A stretch of DNA of 64,000 nucleotides from Macrostomum lignano (Eukaryota): positions 434,001 through 498,000 of the forward strand of contig NIVC01000022.1 of the NCBI GenBank assembly GCA_002269645.1, read 5' to 3'. Positions 1 through 64,000 of the stretch are shown one piece after another; position 1 is the first letter of the stretch; every line of letters begins with the position of its first letter. The notes beneath the pieces were generated by a model, which did no database searches, was not told where the DNA came from, and saw only the letters and a list, made by a program, of their open reading frames with translations. A program made the translations under genes and the position numbers.

Positions 1-931
1 TAAAAGAGTAATAAATTTTAAATTTGTTGACTTGAGAGCATTAACGAGTACCTATTATCAATTTATAAATATTTCTTTTCTTGTTTTGTTATTTTCAAAA
101 CTTGTAACTTACAAGCTCAAAATACATGTATGCAGTTATAAATTCACAATCACGATCACGCCCAACTTTGAAAATTTCACAAAATTTCATGCCCAACCAA
201 AATTTTCTACTCGTCCGACCTCTAGTGAATATATCTACTTTTCTTATAGTCAGCATTTAATGATCTCTATAGGTTTATGGTTTATGTGTCTGAATATTCT
301 GAGACAATTCAAAATGATCTGCATAGAAAGAAAACCATATAATTAGTTTAATTTCTTTTCCTACATATACTAATCTATTGATGGAAATTTTCAAATATGA
401 ACAAAGCATGAATCTTAACAAAATAACTATAAGCTAATATTATTAAGCACCTTCTGCCACTAAAATGACTATAATTATAAATTCTTTAATTTTAAAAGCA
501 ACTTGTCACCAAAATGACTATTTGTCACCAAAACATCTGTCACCAAAATGACTTGTTACTAAAACAACTAGTACTCGGATAAAATGACTCACTACATAAA
601 CAAAGTCTTCAAGGAAGAAGTAATATTTGTTTTTTACAAGTATATTAGTTTTGCAATAGTTTTTACTATTAAATGAAAAATTAAAATGTTAAAAAAGTTA
701 TTACTATAAAATTCTTAGAAATTATAATTGTAAACATTTATGATTTAGTATTTGCATATTCACTCAAAATAGACTATATAGTTATAAAAAAAAGAATAAT
801 AAAATGTGAAGACCTCACTGGCTTATGCCAATATATTTATTGCCAAATTTGGGGTGGGTTCACAGTATTTCATAGTAGGCCTAAAATAAAAAAATAATTA
901 ATTAAAAGTAGTTAATACAAGTCAAAAGAAC

Positions 932-1522
932 TTACCCAAATGATACATAATTTAATGTTAGTATATTTTTGTTCCATACTTTGCAAAAATTTAAAGTTTG
1001 TTTATCATTATGTAAGTTATTACATTCTGTGTATTGATAAAGCTGCTGATTGCAAATTGTATTTATAGCCAAGCTATTGCCATTGGCATTATAATTTAAT
1101 ATCCTTTTAACATTCATACTTTTACATAGATCATTTGTAGACATATAGCATTTTGAATGCTCTAAAGGCAAATTTATAGTACAGCATAGTGGCTTATTAA
1201 TAAGGTGACGAAACTGCTGTTTAACATCTTTAAAACATGACTCATTTCTTTTTATGTAAGATCCATTTTCAACCATTACACAAGAATATAGCTGGTGAAA
1301 CATAATTGAAACATGCACATTACTATTCCATGCTTTGATCATATCGGATGAAATTAGATTTTGTTGACAATATGAATAGTCATTCTTAGGTTCAAAAGAT
1401 TCCATCGAAACCGGAAAATCCATAATATGGGGCGAGTAAACACAAATTGAAGTTCGACACAAACATTCTTCACACACAAAGTACAGAATGCTAATTATGA
1501 GAATAATTTTCGTTGAATACAT
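932..1522 (-). CDS. Putative secreted cysteine-rich protein (196 aa, possibly the first exon of a gene continuing leftwards)
   Basis: ATG-initiated 591-nt ORF in very AT-rich DNA. It has a hydrophobic N-terminus (MYSTKIILIISILYFVCEECLC) and 14 Cys. The ORF ends at TTTGG|GTAAGT, a perfect donor site. No family recognised. Confidence 0.4.
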   Translation of the reverse strand: MYSTKIILIISILYFVCEECLCRTSICVYSPHIMDFPVSMESFEPKNDYSYCQQNLISSDMIKAWNSNVHVSIMFHQLYSCVMVENGSYIKRNESCFKDVKQQFRHLINKPLCCTINLPLEHSKCYMSTNDLCKSMNVKRILNYNANGNSLAINTICNQQLYQYTECNNLHNDKQTLNFCKVWNKNILTLNYVSFG

Positions 1523-1968
1523 AGGTACTAATTATATAATATTATAAATTAAACACATAAATAATCGTAAATTAGGATATTATAGGATATCGGAATGATG
1601 TAAAAGCCTTACCACTCGCTGCACCTGCCTGTGTTCCCTTTAGAAAGTGTTGTTCTAAGAAACTAAGCAAGTTAAAATAGTAAAAATAAAAACAAAACAA
1701 TTTGATATAAAAAGTTTAGCTGAGATATATATTTATTTAAAAATTATTATTTTTTAAATTGATTTTTAAGTGTCATGAATTTTTTAATTTAACTTCTTAT
1801 GGCAATATTCGCATTTTTAACTCTATAATTTATTAGAAATGAACTAAAAAGCGCTCACTATTGAATTAGAAGCAGCCAATTCAGTGAAAATCACGACATC
1901 GTGCCTTTATAACTTGCTGGTAATGATGCTTACTGATGTTATTGATGCTTGATTATGTATGCTTCTGT

Positions 1969-2344
1969 TTTTTTTTATTAGAGGCAGGGGGTTGTGTGCA
2001 CCCTGGCGCACTTTAAGCGACATAGGCACACGACACAACCGGCGAGAGGCATTACTGCCCATTCCGCCGACTCCCCTGAGCAGGCATACAAGCGCGCGGA
2101 TACGTACACAGGCACACACTCACACAGGAGTGTACAGCGGCCCTAACTAAATATTATCGTTAGGCATGTACACTTCACTGCGCCTTAGGGGGGTTAAGTT
2201 GGCTCTCAAGGCCGTTAATTGCACGAGCAGAGCCAAGCCGAGATTCCAATTCAGCCCCAAATTAATGTGACTGCAACTTGGAATCGAGCCTGGGTCGCTG
2301 GCACACCAGAGCAGCTGCGCTACCACTGGGCTATGGCCCCCCTA
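1969..2344 (-). mobile_element. tRNA-derived SINE, full length, with poly(A) tail and TSD
   Basis: Minus strand begins GGGGCCATAGCCCAGTGG (A box) ... GGCTCGATTCC (B box) and ends in AATAAAAAAAAA. It is flanked by the direct repeat TATGCTTCTGT at 1958-1968 and 2345-2355. Confidence 0.8.
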
Positions 2345-2709
2345 TATGCTTCTGTAATTGAATTTTGATTTTACACAATAATAAATAGGCGTATTTTATT
2401 TTCCTAGCTGTAGGCTCACTATGCTGTAGCGTGTTGTATAGAAGCCTTTTCATATTGCTTGTTCTGGTTCCTTTAAGTATATAACTAGCAATCTACGCCC
2501 CCCGTTGGGGAGCCAAAGAAATGCAATACACGTTTTTTTAATATGCTACATGTATCCTTGAAATCTTAAAAAATCTCCTGTCAAACCTTGTAAGCCTTGA
2601 CATGTCAGTAATTCCCCCCACAAGCTTTAACATATCAACTCCCCCCCCCCTGACATCTCAGCAATGCCCCCAATAAGCCTTGAAAATCTAAAAATATCTG
2701 TCAACCTTC

Positions 2710-2794
2710 TAACCCTAATCAAAACCTAACCCTAACTCTAACCCTAGCCTAACCCTAGCCCTAACCCTAACCCTAACCCTAACCCTAACCCTAA
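2710..2794 (+). repeat. Interstitial telomere-type (CCCTAA)n tract
   Basis: Degenerate then perfect CCCTAA hexamers; a more decayed copy lies at ~3172-3215. Confidence 0.85.
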
Positions 2795-3699
2795 AGCATT
2801 GAAATTTCAGTAATTCTCTCTAAGAGTCATTATAGCACTACTACAGCATTATTGCGATTCCCTGCAAGCCTCGACATCGTAGGGATTCCCAAATGAATCT
2901 CTTAACTTCGACATGAAGCTTCTTTTATTTTTTACATTACGCTTTTTTTATCAGCGATCCCTCCCCTGAGGAGGCATCAAATAATGTAATAAAAAGTTTT
3001 CAATAAACTACATGTAGCTTCTGGCTTTAGCCTTGAAATCTCATTTATACCCCAGTGAGCCTTGACATCTCAGCTATTCCCCCCCGTAAGCCTAGACATG
3101 TCAGCGATGGCCCCCATAAACCTTGAAATCTAAAAAATCCCCTGTTAACCTTGAAACCCGATAAAATATAACCCTCAACCCACACCTGACCTAAACCTAA
3201 CTTTAACCCAACCTAAAGCCTTGAAATCTCAGCAATTCTTCTCCCCTAAGCCTTGACATTTTAGTGATTCCTTCTTTAAGAATCACTAGCACTATAACGA
3301 TTTCCACCAAGCTTTGACATCGTAGCAATTCCCAAATGAATCTTTTAACTTCGACATGACCTTTCTTTTATGTATACTTAGTGCTACTTTTATTTTTTAC
3401 ATGACTCTTCTTCTATCAGCGCCTCCCCCCGTGGCGAGCCAACAAAGAATGCAATAAAAAATTGAGTAAAGTACATGAACTTTGAAGTAGCTTCTGACTT
3501 TTGCTTTGACATCTCAGAACCACCCCCCCCGTAATCTCAGTTATTCTCTGAGAGCCTTTACGTCTCAGTTTTTCTCCCCAGCACAGCATTATAACTGCAT
3601 TTAATTTTTACATGACACCTTCATGTCTGACATGACGCTTCTTTTATTCTACCATGATGCTTCTTAATTTTTTAAATGACACTTTCATTATAGTCTTTA

Positions 3700-6085
3700 A
3701 ATGAGGCTTCTATGATTTTTCCTGACGCTTCTATGATTTTTACATGATGCTTCTATGATTTTTTATATGACGCTTCTATGATTGTTTATATGACGCTTCT
3801 ATGCTTTTTACATGACGCTTCTATGATTGTTTGCATGACGCTTCTATGATTGTTTATATGACGCTTCTATGCTTTTTACATGACGCTTCTATGATTTTTT
3901 ACATGACGCTTCTATGATTGTCTACATGACGCTTCTATGCTTTTTCCATGACGCTTCTATGATTGTTTACATGACGCTTCTATGCTTTTTAGATGACGCT
4001 TCTATGATTGTTTATATGACGCTTCTATGATTGTTTACATGACGCTTCTATGATTTTTTACATGACGCTACTATGATTTTTACATGACGCTTCTATGATT
4101 TTTTATATGACGCTTCTATGATTGTTTATATGACGTTTCTATGCTTTTTATATGACGCTTCTTCAATTTTTTACATGACGCTTCTATGATTTTTTACATA
4201 ACGCTTTTTTATGATTGTTTACACGATGCTTCTATGATTTTTTACATAACGCTTTTTTATGATTGTTTACACGACGCTTCTATGATTGTTTACATGACGC
4301 TTCTATGATTTTTTCATGACGCTTCTATGATTGTTTACATGACGCTTCTATGATTGTTTACATGACGCTTCTATGGCTTTTACATGACGCTTATATTTTT
4401 ACATGACGCTTCTATGATTGTTTACATGACGCTTCTATGATTGTTTACATGACGCTTCCATGATGTTTATATGACGCTTCTATGATTTTTTACATGACGC
4501 TTCTATGATTGTTTACATGACGCTTCTATGATGTTTATATGACGCTTCTATGATTTTTTACATGACGCTTCTATGCTTTTTATATGACGCTTCTATGATT
4601 GTTTATATGACGTTTCTATAGTTTTTACATGACGCTTATATTTTTTACATGACGCTTCTATGATTGTTTACATGACGCTTCTATGATTTTTTTCATGACG
4701 CTTTTATGGTTTTTTACATGACGCTTCTATGATTGTTTACATGACGCTTCTATGGTTTTTACATGGCGCTTATATTTTTACATGACGCTTCTATGATTTT
4801 TTAAATGACGCTTCTATGATTTTTTACATGACGCTTCTATGATTGATTGATTGTTTACATGACGCTTCTATGATTTTTTACATGACGCTTTTATGATTGT
4901 TTACATGACGCTTCTATGATGTTTACATGACGCTTCTATGATTTTTTACATGACGCTTCTATGATTGTTTACATGACGCTTCTATGATTGTTTACACGAA
5001 GTTTCTATGATGGTTTACATGATGCTTCTATGATTGTTTACATGACGCTTCTATGATTGTTTACATGACGCTTCTATGATTTTTTCATGACACTTCTATG
5101 ATTTTTTACATGACGCTTCTATGATTGTTTACATGACGCTTCTATGATTGTTTACATGACGCTTCTATGATTGTTTATATGACGCTTCTATAATTTTTAC
5201 ATGACGCTTCTAAGATTTTTTACATGACGCTTCTATGATTGTTTATATGACGCGTCAATGAATTTTTACATGACGCTTCTATGCTTTTTACATGACGCTT
5301 CTATGATTATTTCATGACGCTTCTACGATTTCTGCAGGACGCTTCTATGATTTTTACATGACGCTTCTATGATTGTTTACATGACGCTTCTATGATTGTT
5401 TATATGACGCTTCTGTAATTTTTACATGACGCTTTTAAGATTTTTTACATGACGCATCTATGATTGTTTATATGACGCTTCTATAATTTTTACATGACGC
5501 TTCTAAGATTTTTTACATGACGCTTCTATGATTTTTTACATGACGCTTCTATGATTTTTTACATGACGCTTCTATGATTGTTTACATGACGCTTCTATGA
5601 TTGTTTACATGACGCTTCTAAGATTTTTTACATGACGCTTCTATGATTTTTTACATAACGCTTTTATGATTTTTTACATGACGCTTCTATGATTGTTTAC
5701 ATGACGCTTCTATGATTGTTTACATGACGCTTCTATGATTTTTTACATGACGCTTCTATGATTTTTACATGACGCTTCTATGACTGTTTACATGACGCTT
5801 CTATGATTTTTACATAACGCTTTTATGATTTTTTACATGACGCTTCTAGGATTGTTTACATGACGCTTCTATGATTGTTTACATGACGCTTCTATGATTG
5901 TTTACATGACGCTTGTATGATTTTTACATGACGCTTCTATGATTGTTTACATGACGCTTCTATGATTTTTACATAACGCTTTTATGATTGTTTACATTAC
6001 GCTTCTATGATTTTTACATAACGCTTTTATGATTTTTTACATGACGCTTCTATGATTTTTTACATGACGCTTCCATGATTTTTTT
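3700..6085. repeat. 22-23-bp minisatellite (ACATGACGCTTCTATGATTGTTT)n
   Basis: About 100 tandem units read directly. Confidence 0.95.
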
Positions 6086-6802
6086 GTTTTTTTGGCGTTA
6101 AAAAACTTTAATTAAAAAAACTCTCTAAAAATTTGAACCATCGTCCCTGCATTTAGCAGTCAGTCTGTTTACCTCTAGGCTAGCTCTCATCGTTTTGATA
6201 ACATGAATTTTAGCACTTCTATAATATAATTATAAGTTTCAAAACTCCAAGCATAGAGTAAATCACACGAAGCAGTTATGACATAATCATATGGTTACGC
6301 AATTTAAATCAAGTCTGGTGCTACGCTTCCACACTGCATTTTCAATTCAAGTCGGAGTTACAATTCAGTTATGATGCAATCTATTTCAGAATCAGAATCA
6401 ACCAGTCAGTTTTTTCTCTAGCATTCTTACAATGCATTTCAAGTCGAAAAGTTTGCTTGACCTTTGCAAAAAAGCATGTTTTTCGAATATTTTATGCCTT
6501 TAGCATTGAGCAATTTCTTAGCCACGATGCATGTACCGTCACAGGAAAATTTCTGATCGAACAGTGCAAGTCTCATGAAAATCGGTCCAGCCATTTTTTC
6601 TCTAATCGATTGCGTACAAACAAACAAACAAGCAAGATTTTCATTTTTAGTATATTGGACTAGCAATCTTCGCCCCCCGTTGGGGGACGTCTGTATAGAA
6701 CCTCTGTTCTCTACAAGTAACAAAAAGATAGCCAAAAAAAGCCTTCACAAAGAAAACAGACAAAATACTCAAAGGAAGTGCAATGCAAAAAGAAATCATC
6801 CC

Positions 6803-7212
6803 AAGACAGCAAGCATTCCCCAGATAGCAAGCATCCTCCAGAGTGCAAGCAACCCCCGGATAGCAAGCATCCCCCAGATAGCAAGCATCCCCCAGATAGC
6901 AAGCATCCCCTAGATAGCAACCATCCCCCAGATAGCAAGCATCCCCCAGATAGCAAGCATCCCTCAGATAGCAAGCATCCCTCAGATAGCAAGCATCCCC
7001 CAGATAGCAAGCATCCCCCAGATAGCAAGCATCCCCAAGATAGCAAGCATCCCCCAGATAGCAAGCATCCCCCAGATAGCAAGCATCCCCAGATAGCAAG
7101 CATCCCCCAGATAGCAAGCATCCCCAAGATAGCAAGCATCCCCCAGATAGCAAGCATCCCCCAGATAGAAAGCATCCCTCAGATAGCAAGCATCCCCAAA
7201 TAGCAAGCATTC
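6803..7212. repeat. 17-18-bp minisatellite (CAGATAGCAAGCATCCCC)n
   Basis: Tandem units; source of the spurious PDSKHP/GDACYL ORFs. Confidence 0.95.
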
Positions 7213-7299
7213 ACCAGACAATAAGTAGCTAGTGCGACAATTTCCTTAGCATTATAGTGGCTCCTTTAAAATTCGCTTACTTTCACGTTTGAAATTGTG

Positions 7300-10200
7300 T
7301 AAATTTTATGTTCGACATGGTGGCTCTTTTATGCTTGACATGGTGGCTCTTTTATGTTCGACATGGTGGCTCTTTTATGTTTGACATGGTGGCTCTTAAA
7401 TGTTTGACATGGTGGCTCTTTAATGTTCGACATGGTGGCTCTTTATTGTTTAACATGGTGGCTCTTTAATGTTTGACATGGTGGCTCTTTAATGTTTGAC
7501 ATGGTGGCTCTTTAATGTTCGACATATGGTGTCTCATTTATGTTTGACATGGTGGCTCTTTAATGTTTGACATTGAGTCACGTATATGTTTCACATGATG
7601 ACTCTTTTATGTTTGACATGATGGCTATTTTATGTTTGACATGGTAGCTCTTTTATATTTTACTTGGTGGCATTTCTATGTTTGACATGGTGGCTCTTTT
7701 ATGTTTGACATGGTGGCACTTTAATGTTTGACATAAAGTCACTTATATGTTCGAAATGGTGGCTCTTTAATATTTTACATTGTGGCTCTTAAGTGTTCGA
7801 CATGGTGGCTCTTTTAGGTTTAACATGGTGGCTCTTTTAGGTTTAACATGGTGGCTCTTTTAGGTTTAACATGGTGGCTCTTTTAGGTTTAACATGGTGG
7901 CTCTTAAATATTTGACATAAAGTCACTTATATGGTTGACATGGTGGCTCTTTTATATTCTACATTTTGGCTCTTAAATTTTCGACATGGTGGCTCTTTTA
8001 GGTTTGACATGGTGGCTCTTTTATGCTTGATATCGTGGCTTTTTAATGTTTAACATGGTGACTTTTAATGTTAGACATGGTGGCTCTTTAATGTTCGACA
8101 TGGTGGCTCTTTAATGTTTGACATAAAGTCACTTATATGTTCGAAATGGTGGCTCTTTAATATTTTACATTGTGGCTCTTAAGTGTTTGACATGGTGGCT
8201 CTTTTAGGTTTAACATGGTGGCTCTTTTAGGTTTAACATGGTGGCTCTTTTAGGTTTAACATGGTGGCTCTTAAATATTTGACATAAAGTCACTTATATG
8301 GTTGACATGGTGGCTCTTTTATATTCTACATTTTGGCTCTTAAATTTTCGACATGGTGGCTCTTTTAGGTTTGACATGGTGGCTCTTTTATGCTTGATAT
8401 CGTGGCTCCTTAATGTTTAACATGGTGACTTTTAATGTTAGACATGGTGGCTCTTTAATGTTCGACATGGTGGCTCTTTAATGTTTGACATAAAGTCACT
8501 TATATGTTCGAAATGGTGGCTCTTTAATATTTTACATTGTGGCTCTTAAGTGTTTGACATGGTGGCTCTTTTAGGTTTAACATGGTGGCTCTTTTAGGTT
8601 TAACATGGTGGCTCTTTTAGGTTTAACATGGTGGCTCTTTTAGGTTTAACATGGTGGCTCTTAAATATTTGACATAAAGTCACTTATATGGTTGACATGG
8701 TGGCTCTTTTATATTCTACATTTTGGCTCTTAAATTTTCGACATGGTGGCTCTTTTAGGTTTGACATGGTGGCTCTTTTATGCTTGATATCGTGGCTCTT
8801 TAATGTTTAACATGGTGACTTTTAATGTTAGACATGGTGGCTCTTTAATGTTCGACATGGTGGCTCTTTGATATTCGACAGGGTGGCTCTTTAATGTTCG
8901 ACATGGTGGCTCTTTAAAGTTCGACATGGTGGCTCTTTAATGTTTGACATCGTAGCTCTGTTATGTTCGAAATTGTGGCTCTTTAATGTTTGACATAAAG
9001 TCACATATATGTTTGACATGGTGGCTCCTAAATGTTTGATATGGTGGCTCTTTTATGTTCGAAATGGTGGCTCTTTTATGTTCGACATGGTGGCTCTTTA
9101 ATGTTCGAAATGGTGGCTCTTTAATGTACGACATAATGGCTCTTTAATGTTTGACAATGTGGCTTTTGAATGTTTGACATGGTGGCTCTTTAATGTTTGA
9201 AATGGTAGCTCTTTCATGTTTGACATGGTGGCTCTTTAATGTTCGAAATAGTGGCTCTTTAATGTTCGAAATGGTGGCTCTTTAATGTTTGACAAAAAGT
9301 CACATATATGTTTGACATGGTGGCTCTTAAATGTTTGACATGGTGGCTCTTTATGTTTGACATGTTGGCTCTTTTATGTTTGACATGTTGGCTCTTTTAT
9401 GTTTGACATGGTGGCTCTTTAGTGTTCGAAAAAGTGGCTCCTAAATGTTTGACATAGTGGCTCTTTGATGTTCGAAATAGTGGCTCTTTTATGGTCGACA
9501 TGGTGGCTCTTTAATGTTCGAAATGGTGGCTCTTTAATGTTCGAAATAGTGGCTCTTTTATGTTCGACATGGTGGCTCTTTAATGTTCGAAATGGTGGCT
9601 GTTTAATGTTCGAAATGGTGGCTCTTTTATGTTTGACATAAAGTCACTTATATGTTTTACATGGTGCCTCTTAAATATTAGACATGGTGGCTCGTTTAGG
9701 TTTGACATGGTGGCTCTTTTATGTTTGAAATGGTAGCTCTTTCATGTTTGACATGGTGGCTCTTTAATGTTTGACATAGTGGCTCTTTAATGTTCGAAAT
9801 GGTGGCTCTTTAATGTTTAACACAAAGTCACATATATGTTTGACATGGTGGCTCTTAAATGTTTGACATGGTGGCTCTTTATGTTTGACATGTTGGCTCT
9901 TTTATGTTTGACATGTTGGCTCTTTTATGTTTGACATGGTGGCTCTTTAGTGTTCGAAAAAGTGGCTCCTAAATGTTTGACATGGTGGCTCTTTGATGTT
10001 CGAAATAGTGGCTCTTTTATGGTCGACATGGTGGCTCTTTAATGTTCGAAATAGTGGCTCTTTTATGTTCGACATGGTGGCTCTTTAATGTTCGAAATAG
10101 TGGCTCTTTAATGTTCGAAATGGTGGCTCTGTAATGTTTGACACAAAGTCACATATATGTTTGACATGGTGGCTCTTAAATGTTTGACATGGTGGCTCTT

Positions 10201-10640
10201 TATGTTTGACATGTTGGCTCTTTTATGTTTGACATGTTGGCTCTTTTATGTTTGACATGGTGGCTCTTTAGTGTTCGAAAAAGTGGCTCCTAAATGTTTG
10301 ACATAGTGGCTCTTTGATGTTCGAAATAGTGGCTCTTTTATGGTCGACATGGTGGCTCTTTAATGTTCGAAATGGTGGCTCTTTAATGTTCGAAATAGTG
10401 GCTCTTTTATGTTCGACATGGTGGCTCTTTAATGTTCGAAATGGTGGCTGTTTAATGTTCGAAATGGTGGCTCTTTTATGTTTGACATAAAGTCACTTAT
10501 ATGTTTTACATGGTGCCTCTTAAATATTAGACATGGTGGCTCGTTTAGGTTTGACATGGTGGCTCTTTTATGTTTGACATGTTGGCTCTTTAATGTTCGA
10601 CATGGTGGCTCTTCTATGTTTCACATTGCGCTTCTTTTAT
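7300..10640. repeat. 23-bp minisatellite (GACATGGTGGCTCTTTAATGTTT)n with higher-order structure
   Basis: Tandem units. The variant unit ACATAAAGTCACTTATATGTTCG recurs at 7734, 8124 and 8491. Confidence 0.95.
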
Positions 10641-10690
10641 GTTTAGTAGTTTTGTGTTTTTTAGGTGTTTTAATAAAAAAAATCTTTTTT

Positions 10691-10757
10691 GCACTACTAA
10701 GATTCGAACCCAGGTCGCTACATTAGCAGTCCAGTCTGTTCGCATCTTGGCTATCTC
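10691..10757 (-). other. tRNA-like (A/B box) module inside Helitron-like unit 2
   Basis: Minus strand reads GATAGCCAAGATG...GGGTTCGAATC; no complete cloverleaf. A decayed homologue lies at ~6125-6190. Confidence 0.45.
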
Positions 10758-11235
10758 TTTTCAATTGGAGAACATGAATTGTGGCCCTTATAATTCAATT
10801 CTTACAGCAAGTCAATTGGAGTAAAAAGTTATGACATAATCAATTTCTCAGTCAGCCAGTATCAGTCTCAGTTCAAGTTAGCAATATTGGTTACGCAATT
10901 TTAATCAAGTCGTGTGTGCATTTCTTCGGCACTGTTTTCAACTTGTTGTGATGCAATCTTTATCAGAATTGAAATTCAGTCAGTCATTTTTTCTCTAGCA
11001 TTCTTACAATGCATTTCAGGTCGAAAGAGCTGCTTGACCTTTGCAAAAAAGCATGTTTTTCGAATATTTAATCCCTTTAACATTGAGCAATTTCTTAGCC
11101 AAGATGCATGTACCGTCCCAGGAAAATTTCTGATCGAATGGTGCAAGTTTGAAGAAAATCGGTTGAGCCAATTTTTCTGAAATCTATCGCATACCCACAT
11201 ACCCACATACAGACAACTCATTTTTAGTATATAGG

Positions 11236-14147
11236 ACTAGCAATTTAAGCCCCCCGTTGGGGGGGGGGAGCGCAAAAATGACGCCAAGTGGTTTTTATTT
11301 TGGCCAATGAGTAATAACCTTACTTATTATTCAAAATCCATTAATCAAAACTTACTTTTTCTCATTTTTGGCAAAAATAAATTGCCATGAATAAAAACCT
11401 TCACCAGCCAAAGTTTCCTTCAACAGCCCAAAACCCTTTCTCATTCAGCAAATAGTACTTATCCTTTCAAGCACAAACTCTTAGTGCATATCGTCATTGG
11501 CCTGGGCATATTCTGGTCCGCAGCAGGAGCTCAATATGCCATAAGCCTTGATGACATCTCAGCTATTTCCCCAGTAAGCCTTGACATCGCAGCAATTCCC
11601 CCAGTAAGCCTTGATATCGCAGCAATTCCCCCAATAAGCCTTGACATCGCAGCAACGCGAAGTCGAGCCTTGGCATCTACACAATTCTCCCAGCCCAGTA
11701 AGCCTTGACATCGCAGCAATTACCCCATTAAGCCTTGGCATCTCAGAAATTCCCCCAGTAAGCCTTGACATCTCAGCAATTCCCCCAAATAAGCCTTGAG
11801 ATCTCAGCGATACCCCGAGTAAGCCTTGTCATCTCAGCAATTCCCCCAGTTGCCATGAATCAAAACCTTCACCAGCCAAAGTTTCCTTCATCAGCCCAAA
11901 AGCCTTTCTCATTCAGCAAATAGTACTTATCCTTTCAAGCACAAACTCTTAGTGCATATCGTCATTGGCCTGGGCGTATTCTGGTCCACAGCAGGAGCTC
12001 AATATGCCATAAGCCTTGATGACATCTCATTAATTTCCCCAGTAAGCCTTGACATCTCAGAAATTCCCTTAGTAGGCCTTGACATCTCAGCAATTCCTCC
12101 AGTAAGCCTTGACATCTCAAAAATTCTTTTAGTAGGACTTGACATCTCAGAAATTCCCTTAGTAAGCGTTGAAATCTCAGAAATTCCATTAGTAAGCCTT
12201 GAAATCTCAGCAATTCCCCCAGTACGCCTTGAAATCTCAGCAATTCCCCCAGTACGCCTTGAAATCTCAGTAATTCCCCCAGTAAGCCTTGAAGTCTCAG
12301 CAATTCCCCCCAGTAAGCCTTGAAATCTCAGTAGCTAGTTCCTCAAGTAAGTCTTGACTTCCCACAATTCCCCCAGTAGGCCTTGACAACTCAGCAATTC
12401 CCCCAGTTGCCATGAATCAAAACCTTCACCAGCCAAAGTTTCCTTCATTAGCCCAAAACCCTTTCTCAATCAGCAAATAGTACTTATCCTTTCAAGCACA
12501 AACTTTTTGGGCATATCGTCATTGGCCTGGGCATATTCTGGTCCGCAGCAGGAGCTCAATATGCCATAAGCCTTGATGACATCTCAATAATTTCCCCAGT
12601 AAGCCTTGACATCTCAGCAATTCCCCCAGTAAATCTTGACAATTCAGTAATTACCCAGTAAGTCTCGAATCTCAGTAATTCCTCCAGTAAGTCTTGAAGT
12701 CTAAGCAATTCCCCCAGTAAGCCTTGACATCTCAGCAATTCCCCCCAGCAAGCCTTGAAATATCAGCAATTCCCCCAGTAAGCCTTGAAGTCTCAGCAAT
12801 TCCCCCAAGTAAGCCTTGACATCTCAGCAATTCCCCCAGTAAGCCTTGACATCTCAGCAATTCCCCCAGTAAGCCTTGACAACTCAGCAATTCAGCCAGA
12901 TAAATGTGCTGCTTCAATGCAGACTCCAACTGCCGACCATCTGCTTAGCCTATGCCTGTTATTGCTTGTCTACAGTAATTCAGTAATTCTTGTAGCTTGT
13001 AGCTTCTCTTCTAATCCCGCGAAACAGAATGCAGTCATACTATTAACAGCCTGCAGACATCCACTTTGCCGTCTACAACTTTCATTAACATCAGCAAACT
13101 ACAATAAGTCTCGAATCTCAGTAATTCCTACAGTAAGTCTTGACTTCTCACAATTCCCCCAGTAAGCCTTGACATCGCAGCAATTAAACTCGAGCCTTGG
13201 CATCTACGCAATTCTCCCAGCCCAGTAAGCCTTGACATCTCAACAATTCCCCCAGTAAGCCAGATAAATTTGCTGCTTCAATGCAGACTCCAACTGCCGA
13301 CCATCTGCTTAGCCTATGCCTGTTATTGCTTGTCTACAGTAATTCAGTAATTCTTGTAGCTTGTAGCTTCTCTTCTAATCCCGCAAAACAGAATGCAGTC
13401 ATACTATTAACAGCCTGCAGATATCCACTTTGCCGTCTACAACTTTCATTAACATCAGCAAACTACAATAATTCACTCAGCAGAATACAGTTATCCCCTC
13501 AATAAACTTGCAATTTCAGTCTAAATGAATGATCCCTTCGATATTTGATCATTCCATTTGCAGTCTACAACAATTCTCATTTATCCTCTCAGCAGTCTGC
13601 AGTTTTCCTCTTTGCTGGCTCCTCAGTATCCTCAGGAAGCTGCAATGATCCTTTCAATAATTGTACGGCTCATTATATAATCAATTTTCGATAGATATTG
13701 GCAGTCTTTTGCACATCAATGCAACGAAGATTTTGCATCGTCTGCATTTTAGCGATTAGTCCAGGCAGGTACAAGCTACGCGTAATTTATTATACGCGTA
13801 TTTTATCTCCCACGTGCATACTCTGAAGCTTGCGAATAATTTAATTATTTATAGCTCGCAGCATCAGCTCAAGAAGTTAAAGTTTAGTCTATGGCCATAG
13901 ACGTATTATTATTTTTCGAGCTCTCACTGCGAGAAAAATACACTAATTAGATAGGGAAAATACAGTTTTTTGAATATTTAAGACCTTTAGAATTGAAGCA
14001 GATAAAAGAAATGTTAACCATACAATCCTTGGCTGAGTTTAAATTTTTTGGTGAAAACGCGATCAAAATTGGTCAAGAATTGCAGTCTGTAGAGCGTTTT
14101 ACACGGACAGACAGACATAGATTAGAGATTTAGTATATAAGAAGGAT
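11236..14147 (+). mobile_element. Non-autonomous Helitron/Helentron-like unit 3
   Basis: Begins ACTAGCAATTTAAGCCCCCCGTTGGGG. Ends AAAATTGGTCAAG..ACGGACAGACAGAC..TTTAGTATATAAGAAGGAT. Confidence 0.45.
11384..13470. repeat. 30-bp minisatellite (CCCAGTAAGCCTTGACATCTCAGCAATTCC)n within block duplications
   Basis: Blocks beginning GCCATGAAT..AAAACCTTCACCAGCC start at 11384, 11852 and 12409. 12890-13100 is duplicated at 13260-13470. The same 30-bp motif occurs in unit 1 (2550-3560). Confidence 0.9.
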
Positions 14148-14746
14148 GGAAGTATAACTTTTTGTCTCTATAACTAGAGGGAGATATGTGCTATAAAGTT
14201 TTTATTATTTAATGACAATTGCCAAGAAGAAAGTGAAAAATTGTGCAAAGTGAGGCTGTTAAGGCAGTCAAACATTCAACAGAATTAAATAGTTATACTG
14301 CTGTTTTTCTTGGAAGATCCAAACCGATTCTGATTCTGGAATCAGTAATATGAAAAGCCTCTAGCCTCTAGGTCAAGATTGTGCAAAAAAGTATGCTTTT
14401 TTTCTGTTCCAGTGTTCTGTGGTAAGGGGATAATTATTGTGGCAATCAATGCCACATTGGCCCATATGTCTTGTCTGATCTTGTTAAATGGCCTATAACT
14501 CGCCATTTTTGTGCAATGGCAGGTAAACCTAGCCTATCTGGCATTCTTTCGTTTTACAATCCCTGAGCAGGTCAAGTTTTATCTTACGATCCCCATTAAA
14601 AAAGAGTCAAAAAGACACTCACTCTAGTTTATCAAAAAAAGTATGTTTCACATTTATTTTTCAAGAAAAAAATCATTGCAACTCACTTTCCAATCAACCT
14701 AATTCATCACTGCAACTCATTTTTCAGTCAACTTGAGGATCATAGG

Positions 14747-15432
14747 CGTAGCAGAGTTATGAAAGCACGTAGCTTATATTCACTTTCATCATATGCTCAT
14801 TTAAATGGTGAATTTAGATGATCGCAAGACAAAACCGAAAGAGCTTGTAGGTTTTGAATAACGATCACTGCATTATTAGTAGAATTGCATTAGAAGGATC
14901 GTATGACGAAAGTGAATAGATTACTATGTTCTAAATTGCTATATTAAGTGATCATTGTCACTCTATGGACATGGAGTCCCAGTCCACGTCAGATAGCCAG
15001 CCATCCTTGCAGTGGTTCAAGAATGAAAATATAGGCCTATTCATTATAAGATTCACAGGCACCACCCCTCCCCCTCACTTTTGTTATACAATCCCCTAAG
15101 TTCATTGGACCTATGTGTTATACTGAGGGGTGATTGTATGACAAAAATGAGGGGGTGGTGCTTGCAAATCTTATAATGAATCTTATAATTTAATATCTCC
15201 GTGGACATATTAGATGCTACAATTGATTGTTTGGTTGAAACGTCTATTATAGCGACAGTTTCCTACCATTTTGTTATATGATCTCTCTAATACAAATCTA
15301 CTACTGGTGTGATTGTAATTCAAAACCTACAAGCTCTTTTGGTTTCATCTTGCAATCATCTGCATATAAATTCACCATTTAATGATCATATAATGAAAGT
15401 GAATATAAGGACAGGCTTCTAACTTCTATACG
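14747..15432. mobile_element. Foldback/MITE-like element with nested inverted repeats
   Basis: Imperfect ~120-bp inverted arms at 14747-14868 and 15309-15432, plus an inner inverted pair at ~15039-15097 and 15126-15181. Confidence 0.6.
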
Positions 15433-16857
15433 ACACAAGATTTTATGTTAAAATGATACGTTTAGAAGTGGTCCCATTTTGAAGTTTGATTTTAAGAGCA
15501 ATTTTTCTGTCTTCTGTGGGGGGATCGTATAACAAAAGTCTCAACTCCCATAGGGACAGTGCTAGGTGGTCATAAAATGAAAGAATGCTGCCTATCTATA
15601 ACTAGTATAAATTCAATGTTGGCGGTTGGGCACAATTCCAATAACTCTCATAGGCTTCAAGACAATCTGGCGACAGTCAAATCGGTGGTCACTGGTCAGA
15701 AAATGTAAAAGAATGCATCAATTTAATGCAGTTTCCTATTTTTAAGCAATATATATATATATATATCATCATTATAAGAAGACAAGTGGTTGATAGTTGA
15801 TTGGAATCCTCACATTTTGAACCCACTAAATTATAATTCTCAGAACTATTTTTGCATATATTCTAATAAAAAATAGTTAAGAAGACTAATAGCAATTGTA
15901 ATTATGAGGGGTGTTTTAGAAGTAACAAGAATTTTTTTATAACTTTTGATTGGATAAACATATGAACCTGAAATTCTCACGCAATAATTTTATACATTAA
16001 CAACTAATAGCTTTATATTTTAAGCCTTATATAGCTACATGGAACTGTTTAATTGTAAATGAAAACACATGCTTTGAGATTGAAGATTATGATTTTTGTC
16101 TATGCCAAAAAGACTCAAAAAAGTTTAAAACTTGAAGGCTTTTAAACTTTTGCTGCTAAATTTGGCTATTTCTCATAAGGGCCCACTTTTTCTGCTTTCT
16201 ATGGACAAAGTTGCTTGGGAATAATCTTGCAGTTTTGAGCTACATAGCATTCCTGGTTAAAGTTGCAATTTCTGGCTGATGTGGCCATAGAATATTCTGT
16301 GAAAGTGGCTCAAATTTTTTCCAACTTAGACTATAGTCGTATAGATAGTCCAAAAATGTCATGAGTTTTTTGGGAGGAGGAAATTAACAAAACTGGTGCA
16401 TTGCTGCAAGAAGGGTATCTAGATGAGTGGCAGCTTTGTAGAGCTCACTGAAATTGCTGAAGAATGAAAAATTGTGCCAGATTTTTTACTTGATCAAACT
16501 TGGTTACTTTTGCCATAGACAAAAATTGTAATTTTAAATTTTGAGGCATGATCTTTCATTTACAATTGCACAGTTGCATGCAGCTATATAAGGCTTAAAA
16601 TAAAGCTATTAGTTGTTCATATGTGTAAAAAACTGGGTATTTTAATAAAGTATTATAATTAAGGTGTCCAACTTTCAGGTCTTGGTAATATTGGTTTTCA
16701 TCAATACTTTTTTGAGTATTGTACCTAACATTATATATGTTGTGATAAATAAAGTCAATGTAATAAATAAAGAAATTTTTTTTTCTTTTTGGGTAAGTCA
16801 CAGCTAGTATAATTTCAATAGTTAAACATATTTTTTTGTAAGACAAAACTCAATATT

Positions 16858-16895
16858 TGCGACGCGTTTCGGCTAAAACTAGCCATCTTCAGGCA
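16858..16895 (-). ncRNA. Minimal type I hammerhead ribozyme motif (Penelope-type), GUC cleavage triplet
   Basis: Minus strand: TGC-CTGAAGA-T-GGCTA-GTTT-TAGCC-GAAA-CGCG-TC-GCA. This gives a CUGANGA/GAAA core, 5-bp stem II, palindromic ACGCGT stem III and 3-bp stem I. Confidence 0.6.
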
Positions 16896-17033
16896 CTATC
16901 GAACAGAATTTATTTCAACCTATTAAATACTGTGTAGACGACAAAATCAGGTATTGAAAAGATATAAAAGGACTAAAGGATCAATGTACAGTATAGCAAT
17001 GTTCATAATATTTTGTGGAATGACAGGACAGAG

Positions 17034-17078
<45 letters not shown>

Positions 17079-17105
17079 GCGTATGCGCCCCAAATGTACT
17101 CTAGC

Positions 17106-17288
17106 TTAGAATACCAACAGCTGTTCACTCGCACCTCCTCCAGATAGTTGGACATTGAGAGTGGGTTTGTGTAACTTAATGTGCAGAGCTTCAAGAATGT
17201 TAAGTTTATGCTCATTTTTGCTGTTGTCTATGACCTTGAAATGAGAGGTTATGTCTGGCTCATCACAACAACCATGGCATTGCAGCAA
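17106..17288 (-). pseudogene. C-terminal fragment of a Penelope GIY-YIG endonuclease domain
   Basis: SHFKVIDNSKNEHKLNILEALHIKLHKPTLNVQ matches the F.i+...L.i.EAL.Ik...P.LN.q C-terminal motif of PLE GIY-YIG domains. Confidence 0.75.
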
Positions 17289-17658
17289 ATGTTCATGAAT
17301 TGGAGAGTTTCGTTGCCTCTCATTTCAAGGTCATAGACAACAGCAAAAATGAGCATAAACTTAACATTCTTGAAGCTCTGCACATTAAGTTACACAAACC
17401 CACTCTCAATGTCCAACTATCTGGAGGAGGTGCGAGTGAACAGCTGTTGGTATTCTAAGCTAGAGTACATTTGGGGCGCATACGCCTCATTCTCTCTCTC
17501 TCTCTCTCTCTATCTTTTTTCTCTGTCCTGTCATTCCACAAAATATTATGAACATTGCTATACTGTACATTGATCCTTTAGTCCTTTTATATCTTTTCAA
17601 TACCTGATTTTGTCGTCTACACAGTATTTAATAGGTTGAAATAAATTCTGTTCGATAG

Positions 17659-17696
17659 TGCCTGAAGATGGCTAGTTTTAGCCGAAACGCGTTGCA
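17659..17696 (+). ncRNA. Minimal type I hammerhead ribozyme motif (Penelope-type), GUU triplet
   Basis: TGC-CTGAAGA-T-GGCTA-GTTT-TAGCC-GAAA-CGCG-TT-GCA; mirror of the left-arm motif with a C>T change at the cleavage site. Confidence 0.55.
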
Positions 17697-18597
17697 AATA
17701 ATATTGAGTTTTGTCTTACTATTATCTGTTAAGAGTGCTTCTCTACCGCAATTATATTTTTTGTATTTATTATATATTTTATCTTTGATTTAAACAAATT
17801 AGGAATTTGAAGCCATCATTAGAGCTAGGCTCTAGATAGTATACATGTACACCAGAATTTTCCAGCATACAAAGGGATCTGGTATACACCATTGGCATAC
17901 AAATTGGAATATAAAGGGGCCTAGCATACCCCTTGGTGCACAGATTGGCATACAGAGATTTGCCAAGATAGCAAGTAGAACCAAAGTTCCAAGTCCCAAT
18001 CAATATACATAGTCAGCATACAAAAATGATTAAGTTCAACTTTGGTATAGTCTCTATATAAATAGAGTAGCTATATTTTAATCAAAAAGAGTAGCTCCCA
18101 GACCTTACAAAATCAAAATCAAAATCACATTAAAATTTTGTGATCCTTAAGTATTGGTTGTAATATTTAATTTTTGTTTGCAATTAAAGTCTGTTGGTAT
18201 ATGAGCTAGGGAAGCAATTTTTATTCTAGCATATAACAGTACATGATCCTGACCCTCTGGCATTAGAGGACATTGTTGTTATTCTTTTTTATTTACAATC
18301 TTTTCTCATTGACTTGCACTTAGTAAAATTTATCAAATGAATCTATTAACAATCCATAGCTAAGAATAGGCCTCTAATATCTGACTGTTTTTCATTCCCT
18401 TATTCTTAAGCAGAGACCAGCCACAGGGGAAATTATAGATATAGTAGGCATGTATTTGGTGAATATTATTTCCATTGATTCTGTTAATTAATTTATGTGA
18501 TTTGTAAAAAATGAACATCTATTAAAGCTATGCTATTTGTAAGCCTTCAAACATGAATCACACTTTTATGGAATGCTTATAACATTTCAGAGCAGCC

Positions 18598-18855
18598 ATG
18601 ACACAAGGCGGCTACACACTGGCAGGTGCTGTTGATAGCAGTGACAAACAGCAGGAGGAACTGCTTGAGATCGATCTAATTCGACATCCCGGAAAGCCAC
18701 TGGGCATTGAGTTCCTGTTTGGCCATCTGAGCCTACCGCGTGGTCCCACCAGCGGCCTCTTTGTGCGACGGGTTGACAGGCAGACCGCTGGAAGTGACAG
18801 CGGAGAGGCCAGCTTGCTTGAGGAGGGCGACTTTGTCCTGTCCGCTAATGGCCAG
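18598..18855 (+). CDS. STXBP4: STXBP4/Synip-like protein, coding exon 1 (PDZ N-half)
   Basis: EIDLIRHPGKPLGIEF...GLFVRRV...GDFVLSANGQ is a PDZ signature. Acceptor TTTCAG at 18590, donor CAG|GTAAG (phase 0). Confidence 0.75.
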
Positions 18856-18924
18856 GTAAGTAAAATTTGTCTGCACTGCCTTGTTTGTAGGCTGCACACT
18901 CAGCATGCCTAACCTAAAATATCG

Positions 18925-19640
18925 AGGGCAGCACAGCCACCTGAAGACTCAGGGAGGGCAGCACACAGCCACCTGAAGAATCAAGGAGAGCAGCACACAG
19001 CCACCTGAAGAATAAGGGAGGGCAGCACACAGCCACCTGAACAATCAGGGAGGGCAGCACACAGCCACCTGAAGAATCAGGGAGGGCAGCACACAGCCAC
19101 CTGAAGAATCAGGGAGGGCAGCACACAGCCACCTGGAGAATCAGGGAGGGCAGCACACAGCCACCTGAAGAATCAAGGAGAGCAGCACACAGCCACCTGA
19201 AGAATCAGGGAGGGCAGCACAGCCACCTGAAGAATCAGGGAGGGCAGCACACAGCCACCTGGAGAATCAGGGAGGGCAGCACACAGCCACCTGGAGAATC
19301 AGGGAGGGCAGCACACAGCCACCTGAACAATCAGGGAGGGCAGCACACAGCCACCTGAACAATCAGGGAGGGCAGCACACAGCCACCTGGAGAATCAGGG
19401 AGGGCAGCACACAGCCACCTGAAGAATCAGGGAGGGCAGCACACAGCCACCTGAAGAATCAGGGAGGGCAGCACACAGCCACCTGAACAATCAGGGAGGG
19501 CAGCTAAGTCACCTGAAGACTCAAGGAGGGCAGCTAAGCCACCTGAAGACTCAGGGAGGGCAGCACAGCCACCTGAAGACTCAGGGAGGGCAGCTAAGCC
19601 ACCTGAAGACTCAGGGAGGGCAGCACACAGTCACCTGAAG
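18925..19640. repeat. 32-bp intronic minisatellite (CAGGGAGGGCAGCACACAGCCACCTGAAGAAT)n
   Basis: Tandem units filling STXBP4 intron 1. Confidence 0.95.
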
Positions 19641-19681
19641 ACTGCAGGTTCACAGCCGAATTCCCCTCTGAAACCGGGCAG

Positions 19682-20225
19682 GAGCTCCGCACAGCCGCGA
19701 CAGAGGCGGCCGCACTGGAGGCGATCCGCAAGGCCGGTCGGCAGTGCCGTCTTAGAGTCCTGCGAAGCGACTTTGTCCGCTCTGAGTTTCTCAACTGCCT
19801 TGTCCGCTCTCTTAACGGCGGCGGCGTCATCGGCGGGTCTCGCCGCGGACCTTCAGCAGTTGATGACGACGTCGCGGTGCATCAGCGGCGTCCGCAGCAG
19901 CAGCGACAGCGCCGAGCAGCTGCTGAATCAGCTTCGCCGACTCGATCCCGCCACCAGGCGCCGCTGCCGCCGACTCAGAAGCAGCCGCAGTCGATGCCAG
20001 CCCTGTCATCGGGCGCCAGAGTTCCGCTGGCAAAGCTGGAGCTGGCGCTGGCCCGGTTGGGCTACCGGTTCACCGCCGGCGAGCTGGCCGAGCTCAGGAA
20101 TTCCGTTGGCGGCGGCGGCAGTGGCAGCGTGCCGTTCGGTCAGTTCGTGGCCGCCGTCAGCGACATCATCGGCAGGCGGTGGGGTGCTGGCAACCAGCTC
20201 GAAATTGAGGAGGCTGTGGTTGTTC
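19682..20225 (+). CDS. STXBP4: STXBP4/Synip-like protein, coding exon 2 (PDZ C-half, EF-hand-like region)
   Basis: GGGCAG|GAG continues the PDZ in frame (NGQ|ELRTAATEAAALEAIRKAGRQCRLRVLR). An EF-like segment follows (ELAELRNSVGGGGSGSVPFGQFVAAV). Donor C|GTGAGT (phase 1). Confidence 0.75.
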
Positions 20226-20344
20226 GTGAGTTGCTGCGAGACTTTGCCACTTCTTGATATTCTGATTTTTTTAAATGTCATTACCATCCTGACACTCAAT
20301 AACCATCTGACGCCCTTAATGGTCACCTAAAATCTCAGAAAATC

Positions 20345-21385
20345 ATTTAACACCATTAATAATCATCAGACACCATTAATAATCATCTGACACCATTGAT
20401 AATCATCTGACACCATTGACAATCACCTGACACCATTGACAATCATCTGACACTATTGATAATCATCTGACACCATTGATAATCATCAGACACCATTGAT
20501 AATCATCTGACACCATCGATAATCATCTGACACCATTGATAATCATCTGACACCATTGGCAGTCATCTGACACCATTGACAATCATCTGAAACCATTGAT
20601 AATCATCTGAAATCCGTGGATAATCATCTGACACCATTGATAATCATCTGACACTATTGATAATCATCTGACACCATTGATAATCATCTGACACCATTGA
20701 TAATCATCTGACACCATTGATAATCATCAGACACCATTGATAATCATCTGACACCATTGATAATCATCTGAAATCCGTGGATAATCATCTGACACCATTG
20801 ATAATCATCTGACACCATTGATAATCATCAGACACCATTGATAATCATCTGACACCATTGATAATCATCAGACACCATTGATAATCATCTAACACCATTG
20901 ATAATCATCTGACACCATTGATAATCATCTGACACCATTTATAATCATCAGACACCATTGATAATCATCAGACACCATTGATAATCATCAGACACCATTG
21001 ATAATCATCAGACACCATTGATAATCATCTAACACCATTGATAATCATCTGACACCATTGATAATCATCTGACACCATTGGCAATCATCTGACACCATTG
21101 ATAATCATCTGAAATCCGTGGATAATCATCTGACACCATTGATAATCATCTGACACTATTGATAATCATCTGACACCATTGATAATCATCTGACACCATT
21201 GATAATCATCAGACACCATTGATAATCATCTGACACCATTGATAATCATCTGACACTATTGATAATCATCTGACACTATTGATAATCATCTGACACCATT
21301 GACAATCATCTGACACCATTGATAATCATCTGACACCATTGGCAATCATCTGACACCATTGACAATCATCTGACACCATTGACAA
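20345..21385. repeat. 20-bp intronic minisatellite (GACACCATTGATAATCATCT)n
   Basis: Tandem units filling STXBP4 intron 2. Confidence 0.95.
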
Positions 21386-21427
21386 TCATCTATACCTTTA
21401 CTAACGACTGTCCGCCGCTCGCCTCAG

Positions 21428-22149
21428 CAGCCGCAGCAGCGGCCACCTCGGCGGCGGCCCCACTTTCGCAGCGGCACCGTCAATCCGGCGGCTTCGAAGC
21501 TCGCGACAAACTGGACGTTGTCGACAGCGGCGCGGCGAAGCAACGGCCGTTTGTCGCTGCTACGTCGACATCGACTGGCTCGCAGACTGCGCTGACAGGC
21601 CCGGCCCAGGACGCCGCAGTCGCCGCCGCAAAGTCTGAGGCCCGCGAACTTGCCGACCAGTGCGCCGCTCTGCAGCGCCGCCTGGACGACGCTGAGGCAG
21701 CCAACGAGCGCGACAGGCGACGTCTGGCGGTGCTGGCTGGCGAGCTGCGGAAATCCGGCCGGCATAGCAACCGGCTAGCAACGGCGCTGCAGGCTACGCT
21801 GGACCTGCTGGGCCGCCTGGCAAACCTCGACCAGGCCGAGCGGGCCGAGGCCGACGCCGTTGCCGTGCGGGCCGCTGAGTTGCTAAGCAACGAAGGCGTT
21901 GATGGCAACGACGACCTGCCGCCAGGTTGGGAGCCGGCGCAGCTGCGGCCGGGCGGTGCCGAGGCCGCCGCCGCCGTCTTTGCCAACCATGCCGAAGGTC
22001 GGGTAGCTCGGCAGCCGCCGGCAGCCGGAAATTCCAAGCGGGCCGAACAGGAGGCGGAACCGGAAGTCGACGGGCCAAAGCGGCTGCAGCGCTACCGGAT
22101 GGACATTCTGGACCGCAACGGGGTGCCGGTCAGGCAGATCGCGCTGTGA
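21428..22149 (+). CDS. STXBP4: STXBP4/Synip-like protein, coding exon 3 (coiled coil + WW domain)
   Basis: TACTAAC branch point at 21399-21405 and CTCAG| acceptor in phase 1. Coiled coil (ELADQCAALQRRLDDAE) then a degenerate WW (DLPPGWE...VFANHAEG...QPP). The joined CDS is 1524 nt (507 aa). PDZ-EF-CC-WW order is diagnostic of STXBP4. Confidence 0.75.
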
Positions 22150-22227
22150 CGGCCAGGCGGCTGCTACAGCTGTGCGGTCTTCCGCGGATTGCTTGAATTG
22201 TAATTCAGTAATTGCAGGCTTTCTTAA

Positions 22228-22261
<34 letters not shown>

Positions 22262-22304
22262 GTCTGTCTGCCTGTCTGTCTGTCTGCCTGTCTGTCTGTC
22301 TGCC

Positions 22305-22337
<33 letters not shown>

Positions 22338-22616
22338 GCCTGTCTGCCTGTCTGTCTGTCTGTCTGTCTGCCTGTCTGTCTGCCTGTCTGTCTGCCTGTC
22401 TGTCTGCCTGCCTGTCTGTCTGCCTGTCTGTCTGTCTGCCTGTCTGTCTGCCTGTCTGTCTGTCTGTCTGCCTGTCTGTCTGTCTGTCTGCCTGTCTGTC
22501 TGTCTGTCTGTCTGCCTGTCTGTCTGTCTGTCTGTCTGTCTGTCTGCCTGTCTGTCTGTCTGCCTGCCTGTCTGTCTGTCTGTCTGTCTGTCTGCCTGTC
22601 TGTCTGTCTGCCTGCC

Positions 22617-22675
<59 letters not shown>
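22228..22675. repeat. (TCTG)n/(CCTG) microsatellite
   Basis: Direct reading. Confidence 0.97.
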
Positions 22676-23617
22676 ATGTATGTATAGAATCGTTTCTATT
22701 TAAACCATGCTTCATTACAGGTTTCAGTTTTACTCAATTCCAAACACGCAAGCCAAAGTGTAAATGCTTGGCTGTCTCTAGTCTTTTAATCGTTGGATTT
22801 TGAATTCGTGCCTACAGAATCAAGTTAATAAAGTTTTTCTTATCATTTTTTATTCCAGCGCTTCCCCAGAGACATTCTGTGATTTCGTTTCGATAGTAAA
22901 GTTTGAAGTACATCATCGTGCACTTCGCCTTTTTTACTTTTTTGGTCAATGGTATCTCCGTAAGTATTCGAGTTTGGCTGTCTTCCTCTGTAGCGCAGAT
23001 GTTTATGCACTGTTCCTCTTTTATTATTTTTTATCCCTAATAAGTTTTTGATGCTATTTATTTGCTTTTGAAAACTGTCTACCTTCTTGTTAATGCTCAG
23101 ATTTCCTTTCAGAACTGGCGATTCCAATTAATAAAAATGCAGTTTGAAAACGCGATGCACTGCTGGTCACGTGCTGTGCGACGTCTCAAGCTGAATTATA
23201 ATTCTGGGTTTTCATTGTCCTGTGTAATTTGACCAGCTTTGTGAACTGGCGCTGTACTTTATCGCTGTTTGATAATAGTAACAATTGAACCCTTCCGCAT
23301 CGAATCTGCCAGTTGATGCAGGCTGAGCAGGGCTCAGAGAGAATGTGCAGTAACTTTCCTCTAGCAACTATTTACACAAGTTTCGGTTATATCGCAGATT
23401 TGTTACTGAAAGTAGCGTGCTAAGCAAATGTTTGTTAATATTATACAATATTCCAAATGAACATCGCATATGCGAGTTTTCGAAACGCAGGCTCCGCTAG
23501 GCATGGCGAGTTGGACACGAATTGAACGAACAACACTTTAATGCCCTGTGCTTTTGCATACATTTGCACAAGTACATAGGTGGCAGCACTGACTATACTC
23601 TCGTATGTTATCCATTC

Positions 23618-23787
23618 TGTGTGTCTGTGTGTGTGTGTCTGTCTGCCTGTCTGTCTGTCTGTTGTGTATGTGTGTTTGTCTGTCTGTCTGACTGTCTGCC
23701 TGCCTGTCTGTCTGTCTGTCTGTCTGTCTGTGTGTGTGTGTCTGTCTGTCTGTTGTGTGTGTGTGTGTGTGTGTGTGTGTCTGTCTG

Positions 23788-23822
<35 letters not shown>

Positions 23823-23828
23823 TGTCTG

Positions 23829-23863
<35 letters not shown>

Positions 23864-24220
23864 TGTCTGTTGTGTGTGTGTGTGTGTCTGTCTGTCTTGT
23901 CTGTCTGTCTCTCTTTTGTGTGTGTGTGTGTGTGTGTGTGTCTGTCTGTCTGTTGTGTGTGTGTGTGTGTCTGTCTGTCTGTCTGTCTGTCTTAGTGTCT
24001 GTCTTGTTCCTGTCTATCTGTTGTGTGTGTCTGTCTGTCTGTCTGTCTGTCTTAGTGTCTGTCTTGTTCCTGTCTATCTGTTGTGTGTGTGTGTCTGTCT
24101 GTCTGTCTGTCTGTCTGTCTTAGTGTCTGTCTTGTTCCTGTCTATCTGTTGTGTGTGTCTGTCTTTCTTAGTGTCTGTCTGTCTGTTGTGTGTGTCTGTC
24201 TGCCTGTCTGTCTGTCTCTA
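23618..24220. repeat. Compound (TG)n/(TCTG)n microsatellite
   Basis: Direct reading. Confidence 0.97.
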
Positions 24221-24448
24221 TCTGCATGTCTGGAGAGACTGTCAGGACAGCTCCAAATTCTGTCTGTACAGACCAGGGCTGAATGAGGGTGCATTGGATA
24301 AGGTTATAAAATATCTGTTTATCATGGAAAGCTGAGCAGCACCAGCGCATTCTCGGCTCTGAAGAACAAGCGATAGAAAAGTTGCGCCTGCACGCACGCA
24401 GAGTCGTTGACGCGCGACAGCCGCTGGCTGCATATTGCCAAGGCATTT

Positions 24449-24603
24449 TCAGTTGCCTGCAGCGCTTGCCGTTGCGCTTCTGTTCACTGATGAAGGAAGC
24501 TGCGGCTGCTCCTGGCGAAGCTGCTGATTGGGCATGCCGGACTGGTAGTAGGACCTGCGCACTGCGGGTGGGGCAGTACCGGTCAATGTAATAACTGCCT
24601 CAT
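24449..24603 (-). CDS. Uncharacterised single-pass membrane protein, last coding exon
   Basis: CCACAG|AT acceptor fits the phase-1 donor at 25684. Reads DEAVITLTGTAPPAVRRSYYQ...AAGN*. Confidence 0.55.
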
Positions 24604-24654
24604 CTGTGGCTTTTGTATTAACCTCATCACACCAGCACCATCTCATTCTCTTGT

Positions 24655-24755
24655 CTCACTCTACTCTCCCATCTCTACTCTCCCATCTCACTCTACTATC
24701 CCATCTCACTCTACTCTCCCATCTCACTCTACTCTCCAATCTCACTCTACTATCC
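24655..24755. repeat. 18-bp minisatellite (CTACTCTCCCATCTCACT)n
   Basis: About 5 tandem units near the intron acceptor. Confidence 0.85.
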
Positions 24756-24789
24756 AATTTCAAACTACAAATAAATATTCAATTTGATG

Positions 24790-25665
24790 GCTAATCCAGC
24801 CAACAAGGATGCAGGAACAGAATGGATGGCTAATCTAGCCCACATGGATGCAGGAATGGATTGCTAATCTAGCCAGCATGGATGCAGGAATGGATTGCTA
24901 ATCTAGCCAGCATGGATGCAGCATGGATTGCTAATCTAGCCAGCATGGATGCAGGAATGGATTGCTAATCTAGCCAGCATGGATGCAGGAATGGATTGCT
25001 AATCTAGCCAGCATGGATGCAACATGGATTGCTAATCTAGCCAGCATGGATGCAGAATGGATTGCTAATCTAGCCAGCATGGATGCAGGAATGGATTGCT
25101 AATCTAGCCAGCATGGATGCAGGAATGGATTGCTAATCTAGCCAGCATGGATGCAGGAATGGATTGCTAATCTAGCCAGCATGGATGCAGCATGGATTGC
25201 TAATCTAGCCAGCATGGATGCAGCATGGATTGCTAATCTAGCCAGCATGGATGCAGCATGGATTGCTAATCTAGCCAGCATGGATGCAGCATGGATTGCT
25301 AATCTAGCCAGCATGGATGCAGCATGGATTGCTAATCTAGCCAGCATGGATGCAGCATGGATTGCTAATCTAGCCAGCATGGATGCAGCATGGATTGCTA
25401 ATCTAGCCAGCATGGATGCAGCATGGATTGCTAATCTAGCCAGCATGGATGCAGCATGGATTGCTAATCTAGCCAGCATGGATGCAGCATGGATTGCTAA
25501 TCTAGCCAGCATGGATGCAGCATGGATTGCTAATCTAGCCAGCATGGATGCAGCATGGATTGCTAATCTAGCCAGCATGGATGCAGCATGGATTGCTAAT
25601 CTAGCCAGCATGGATGCAGCATGGATTGCTAATCTAGCCAGCATGGATGCAGCATGGATTGCTAG
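24790..25665. repeat. 33-bp intronic minisatellite (TGGATTGCTAATCTAGCCAGCATGGATGCAGCA)n
   Basis: Highly homogeneous tandem array; source of the WIANLASMDAA ORFs. Confidence 0.97.
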
Positions 25666-25684
25666 TCTTCTCAATCAGCCTCAC

Positions 25685-26129
25685 CCAGGTCGTCGATGTG
25701 GTCGGACATGGACAGCGTGACGCCCACCAGGATGACGCAGATGGCCAGCAGCACGAAGGCCACCGCCATGACCACCCGGGCGATTCGCTTCTGCTTCTCG
25801 GTCGGCGGGCTGGCCTCCGAGTTGATGACCACCGTGGGCGGATCTGGCGGCAGAAGGTCGTCAGCGTCGCCGGAGTAGCTGTTCAGCAGCTCGATGGGCG
25901 AGATGGGCGCCAGCTCCACGCCGAGGCTGACGCTGCCGCCGCCGACGCCGCTGCAGACCGTGGAGGCGGCGCCGCACCATCTGTCAGTTCGAACGTCGTC
26001 TTCGATGTACACCGTGTGGTGCTGCTGATGCTGGTGCTGGTGTCGGGGATGCTGATGATGATGCTGATGGTGATGCTGGTGATGCAGCAGCTGGCAGTGG
26101 TGGCAGAATGCCCGGTCAGGCTGCAGCAT
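25685..26129 (-). CDS. Uncharacterised His-rich single-pass membrane protein, coding exon 1
   Basis: GCAGCCATG start, GC-rich codon usage and a His/Gln run. One TM helix (KQKRIARVVMAVAFVLLAICVILVGVTLSMSDHIDDL). Donor CTGG|GTGAGG. Confidence 0.7.
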
Positions 26130-26149
26130 GGCTGCCCTGGACTTGATTC

Positions 26150-26384
26150 GCACAGGTGTTGAACTCCTCCTGGCACTGCACAGGTGTTGAACTCCTCCTG
26201 GCACTGCACAGGTGTTGAACTCCTCCTGGCACTGCACAGGTGTTGAACTTCTCCTGGCACTGCACAGGTGTTGAACTCCTCCTGGCACTGCACAGGTGTT
26301 GAACTCCTCCTGGCACTGCACAGGTGTTGAACTCCTCCTGGCACTGCACAGGTGTTGAACTCCTCCTGGCACTGCACAGGTGTT
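26150..26384. repeat. 28-bp minisatellite (CACAGGTGTTGAACTCCTCCTGGCACTG)n
   Basis: About 8 near-identical units immediately upstream of the coding exon. Confidence 0.95.
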
Positions 26385-26446
26385 GCAGTCAATGAATTAA
26401 GAGGAATTAGCCTCTCACAGGGTGGCACATTTTCACATAAACACTG

Positions 26447-27141
26447 TCATCTGACATAACAAAAAATTGCCATCTGACACAATCAAAGCTACCATCTGAC
26501 ACAATCAAAGCTACCATCTGACACAATCAAAGCTACCATCTGACACAATCAAAGCTACCATCTGACACAATCAAAGCTACCATCTGACACAATCAAAGCT
26601 ACCATCTGACACAATCAAAGCTACCATCTGACACAATCAAAGCTACCATCTGACACAATCAAAGCTACCATCTGACACAATCAAAGCTACCATCTGACAC
26701 AATCAAAGCTACCATCTGACACAATCAAAGCTACCATCTGACACAATCAAAGCTACCATCTGACACAATCAAAGCTACCATCTGACACAATCAAAGCTAC
26801 CATCTGACACAATCAAAGCTACCATCTGACACAATCAAAGCTACCATCTGACACAATCAAAGCTACCATCTGACACAATCAAAGCTACCATCTGACACAA
26901 TCAAAGCTACCATCTGACATAATCAAAGCTACTATCTGACATAATCAAAGCTACCATCTGACACAATCAAAGCTACCATCTGACACAATCAAAGCTACCA
27001 TCTGACACAATCAAAGCTACCATCTGACACAATCAAAGCTACCATCTGACATAATCAAAGCTACTATCTGACATAATCAAAGCTACCATCTGACATAATC
27101 AAAGCTACTATCTGACACAATCAAAGCTACTATCTGACACA
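26447..27141. repeat. 22-bp minisatellite (CATCTGACACAATCAAAGCTAC)n
   Basis: About 30 tandem units. Confidence 0.97.
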
Positions 27142-28508
27142 ATTGTCAGATTGCACAACTGGGCAAAAAGGGCAAAAAATTACCAAAATCCGATAAGCGT
27201 AAGAAGCAGAAATCTGCGGCCTCACTCTGCAGTGATTGTCAATAATTTAGCAGGACATTCGGCAGTCGCAAGCGGGCAGCGCAGACGCCAAGGAGATGTC
27301 AAAAATTGCCAACCGGGGCTGAAGCGGAATTGGCAGCAGCTGATTGTGTCATGCCAGCGACTGCAGCACAATGGAGCCACTTTATGCCTTGAGTCCTGGC
27401 CTCTGCCCTCCAATCCGCTTCCCCAATACAGTTATTAATTTTTGCTCTCGAGCACGTCGGAGTCCTCACTGACGTCAATGCAGCAGGGAAGCTTGCTATT
27501 CAACTGCTTTGTTCCCAGCAGCCGGGAGATGCAGATCGGGAGAGACAAAGCCGGGAAGTGGCTGCTAAATTTGGAACAGGATGGGGTGGGCGTCTGAAGC
27601 TCTTTTGTTATTATTTCCCCAGAGAGAGAGAGAGAGGCCCTGATTGAAAGCTTCTCAAAGCAGCTTGTCTGTCTGTCTGCCGCTGTTGCAGAAACTGCTT
27701 TTAGCAGAGGCCTGCCTGCTCGATTGGCTGGAGAGGAGGTGTCGCTAGCTAGGAGTAAAGTCACGTCTTATCCGCCTTGGGAGCTGAACACGCGCCAGCC
27801 AGCCAAGCTCAGCTGCTCTGCTTCCTTTCTTGTCCTCCTCCTCGCCTTGAGAACCGCCGGGCCGCCCTCTCCTGCCGATTCACCCACCCCCCGCCCCGAG
27901 TTAATAATAGCAACTGCATGAACTGCGGCAGCTGGGCCCCGCGTGCTGCCCAGAGGGGGGGTAGGGGATTTGCGTGAGTGCGCGGCTGAGCAGGCGGACT
28001 AAGAGGCTTGGAAAGGGGAGCCGAGGAAGGGGCAGAAATAACTGCCTGAGGACTGCAGGCAGGGAGAGGGGAGTCAGTGGGTTTGAGAGCGGGACAGAGG
28101 GAGAAATACAGTGCCGAAAATCCCCATGCTGTCTGTACCAGACCGGTCGGGCCTGGGCAGAGTGGTCCGGATTGAAAATTGGATATTGGTCCCGTGGCTC
28201 ACAAGCCCGTGTAGGCTCACTCCGAGTGTAGGCTCAAGCGCGATATTAGAGACGCGGAGATTGAAGTACGCTTCGGCACACTTCTCAAGTCACTCTTTGC
28301 CACCCCCTTTTCTCATCCGCTCTGGAGGTGAATTGATGCAGATAGATCGATAAAAGCCGATATGTATGTGTGTATGCCATATGCAGCATGCATTGGGTGC
28401 GAAGAACTCAAGCTCTCGTGGCTGGCGTGAAATTCGTGCCAGAAAAATTTATGGTCCTCGCCAGAGTGACCGCGGCGATGAGTTTATCTGGCCATATATC
28501 TTGCAGCG

Positions 28509-29250
28509 CTGCTGGGCCAGCCTCCCAGATCCTCAGTTGCTGAGCCAGCCTCACAGATCCTCAGTTGCTGAGCCAGCCTCCCAGATCCCCAGTTGCTGGG
28601 CCTCCCAGATCCTCAGTTGCTGGGCCAGCCTTCCAGATCCCGTTGCTGGGCCAGCCTCCCAGATCCTCAGTTGCTGGGCCAGCCTCCCAGATCCTCAGTT
28701 GCTGGGCCAGCCTTCCAGATCTCCAGTTGCTGGGCCTCCCAGATCCTCAGTTGCTGGGCCAGCCTCCCAGATCCTCAGTTGCTGGGCCTCCCAGATCCTC
28801 AGTTGCTGGGCCAGCCTCCCAGATCCTCAGTTGCTGGGCCTCCCAGATCCTCAGTTGCTGGGCCAGCCTTCCAGATCCCGTTGCTGGGCCAGCCTCCCAG
28901 ATCCTCAGTTGCTGGGCCTCCCAGATCCTCAGTTGCTGGGCCTCCCAGATCCTCAGTTGCTGGGCCAGCCTTCCAGATCTCCAGTTGCTGGGCCAGCCTC
29001 CTAGATCCCAGTTGATGGGTCAGCCTTCCAGATCCCCAGTTGCTGGGCCAGCCTCCTAGATCCCAGTTGATGGGTCAGCCTTCCAGATCCCCAGTTGCTG
29101 GGTCAGCCTCCCAGATCCCCAGTTGCTGGGCCAGCCTCCCAGATCCCCAGTTGCTGGGCCAGCCTCCCAGATCCCCAGTAGCTGGGCCAGCCTCCCAGAT
29201 CCCCAGTTGCTGGGCCAGCCTCCCAGATCCCCAGTTGCTGGGTCAGCCTC
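28509..29250. repeat. 28/23-bp minisatellite (GCTGGGCCAGCCTCCCAGATCCTCAGTT)n
   Basis: Tandem units with 5-nt deletion variants. Confidence 0.95.
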
Positions 29251-30026
29251 CCTTGTCAGCAATGTTTACATTGCACAGTCAGCTAAGAAATCGCATCTTG
29301 CAGCAGTAGCTTCGGTCCTGCCCATAGACAATAGACGGAGAAGGCAAGCAAGTTGAGAGTTCGGCCATAGACATCCCAGTAAAATAAGGATGCCACCAGA
29401 CAAGGAATTCTAAATCTATACTGTATTTGCTAGATTTAGAATTCCTTGCATCAGAGCAGACTGGAACCCAGTCAGACAGAATAATTAAATAAATGACACA
29501 GCAAAAAGTTCCAGAAATATTTTCTCTGTCATGAAAACTGTGACGGACTCCAAATTATTTGTGCAGGGCAGCCCTGCCAGCCAAGACGCAGGTGTGACAA
29601 TCGCGCGCCTGTAATTATAACCCAGATTGCATACATATTATTACAGTTCTGAGCAACTCTTTAATGTTAAATCGACTGAAAATGCAGGTGAAATAATTAA
29701 TTAATTGATAAGGACACACAATTCAAAGCAGGTCGTCAATCAACAGCAAACCAAAGAACATTTCGCAGACAAAAAAACGTGTCCTATAAAACACCGACAC
29801 ACTACTCAGCGGAATAAGTAGTTAAAACGCGTTTTCTATATGAACCCCCTAATGATTACTGAATATATAAAATTTAAAAGCCAGCCGAATCCAGCTAGCA
29901 GAGAAACCGCGGGCCCAAGCTGGCGGTGCTAAATGCACAGAGTGCGAATAAATCCAGCCGCAGTTTGTACAAGTAGTAGCAGTAGTATGTATTGAGTATA
30001 TGCTACTTCACTCCTGGCCTGCTAGC

Positions 30027-30348
30027 TTAGTTGTCGCCGCCGCCGGAGAAGCGGCCTCGCTTGGCTGGTGGGCCGCCGCGGCCGCCGCCACCGCGTCCTC
30101 GGCCGCCGCCGCGACCTCCGCGGCCTCCGCGACCGCCGCGACCGCCGCCGCGACCGCCGCCACCACCGCGGTTGGCGCGGGACTCGTACTGCTGCTGACG
30201 GGCCTGGAACACCAGGGCCCACAGCCTGTCCTCCTCCTCGCCAGTTGGCACCGTGCCAGTCAGCTCGGCCTCGCGAAATTTCACCGAGCCGCCTTTGGCT
30301 TCGCACAGCTTTGCCCAGGCCGGGGCGGCTGAGTTCTCCTCCTTGAAT
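30027..30348 (-). CDS. SSB: La protein (lupus La/SSB), exon 4 (RRM2 end, RGG tail, NLS)
   Basis: CCGCAG|A acceptor (phase 2). Reads RFKEENSAAPAWAKL...EEEDRLWALV then (RGGG)n and PPAKRGRF, ending in TAA. Confidence 0.85.
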
Positions 30349-30359
30349 CTGCGGAGTGC

Positions 30360-33350
30360 GGGCGATTCTGGGGTCTGATGGCCGATTCTGGGGAGTCTGA
30401 TGGCCGATTCTGGGGTCTGATGGATGGGCGATTCTGGGGAGTCTGATGGCCGATTCTGGGGAGTCTGATGGCCGATTCTGGGGTCTGATGGATGGGCGAT
30501 TCTGGGGAGTCTGATGGCCGATTCTGGGGAGTCTGATGGCCGATTCTGGGGAGTGTGATGGCCGATTCTGGGGAGTGTGATGGCCGATTCTGGGGAGTGT
30601 GATGGCCGATTCTGGGGAGTGTGATGGCCGATTCTGAGGAGTGTGATGGCCGATTCTGAGGAGACTGATGGCCGATTCTGGGGAGTCTGATGGCCGATTC
30701 TGGGGAGTCTGATGGCCGATTCTGGGGAGTCTGATGGCCGATTCTGGGGTCTGATGGCCGATTCTGGGGAGTCTGATGGGCGATTCTGGGGAGTCTGATG
30801 GGCGATTCTGGGGTTTGATGGGCGATTCTGGGGAGTCTGATGGGCGATTCTGGGGAGTCTGATGGGCGATTCTGGGGAGTCTGATGGGCGATTCTGGGGA
30901 GTCTGATGGGCGATTCTGGGGAGTCTGATGGGCGATTCTGGGGTTTGATGGGCGATTCTGGGGAGTCTGATGGGCGATTCTGGGGTCTGATGGCCAATTC
31001 TGGGGAGTCTGATGGCCGATTCTGGGGTCTGATGGCCGATTCTGGGGAGTCTGATGGCCGATTCTGGGGAGTCTGATGGCCGATTCTGGGGTTTGATGGG
31101 CGATTCTGAGGAGACTGATGGGCGATTCTGGGGAGTCTGATGGCCGATTCTGGGGTTTGATGGGCGATTCTGGGGTCTGATGGATGGGCGATTCTGGGGA
31201 GTCTGATGGCCGATTCTGGGGTCTGATGGCCGATTCTGGGGAGTCTGATGGCCGATTCTGGGGAGTCTGATGGCCAATTCTGGGGAGTCTGATGGCCGAT
31301 TCTGGGGAGTCTGATGGCCGATTCTGGGGAGTCTGATGGCCGATTCTGGGGAGTGTGATGGCCGATTCTGGGGAGTCTGATGGCCGATTCTGGGGAGTCT
31401 GATGGCCAATTCTGGGGAGTCTGATGGCCGATTCTGGGGTCTGGTGGGCGATTCTGGGGAGTCTGATGGGCGATTCTGGGGAGTCTGATGGGCGATTCTG
31501 GGGTCTGATGGCCGATTCTGGGGAGTGTGATGGCCGATTCTGGGGAGTGTGATGGCCGATTCTGGGGAGTCTGATGGCCGATTCTGGGGAGTCTGATGGC
31601 CGATTCTGGGGAGTCTGATGGCCGATTCTGGGGAGTGTGATGGCCGATTCTGGGGAGTCTGATGGCCGATTCTGGGGAGTCTGATGGCCAATTCTGGGGA
31701 GTCTGATGGCCGATTCTGGGGAGTGTGATGGCCGATTCTGGGGAGTGTGATGGCCGATTCTGGGGAGTCTGATGGCCGATTCTGGGGAGTCTGATGGCCG
31801 ATTCTGGGGAGTCTGATGGCCGATTCTGGGAGTGTGATGGCCGATTCTGGGGAGTGTGATGGCCGATTCTGGGGTCTGGTGGGCGATTCTGGGGAGTCTG
31901 ATGGGCGATTCTGGGGAGTCTGATGGGCGATTCTGGGGTCTGATGGATGGGCGATTCTGGGGAGTCTGATGGGCGATTCTGGGGAGTCTGATGGGCGATT
32001 CTGGGGTCTGATGGGTGGGCGATTCTGGGGAGTCTGATGGCCGATTCTGGGGAGTCTGATGGCCGATTCTGGGGAGTCTGATGGCCGATTCTGGGGAGTG
32101 TGATGGCCGATTCTGGGAGTGTGATGGCCGATTCTGGGGAGTCTGATGGCCGATTCTGGGAGTCTGATGGCCGATTCTGGGAGTCTGATGGCCGATTCTG
32201 GGGAGTGTGATGGCCGATTCTGGGAGTCTGATGGCCGATTCTGGGAGTCTGATGGCCAATTCTGGGGAGTCTGATGGCCGATTCTGGGGAGTGTGATGGC
32301 CGATTCTGGGGAGTGTGATGGCCGATTCTGGGGAGTCTGATGGCCGATTCTGGGGAGTCTGATGGCCGATTCTGGGGAGTCTGATGGCCGATTCTGGGGA
32401 GTGTGATGGCCGATTCTGGGGAGTGTGATGGCCGATTCTGGGGTCTGGTGGGCGATTCTGGGGAGTCTGATGGGCGATTCTGGGGAGTCTGATGGGCGAT
32501 TCTGGGGTCTGATGGATGGGCGATTCTGGGGAGTCTGATGGCCGATTCTGGGGAGTCTGATGGCCGATTCTGGGGAGTCTGATGGCCGATTCTGGGGAGT
32601 GTGATGGCCGATTCTGGGGAGTGTGATGGCCGATTCTGGGGAGACTGATGGCCGATTCTGGGGAGTCTGATGGCCGATTCTGGGGAGTCTGATGGCCGAT
32701 TCTGGGGAGTCTGATGGCCGATTCTGGGGAGTGTGATGGCCGATTCTGGGGAGTGTGATGGCCGATTCTGGGGTCTGGTGGGCGATTCTGGGGAGTCTGA
32801 TGGCCGATTCTGGGGTTTGATGGGCGATTCTGGGGAGTCTGATGGGCGATTCTGGGGAGTCTGATGGGCGATTCTGGGGTCTGATGGATGGGCGATTCTG
32901 GGGAGTCTGATGGCCGATTCTGGGGAGTCTGATGGCCGATTCTGGGGAGTCTGATGGCCGATTCTGGGGAGTGTGATGGCCGATTCTGGGGAGTGTGATG
33001 GCCGATTCTGGGGTCTGATGGATGGGCGATTCTGGGGAGTCTGATGGCCGATTCTGGGGAGTCTGATGGCCGATTCTGGGGAGTCTGATGGCCGATTCTG
33101 GGGAGTGTGATGGCCGATTCTGGGGAGTGTGATGGCCGATTCTGGGGTCTGGTGGGCGATTCTGGGGAGTCTGATGGGCGATTCTGGGGAGTCTGATGGC
33201 CGATTCTGGGGTCTGATGGGCGATTCTGGGGAGTCTGATGGGCGATTCTGGGGAGTCTGATGGGCGATTCTGGGGTCTGATGGCCGATTCTGGGGTCTGA
33301 TGGGCGATTCTGGGGAGTCTGATGGCCGTTTCTGGGGAGTCTGACGGGCG
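30360..33350. repeat. 22/20-bp intronic minisatellite (GATGGCCGATTCTGGGGAGTCT)n
   Basis: A 3-kb array filling La intron 3; source of the 745-1111-aa spurious ORFs. Confidence 0.97.
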
Positions 33351-33383
33351 ATTCCAGAGCACACCAAGATCAATAAGAATTAC

Positions 33384-33646
33384 CTGGCATAGAGGACTGA
33401 CTCGTAGAAGTCCAGATAAAAGTCCTTGCCAAAGGCGTCGCCCAGGTCGGCCCGCAGTTCCTGGAACAGTATGGTCAGCTTGGCCTTGTCGTCGGGCTCG
33501 GGGACCCCATCAATCCTGAGCAGGCTGCCGCGGACAATCTTAGCCTTCAATTTCTCCTTGTCGATGGCCGCCTTGGCTTCGAGTCGTTTCGCTTCGATCT
33601 CGGCGCGGCGCTTTGAGTTCTCCTGGCGCTGCAGCTGAGTGCGCTC
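33384..33646 (-). CDS. SSB: La protein, exon 3 (linker + RRM2 start)
   Basis: CTAG|GAG ... GCCAG|GTAATT. Reads ERTQLQRQENSKRR...IVRGSLLRIDGV...DFYLDFYESVLYAR, in phase with its neighbours. Confidence 0.8.
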
Positions 33647-33779
33647 CTAGTGGATTGTGGCGACGTGGATTCCAGAATTTGTTGCTAAGAAATTGGGATT
33701 TGTTGAGACTAGACTGGGATTTTCGCTGCTGTCGGATTGGAAAGTTTTTGTTACTAAGGCATTGGGATTTGTGCTGCTA

Positions 33780-34135
33780 TGCGATTGGGATTTTGTTGCT
33801 ATGGGGTCGGGATTTTTGTTGCTATGGGATTGGGATTTTTGTTGCTATGGGATTGGGATTTTTGTTGCTATGGGATTGGGATTTTTGTTGCTATGGGATT
33901 GGGATTTTTGTTGCTATGGGATTGGGATTTTCGTTGCTATGGGATTGGGATTTTCGTTGCTAAGGGATAGGGATTTTTGTTGCTAAGGGATAGGGATTTT
34001 TGTTGCTATGGGATTGGGATTTTTGTTGCTATGGGATTGGGATTTTTGTTGCTATGGGATTGGGATTTTCGTTGCCAAGGCGTTGGGATTTTTGTTGCTA
34101 AGGCATTGGGATTTTTGTTGCTAAGGGATTGGGAT
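33780..34135. repeat. 23-bp intronic minisatellite (GTTGCTATGGGATTGGGATTTTT)n
   Basis: Tandem units in La intron 2. Confidence 0.93.
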
Positions 34136-34437
34136 TCTTAATATGGCTTTAGGATTCTGTTAATAGTTTGGCTGCGATGGGAAAATTGCGATAATTTGAA
34201 ACTCTGGGATTGGAGCTCTATCTACAGGTCTGGGCGTCTGGGATACCTTGTCTTTGATTTACAACTTGGATTATCATTAGCTTAGGGATTAGGGTGTTTA
34301 GTCACTGGGATTAAGGTACATAACAATATTTCCTGTGGGGAACCTGGCCGGCAACCAAGCTTAGGATTGGGGAATCTAGTAAGCGGGAATTAAGGATAAG
34401 GAAAAAAGGTGGGCGCAGATGCCACCGAACTCCGCAC

Positions 34438-34729
34438 CTTTTTCCTGGCAAAATGCTCCTCGCGCCACATCCGCTCAGCCAGGGCTTCGCCGCGGAATTT
34501 CACCTTGTCATCGTCGGCCGGGCAGGTCAGGAAGGCATTGGCGGCCTCCTTGTCGGCGTAGGTGGCGTACACGCTGCCCTTGAACTTCTTCGTGTTCACG
34601 TCCTTGCGCATCTGGATGTGCAGGGTGCGGCCGAACTGCTCAAGAAACGGCTGCACCTCGTCAAGGGTGGCGTCTTCTGGGAAGCCTTTGGCGTACACGG
34701 CGGAGTCTTTGTGCTTCTGCACCGCCTCT
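34438..34729 (-). CDS. SSB: La protein, exon 2 (RRM1)
   Basis: SAVYAKGFPEDATLDEVQPFLEQFG...KKFKGSVYATY contains the La RRM1 RNP2/RNP1 motifs. AACAG|A acceptor and AAG|GTGCGG donor. Confidence 0.9.
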
Positions 34730-34779
34730 CTGTTGGCGGGGTGGATAGGAACCGGGATGCCAAATTAGCCACGAATCCC

Positions 34780-36010
34780 ACCTGGATTACCCAGATCCAG
34801 GATTACCCAAATCCCATCTGGATTATTCAAATCCCATCTGGATTATACAAATCTTACCTGGATTATCCAAATCCTATCTGGATTATACAAATCCCATCTG
34901 GATTATCCAAATCTTACCTGGATTATCCAAATCCTATCTGGATTATACAAATCCCATCTGGATTATCCAAATCTTACCTGGATTATTCAAATCCCATCTG
35001 GATTATACAAATCTTACCTGGATTATACAAATCTCACCTGGATTATCCAAATCCTATCTGGATTATACAAATCTCACCTGGATTATCCAAATCCTATCTG
35101 GATTATACAAATCTCACCTGGATTATCCAAATCCTATCTGGATTATACAAATCTCACCTGGATTATTCAAATCCTATCTGGATTATTCAAATCCCATCTG
35201 GATTATTCAAATCCCATCTGGATTATACAAATCTCACCTGGATTATTCAAATCCTATCTGGATTATTCAAATCCCATCTGGATTATTCAAATCCCATCTG
35301 GATTATTCAAATCCTATCTGGATTATACAAATCCTATCTGGATTATACAAATCTCACCTGGATTATCCAAATCCTATCTGGATTATACAAATCCCATCTG
35401 GATTATACAAATCTCACCTGGATTATCCAAATCCCATCTGGATTATTCAAATCCTATCTGGATTATTCAAATCCCATCTGGATTATCCAAATCCCATCTG
35501 GATTATCCAAATCCCATCTGGATTATACAAATCTCACCTGGATTATCCAAATCCTATCTGGATTATACAAATCCCATCTGGATTATACAAATCTCACCTG
35601 GATTATTCAAATCCCATCTGGATTATCCAAATCCCATCTGGATTATACAAATCCTATCTGGATTATACAAATCTCACCTGGATTATCCAAATCCCATCTG
35701 GATTATCCAAATCCCATCTGGATTATACAAATCTCACCTGGATTATCCAAATCCCATCTGGATTATACAAATCCCATCTGGATTATACAAATCCCATCTG
35801 GATTATCCAAATCCCATCTGGATTATACAAATCTCACCTGGATTATCCAAATCCCATCTGGATTATACAAATCCCATCTGGATTATACAAATCTCACCTG
35901 GATTATCCAAATCCCATCTGGATCAACATCAACCCAAAATCCCATCAGGATTATACAAATCTTACCTGGATTATACAAATCTTACCTGGATTATCCAAAT
36001 CCCATCTGGA
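34780..36010. repeat. 20-bp intronic minisatellite (GATTATACAAATCCCATCTG)n
   Basis: Tandem units in La intron 1. Confidence 0.97.
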
Positions 36011-36055
36011 TCAACATCAACCCAAAATCCCATCCTGAAAAATCCCCAGTCTCAC

Positions 36056-36351
36056 CTGAAGGAGTCGGGCGGAGGCGCGGAGACTACCCTGCGCACCTTG
36101 GAGTCGTCCTCGCTGAGCTCAATCAGTTCGGATTTCACAGCCTTGAGCGCGGCCACGATATTGTCGGCGTTCTCGGCAACAGACTTCAGCCGCTTGAACT
36201 TCAGCATGGTGTCCAGAGTGAACCAGCCGTCGTCGACCTTCATTTGTTCTTGCATGAACTTGTCTTTCGGCAGGTTGATGTCGCCGAAATAGTACTCCAG
36301 CTGTTTGACAATTTTGTTCGATTGAGCATCTTCTTGGGCGTTCTCTGACAT
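36056..36351 (-). CDS. SSB: La protein, exon 1 (La motif)
   Basis: KIVKQLEYYFGDINLPKDKFMQEQMKVDDGWFTLDTMLKFKRLK is a canonical La motif. Donor AG|GTGAG. The joined CDS is 1173 nt (390 aa). Confidence 0.93.
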
Positions 36352-36489
36352 TGTGCCGGTTCCACTTGGCTGCAGTGGAAATTTGAGCAGTTTGTCAGCA
36401 AGCATGGAAGGTGCTGCAGTAGAGAATAATCTATCAAAATACTAGCGTATGGTGGGCTGGAAAGGGACACAGGAAAAGCATCAAAAGGA

Positions 36490-37300
36490 CAGGATGGGCA
36501 TGGGAAAGACAGGAAGGACATGGAGAGGACAGGGAAAACATGGAGAGGACAGGGAAAACATGAAGAAGACAAGGAGGGCATGGGGTGGGCATGGGGAGGA
36601 TAGGGTGGGCATGGGAGGACAGGGTGGGCATAGGGAGGACAGGGTGGACATGGGGAGGACAGGGAGGACATGGGGAGGACAGGGTGGGCACGGGAGGACA
36701 ATGACATGGGGAGGACAATGACATGGGGAGGACAGGGTGGACATGGGGAGGACAGGGAGGACATAAGAGGACAGGGTGGGCATGGGGAGGACAGGGGGGA
36801 CATGGGGAGGACAGAGTGGGCATGGGGAGGACAGGGTGGGCACGGGAGGACAATGACATGGGGAGGACAGGGTGGATATGGGGAGGACAGAGTGGGCATG
36901 GGGAGGACAGGGTGGGCACGGGAGGACAGGGTGGGCATGGGGAGGACAGGGAGGACATAAGAGGACAGGGTGGGCATGGGGAGGACAGGGGGACATGGGG
37001 AGGACAGAGTGGGCATGGGGAGGACAGGGTGGGCATGGGAGGACAGGGTGGGCATGGGAGGACAGGGTGGGCATGGGAGGACAGGGTGGGCATGGGGAGG
37101 ACAGGGTGGGCATGGGGAGGACAGGGTGGGCATGGGGAGGACAGGGTGGGCATGGGGAGGACAGGGTGGACATGGGGAGGACAGGGTGGACATGGGGAGG
37201 ACAGGGAGGACATGGGAGGACAGGAAGGACATGGGGAGGACAGGGAGGGCATGGGGAGGACAGGGAGGACAGGGGGAAGACAGGGGGAATGGGAGGACAT
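36490..37300. repeat. ~20-bp purine-rich minisatellite (CATGGGGAGGACAGGGTGGG)n
   Basis: Tandem units upstream of the La acceptor at 36369. Confidence 0.95.
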
Positions 37301-38134
37301 GTGAAGGGCACAGACAAGACAGGGCTCGCACAATATCGAATCAGTCTCATACCCTAAGAACTACTCTAAGCACTGTACAATCCAAACTAATAAAAAATGA
37401 CCAAGCCAAACACAAGCCCGAGTTAATGAGTGTTAGACGGTGCTAATGAGGACAGACAACACAGTCTCTGCGTGCGGATGGTGAGTGCAAAGGCTGGTGC
37501 TGTTAAAGCGAGTTAGAAATTTCATTGTCTCAATACCCAGGTATGGTCAGGTATTTGAGAAGTTAGCTATCGGTTTATCAGAGCTTTGCTGGACAAAACA
37601 AAGAAGCAAAGCGAAGCTTTAGCTGAGAACTGAGACGCGACTTAACAAAAAAATCTGTAATTATTATTTTGAAAATCAATCAGAACGGAGAGTAATTTGA
37701 TTAGAAAATTAACAGGGGGCACGCGCGTGAAAATTTTACCTGGCTAGCAAATCAAAGAGTTTTTTTAAAGGTGCGAAAAATCCAGTTCCAGATGAGGGAT
37801 AAAACGAACACAAAGAGCGGTCACTATACAGCAAGGTATCGCCACCAGAACACAGCCCCAGTCTGTCACTGCAGTCAAGGAAAATTAATGGTAAAATAGT
37901 AAATTATTATTATTATCAAAGCAAAGTAGACAGAGACGCCTTGAAGAATTCGCTTGTTTAAATCTACCGAACAGCGCTTTTCAATGACAGTCGATGAGAA
38001 TTTTGCTGCTTTTGTGGGATAAAATATATATATATTAATTTTCACAAAACGAAATTTCTGGATAGATAAGCGTGAGCGGGCCTCCGATAGCGGTAGCAGT
38101 CTGGCTTCCATCCATCATCATGATTATTAATCCC

Positions 38135-38700
38135 CAGTCGGATCCCCAAATATCCCCAAAACACATTCAGATCCCCAAATATCCCCAAAACACAGTCAGA
38201 TCCCCAAATATCCCCAAAACACAGTCAGATCCCCAAATATCCCCAAAACACATTCAGATCCCCAAATATCCCCAAAACACAGTCAGATCCCCAAATATCC
38301 CCAAAACACAGTCAGATCCCCAAATATCCCCAAAACACAGTCAGATCCCCAAATATCCCCAAAACACAGTCAGATTTCCAAATATCCCCAAAACACAGTC
38401 AGATCCCCAAATATTCCCAAAACACAGTCAGATCCCCAAATATCCCCAAAACAGTCAGATCCTCAAAAAATCCCAAAACACTATTAACTTCCCAACAACC
38501 CCCAAAACACTATCAGCTCCCCAAAAATCCCACAAAACACCATCAGCCCCCAAAACACTATCTGCTCCCTAAAGATCCCCCCAAAACACTATCTGCTCCC
38601 TAAAGATCCCCCAAAACACTATCTGCTCCCCAAAGATCCCCCCAAAACACCATCAGCCCCCCAAAATCCCATCAGCTTCCCAACAATCCCGAAATACACT
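38135..38700. repeat. 29-bp minisatellite (CAGTCAGATCCCCAAATATCCCCAAAACA)n with a decaying tail
   Basis: Tandem units between BI-1 and La. Confidence 0.9.
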
Positions 38701-38906
38701 ATCTTGCAGATAGCTTGCAGATCTTGCGACATAATCGAATATTCTAACAGCTCTTACTCCATACTAACAGAGGCCCAGCCAACTACAACAGGCACAACAA
38801 TCAGTTTGATTAATATGTATCATATCAATTCCGCAATGTGTATCTCAAGTCCAGTTCATCATCAACTCATCAGCCTCCCGCTTTCGCATCCGTCCAGACG
38901 CCGAAC

Positions 38907-39635
38907 TCAATTCTTGCTCTTCTTGCGCTTCTCCTTGCCGCCATCGTCCTGCTGCTTCATCAGCAGGATGAGCACAACGCGGAACACCTCCACGACGTCC
39001 ATAAACAGGTCCAGGCAGTGCGAGATGTAGTCCTTGTCGCCCATGCGGGCCATCTCCACAATCTTCTGGGTGTCGTACACCATGAAGCCGCAGAACACCA
39101 GCAGGGTGAGCTTCAGCGTGATGTCGAACATGAAGGGCGAGCGGACGAAGATGTTCGCCAGGCTGAGCAGGAGCAGCACGGTCAGGCCGGAGGCCAGCGG
39201 CCCGGCCAGGTACATCATCCAGCGGCTGGTCTTGGCCAGCAGGGCGGCGCCGCAGAAGCAGACGGTGACAACCATGGTGATGATGATGGCGTTAACCAGG
39301 ATGCTGGGATCCATGTCGATGGCCAGGCCGATGAGAGGCGCCATGCCGGAGCCGGACAGGGCGCAGAAGGCGGCGAAGGCGGCGTGCCGCTCCGGGCCGA
39401 AGTTGTCGCGGCCGCTCTGGATGTACAGCAGCAGGCCGAGGCTGGCCAGGGCGGCCACCAGGCCGTACAGCGGCACCAGGTACATGCCGATGTAGGCGCC
39501 AGCGGCGGCGGCCAGGAGGCCCATGGCAAGACAGGCGTACACGCGCTGCAGATGGGAGCAGACGTGGCTCTCCAGGTGGGAGAGGTCGAACAGGCCGTTC
39601 ATGGTGAGCCGGTGTCGGTTCAGCAGGGTGTCCAT
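38907..39635 (-). CDS. TMBIM6: Bax inhibitor-1 (transmembrane BAX inhibitor motif protein 6), intronless CDS, 242 aa
   Basis: HLQRVYACLAMGLLAAAAGAY, VFCGFMVYDTQKIVE and GDKDYISHCLDLFMDVVEVFR, plus a basic KEKRKK tail, all match BI-1. Confidence 0.93.
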   Translation of the reverse strand: MDTLLNRHRLTMNGLFDLSHLESHVCSHLQRVYACLAMGLLAAAAGAYIGMYLVPLYGLVAALASLGLLLYIQSGRDNFGPERHAAFAAFCALSGSGMAPLIGLAIDMDPSILVNAIIITMVVTVCFCGAALLAKTSRWMMYLAGPLASGLTVLLLLSLANIFVRSPFMFDITLKLTLLVFCGFMVYDTQKIVEMARMGDKDYISHCLDLFMDVVEVFRVVLILLMKQQDDGGKEKRKKSKN

Positions 39636-40062
39636 GGCAGTTTAGTTTGCAATGAGCATGCAAGCCAATTTGTGAGTAAGACAATGGAAACTATGTGTAT
39701 GTATTTTACCATGTGGCTGCTATCCCACCTTGTTGCAAATAAATTAAATTAGGCTCTCGTTTGATGACAATAATCATTGACAGTAAAAATGAGATCTTGG
39801 TTTGATTTCATAGCAAAACTGTGCAACTTTTGCTAGCAGACAGATAGGATATGGATACCAGTTTTTCACAATCTAGGCCTGCGGGCTGGACTAAAGTGGA
39901 TGAAAACAAGCATAAATAATTTAATTATTTGTATAGTAGCTATATAAATTGACTGATTATTTGCAATCGTTTTTAACTTTATATTTGAAAAACTATAATA
40001 ACAATCTGCTAAATTATATACAGTTGTACATATTGTACATATATCATGTATACCTATATTCC

Positions 40063-40131
40063 CAGTGGCACAACTGGGGGGGTCGCTTCACAAGCTCGAA
40101 ATTTCATATCCTCGAAACTGTAATTTAAGCT

Positions 40132-40173
<42 letters not shown>

Positions 40174-40395
40174 CTAAGACACTAAGAAAGACAGTACATT
40201 TTCGAGGTTGTGGAATTTCGAGCTTGTGAAAGCAACCCTGGGGGGAGGGGGTAGGGCAGGAGGAGGCTTGAAAAAAATCAAAGGGGGAGGAACCAAGTGA
40301 ATTTATGCCAAAAACACAGCCACTCCTCCAACCCTCCTCCCAAGTCTTTACCTTCCAGAATCTGCCTCCTTAACAAATTTCTGGTTGTGCTACTG
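40063..40395. mobile_element. hAT-type MITE with 8-bp TSD and an internal hairpin/(CAGA)n module
   Basis: TIRs CAGTGGCACAAC / GTTGTGCTACTG; TSD TATATTCC at 40055-40062 and 40396-40403. An inner inverted repeat at ~40078-40240 surrounds (CAGA)n. Confidence 0.8.
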
Positions 40396-40818
40396 TATAT
40401 TCCCTATTGGAATAACTGCATACATGGTACACAACTATCTGCCACACAACGTTGTTAAATTTTGGCGCTGCACTACACTACAGCAAATTAGTCATATATA
40501 GGGTCTATATTGATATATATACTTATTATGAGTATTTTATTATAGAACATCCATTTATCTAAAGATGAGTAGAAATCATTTTGAAGGGTAACCACTTCCA
40601 AACAATACTATTTATTTATGTTGCACATATATAAAAAGGTAGTAATAACTTATAGCATCAATAATATAGTAGGCATATATAGCCAATAGACTTGGAGAAA
40701 GGGTAGCAGTTATGAATGAATATGGTCAATAAACCAAAGGACATAGATATAGGCTTACTCCACAATGCACATTGAAAAAATTCACTTGTAATATATAACT
40801 TTTTTGCATGATTTTACA

Positions 40819-41114
40819 CATACATGCGCAACCTCCAAAATTCGGTCGGCCGTGCGACTTAGTTTTAACAAAAATGCGACGTAGTTTTTGGCCAAAAATG
40901 CGACTTACATGTAAAAAACCCAAAGCAAAATTAACGCAACTTTGGGTAAACGGCAGGAGTAACTATAACTGTCTTAGTAAGCCAAAATGCCTCGTCAGCT
41001 ACTTAGTACTACTACTTAGGTGTTTTTTCGGGTGGGCATTTTTGCGACTTTCTTGGTTGGCCGTCAAATCGGTCGGCCGGATCGGCCGACTCGGCCGACT
41101 GTTGCGCATGTATG
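40819..41114 (+). mobile_element. CATACATGCGCAAC-TIR MITE copy 1 (296 bp) carrying a 28S rRNA-like segment
   Basis: Perfect 14-bp TIR; TSD ATTTTACA; 28S-like segment at 40944-41007. Confidence 0.9.
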
Positions 41115-41816
41115 ATTTTACAATTGGACCAAAGGGATACCTAAACCTAGTAATCGCACATGAATAATAATAGACAGATAATACCACATTTTTGAGATTT
41201 TTGAGATTGGAAATCTATACTTATGAGACAATAAAGATTCAAAACTAAGCCCAATTACATCTAATACTAATAGGCCCATTTACATTATTCTGTCTATCAA
41301 AGCTAATATTGTTATTTGTAATATGTATAATAATAATAATAATAGAAAAAACAAGACTAATATTGAGCTTGTTAAGAACTAGATGTATATCAAATACAAA
41401 TATGATAAATATAAATTTTGTTTGATAATTTTGATCTTAAATAATAAAATACATTTAATAAACAGATAAATAATCTCAAATTTTCTTGAGATCTCAAAAG
41501 TCTAAGCTACTAATTTACAAAAACTAAATATATTAAATATCAATAATGAATATTAAGTTAGGCCTAAGATTATCCTGTTTCTATTGCATTATCACTGAAA
41601 TAAAATAAAATAACTTGACTAAGCCTAAGCCTAATATAGTAGACATATTGCCTATTGGAATGAATCCAGCAATAAAGTGTTAAACTAGGTAATAATGGCA
41701 TAGGCAAAGGGGATAAGGGAATATATCCCCCATAGGGCTATGGGGATGTAGTGTAGGGGCATATTTTTAATGAAAGTTTTTGTATATAATATTAATAAAC
41801 AATATAGTCTTACCAG

Positions 41817-42570
41817 GGGCCAATTTCATGAAGCAAGTACAAGACAAATTGACAATTTACAAGTGACAAGTTTAAAATATCACAATTATTGCATTTCATG
41901 ATAAAAGATAATAATTTAACAAGTTATAAGTGATAAGTGACCATTTGTCAAGCCATTTTTGTCATTTGTTTGGCCATAGACAACATAGGTTTAGCTTGAG
42001 CACTATTGAAAGTTCTCACTTGTCAATGACAAGTCTACAAGTGACCTAAGCTCTTGTCAACAGTCTATTTAGATAGAGAAACAGACACATAATAGCAAGC
42101 ATACAGAATTCCTCTGTTCTCAATTTGTGAATCCACTTAAAATAAGCATGTTTAGCTATAGTGAAAAAGAAGATGCTCTTCTCAATGAAGCTTATGCAGT
42201 GCAGATCTTCAAAGAAACATTTTCCTCAATTTTTTTTCTAGAAGAAATAGTTTGTCCTTACAAGTATTTTTCATTTTAGGCTTAAAGAGATATAGAATGA
42301 AATAAACCAAAAAATGACACTTATAATTTAAACACTAATTATTTATAAGCAAAGCTCAGAGTTCAAAATTTGATGGTTTAAAGCCAAAGTTTATAGCCTT
42401 GGAAAAATGATTATAAGACCTAGTTGACCCATAGACTGCACAACTTAAGTCCTATTTTTAAACTTGACAAGTAGTTGCTAAATTCTCAGAAACTGAAATC
42501 CCTGCCACTTATCATTTATAATTTGTCAAGTTGTTGCTTATCACTTATACTTGCTTCATGAAATTGGCCC
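41817..42570. mobile_element. PIF/Harbinger-like MITE (~750 bp)
   Basis: TIRs GGGCCAATTTCATGAAGCAAGTA / TACTTGCTTCATGAAATTGGCCC. The 3-bp TSD (CAG) fits only if one C has been lost. Confidence 0.65.
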
Positions 42571-43359
42571 AGTTGTATCCTCTTATGAAAAATTTCTGCC
42601 TCTTAGCCTCTGCTAGGTAAAATGCAAAACTATATACAAGGTCTAATTTGAGGATACAATTTTGAAAGTAAGGATGTTATATAGCATCCCTATTGGACAA
42701 AATGACAAAAGTAAACCTAGGTAGGCCCCTCACTCTCAGAGCTGTTACACAATATACTAGAAAAAATGAGTCCTTGCATCATAAATCCAAATTTATCCTA
42801 GAAAAACAAATTTACTCATGATCTATATACCAGACATCAAAACATATCAAACATAAAACATAATATTTATGAGTAAATATAAAACATAAAAAGTATTGCA
42901 ACAATAAAAGACCTTTTTTGCTTTGCAACAATATAAGACCCTTTTTGTATTATGACATTTGGTATTTTGTATGCTAATAGCTATGCTATATGCTGGCTCT
43001 ATGGTGCAATTTCCTGTGTATTGTTCCATATGCTAGATACTTTATGCCAACCATTTTTGGTCTATTAAATACTAGAATTTTCTGGCATAAATATAAGATT
43101 TAAGAGTGGGAGGTAGAGGTTAGATAGGATCCCAATTCTACAACATTGGGATCCCAATCCTAAAAAATAGGAACCAAGAATAGGTCTTTTGGTTTAAAAT
43201 CTATGGAATTGATGATTGTTTTAATGCATTTTTTACTTGTACTCATTATATTGTTATAATTCTTTGGTTACAAAACTTTGCATTATTCTATTCTATTTTA
43301 TTCTTTTGATCTTAATATTGTTCAACCTTGTTAACACATATTGATTATAATATTTTAAA

Positions 43360-45723
43360 CATACATGCGCAACTTCTGAAATTACACTGGCCGTGCGACT
43401 TAGTTTTCGATAAAAAATGCGACTTACCTATGAAAGAGCCAAGCAAAAACTTTAGGTAAACGGCAGGAGTAACTATGACTATTTTTTTTAAAGCTAAATG
43501 CCTCGCCAGCTAATTAGTGCTGCGTGCAGATTCCGCATTTTTATAACAGCTAATCAGTGTCATCTAGTGGCGGCATGAAGCAATTAGTAAATTGTCAGTA
43601 CAGTGTAGTGAGCATACTACAAAAGTCATGATTCATGAATGTCCAGAAGTAAGTGAAGTGAATACAGTGTGACCTATAGCTCAAGAACGATTTGCTAGAC
43701 GATTTGGCATGGAAGATAAGAGCCCTGATTCAGATGGCTCATCAGATGCAGAATACGAATCCAGTAGAGATACGAGCTGTGAAAACCCACAGATTTTTAA
43801 ACCACTGAATTCTAATTCCCGGAACTATTTTTGCATAGATTCTAAATTTGAAGTCATGCTCAAACAAAAACTTGTTAACAGTTAGGAAAAAGGCAAAGAT
43901 GGGAGTAATGCATGTTAAACTAAGATTTGAGGCCTTTGCAAATTCTCTCCATTCCTCAATCTTCTCATCCTCTTTTTCTTTTCTCTCTCATCCCTTATCC
44001 CTTCTCTCTTTCCTCTCCTCTCTCCTCTCTTTCCTCTCCTCTCCTATCTCTTCTGTCTCCTCTCTACATTCTTATCTCTCCTCTCGTCTCTCTCCATTCC
44101 ACTCTACTCTCTCATCTTATCTTCCCTCTCGTCTCTCTCCACTCTACTCTCTCATCTTATCTCTCCTCTCTTTTCTACTCTCTCATCTCTCCTCTCTTCA
44201 CTCTCCTCTCATCTCCTCTTTATCCTCTCTTCTCTCATCTACTCTCTCCTCTTTCCTCTTTCCTCTCTTCTGATCTCATCCATCATCTTTTCTTTCCTCT
44301 TTCCTCTAATCTCCTCTTCTCTCTCATCTCTTTTTCCTCCCTCAGCTTTTCTCTCCTCTTCTATCTTTTCTCCCATCGCATCGCTCGCCTCTCCTCTGTT
44401 TGCTTATCTCTAATCTTCTATTCCCTCTACTTTGAAGTAAGAAAATATGCACATATTTTTGCTGAAGATAAGAGGAGAGAAGAGGGCATTGAGGAGAAAG
44501 GGTAGAGAGAAAGGGGGAGAAGAGAGGAGAGTAAAAATGAGAGGAGAGAGAAGAGGGAAAAGGGGGGAGAGAGAGAATAGGGGAGGCAAGGTAGAGAAGA
44601 AGAGAGAGATGAGAGTTGAAGAGACACCAACCTTGCTAGTTAGGAAGTTTCAAAGAACCCGAGGGGCGAGGGCCAGATAGAGGGGCTTTGCGAGCCGGAG
44701 TTTGCCAACCCCTGCTCCAGAGTTTAAGAAATCAATGGGAAACTGTTGACGCAGGCTTCTGATTTCAAAGATCTTGTCTGTGGTTGAAGGCTTCTATTCT
44801 GTTTTTGCTCTCCTGCCACACTTGCACCTACTACCCCCTGATTGCCTCTGATTGTGACTTACTTCCCTCTTATTGCGACTTAGTTGCTTCTTTTTGCGAC
44901 TTACTTAATCCTTTTTGCGACTTACTTAATCCTTTTTGCAACTTACCTAATCCTTTTTGCGACTTACTTAATCCTTTTTGCAACTTACCTAATCCTTTTT
45001 GCAACTTACCTAATCCTTTTTGCAACTTACTTAATCCTTTTTGCGACTTACTTAATCCTTTTTGCAACTTACCTAATCCTTTTTGCAACTTACCTAATCC
45101 TTTTTGCAACTTACCTAATCCTTTTTGCAACTTACTTAATCCTTTTTGCAACTTACTTAATCCTTTTTGCAACTTACCTAATCCTTTTTGCAACTTACCT
45201 AATCCTTTTTGCAACTTACTTAATCCTTTTTGCAACTTACTTAATCCTTTTTGCAACTTACCTAATCCTTTTGCGACTTACCTAACCCTTTTGCGACTTA
45301 CCTAATCCTTTTTGCGACTTAGCTGATCCTTTTGCGACTTACCTGATTCTTTTTGCGACTTACCTGATTCCTGTTGCGACTTACCTGATCTTTTTTGCGA
45401 TTTACCTAATCCTTTTGCGACTTAGCTGATCCTTTTGCGACTTACCTAATCCTTTTTGCCACTTACCTAATCCTTTTTGCGACTTACCTAACCCTTTTGC
45501 GACTTACCTGATCCTTTTTGCGACTTAGTTTGCTTCTTTTGCGAATTGTTTTTCTTTTGCTTCACCATTTTCCCTGAACTGCTCTTTCTTTTGCTTTCCT
45601 CTTGCCTTTCTTGGTTCTTGTGTTTTTTTGTTTTTGGTTGACTTAATTTTGCGACTTACCCCTAGTCAGCCACGATTTACGGTGGCCGGATCGGCCAGGT
45701 CGGCCAGCAGTTGCGCATGTATG
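43360..45723 (+). mobile_element. CATACATGCGCAAC-TIR element, long copy 2 (2364 bp)
   Basis: Same TIR; TSD ATTTTAAA; 28S-like segment at 43455-43519. Internal CT/GA tracts, a hAT-like end at 44698-44714 and a 21-bp array. Confidence 0.9.
44870..45535. repeat. 21-bp minisatellite (TTACCTAATCCTTTTTGC[A/G]AC)n inside copy 2
   Basis: About 30 units; only a few units at the homologous site of copy 4. Confidence 0.95.
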
Positions 45724-46271
45724 ATTTTAAAGACCTAATTCCAATTCCTAAATCCCAACCCTAAAAAATTTTTTTCCCAATCCTGATCCAACCCAATGAC
45801 TTCAATCCTGTCCAACTTCTAGTAGGAGATAAGCCCTAGGGCCCTATAGTTTAGATCCTATATTTTAGTATATGCTAAGTCTAGTATAGAAAAAAATATA
45901 CTATAAGACCTTGGTTAAATGCTTGGACTAAAATGCATCATTGACAAAATGTTTTAATAGTAAGTCAATTTGCCAAAAGTTGATTTGCCAAAAAATCAAT
46001 ATACCAAAAGCAGGTTGTTTTGCCAAAAGTTATTTTGTCAAATAAATAAACAACAAACAAATTTCAATGAGCAAATGAAATATATATAAACAATTAATAA
46101 TGTTTATTTATCTTGTGCATATTTGTTTGTTTGTTTAAAATTGCTGTTTAATAATCTGGATACCTTGTTTATGGCTAGCCTAATGAATCAATAATAAGCC
46201 TAATGCAGCTAGCCTAGTCAGTCACAGGCTCACAGCGGCAACTGGGGGCAGGGGGTGCTAGGCCTCTATGA

Positions 46272-46567
46272 CATACATGCGCAACAGTCGGCTAAGTCGG
46301 CCGATCCGGCCAACTGATTTGGCGGCCAACCAAGTAAGTCGCAAAAATGCCCACTTGAAAAACACAAAGTAGTAGTACTAAGTAGCTGATGAGGCATTTT
46401 AGCTTTATAAGACAATCATAGTTACTCCTGCCATTTACCCAAAGTTGCATTTATTTGCTTTCCGGTTTTTTTACATGTAAGTTGCATTTTTTGGCCAAAA
46501 ACTACGTCACATTTTTGTTAAAACTAAGTTGCACGGCCGACCGAATTTTGGAGGTTACGCATGTATG
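46272..46567 (-). mobile_element. CATACATGCGCAAC-TIR MITE copy 3 (296 bp)
   Basis: Reverse orientation; degenerate TSD CTCTATGA/CTCTGTAA; 28S-like segment at 46377-46440. Confidence 0.88.
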
Positions 46568-46830
46568 CTCTGTAATGGGGGAGGGGGCCTGAAAATTTGG
46601 CCTAGATCAGCTGGCCGGGGGGTGGGGAGTCATGACTCCCCCTTGGCTACGCCCTTGCCTAGGCTTAAATTAAGCCTAGGCAATTTAATGGCTAATGGCT
46701 AACTCTTAAGAAGTTTACTGTGAGTCTGTGTAGGCCTACTTATAATTTAAATTTAATGAAATGAAATGGTAAATGTTAAGAGCTAGTTTTTTTATAGGCT
46801 TAAGCTTTTGTTTTATAAGCAAAGCTAGGC

Positions 46831-46942
46831 GGCTATCCTGTAGTTTTGCACGTTAAATTATTTTACGGAATTATTTCGCCCTCTATTCAAGGGTGGTGGG
46901 GGGTGGGGGTAATAATTTAACGTGCGAAACTACAGGATAGCC
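46831..46942. mobile_element. 112-bp MITE with GG-terminal TIRs and 8-bp TSD (Merlin-like)
   Basis: GGCTATCCTGTAGTTT..CACGTTAAATTATT inverted arms; TSD AGCTAGGC on both sides. Confidence 0.7.
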
Positions 46943-47971
46943 AGCTAGGCCTATGGTAGGCCTAATGGCATAACAGTTGTTAGATAAACCTGCCTCTGCC
47001 TACCAATTTAAAATAAATTTACACACATTTCAATTAAGGATTAATAGCTGCCCTAACTGAGACAACTTCCAATGGAAGGCTTTCAAGACGTTTCACCGGT
47101 TTCGTTGATAACCTTTTCGCCAGACCATACGGGCCACGGCTAGCTACTGGCGCGGCCAGCAACTTGTTCCACCAAGATTTGTTGAAGCTGACGTGTGATT
47201 TAAGAAGGTAGTAAAGTGTAAATAAACGAATTGCCAAACACAAATCAGATAACTTTACCAAAAACGGTGGTAAATTAAAGTTCAATTACTCAATTCATGC
47301 TTTTTTAAAAAAGTAAAAAATATACATTTTACCATAATTGGTATATTTTAATTCGGTTTTATTTTAACTGACTAATTGAAACCAACAAATTTAAACTTTT
47401 GCGAGCAGAGTTTGACGATGACGAAGAAGAACGAAGAAGAAGCTGTTGTATTGTGTGCTGACCAATTTCAATTTGTATTATTGTATTATTATTGTATACC
47501 GTAATAGTATCACACACGGTCACGGACGTCGGACACGCCTATGTATAAAAATTCTAGAAGTTTGTTATCCTAATAAGTTAAATATTCTGCGTCCAGCATC
47601 GGGCCTAGGCCTATTCTATTCTTACTTAGGAAGTTAGGACTTAGGACTTTTGGTGATCCTTTTGTTTGTGATCACCTATTTTGCTAGTTTCAGGTTATGA
47701 TCACCTTATATTTTGCTCATTGCAGCACAAAAATGGCATGTTCAAAATTGGCTAATGAAAAAATATGCAAAATTGAAAGGTAATGGCTAGAGTTCGAGCA
47801 TTGGAACTTGTTTTCTAACAGCTAGGGATCTGGCAGTGCCATATAGAAGCATATAAAGACTACTAAGAATATATCTTAAGAAGTCTAAATATTATAAGCA
47901 TATCGTTGCAAATCTTATCATATCATTTTAAATTTTAATCTAGAACAAAATCTCAATATCAGCCACTTATA

Positions 47972-49727
47972 CATACATGTGCAACTTCTGAAATTACGCT
48001 GGCCGTGCGACTTAGTTTTCGATAAAAAATGCGACTTACCTATGAAAGAGCCAAGCAAAAACTTTAGGTAAACGGCAGGAGTAACTATGACCATATTTTT
48101 TAAACTAAATGCCTCGCCAGCTAATTAGTGCTGCGTGCAGATTCCGCGTTTTTATAACAGCTAATCAGTGTCATCTAGTGGCGGCATGAAGCAATTAGTA
48201 AATTGTCAGTACAGTGTAGTGAGCATACTACAAAAGTCATGATTCATGAATGTCCAGAAGTAAGTGAAGTGAATACAGTGTGACCTATAGCTCAAGAACG
48301 ATTTGCTAGACGATTTGGCATGGAAGATGAGAGCCCTGATTCAGATGGCTCATCAGATGCAGAATACGAATCCTGTAGAGATACAAGCTGTGAAAACCCA
48401 CAGATTTTTAAACCACTGAATTCTAATTCCCGGAACTATTTTTGCATAGATTCTAAATTTGAAGTCATGCTCAAACAAAAACTTGTTAACAGTTAGGAAA
48501 AAGGCAAAGATGGGAGTAATGCATGTTAAACTAAGATTTGAGGCCTTTGCAAATTCTCTCCATTCCTCAATCTTCTCATCCTCTTTTTCTTTTCTCTCTC
48601 ATCCCTTATCCCTTTTCTCTTTCCTCTCCTCTCTCCTCTCGTCTCTCCATTCCACTCTACTCTCTCATCTTATCTTCCCTCTCGTCTCTCTCCACTCTAC
48701 TCTCTCATCTTATCTCTCCTCTCTTTTCTACTCTCTCATCTCTCCTCTCATCTCCTCTTTATCCTCTCTTCTCTCATCTACTCTCTCCTCTTTCCTCTTT
48801 CCTCTCTTCTGATCTCATCCATCATCTTTTCTTTCCTCTTTCCTCTAATCTCCTCTTCTCTCTCATCTCTTTTTCCTCCCTCAGCTTTTCTCTCCTCTTC
48901 TATCTTTTCTCCCATCGCATCGCTCGCCTCTCCTCTGTTTGCTTATCTCTAATCTTCTATTCCCTCTACTTTGAAGTAAGAAAATATGCACATATTTTTG
49001 CTGAAGATAAGAGGAGAGAAGAGGGCATTGAGGAGAAAGGGTAGAGAGAAAGGGGGAGAAGAGAGGAGAGTAAAAATGAGAGGAGAGAGAAGAGGGACAA
49101 GGGGGGAGAGAGAGAAGAGGGGAGGCAAGGTAGAGAAGAAGAGAGAGATGAGAGTTGAAGAGACACCAACCTTGCTGGTTAGGAAATTTCAAAGAACCCG
49201 AGGGGCGAGGGCCAGATAGAGGGGCTTCGCGAGCCGGAGTTTGCCAACCCCTGCTCCAGAGTTTAAGAAATCAATGGGAAACTGTTGACGCGGGCTTCTG
49301 ATTTCAAAGATCTTGTCTGTGGTTGAAGGCTTCTATTCTGTTTTTGCTCTCCTGCCACACTTGCACCTACTACCCCCTGATTGCCTCTGATTGTGACTTA
49401 CTTCCTTCTTATTGCGACTTAGTTGCTTCTTTTTGCGACTTACCTAATCCTTTTTACCAGCAGACTTAGTTTGCTTCTTTTGCGACTTACCTGATCCTTT
49501 TTGCGACTTACCTGATTATTTTTACAACTTAGTTTGCTTCTTTTGCGAATTGTTTTTCTTTTGCTTCACCATTTTCCCTGAACTGCTCTTTCTTTCGCTT
49601 TCCTCTTGCCTTTCTTGGTTCTTGTGTTTTTCTGTTTTTGGTTGACTCAATTTTGCGACTTACCCCTGGTCAGCCACGATTTACGGTGGCCGGATCGGCC
49701 AGGTCGGCCAGCAGTTGCGCATGTATG
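47972..49727 (+). mobile_element. CATACATGCGCAAC-TIR element, long copy 4 (1756 bp)
   Basis: TSD CACTTATA; near-identical to copy 2 apart from repeat lengths; 28S-like segment at 48067-48130. Confidence 0.9.
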
Positions 49728-51174
49728 CACTTATAAAATAAAAAAAGAAAGAAAAATATAATGTACCATCTATATTAGGGCCTATAATGGCACTGCCGGA
49801 TCTATACTACCATAGCCATTAGAAAATAGGTTCCGGTGCCAGAATTCTAGCCATTGCCAAGTTGAAAGTGCAGCTTGTTAGATGATGCTCAAGTCATGTT
49901 TATCTATCAGTGCTGGGCACAATACTCAAAAAAGTATTGGTAAAAACCAATACTCCAATACCCTTTTTGAAAAAATTTTTGCCAATACCTGAAAGTCCAA
50001 TACCCAAATTTGAGTATTGGCGATACCCTAATTCCAATACTCTATTCTGAGACCTGGTTTTTGCAAAAAGAATGCTTAACAAATATAGATGCATATAATT
50101 AAAGCCTCTCAGACCTTTTCCTAGATTTTAAGGCAAATAAAACAAGCTTAGCATTGTTTTAAATCACAAAGCCTTCAGTAAAACAAATAAAATAAAAGTA
50201 ATGAATGAAAACCAACAGTTGCCACTGTAGTCAATAATTAACTTTTTACTAGTCTCTAGTCATTCTTCTTTACGCTTATTAGCACTGTCATTGTTTTAGT
50301 ATAGTATGGCAGCCTGTCAGTCTGCAATTAGTGCACCTGTAAGCTTAACCTCAGCCTTGTTTTTTGGGTTGAGTGCACTTACATGTACATATGTACTCAG
50401 CTAGCCAGACCAAATGTTTTAAGCCAAGGTAGAGATTTGAGGCCTTACCTCTGATTAGGCAACACATTGCCTCTCCACTCTCTATACATGTAAACCTAAG
50501 TAAATTGTGTCACTTTTCTTCCCTTTACTCAACTTGGCCTCCCAATATATGCTCCCAAAATATTGGATTTATTTATTTATTGCTATATGAGCTATGCATA
50601 TACATGTACACATGCATGCCATGCATGTATGTTTGTATATGCATGTACCCATCATTGACTAAATTGCTTATATTACTAGTAGTGTAGCACTAGTGTATTT
50701 GCTATTGTAGAAATTGTAGAATCAATCAGCAATCAGTGATTGACAGTGTTGAAGAACTTGCAACATGATAATTGACTAAATAATATCATTTTAATGATAA
50801 TTACTAATTACTATATTAGCTTTTTGTGTTCTAGTTTGACTGCGGGCTTTTAATTTGGACACAGAGTTGGGCAAAGCCCAGAGAATGCTGGCTAGTCTAT
50901 GGCACAAACCAGGGAACTGATCAAATTTGGATAGTCTTTTCCTTCTCCTTTCTCTTGCATCTTTTTTCTTGACTGACTTATAAGCAGTCTTGTACCAGAG
51001 GATGTCAGAGGGAGTCAGCAAAGGAGGGAGGATGAAACTAATCAAAGTGGAACACCACTCTGTTATTGTCTCCAAAAGCCTTTATGCGCATTTTCTTCAT
51101 AGGAGCTTGCACCTCCAGAGGAGGCTAGGGCACTTGCACTTACGCTGCAGTTACCCGAGACTCACTCACCGGTT

Positions 51175-51535
51175 GGCCAGTTGAGGAACCACTCAATAGT
51201 GCACTTGTGCATTTCTCCATGGTCACCAAGGTACTGATGTACTTCTCCACTACACTGGAGCTGTGGCCAGTCACATGGCAGATATCTGCCCATTCCATAC
51301 CAGCCTCGCAGAGATGGGTTGCGCAACTCTTACAGAGACTCTGATTCGAGTAGTGTCAAATGTCAGAGGGAGCAACCATGGCCACGGTGTCCTTGACAAC
51401 GGTTGCCAATGAATGACATCCAATCGGTGCCCTTGTCAACCTTGTCCCCAGGCTTCAAGATGAAATCCAGTAGGTCCGGCAAAATCTCCATATCTGGGGC
51501 TTCAACAACAGCAGCAAAGATGTCACCCATATTTG
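51175..51535 (-). pseudogene. Degenerate tyrosine-recombinase C-terminus of a Crypton-type DNA transposon
   Basis: After a frameshift and a stop: HYSNQSLCKSCATHLCEAGMEWADICHVTGHSSSVVEKY, matching the YtNHSlR.t.AT.L..aG.....I...TGH.S...v..Y motif. The upstream frame reads DFILKP...W. Confidence 0.7.
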
Positions 51536-51543
51536 GTACCAAG

Positions 51544-51841
51544 CATACATGCGCAACAGTCGGCCGAGTCGGCCGATCCGGCCGACTGATTTGGCAGCCA
51601 ACCAAGGAAGTCGCAAAAATGCCCACCCAAAAAAATACCCCCGTAGTAGTACTAAGTAGCTGACGAGGCATTTTTGCCTGATAAGACAGTCATAGTTACT
51701 CCCGCCGTTTACCCAAAGTTGCGTTAATTTTGCTTTGGGGTTTTTTTACATGTAAGTCGCATTTTTGGCCAAAAACTACGTCGCATTTTTGTTAAAACTA
51801 AGTCGCACGGCCGACCGAATTTTGGACGTTGCGCATGTATG
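51544..51841 (-). mobile_element. CATACATGCGCAAC-TIR MITE copy 5 (298 bp), inserted into the Crypton relic
   Basis: Perfect TIR; TSD GTACCAAG; 28S-like segment at 51651-51714, including 27 nt identical to canonical 28S. Confidence 0.9.
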
Positions 51842-52184
51842 GTACCAAGCTACATACAATTGAAGCTTTTCTGATCTTACATAGAATATTTGGCTTTATA
51901 GAGATTTGTAGCCAATAGTCTATGACCGAGGCTTAGTCTCATTTCCTCCAGCTGGCTGCAGCAATTAAATATTATAATCCCCACTTGATTTCATTTCTTT
52001 GACCTAGGAATGGCTAAGGACTGCGCTTCTAGGCCTTGGCTTTGCCTTGGCGGAAATACTTACATATTATGATGTCTGCACTTTATAGATATCTATGGCC
52101 TAATACACTAAGTCAATACAAAATATCTATATTATCTAATAACTGGTATGCATCTAAAGCCTGCATTCAGTCCAAGGACTAGGA

Positions 52185-52370
52185 GGTTGCCACAGACACC
52201 CTCAATTACCCTAGCCATGCTGGCACCCAATTTACAGCTGGGTGAACTGAAGCAATATGGAGTTATGTATCTTGCTCAAGGACACTTTTAAATTGTTCTA
52301 GTGGGATTGGTAATCAAACCCCACCTGTCAAGTTGTGAGTCTTACACTCTAACCACTAGGCTACAACCCC
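52185..52370 (-). mobile_element. Old tRNA-derived SINE with a CORE-like central domain
   Basis: TAGCCTAGTGG A box, then TGTCCTTGAGCAAGATAC...CTTCAGTTCACCCAGCTGTAAATTGGGT, resembling the MIR/CORE domain. Confidence 0.6.
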
Positions 52371-52830
52371 TCTAGGGCAACAACCCCAAAATTCATAATA
52401 GCTTTCCTATAGTTTCCAAGAACCTAATGGTAATTGTAGCATTTTCCTCTGGCTAAAACTTGACTATATATCAATATCATAGTCTATCCGATTGTTTGAA
52501 ACTCACTTTTATCTACAGAAGGCTAATAATTGTACTAGCAAGCTTTGAATGGGGATGCTAATCAACTAAAGCAATAAATCTCGCTTTTTGTATACGATAT
52601 TTAAAGTAAAAGCAAGAAATGTCTCACATATAAATCTAAATATACTAAATCTCTAAGTTTTGTATGCTTGATTGCTTGTCCATAATTAATACTAATAATA
52701 GTAGCGCTATCGAATTGTTTTCACGACTCTACTTTTAGTAGTAATGCAGAGAAATTACTCAAAATAATCATTTTAACATTATTTGCTCTACTAAATGTGA
52801 AAATCTTGTTTTTTCTAATTATTCACTAAG

Positions 52831-53440
52831 CAACGCTGCTGCCCGTCACTTCAGCTGCAGTCCATCGCCATCTCGGACCCGACTGTCGCGCGCCTCGAGC
52901 GATGGCGCGTGAAGCCGGGTCAATATGTGAACCCCACCGACTCGCTCGGCCTGTTGCGCACCTCGGCCGGCAAGGAGCTGCGCCTGTACCCGCCCAACGG
53001 CGGCCGCATTGTCCGCCTTCTGGTGTCGGACGGTTCAGCGGTGAAGCTTGGCGACGCCGTCTGCGAGCTGGAGCCGTGCGAGCACTCCATCGTGATGAAG
53101 GACCTCTGCGCGAGTGCGGCCAGAACCTGCGAACTGAAAATGGCGCGCCAGGCGAACGGCGCCAATCGGCCTTAGCAACCGTTGCTATGGTGCACTGCAT
53201 CCCAGAGCTGCACGTCAGCCAGGGCCGGGCGGAATGTCTCGCTGCCGAGGACGAAGACCTGCTGCTCAAACAGAGGAAGCTGGTGCTGCTGGTCGACCTG
53301 GACCAGACGGTGATTCACACCACCACTCAGAATGTGCCGCCCAAGCTGGCTAAAGTGCACCACTTCCAGCTGAAGCCGCCGGTGTGGTACCACACTCGGG
53401 TGCGACCAGGTGTTGAAGAGTTTCTCGCTCGAATTTCTAG
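52831..53440 (+). CDS. CTDP1: RNA polymerase II CTD phosphatase FCP1, first coding exon (no in-frame ATG; 1-nt frameshift at ~53110)
   Basis: RLERWRVKPGQ...LEPCEHSIVMKDLCA / ECGQNL...ATVAMVHCIPELHVS...RKLVLLVDLDQTVIHTT (DxDxT catalytic motif). Donor AG|GTTCGT. Confidence 0.85.
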
Positions 53441-53509
53441 GTTCGTCTGAATGTTGCTTAACCCAAAGCTAAGCTGAAATATCCCAGACTAGTAAAGTCG
53501 CTGTGACAG

Positions 53510-53680
53510 AATCGCCCTGACAAATCGCCGAATCTAGAGTTGCCCAGTCCACAATTGCCTAATCCAGAATCGCCCTGACAAAATCGCCCAGTCCAGAATC
53601 GCCCAATCCAGAATCGCCCAGTCCAGAATCGCCCAATCCAGAATCGCCCAATCCAGAATCGCCCAATCCAGAATCGCCCT
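53510..53680. repeat. 15-bp intronic minisatellite (CCAGAATCGCCCAAT)n
   Basis: Tandem units in FCP1 intron 1. Confidence 0.9.
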
Positions 53681-53692
53681 AAACCCCCACAG

Positions 53693-54121
53693 CCTGTATG
53701 AGTTGCACATCATCAGCTTCGGCAACCGGCCCTACGCCCACAAGATCGCCAGCCTGATTGACCCGGAGAAGCGCTATTTCTCGCACCGAATTCTCAGCCG
53801 AGACGAATGCTACAATCCGCTAACAAAGACCGCCAATTTAAAGTCTTTATTCCCGCGCGGCGATCATATGATTGTCATCATTGACGACCGGGACGAGGTC
53901 TGGGACTCGATGCCTAGTCTGATCCACGTCAAACCCTACCAGTTCTTCGAGGGCACTGAGGATATCAATTGCCCGCCGGGCTCCGCTGTCCCAGCCTCCA
54001 AAGCCGACCCAATGGACCTGGTTGAGAAGGCCATGGAGCACCAGCACCCGCAGCCGGAGAAACAGCAGGAGCAGCAGCCGCAGGATCCCAATCAGCCTAT
54101 TGAGTGGCCGGACAATGACAG
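53693..54121 (+). CDS. CTDP1: FCP1 exon 2 (FCPH domain)
   Basis: LYELHIISFGNRPYAHKIASLIDPEKRYFSHRILSRDEC...IIDDRDEVW; CACAG|C acceptor and AG|GTAAGT donor. Confidence 0.93.
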
Positions 54122-54199
54122 GTAAGTGAAACTGTGTGGACCTATCTGCCTGCAGGCATTCAGTTCTGTGTCCGATCCGGAGTACCACTGCCTGGTAGG

Positions 54200-54575
54200 A
54201 ATTCCCTGTCCAGAATACCGTCTGGTAGGAATTCCCCTGTTTGGTAGGAATTCCACTGTCTGGTAGGAATTCCCCTGTCTGGTAGGAATTCCACTGTCTG
54301 GTAGGAATTCCCCTCTCTGGTAGGAATTCCACTGTCTGGTAGGAATTCCCCTGTCTGGTAGGAATTCCACTGTCTGGTAGGAATCCCCCTGTCTAGTAAG
54401 AATTCCCCTGTCTGGTAGTAATTCCCGTCTATCTAATTCCACTGTCTGGTAGGAATTCCACTGTCTGGTAGGAATTCCCCTCTCTGGTAGGAATTCCACT
54501 GTCTGGTAGGAATTCCCCTCTCTGATAGGAATTCCCCTCTATCGAATTCCACTGTCTGGTAGGAATTCCCCTGTT
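54200..54575. repeat. 19-bp intronic minisatellite (GGTAGGAATTCC[C/A]CTGTCT)n
   Basis: Tandem units in FCP1 intron 2. Confidence 0.9.
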
Positions 54576-54748
54576 TGGAATACCTCTGACCGATCCATTT
54601 TATTGAGAATTCCCCCGTCCAATCGCCCTGCGTTCGCATTTCTTATTGGGTATTTCCGAATTCCCTCTGTTTACGAGAGGGAATTCTCGTAGAATTATTT
54701 TTCCTGTTGTCTGATATCAATCGTGCGAGCCCCGCGCCGCGCCCACAG

Positions 54749-55067
54749 GTACCTGCACCGGCTGGCCGACATCCTGACGGACATCCACTCTGAATATTAT
54801 AGCCGACTGGACGCGTCCACTGGCGCCGACGGTGGCGGCGGCGGCGATTCAGCGACGGCGGCGACAGCGTCAACAAAGGCGAAGCCGCCAGAGTCGCGGC
54901 AGGTGTGCACCGAGCTGCGCGGCCAGGTGCTCCGCGGCTGCCGCCTGGTGTTCAGCGGCCTGTTCCCTACCAGCCTGCCGCCGGAGAAGAGCAAAGCCTA
55001 CCAGATTGCCACCGGCCTGGGCGCCGAGGTGCAGGCAGACGTGCAGCTGGGCAGCAAAGTGGCTCAG
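54749..55067 (+). CDS. CTDP1: FCP1 exon 3 (FCPH end, BRCT start)
   Basis: YLHRLADILTDIHSEYY...VLRGCRLVFSGLFPT; phase 2 in, phase 0 out (CAG|GTATTG). Confidence 0.9.
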
Positions 55068-55070
55068 GTA

Positions 55071-55385
55071 TTGTGCTGTCAGTTTGTGCTGTCAGTTTGT
55101 GCTGTCAGTTTGTGCTGTCAGTTTGTGCTGTCAGTTTGTGCTGTCAGTTTGTGCTGTCAGTTTGTGCTGCCAGTTTGTGCTGCCAGTTTGTGTTGTCAGT
55201 TTGTGCTGCCAGTTTGTGCTGCCAGTTTGTGCTGTCAGTTTGTGCTGCCAGTTTGTGCTGCCAGTTTGTGCTGTCAGTTTGTGCTGCCAGTTTGTGCTGC
55301 CAGTTTGTGTTGTCAGTTTGTGCTGCCAGTTTGTGCTGTCAGTTTGTGCTGCCAGTTTGTGCTGTCAGTTTGTGCTATCAGCTGT
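55071..55385. repeat. 13-bp intronic minisatellite (TGCTGTCAGTTTG)n
   Basis: Tandem units in FCP1 intron 3. Confidence 0.93.
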
Positions 55386-55473
55386 GCCATCAGCTGTGCC
55401 ATCATTCAAAATGTCAGTCCTTCCTGTCAGTCAGTATTAGAAGTCAAGCGGGCCACCCGTCTCCCACCCGCAG

Positions 55474-56505
55474 GACAGCCGCACCACTCACCTGGTGGCT
55501 GCCAAGAGCGGTACATCGAAATTTCACCGGGCCCGCAAGGCCCAGTCGGAATCGCCTGACGGCTGCAGCATCGTGAACCCCGAGTGGCTGTGGACCTGCT
55601 ACTACGAATGGCGCCGCTGCCCGGAGGCCGACTTCCCTGTCGTCGCCGACGTCGACTATCTGGGCTTGCGGCGCGACTCCCGGCAGCGCCGGGACAGCGA
55701 GGTCAAGCGGTACAAGTCGGACAGGAAGCGCCGCCGCCAGGAGTCCCTGGTGGTGACGCCGGAGGAGGCGACAGCAAAAGAGGACGGCGACGAAGAGACT
55801 GAGAATTCTGGAGCTGCGACGGCGGCGGCGACAGCACTCTCGGTGTCCAAGGAGGCGCCTCCAGCGGCTCCGCCGGCGGCTTCAAGCAGCGGCGGCGGCA
55901 GTAGCCAGCAGCGACGTTTTGAACTGGCCGACAATCCGCTGCTCAGCATGTCCCCAAGCGACCTGAGGAGCCTGCAGGACGAGGTCGACGCCGAGCTGGA
56001 GGGAATTTCTTCCTCATCGTCTTCGTCCTCCTCCAGCTCGAAGTCGGAGGCCCGGCTGCGTCGCAAAGTTCTCCGGTTCAGCTCCGGCGAGGCCTCCGGT
56101 AAGTCGGTCGCTTCTGGCGGTAGCGGCGGCACTTCAAAGCGGAAGCTGGCCAAGAAGATGAAGGAGCTGAAGAGACGAGGTGGCGACGGCAAGCGGGCTG
56201 CGGCGGCTGCGGCAGATTCCACCGATGACGAAGAGGACGAAGAGGAGTCTGGCGGATCGATGGAGAACGGCGCCGGAGCGGCGGCAGCGCCCGGCGAGGA
56301 CCGCGACTGGGGCGAGGGCTGCAAGGAGGGCTACGATTACGCTGATGCCGAGGCCAATTTCCACGTGCTTGGCGGCGACGTCGACTCGAGCACGGACGAG
56401 GGCGAGGATCAGGATGATGAAGACGACGACGAAGATGATGAAGCTGACTCTATTGAGGCTGGGGAGCGGCGCCGGCGCCGGCGAAAACGGGAATGGCGCC
56501 GCTAG
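55474..56505 (+). CDS. CTDP1: FCP1 exon 4 (BRCT end + acidic/Ser-rich C-terminal tail)
   Basis: CCGCAG|GAC acceptor. TTHLVAAKSGTSK...IVNPEWLWTCYYEWRRCPEADFP is the BRCT C-half. Stop TAG at 56503-56505. Confidence 0.9.
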   Translation, partial: DSRTTHLVAAKSGTSKFHRARKAQSESPDGCSIVNPEWLWTCYYEWRRCPEADFPVVADVDYLGLRRDSRQRRDSEVKRYKSDRKRRRQESLVVTPEEATAKEDGDEETENSGAATAAATALSVSKEAPPAAPPAASSSGGGSSQQRRFELADNPLLSMSPSDLRSLQDEVDAELEGISSSSSSSSSSSKSEARLRRKVLRFSSGEASGKSVASGGSGGTSKRKLAKKMKELKRRGGDGKRAAAAAADSTDDEEDEEESGGSMENGAGAAAAPGEDRDWGEGCKEGYDYADAEANFHVLGGDVDSSTDEGEDQDDEDDDEDDEADSIEAGERRRRRRKREWRR

Positions 56506-56619
56506 AGACTTTGAACCCAGGCACCTGTTGTGAATTGCCGTCGGCTAAAGAAGTCTAAATTTTACTATTTAAAACTTTTCAATTCGGCCTATGTAATTTC
56601 GTAAAATCGCTATCCAACC

Positions 56620-58090
56620 CAGTAGAATCGCCCCCTACAACTCGGTAGAATCGCCTCCTACAACCCGGTAGAATCGCCCCCTGCAACCCGGTAGAATCGC
56701 CCCCTGCAACCCGGTAGAATCGCCCCCTGCAACCCGGTAGAATCGCCCCCTTTACAACACGGTAGAATCGCCTCCTACAATCCGGTAGAGTCGCCTCCTA
56801 CAATCCGGTAGAATCGCCCCCTACAACCCGGTAGAATCGCCCCCTACAACCCGGTAGAATCGCCCCCTGCAACCCGGTAGAATCGCCCCCTTTACAACAC
56901 GGTAGAATCGCCTCCTACAATCCGGTAGAATCGCCTCCTACAACCCGGTAGAATCGCCCCCTGCAACCCGGTAGAATCGCCCCCTGCAACCCGGTAGAAT
57001 CGTCTCCTTTACAACACGGTAGAATCGCCTCCTACAATCCGGTAGAATCGCCTCCTACAATCCGGTAGAATCGCCCCCTACAACCCGGTAGAATCGCCTC
57101 CTACAACACGGTAGAATCGCCTCCTACAACACGGTAGAATCGCCCCCTACAACCCGGTAGAATCGCCCCCTACAACCCGGTAGAATCGCCTCCTACAACC
57201 CGGTAGAATCGCCCCCTACAACCCGGTAGAATCGCCCCCTACAACCCGGTAGAATCGCCCCCTACAACCCGGTAGAATCGCCTCCTACAACCCGGTAGAA
57301 TCGCCCCCTGCAACCCGGTAGAATCGCCCCCTGCAACCCGGTAGAATCGCCCCCTGCAACCCGGTAGAATCGCCCCCTGCAACCCGGTAGAATCGCCCCC
57401 TACAACCCGGTAGAGTCGCCCCCTGCAACCCGGTAGAATCGCCCCCTGCAACCCGGTAGAATCGCCCCCTGCAACCCGGTAGAATCGCCCCCTTTACAAC
57501 ACGGTAGAATCGCCTCCTACAATCCGGTAGAGTCGCCTCCTACAATCCGGTAGAATCGCCCCCTACAACCCGGTAGAATCGCCCCCTACAACCCGGTAGA
57601 ATCGCCCCCTGCAACCCGGTAGAATCGCCCCCTTTACAACACGGTAGAATCGCCTCCTACAATCCGGTAGAATCGCCTCCTACAACCCGGTAGAATCGCC
57701 CCCTGCAACCCGGTAGAATCGCCCCCTGCAACCCGGTAGAATCGCCTCCTTTACAACACGGTAGAATCGCCTCCTACAACCCGGTAGAATCGCCCCCTAC
57801 AACCCGGTAGAATCGCCTCCTACAACCCGGTAGAATCGCCCCCTACAACCCGGTAGAATCGCCCCCTACAACCCGGTAGAATCGCCCCCTGCAACCCGGT
57901 AGAATCGCCCCCTGCAACCCGGTAGAATCGCCCCCTGCAACCCGGTAGAATCGCCCCCTGCAACCCGGTAGAATCGCCCCCTACAACCCGGTAGAGTCGC
58001 CCCCTACAACCCGGTAGAGTCGCCCCCTGCAACCCGGTAGAATCGCCCCCTGCAACCCGGTAGAATCGCTCCCTACAACCCGGCAGAAAC
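56620..58090. repeat. 23-bp minisatellite (GGTAGAATCGCCCCCT[A/G]CAACCC)n
   Basis: About 60 units downstream of FCP1, with duplicated higher-order blocks. Confidence 0.97.
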
Positions 58091-58687
58091 ACCCTAGAAA
58101 TTTCACATCGTCCAGTGAGTTTCCAGCATCCCTGAGCCTCATCAGTTCACCCGATGGGCATTAGCATTGTTTTTGCTATTTTCTCGTTATCAATGAAGGA
58201 CACGACGGCACTCTGCTTCACACAATTCATTAATATGCTTTTCCTTCGTAATTTGCCGCATTTTTGATCCCTTATTCTTTGCTTCTACTTTTAGTAGTAA
58301 AAAATAGGTTAAATTAGATTAGCAGCGTCATCTAACATTTGAATTTCTACTGTGTTGTTCAGCATAGGCTAATGATGTTATTTTGTAATCAATAATTTCT
58401 ACTGGTACGTTTCAAGCGCATTGAGTGACTGAATTTATACTCGTAAGTTACTTGTTGAAGCGTGTCGATAAAAAGTAATTAATTTAATATATAAATATAT
58501 AACTTTATTATTTATTTATTTAGTAAACCAGTTTATCGTACGAGATAAAAACTGATTAAACAGAAATTCTGCCCTGCCCTCCTAATTTTTATTCCTAACG
58601 TGCGGCCTTTGCGTCAAAAATACAAGCTGGGTCTTGACACGGGAACACAGGCTGCGCTTAAATTGGTTTGGGCCCAAGTATAATTAA

Positions 58688-59866
58688 GACACACTAGAAA
58701 TGACTCAGGCACACTAGAAATGACTCAGACACACTAGAAATGACTCAGGCACACTAGAAATGACTCAGGCACACTAGAAATGACTCAGGCACACTAGAAA
58801 TGACTCAGGCACACTAGAAATTACTCATGCACACTAGAAATGACTCAGGCACACTAGAAATGACTCAGGCACACTAGAAATGACTCAGGCACACTAGAAA
58901 TGACTCAGGCACACTAGAAATGACTCAGGCACACTAGAAATGACTCAGGCACACTAGAAATGACTCAGACACACTAGAAATGACTCAGACACACTAGAAA
59001 TGACTCAGGCACACTAGAAATGACTCAGGCACACTAGAAATGACTCAGGCACACTAGAAATGACTCAGGCACACTAGAAATGACTGTGACACACTAGAAA
59101 TGACTCAGGCACACTAGAAATGACTGTGACACATTAGAAATGACTCAGACACATTAAAAATGACTCAGGCACACTAGAAATGACTCAGACACACTAGAAA
59201 TGACTCAGGCACACTAGAAATGACTCAGGCACACTAGAAATGACTCAGGCACACTAGAAATGACTGTGACACATTAGAAATGACTCAGACACATTAGAAA
59301 TGACTCAGGCACACTAGAAATGACTCAGGCACACTAGAAATGACTCAGACACACTAGAAATGACTCAGGCACCCTAGAAATGACTCAGGCACACTAGAAA
59401 TGACTCAGACACATTAGAAATGACTCAGACACATTAAAAATGACTCAGGCACACTAGAAATGACTCAGGCACACTAGAAATGACTCAGACACACTAGAAA
59501 TGACTCAGGCACACTAGAAATGACTCAGGCACACTAGAAATGACTCAGACACATTAGAAATGACTCAGACACATTAAAAATGACTCAGGCACATTAAAAA
59601 TGACTCAGGCACACTAGAAGTGACACAGGCACACTAGAAATGACTCAGGCACACTAGAAATGACTCAGGCACACTAGAAATGACTCAGGCACACTAGAAA
59701 TGACTCAGGCACACTAGAAATGACTCAGACACACTAGAAATGACTCAGACACACTAGAAATGACTCAGGCACACTAGAAATGACTCAGGCACACTAGAAA
59801 TGACTCGGACGCACTAGAAATGACTCAGACACACTAGAAATGACTCAGGCACACTAGAAATGACTG
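58688..59866. repeat. 20-bp minisatellite (GCACACTAGAAATGACTCAG)n
   Basis: About 59 units in exact 20-bp register. Confidence 0.97.
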
Positions 59867-60114
59867 GTTTTGAATACATGCCAAACTGTGCAGTAGATAG
59901 GCAGTTAGCCAATTAAGTAAGTGTCGCTATATTTTTGGCATTCAACGAAAACTGGCGAGTAAATAAATGAATGGTTACTCATTTTGCAGATTTTTTCATG
60001 CAGTAAGTGCTTCTGTCAATCAAATTCGTTTTATAGCAAACGCTTAATACATTTGTAGAAAGTTGGGTAAAATAATTGAGCACATTCTCATTGCCTGCGG
60101 GTTTGCGGCACAAG

Positions 60115-60660
60115 TTTCAAACCGGACTCTCCCCAGCTGTCAAACCGGACTCTCCCAGCCCCAGCTGTCAAACCGGACTCTCCCAGCCCCAGCTGTCAAA
60201 CCGGACTCTCCCAGCCCCAGCTGTCAAACCGGACTCTCCCAGCCCCAGCTGTCAAACCGGACTATCCCAGCCCCAGCTGTCAAGTTGGACTCTCCCAGCC
60301 CCAGCTGTCAAACCGGACTATCCCAGCCCCAGCTGTCAAGTTGGACTCTCCCAGCCCCAGCTGTCAAACCGGACTATCCCAGCCCCAGCTGTCAAGTTGG
60401 ACTCTCCCAGCCCCAGCTGTCAAACCGGACTATCCCAGCCCCAGCTGTCAAACCGGACTATCCCAGCCCCAACTGTCAAGTTGGACTCTCCCAGCCCCAG
60501 CTGTCAAACCGGACTATCCCAGCCCCAGCTGTCAAGCTGGACTCTCCCAGCCCCAGCTGTCAAACCGGACTATCCCAGCCCCAGCTGTCAAGTTGGACTC
60601 TCCCAGCCCCAGCTGTCAAACCGGACTATCCCAGCCCCAGCTGTCAAACTGGACTCTCCG
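60115..60660. repeat. 28-bp minisatellite (CCCAGCCCCAGCTGTCAAACCGGACT[C/A]T)n
   Basis: Array abutting the stop codon of the EF-hand gene. Confidence 0.95.
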
Positions 60661-60664
60661 CTGC

Positions 60665-61114
60665 CTAAGCGGACTCCAGGAAGTCGGCAGCCTTAGAAAA
60701 CTCCTCAACCGCGATCTGCCCATCCTTGTCCGTGTCCAGCGCCTCAAACATTTCGTCCAGCTCGCGCTTCCCGACGCTCGCCTCAACGAACATCAGCGCC
60801 TCCCGGGCCTCCGCCCGCGTGATCTGGCCGTTGCCGTTGCGGTCCAGCGAGTGGAAAATCTGCGACATTTCAACGTCGCGCGGCACCGGCTTGCTGGACT
60901 TCATCATCGCGCAGAAGTTCTCAAAGTTTACCCCGCCAATGTCGTTGGGATCGTGCGCCCGGATCATGGCGCAGACCTCCTTGCGGGTGGCGAATATGTT
61001 CAGCTGTTTGAGCAGCCGGTTCAGGTCCGCGAAGTCAATGAGGCCGTCTTTGTTCAGGTCCACCAGCTTGAACATCTCCGCCAGGCGGGCCGTCTCCGGG
61101 TCATCGAAGTATCT
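60665..61114 (-). CDS. Calmodulin-like 4-EF-hand protein, exon 2
   Basis: EF loops DLNKDGLIDFAD, DPNDIGGVNFEN, DRNGNGQITRAE and DTDKDGQIAVEE. The CCCAG|AGA acceptor is in phase 0. Confidence 0.85.
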   Translation of the reverse strand, partial: RYFDDPETARLAEMFKLVDLNKDGLIDFADLNRLLKQLNIFATRKEVCAMIRAHDPNDIGGVNFENFCAMMKSSKPVPRDVEMSQIFHSLDRNGNGQITRAEAREALMFVEASVGKRELDEMFEALDTDKDGQIAVEEFSKAADFLESA

Positions 61115-61432
61115 CTGGGTGGCTCGGTGAGCCCGATCGGACAAGACTGAGATCCTGGAGGGTGGCGGCGAGGAGCGGACGGGAGATGAGGAACTGCGAT
61201 GAGAATCTACATGTAGGAATGGGTTGTCTGGAGATGGGGACCTGGGAATGAAGGAATAAAAAGATAGGGATCTGTGGGATAGGGTATTTGGAGTTGTGAT
61301 CTGGCACTGGGGATCTGCGATGAGAACTGGGATTCGAATCTGTAAAAGAGGTTCTGGCTCAGAGAGACCGGTGATGGGGATCTTCAATTTGGCTGGGGAA
61401 TCTGTATCTGCCGAACAGCAGCAGTCTCTCAC

Positions 61433-61507
61433 CTTGTGGAGTATTTCTGCTGCTGGCCGACTTGAGACACCAAAGCGCCCGACAGCCTGGCCAATTGAGA
61501 ATGGCAT
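61433..61507 (-). CDS. Calmodulin-like protein, probable coding exon 1
   Basis: ATG CCA TTC...CAC AAG|GTGAGA donor, in frame with exon 2 (174 aa total). Further upstream exons cannot be excluded. Confidence 0.55.
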
Positions 61508-63559
61508 TGAGACGCGCCAGTGACAAATTTAGCTTATTAAGCTGCTAAGATTTGTATCTGTATTCAGAACGCAGCAGAGTTGGCTTACCTGGTGGATGGC
61601 AGCCTTTTAGACTGCCTGTTCATAGGAAACATTTTCACCGAGTTCCTCATGCTCGCTCGGAATCCCAGCGGCCTGCAGTTATAAGATGTGAATTATAGCT
61701 TGGCTCTTGGCGGAACTGCAGCTTATAATTAATGATACTAAACTCAGCTTCATAAATGCTTGCCTCGCCCAGGCATTTAAATGATGTCTATGTCCTGTTG
61801 ATTCGGCCTTGCAGAGCCAAATGCGCCATACAAGTTTAAAAATACTACTTTTATTACTTGTAATACTACTCACAAGTAGCGAACCACGAATATAAAGTAG
61901 AAATGCTATTCACTTGTCAACAAATCCGACAAGTGACCGCCGGAAAACCAATTTTGACACCTGTCAATCAACAATCAGTTCAATTCATGTCAGCTGGTAT
62001 CCCTCCCGGTGTAAAAAAAGGTTCGTTCAGGTTCAAAAGAACATCAATTGTTCCACAAATCTACTGTATACTAAAGGAGGGAATTCTATGTATTTTGCCC
62101 AGCACAGATGTCATTATTTTCATACCAATTATTTCATACGTCATAGTCACGTATTGAATTTTTTACAATATGGCCATAAATGTACATTGGGAAGCAACTG
62201 TGCCCAGCTATCTCTCTTGACTCCTCAGTTGGTTAAGTAGACTCAAAAAATTAACCTTACAAGTATGAATTAATGCCCTCGCTGCGATATCGGGAGCACG
62301 AGAATTGCCTGCATTTTGCCACGCAGCAGATTTTGTCTGCATTGCCTCCCCAATATGCTTAGTAAGTCTTAATAAAGAGATTTACACGATCAAACCTTTT
62401 GATGGTAACTGCATATCAAATGCATATTTTTTTTTTGGGGGGGGGGCATTGCAGACAGAATCTATAGCTGCCAAATTCGCTGCAGGAAAAAAGCATTGCG
62501 GGCAAATCTCGGCGGGCAATTCTCATGGACCCCACTAAATCGCATTAGAAAATCAAGAACGGAGTACTTATAGGCACGGCTATAATCATCAATATAAAAA
62601 GCGTGTTCCGTATGGCACTTATAAGCAAGTGGTGGCTTAGTGGGGATGTCGATTGCCTTGAGATTGCGAGTAGTTAGGTTCAAATCCCAAGTGGTCGGAG
62701 TTTTTTTTAATGTGAATTTTTTTAGCAAACAGAAAATTTTCCGTCTTGAACTTTTTAAGATTAAATTATTAAATTAAATTTAATTAATTTTTTCAATAAG
62801 ACTAAGAGTAACACTTAAGTCTTAAACTGCGGCCGATATGTATCGAAAAATTATTGGCGGCACTTTAAAATGATTTCGTGTTACTCTTAAGAATTAATTT
62901 AATTTAATTTTAGAAAAATTTAAAATAAATAAACTCAGACGTTTTCAATCGATCGATCTTTTCATCCGATCGATGATTATATACATGGCGATGGCAGCCG
63001 TGCCTATAAGCTCCAATATTAGAGACACGGCCACCCACCGTGTCTCTAAGTGTGAACCCATTAAATATTAACGACACGGCTGCCGTGAAAGTTTCATTGA
63101 CACGGCCGCCGTGTCTATAAGTTTCTGCATTATAGACACGTCGCCGTGTCTCTAAGTGTGGCGAATTAAGAAAGACTCCAGAGGAACGCGGAATTTCCAC
63201 GGGATTCCCGGGGAATTTCCACAGCTTTTGAAGCAGACGACTGTATCTAAATTGTAGGTAGGCGTGCACCTGGCTGAAATGGTACGAAGCAAAACGCAAT
63301 AATTGATCAATTTAGTTAAAGGGAAAGTTAGATTCAAATTTAAATCTTATGCTGTTGGCAAGTATAGCTCCATTTGTTTTCCTTACAGAAGCAGACTCTT
63401 CCGTTGGCATTTCTCACTGTTTTTATTTAACGTGTTTTAAAATTATGCTATATACTGAAGTATAAGGGTATTAAATAAAGTCAAAGTTCTTAAAGAATTC
63501 GATGGTTGGTTGCAAACGCTTAAAATACATATACCCAAGATTTAAGTCAAGAAGAGTGC

Positions 63560-63790
63560 CACTTTTGGGTGTCACTTTGGGCGTCAGGGTGCCACTTTGA
63601 GTGTCGAGGTGCCACTTTGAGTTTCAGGGTGTCACTTTGGGTGTCAGGGTGTCACTTTGGGTGTCAGGGTGTCACTTTGGGTGTCAGGGTGTCACTTTGG
63701 GTGTCAGGGTGCCACTTTGGGTGTCAGGGTGCCACTTTGGGTGTCAGGGTGCCACTTTGGGTGCCGATCGGTGCCACTTTGGGTGCCAAG
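63560..63790. repeat. 20-bp minisatellite (GGGTGTCACTTTGGGTGTCA)n
   Basis: About 10 tandem units. Confidence 0.92.
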
Positions 63791-63933
63791 TGCACGTGTT
63801 AAGTTTGCAATAAGATTCCCTCAGTAACAATGTCAATACAGCCCCGCCCATTTGCATGCTACATTTGAATTAAATATTGATTAACCGGCAGCTTCAGGCA
63901 TCAGGGATCCAAAACTGAATCATTTCACTATCG

Positions 63934-64000
63934 TCACCAGAAGATGCACTTTTTCACCGGATTCATCGGCTTGCCGCGGCGGCACTTGAAGGCCTCGGCG
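63934..64000 (-). CDS. C-terminal end of an M13 family metallopeptidase (neprilysin/ECE-like); the gene continues beyond the window
   Basis: AEAFKCRRGKPMNPVKKCIFW* matches the M13 terminal motif F..AF.C..GspMNP.kkC.vW*. Confidence 0.85.
   Translation of the reverse strand, partial: AEAFKCRRGKPMNPVKKCIFW

Follow-up and report, generated by a model that had tools for sequence, protein, structure and literature searches.

A mobile, non-autonomous TIR transposon family of Macrostomum lignano carries a 28S rRNA coding fragment in every sampled copy

Introduction

DNA transposons that capture host sequence are well known, and so are retroelements with rRNA-derived modules. In the table of rDNA-derived TE sequences of a 2024 review on transposable elements and rDNA, Pokey is the sole DNA transposon, and no terminal inverted repeat (TIR) element bearing 28S coding sequence is listed in that review (PMC10946416). 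The authors of a sequence-only reading of the locus studied here knew of no rRNA-carrying TIR MITEs, in agreement with the review, which lists none. Here, we describe such a combination, a TIR/MITE family of which every sampled member bears a 28S coding fragment; the finding is genuine and modestly novel.

Three groups of cut-and-paste elements serve for comparison. hAT elements have the termini 5'-YARNG and the target consensus nTnnnnAn. The P superfamily is characterized by target site duplications (TSDs) of 7-8 bp, termini starting with CA and, close to either end, internal sites bound by the transposase. An autonomous hAT element encodes a transposase with DDE and C-terminal dimerisation domains, and an autonomous P element one with a THAP domain. 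In Pack-MULEs, the TIRs are long and of Mutator type, the TSDs measure 9-10 bp and the captured sequences are usually protein-coding exons, which often differ among elements.

Results

The window, i.e., the whole 64-kb stretch of DNA analyzed, contains 10 matches to the TIR CATACATGCGCAAC at up to one mismatch, compared with 0.39 expected from shuffles (maximum 2). These matches pair into exactly five elements (c1 to c5), placed between divergently oriented Bax-inhibitor-1 and FCP1 genes, the former encoding a protein 99% identical to BOX15_Mlig032418g1. The pairing returned the same five coordinates that had been read from the sequence before. Elements, TSDs and 28S-derived segments are given in window coordinates, with identities to the published 28S.

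c1: 40819-41114, forward strand; short element of 296 bp, subfamily A, TIR pair
TSD of c1: 40811-40818 and 41115-41122; ATTTTACA, perfect
28S segment of c1: 40944-41007, forward strand; 57/66 identities gapped, 52/64 ungapped
c2: 43360-45723, forward strand; long non-coding element of 2364 bp, subfamily B, TIR pair, TSD ATTTTAAA perfect
28S segment of c2: 43455-43519, forward strand; 55/68 identities, score 72 (shuffles 14.8 ± 2.2)
Tandem array in c2: 44845-45527, forward strand; about 32 copies of the 21-bp unit CCTTTTTGCGACTTACCTAAT, detected by TRF
c3: 46272-46567, reverse strand; short element of 296 bp, subfamily A, TIR pair with 1 mismatch
TSD of c3: CTCTATGA/CTCTGTAA, 6/8 match in the window
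28S segment of c3: 46377-46440, reverse strand; 53/67 identities, score 64
c4: 47972-49727, forward strand; long element of 1756 bp, subfamily B, TSD CACTTATA perfect
28S segment of c4: 48067-48130, forward strand; 54/68 identities, score 65
c5: 51544-51841, reverse strand; short element of 298 bp, subfamily A, TSD GTACCAAG perfect
28S segment of c5: 51651-51714, reverse strand; 57/66 identities, score 85

The TIR is 14 bp long and also delimits five further copies outside the window, on contigs NIVC01001689.1 and NIVC01003072.1 of the same species. The TSD measures 8 bp and is perfect in 8 of 9 full-length copies, being degenerate only in c3; the four perfect window duplications and the 6/8 match of c3 bear out the earlier description of 8-bp TSDs, one of them degenerate. 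In total, 10 insertions in about five subfamilies (A-E) were counted within ~130 kb of sampled genome, part of which was picked for already containing a copy. Its members are either MITEs of 240-300 bp or non-coding derivatives of 1.8-2.4 kb, and the family has GC-rich subterminal sequence of the CGGCCG type. Outside CT-rich deletions and the 21-bp array, which is shorter in c4 (49381-49548), the long elements c2 and c4 are ~98% identical. A subterminal motif, TGCGACTTA, is present in direct orientation at both element ends, and all 31 of its 31 sites in the window fall within the five elements in the sense orientation. Motif mapping showed that the 21-bp array of c2 amplifies this motif, which presumably binds the transposase.

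Neither the frames of the long elements nor those around c5 contain Pfam domains. The 58-aa ORF of the long elements, the sole non-repetitive one in c2, has no homologue among 1.8 billion representatives and their remaining ORFs are of low complexity only. With neither domain nor homologue, the elements are non-autonomous class II TIR (MITE-type) transposons of Macrostomum lignano. Protein-based routes (ORF homology, Pfam and a pseudo-translation query) did not recover an autonomous partner.

Comparison with homologous contigs and haplotypes provides evidence of mobility. c1 occupies its site in the window; in the homologous contig L001 this site is empty, with ATTTTACA present once. Reciprocally, L001 carries a 274-bp copy (9451-9724) flanked on both sides by the octamer AAAACAAG, which the window holds once.

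Empty target site: 39903-39910, no strand; single AAAACAAG in the window, filled in the homologous L001

The sites of c2 and c4 are perfectly empty in haplotype L045, the flanks of which are 98.8-99.7% identical to the window. This gives four clean pairs of empty and filled sites (c1, c2, c4 and the L001 copy). The window also lacks the tenth copy (L045 16680-16921), but its sequence diverges 18 bp ahead of the site, so that this copy was left out of the clean pairs. c5 sits in a 2067-bp block (50149-52215) that is absent from the other haplotype. c3 is filled in both haplotypes, diverges by 8.7% from its subfamily consensus and is the oldest of the five window copies; in L045 its TSD reads CTCTGTGA/CTCTGTAA, a 7/8 match. 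The four pairs, of which those of both long copies are between ~99%-identical haplotypes, indicate recent transposition, and the family appears to be moved by a transposase encoded elsewhere that is active now or was so very recently. TIRs, 8-bp TSDs and empty sites together agree with the cut-and-paste family in short and long forms that the sequence-only reading had proposed.

L045 was obtained with a concatenated query of window genes, which matched mostly FCP1 homologues and only one more M. lignano protein. A protein query made by translating the MITE consensus in six frames, aimed at spurious ORFs on other copies, gave a single match, P0004, leading to contig L002 with its three copies. 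The 28S segment is not confined to the local cluster, since the five further copies carry it too. Dispersal beyond the cluster thus stands for two contigs, while the proposed "genome-wide" dispersal extrapolates from ~130 kb. All 10 insertions are at unrelated, AT-rich, non-rDNA sites with differing TSDs, and an Rfam scan found no rRNA gene in the window.

In each of the 10 copies, a segment of 64-65 nt can be aligned with the published R2-target sequence of 28S, with 53-59 identities. The reference is a 28S target of 84 nt taken from bioRxiv 10.1101/2024.11.11.623112, from which the 28S of M. lignano itself may differ; the string given in the earlier reading is identical to it. Smith-Waterman scores are 64-95 for the copies as opposed to 15 ± 2.3 (maximum 29) for shuffled elements. 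The alignments span positions 8-71/72 of the 84-mer, or 8-67 in the most diverged copy, E. This region is 28S helix 69-71 (H69-H71), spanning the R2/I-PpoI/Pokey site, and is located about 100-190 bp from the element 5' end. Of the window copies, c5 has the best-preserved segment (BLAST 32/33, E=3e-11), which retains GGCGGGAG. When c5 was searched alone (161 nt), LSU_rRNA_eukarya was the best Rfam family, matching at model positions of about 2240-2310/3401 with 15.2 bits (E=0.08), which is far below gathering, in keeping with a piece of only 64 nt; a real rRNA gene with the same 28S string scores 1930 bits. No LSU match was returned by Rfam for the whole window at the gathering threshold or for the 11-kb region at E<=10, nor did BLAST reveal a further significant match to the 28S string in the 64 kb. 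In metagenomes, the 25-mer GGTAAACGGCAGGAGTAACTATGAC was found at 42 loci, all of them ordinary rRNA genes without TIR or motif, and a family-specific pattern had 0 matches.

Independent alignments reproduced all five segment coordinates of the earlier reading, as well as the 52 of 64 ungapped identities in c1 and the 27 consecutive identical nt in c5. The match to 28S is confirmed by the scores of 64-95 compared with 15 for shuffles, in agreement with the Rfam LSU model. Judged by these alignments, the segment derives from rRNA. The further 28S continuation ("..GCG..AGATTCC") that had been seen in the long copies was not upheld: beyond TTAGTG it scores 14 compared with 12 ± 2.3, a value reached by 21-23% of shuffles, and does not exceed chance.

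It had been suggested that these fragments act on rDNA as decoys or landing pads for rDNA-specific endonucleases and retrotransposons, as a source of rRNA-matching small RNA or as homology handles to the nucleolus. In favor of this, the R2/I-PpoI/Pokey site lies within the captured piece, R2 is present in flatworms (PMC5035012; PMC10946416) and metagenomic 28S genes are frequently interrupted at this very site. However, the core CTCTTAAGGTAGC is intact in 0/10 copies, with indels that differ by subfamily, and conservation within the segment is lowest in the 16 nt about the cleavage/insertion site (50-67% identity between subfamilies). At the target site, 0/10 copies are interrupted. R2 proteins read extended sequence on either side of the nick, whereas the copies offer 53-59 identities over ~64 nt, and a decayed match of this length is too short to be of use in homologous pairing with rDNA. 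Elements are found in both orientations, and individual copies show no selection signal. An action on rDNA is hence very improbable; with the core destroyed in every lineage, the segment would offer no target for rDNA-specific enzymes, and both the decoy or landing-pad proposal and that of a homology handle find no support.

The segment was probably captured once, long ago. Its 5' and 3' boundaries are identical across subfamilies A-D, and the copies agree in their non-rRNA flanks and in where the segment lies with respect to the 5' subterminal motifs. A G>A change in GGCAGGAG is common to 9/10 copies, while c5 differs from its nearest relatives, which read GGCAGGAG, in having the canonical GGCGGGAG. 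Copies L2c and E have the canonical CATCTA, A and B CAGCTA, suggesting that the A/B differences arose after capture. Shared boundaries together with canonical bases kept in one subfamily make a single old capture likely. The same canonical bases in c5, L2c and E could be read as signs of repeated capture, or of refreshment by rDNA gene conversion, which would also explain the similarity between subfamilies discussed below. We consider this highly unlikely, given the identical boundaries in A-D, the constant position relative to the motifs and the shared non-rRNA flanks. Moreover, an intact core is missing in all copies and the non-A lineages all read TTAAGG--GCTAAATG; gene conversion should bring the rDNA core back, yet no copy shows this. 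The states of c5 and L2c are more simply explained as retained ancestral bases or single CpG back-mutations. The 2-bp (TA) loss at TTAAGG^TAGCC was also considered as a scar of R2 insertion or excision. As R2 makes its second nick 2 bp upstream of the first, this spacing would remove GG instead of TA, so the scar was rejected.

Within a subfamily, the segment decays neutrally: in subfamily A it differs by 4.7% from the consensus, compared with 4.6% in the remaining interior. Between subfamilies, by contrast, the whole segment diverges by 14-16% and the remaining interior by 26-35% (p=0.005-0.08), and the two 28S blocks beside the core by 6-14% (p=2e-4 to 6e-3). A McDonald-Kreitman-like test of within against between divergence is not significant (p=0.26-0.37); subfamilies B-E are represented by one or two copies each. 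A pure passenger would not be expected to show conservation between subfamilies, unless modules were recently exchanged or subterminal regions evolve fast; the pattern may therefore hint at constraint.

One reading of this hint is that the blocks GGGTAAACGGCAGGAGTAACTATGAC and AAATGCCTCGTCAGCTAMTTAGT were co-opted as a transposon cis-module and kept by selection on the lineages that founded the subfamilies. Such a module might be bound by the transposase or a host factor, or might belong to the promoter or 5'UTR of the autonomous element. Identity among A, B and C is 91-96% in the blocks, on par with the TIRs, and 68-77% in the rest of the interior once gap columns are left out (Fisher p=2e-4 to 2e-2); the 10-copy alignment bears this contrast out. 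Slower mutation of this region does not account for it, as divergence within subfamily A is normal (4.7% vs 4.6%). Cut-and-paste elements often hold a promoter or 5'UTR near the 5' end, and the position of the segment, 100-190 bp from this end, is typical of that zone. Nevertheless, the blocks were delimited post hoc by their similarity to 28S, inflating the contrast, and the effect is weaker over the whole 65-nt segment (p=0.005-0.08). The McDonald-Kreitman-like result (p=0.26-0.37, with one or two copies per subfamily B-E) likewise speaks against co-option; recent exchange of internal modules between subfamilies would give the identical pattern, and the non-rRNA flank AGCAAAATTAACGCAACTTT is fairly conserved, too. 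Co-option is accordingly a tentative and, on balance, unlikely explanation. Its fuller form, a domesticated cis-module of an active DNA transposon held near-unchanged across subfamilies while the core was lost, strikes us as distinctly doubtful. In that case, the module might be a platform to which the transposase, or else a nucleolar/ribosomal host factor, binds, or it might be part of the parental promoter/5'UTR.

Discussion

The best explanation, and in our view a probable one, is a non-autonomous class II family that made a single capture of ~65 nt of 28S and has carried it as a passenger since. The family ancestor would have gained this piece of 28S rDNA (helix 69-71) one time, most likely through a template switch while the gap left by excision was being repaired, or through another transduplication event. 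The piece would then have been transported about 100-125 bp inside the 5' end, decaying neutrally in individual copies, and the R2/I-PpoI/Pokey target core would have been lost in every lineage. The 28S fragment is real and unusual, and the evidence demonstrates no function for it.

If the family has thousands of copies, short 28S-like matches would occur across the M. lignano genome and could confuse rDNA annotation, the design of FISH and qPCR probes and the filtering of rRNA reads. To our knowledge, M. lignano is the sole flatworm with routine transgenesis. A recently active endogenous transposase bears on line stability and could supply an endogenous vector. Block conservation between subfamilies is a testable hint of a ribosomal fragment put to transposon use. 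If the blocks were indeed a cis-module, this would be the first case of a cut-and-paste element that co-opted a piece of rRNA coding sequence, and would point to an active endogenous transposase as a tool for a transgenic model flatworm.

The sequence-only reading had considered the TSDs to fit the hAT or P superfamilies. The 8-bp TSD does agree with hAT, but the termini CATAC...GTATG break the YARNG rule, with T replacing R at position 3. Of nine TSDs, 5/9 have T at position 2 and 3-4/9 have A at position 7, only a slight excess over the AT-rich background. As for the P superfamily, the TSD length of 8 bp and the terminus CAT... would fit, and the motif ATGCGACTTA bears a loose resemblance to AT(A/C)CACTTAA, the Drosophila P-transposase site, which makes P a candidate and no more. 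Non-autonomous derivatives of P and hAT elements (Drosophila KP-type elements, Mar MITEs and Ds) likewise have 8-bp TSDs, short TIRs and subterminal repeats. They also share internal deletions, filler DNA from gap repair and insertion near gene 5' regions, the last likeness resting on the five copies between divergently oriented genes. In contrast to these derivatives, the flatworm family has its subterminal motif in direct rather than inverted orientation at the ends, and its 14-bp TIR is shorter than the 31-bp TIR of Drosophila P.

Pokey/mPok (piggyBac, Daphnia) is also a DNA-transposon family with autonomous and MITE members and rDNA-derived sequence. Pokey inserts at TTAA within CTCTTAAGG, the 28S region that matches the one captured by the flatworm family. 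It carries repeats of the intergenic spacer, however, whereas the flatworm family carries 28S coding sequence. Pokey duplicates TTAA and is site-specific for rDNA, while the flatworm elements have 8-bp TSDs and 0/10 insertions in rDNA. The family is thus not one of fixed-rDNA-site insertion like R2 and Pokey, but it does carry rDNA-derived TE sequence in the sense of Table 2 of PMC10946416.

The mammalian SINE28 is likewise dispersed and non-autonomous with a 28S-derived body (PMC10946416). SINE28 is a retroposon that moves via RNA and LINE machinery, while TIRs, TSDs of fixed length and empty sites with a single TSD indicate DNA-mediated transposition of the flatworm elements. Pack-MULEs and the captures by CACTA, hAT and Helitron elements also internalize a host fragment between their termini and then amplify it (PMC10946416). 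Compared with Pack-MULEs, the flatworm family has one short rRNA fragment fixed family-wide, a 14-bp TIR and an 8-bp TSD; lacking the long Mutator TIRs and 9-10-bp TSDs, it is transduplicating in manner but not a MULE. Finally, Cassandra and Ajax TRIMs and 5S-derived SINEs resemble the flatworm family in having an rRNA-gene module in every member (PMC10946416). These are retroelements in which the 5S module is an internal Pol III promoter, whereas the 64-nt 28S piece of the flatworm family has no known or evident function comparable to that module.

Elements of the TIR family in the window

A search for the terminal inverted repeat (TIR) CATACATGCGCAAC with at most one mismatch gave 10 matches in the 64-kb window, where 0.39 were expected, and these pair into exactly the five elements proposed by a sequence-only reading. 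The 8-bp target site duplications (TSDs) were likewise recovered, perfect for four of the five and degenerate in c3.

Elements sharing the TIR (c1-c5) in the window
40819-41114: c1, short form (296-298 bp class), TSD ATTTTACA perfect
43360-45723: c2, long form (2364 bp), TSD ATTTTAAA perfect
46272-46567: c3, short form (296-298 bp class), TSD 6/8 matching
47972-49727: c4, long form (1756 bp), TSD CACTTATA perfect
51544-51841: c5, short form (296-298 bp class), TSD GTACCAAG perfect

The short copies show a column-wise identity of about 95%. c2 and c4 are about 98% identical and otherwise differ in two respects: parts of a CT-rich stretch are deleted, and a 21-bp unit is repeated in tandem about 32 times in c2 and about 8 times in c4. 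A Pfam search of the long-element reading frames returned no domain, and a search of 1.8 billion representative proteins gave no homologue of the sole non-repetitive ORF of the long element (58 aa). Judged by sequence, neither form has recognisable coding content. Within the long element, a module of 62 bp (43784-43845) is 84% identical to an unrelated site at 15805-15866, pointing to a long-form interior that was itself assembled from other repeated or host sequence. The long elements also contain a CT-rich and a GA-rich arm that would form a long imperfect hairpin (44298-44532 and 48837-49071). Its weak plant-miRNA-like Rfam matches (MIR7533, 30.7 bits; gathering score 230) are almost certainly an artefact of composition.

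CGGCCG-type sequence is abundant at both ends, internal to the TIR. All 31 occurrences of the 9-mer TGCGACTTA in the window fall inside elements and have the element sense orientation. An element has two to three at its 5' end and a single one close to its 3' end, and in long forms the 21-bp array multiplies the motif; it is likely a transposase-binding repeat. The termini (CATAC…) do not fit the YARNG rule of hAT elements, and any tendency of the TSDs towards nTnnnnAn is weak at most. The CAT start, and TGCGACTTA with its loose resemblance to the Drosophila P-transposase site, may hint at the P superfamily.

A 13-kb spacer houses the cluster. On one side lies an intronless Bax-inhibitor-1 ORF (38907-39635, minus strand; 99% identical to M. 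lignano BOX15_Mlig032418g1), and on the other, in divergent orientation, a gene for an FCP1-type CTD phosphatase begins at 52902 (plus strand). Also in the window are La-protein genes, EF-hand genes and many 18-33-bp minisatellites. The load of the latter is extraordinary, with 63 TRF rows and some arrays exceeding 3 kb, and they fill introns and spacers, and an interstitial telomere-like run (CTAACC x 14.7) lies at 2709-2794. Three more inverted-repeat elements adjoin the cluster.

Neighbouring inverted-repeat elements
40087-40230 and 46825-46948: small palindromic MITE-like units (36-nt arms, 89%; 38-nt arms, 92%)
41817-42570: element of about 754 bp with 27-nt TIRs GGGCCAATTTCATGAAGCAAGTACAAG (96%)

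Copies beyond the cluster

Using BLAST and an nhmmer profile, we found five further insertions at three loci of GCA_002269645.1: L001 and L045, both on NIVC01001689.1, which is a second version of the window locus, and L002 on the unrelated NIVC01003072.1.

Further insertions
L001, 9451-9724: 274 bp, TSD AAAACAAG
L002, 17707-18004: 298 bp, TSD CACAGATT
L002, 20567-20834: 268 bp, TSD ATCTAGGC
L002, about 12425-12594: 5'-truncated
L045, 16680-16921: tenth copy, diverged, TSD GATGCGGA

All ten copies, which fall into about five subfamilies (A-E), carry a 28S-derived segment at the same relative position, so that it is not confined to the cluster. Ten insertion sites in about 130 kb suggest an abundant family, a density taken from sequence that was in part chosen for holding a copy. 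A family-specific pattern had no match in the JGI metagenomes, where a 25-mer from the segment matched ordinary rRNA genes only. On L002, a copy (L2b) wholly contains the last coding exon (17705-17797, aa 1033-1063) annotated for the CARD-Roc protein BOX15_Mlig018981g1; either this MITE was recruited as an exon or the gene model is mistaken.

The segment derives from 28S rRNA

The 28S string used in the sequence-only reading proved identical to an 84-nt 28S target duplex in the methods of bioRxiv 10.1101/2024.11.11.623112, which provides a published reference. Each copy has 53-59 identities to this 84-mer, over its positions 8-71/72 or, in the most diverged copy, 8-67. Their local-alignment scores of 64-95 (58 for the most diverged copy) are far above those of shuffled elements (15 ± 2.3, maximum 29). 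These alignments placed the window segments at the same coordinates as the earlier reading and returned its 52/64 ungapped identities for c1. BLAST with the 28S sequence across the 64-kb window gave no significant match beyond the five segments. The Rfam eukaryotic LSU model reported nothing on the whole window; with c5 searched alone it was the top family (model positions about 2240-2310 of 3401), at 15 bits and far below gathering, where a genuine rRNA gene with the segment string scores 1930 bits. The proposed continuation of 28S similarity in the long copies (“..GCG..AGATTCC”) is no better than chance, so the captured piece is 64-65 nt and ends at TTAGT(G).

In subfamilies A-D the rRNA match begins and ends at identical points, and the segment keeps a constant position relative to the 5' subterminal motifs. 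A G>A change in GGCAGGAG is common to nine of the ten copies, and CAGCTA is found in subfamilies A (in the window c1, c3 and c5) and B (in the window c2 and c4) while copy L2c on L002 and the most diverged copy (E) keep the canonical CATCTA. The shared boundaries, shared G>A and retained CATCTA thus indicate that the differences from 28S arose after one capture, which likely predates the split of the subfamilies.

Recent transposition of short and long forms

Four clean comparisons of empty and filled sites were available. The c1 site, filled in the window, is a lone ATTTTACA in L001; conversely, the site of the L001 copy is empty in the window, with one AAAACAAG at 39903-39910. c2 and c4 are filled in the window, and L045 has single ATTTTAAA and CACTTATA in otherwise identical sequence; the flanks in L045 match the window at 98.8-99.7% identity. 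Very recent transposition is therefore evident for short and long forms alike, which implies that a functional transposase is encoded somewhere in the genome. The flatworm is a transgenic model, and in it the family demonstrably is, or was until very recently, active. c3 is older, as it is common to both locus versions and has a degenerate TSD. c5 is not scorable, since L045, a haplotype 97-99% identical to the window, lacks a 2067-bp block (50149-52215) in which this copy lies; the block junction shows GCT microhomology only, with no TIR or TSD, and its decayed minus-strand ORFs contain no Pfam domain. The tenth copy was not counted as a clean empty/filled pair since the window, which has no copy at 61168-61425, diverges 18 bp before the site. 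This copy adjoins an EF-hand gene in the NCBI haplotype.

At a point matching window position 42988, NIVC01001689.1 contains about 6.4 kb of an inserted 23-bp satellite (56009-62454), the same satellite as at 3630-6084 of the window. Identity between contig and window is about 95% to the left of this point and jumps to 99.7% to its right, a pattern that points to a mosaic of haplotypes or homeologs, or else to a misassembly.

Fate of the rRNA segment

The central 16 nt of the segment correspond exactly to the R2/I-PpoI/Pokey site. This core shows 50-67% identity between subfamilies, is scrambled differently in each and is intact in none of the ten copies, and no copy carries an insertion there. 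This speaks against the proposal that the family acts as a decoy or landing pad for rDNA-specific enzymes. Loss of TA at TTAAGG^TAGCC was considered as an R2 scar and discarded, as R2 makes its second nick 2 bp upstream of the first, which would remove GG.

Environmental eukaryotic 28S genes with the GGCAGGAG variant are often interrupted at or beside CTCTTAAGG (metagenome contigs L003, L005, L007, L013, L015, L018, L027, L028, L040 and L043), and the interruptions, presumably R2-like elements or group I introns, illustrate the insertion hotspot.

Within subfamily A the segment differs by 4.7% from the consensus compared with 4.6% for the remaining interior, so individual copies decay neutrally. 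Between subfamilies, with B-E represented by one or two copies each, the whole segment diverges by 14-16% against 26-35% elsewhere (p=0.005-0.08). Two blocks flanking the core, with boundaries set after the fact, diverge by 6-14% (p=2e-4 to 6e-3) and are conserved like the TIRs. An MK-like contrast is not significant (p=0.26-0.37). The conservation between subfamilies is a genuine anomaly that may reflect a cis-acting role of the segment, recent exchange of internal modules or fast-evolving subterminal regions, and that of the rRNA blocks provides a concrete, testable hypothesis.

Comparison with known systems

Overall, the analysis supports a cut-and-paste family that captured and dispersed a 28S fragment; of the sequence-only reading the observation stands, the 28S continuation in long copies falls and the proposed functional roles are left unsupported. 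Full-text literature searches yielded no account of a 28S coding fragment in a TIR element and none of this M. lignano family. A 2024 review of rDNA-TE relationships describes 5S-derived SINEs, Cassandra/Ajax TRIMs, the 28S-derived retroposon SINE28 and Pokey/mPok, the only DNA transposon among them, which carries intergenic-spacer repeats (PMC10946416). R2 is present in flatworms, and some fish R2s gained 28S-derived 3'UTR sequence (PMC5035012). The M. lignano family behaves mechanistically like transduplicating non-autonomous DNA transposons, but it differs from Pack-MULEs in their defining TIR and TSD features and from rDNA site-specific elements in its insertion sites. A TIR family with a 28S coding fragment is a combination that the 2024 review does not catalogue, within an otherwise known kind of event.
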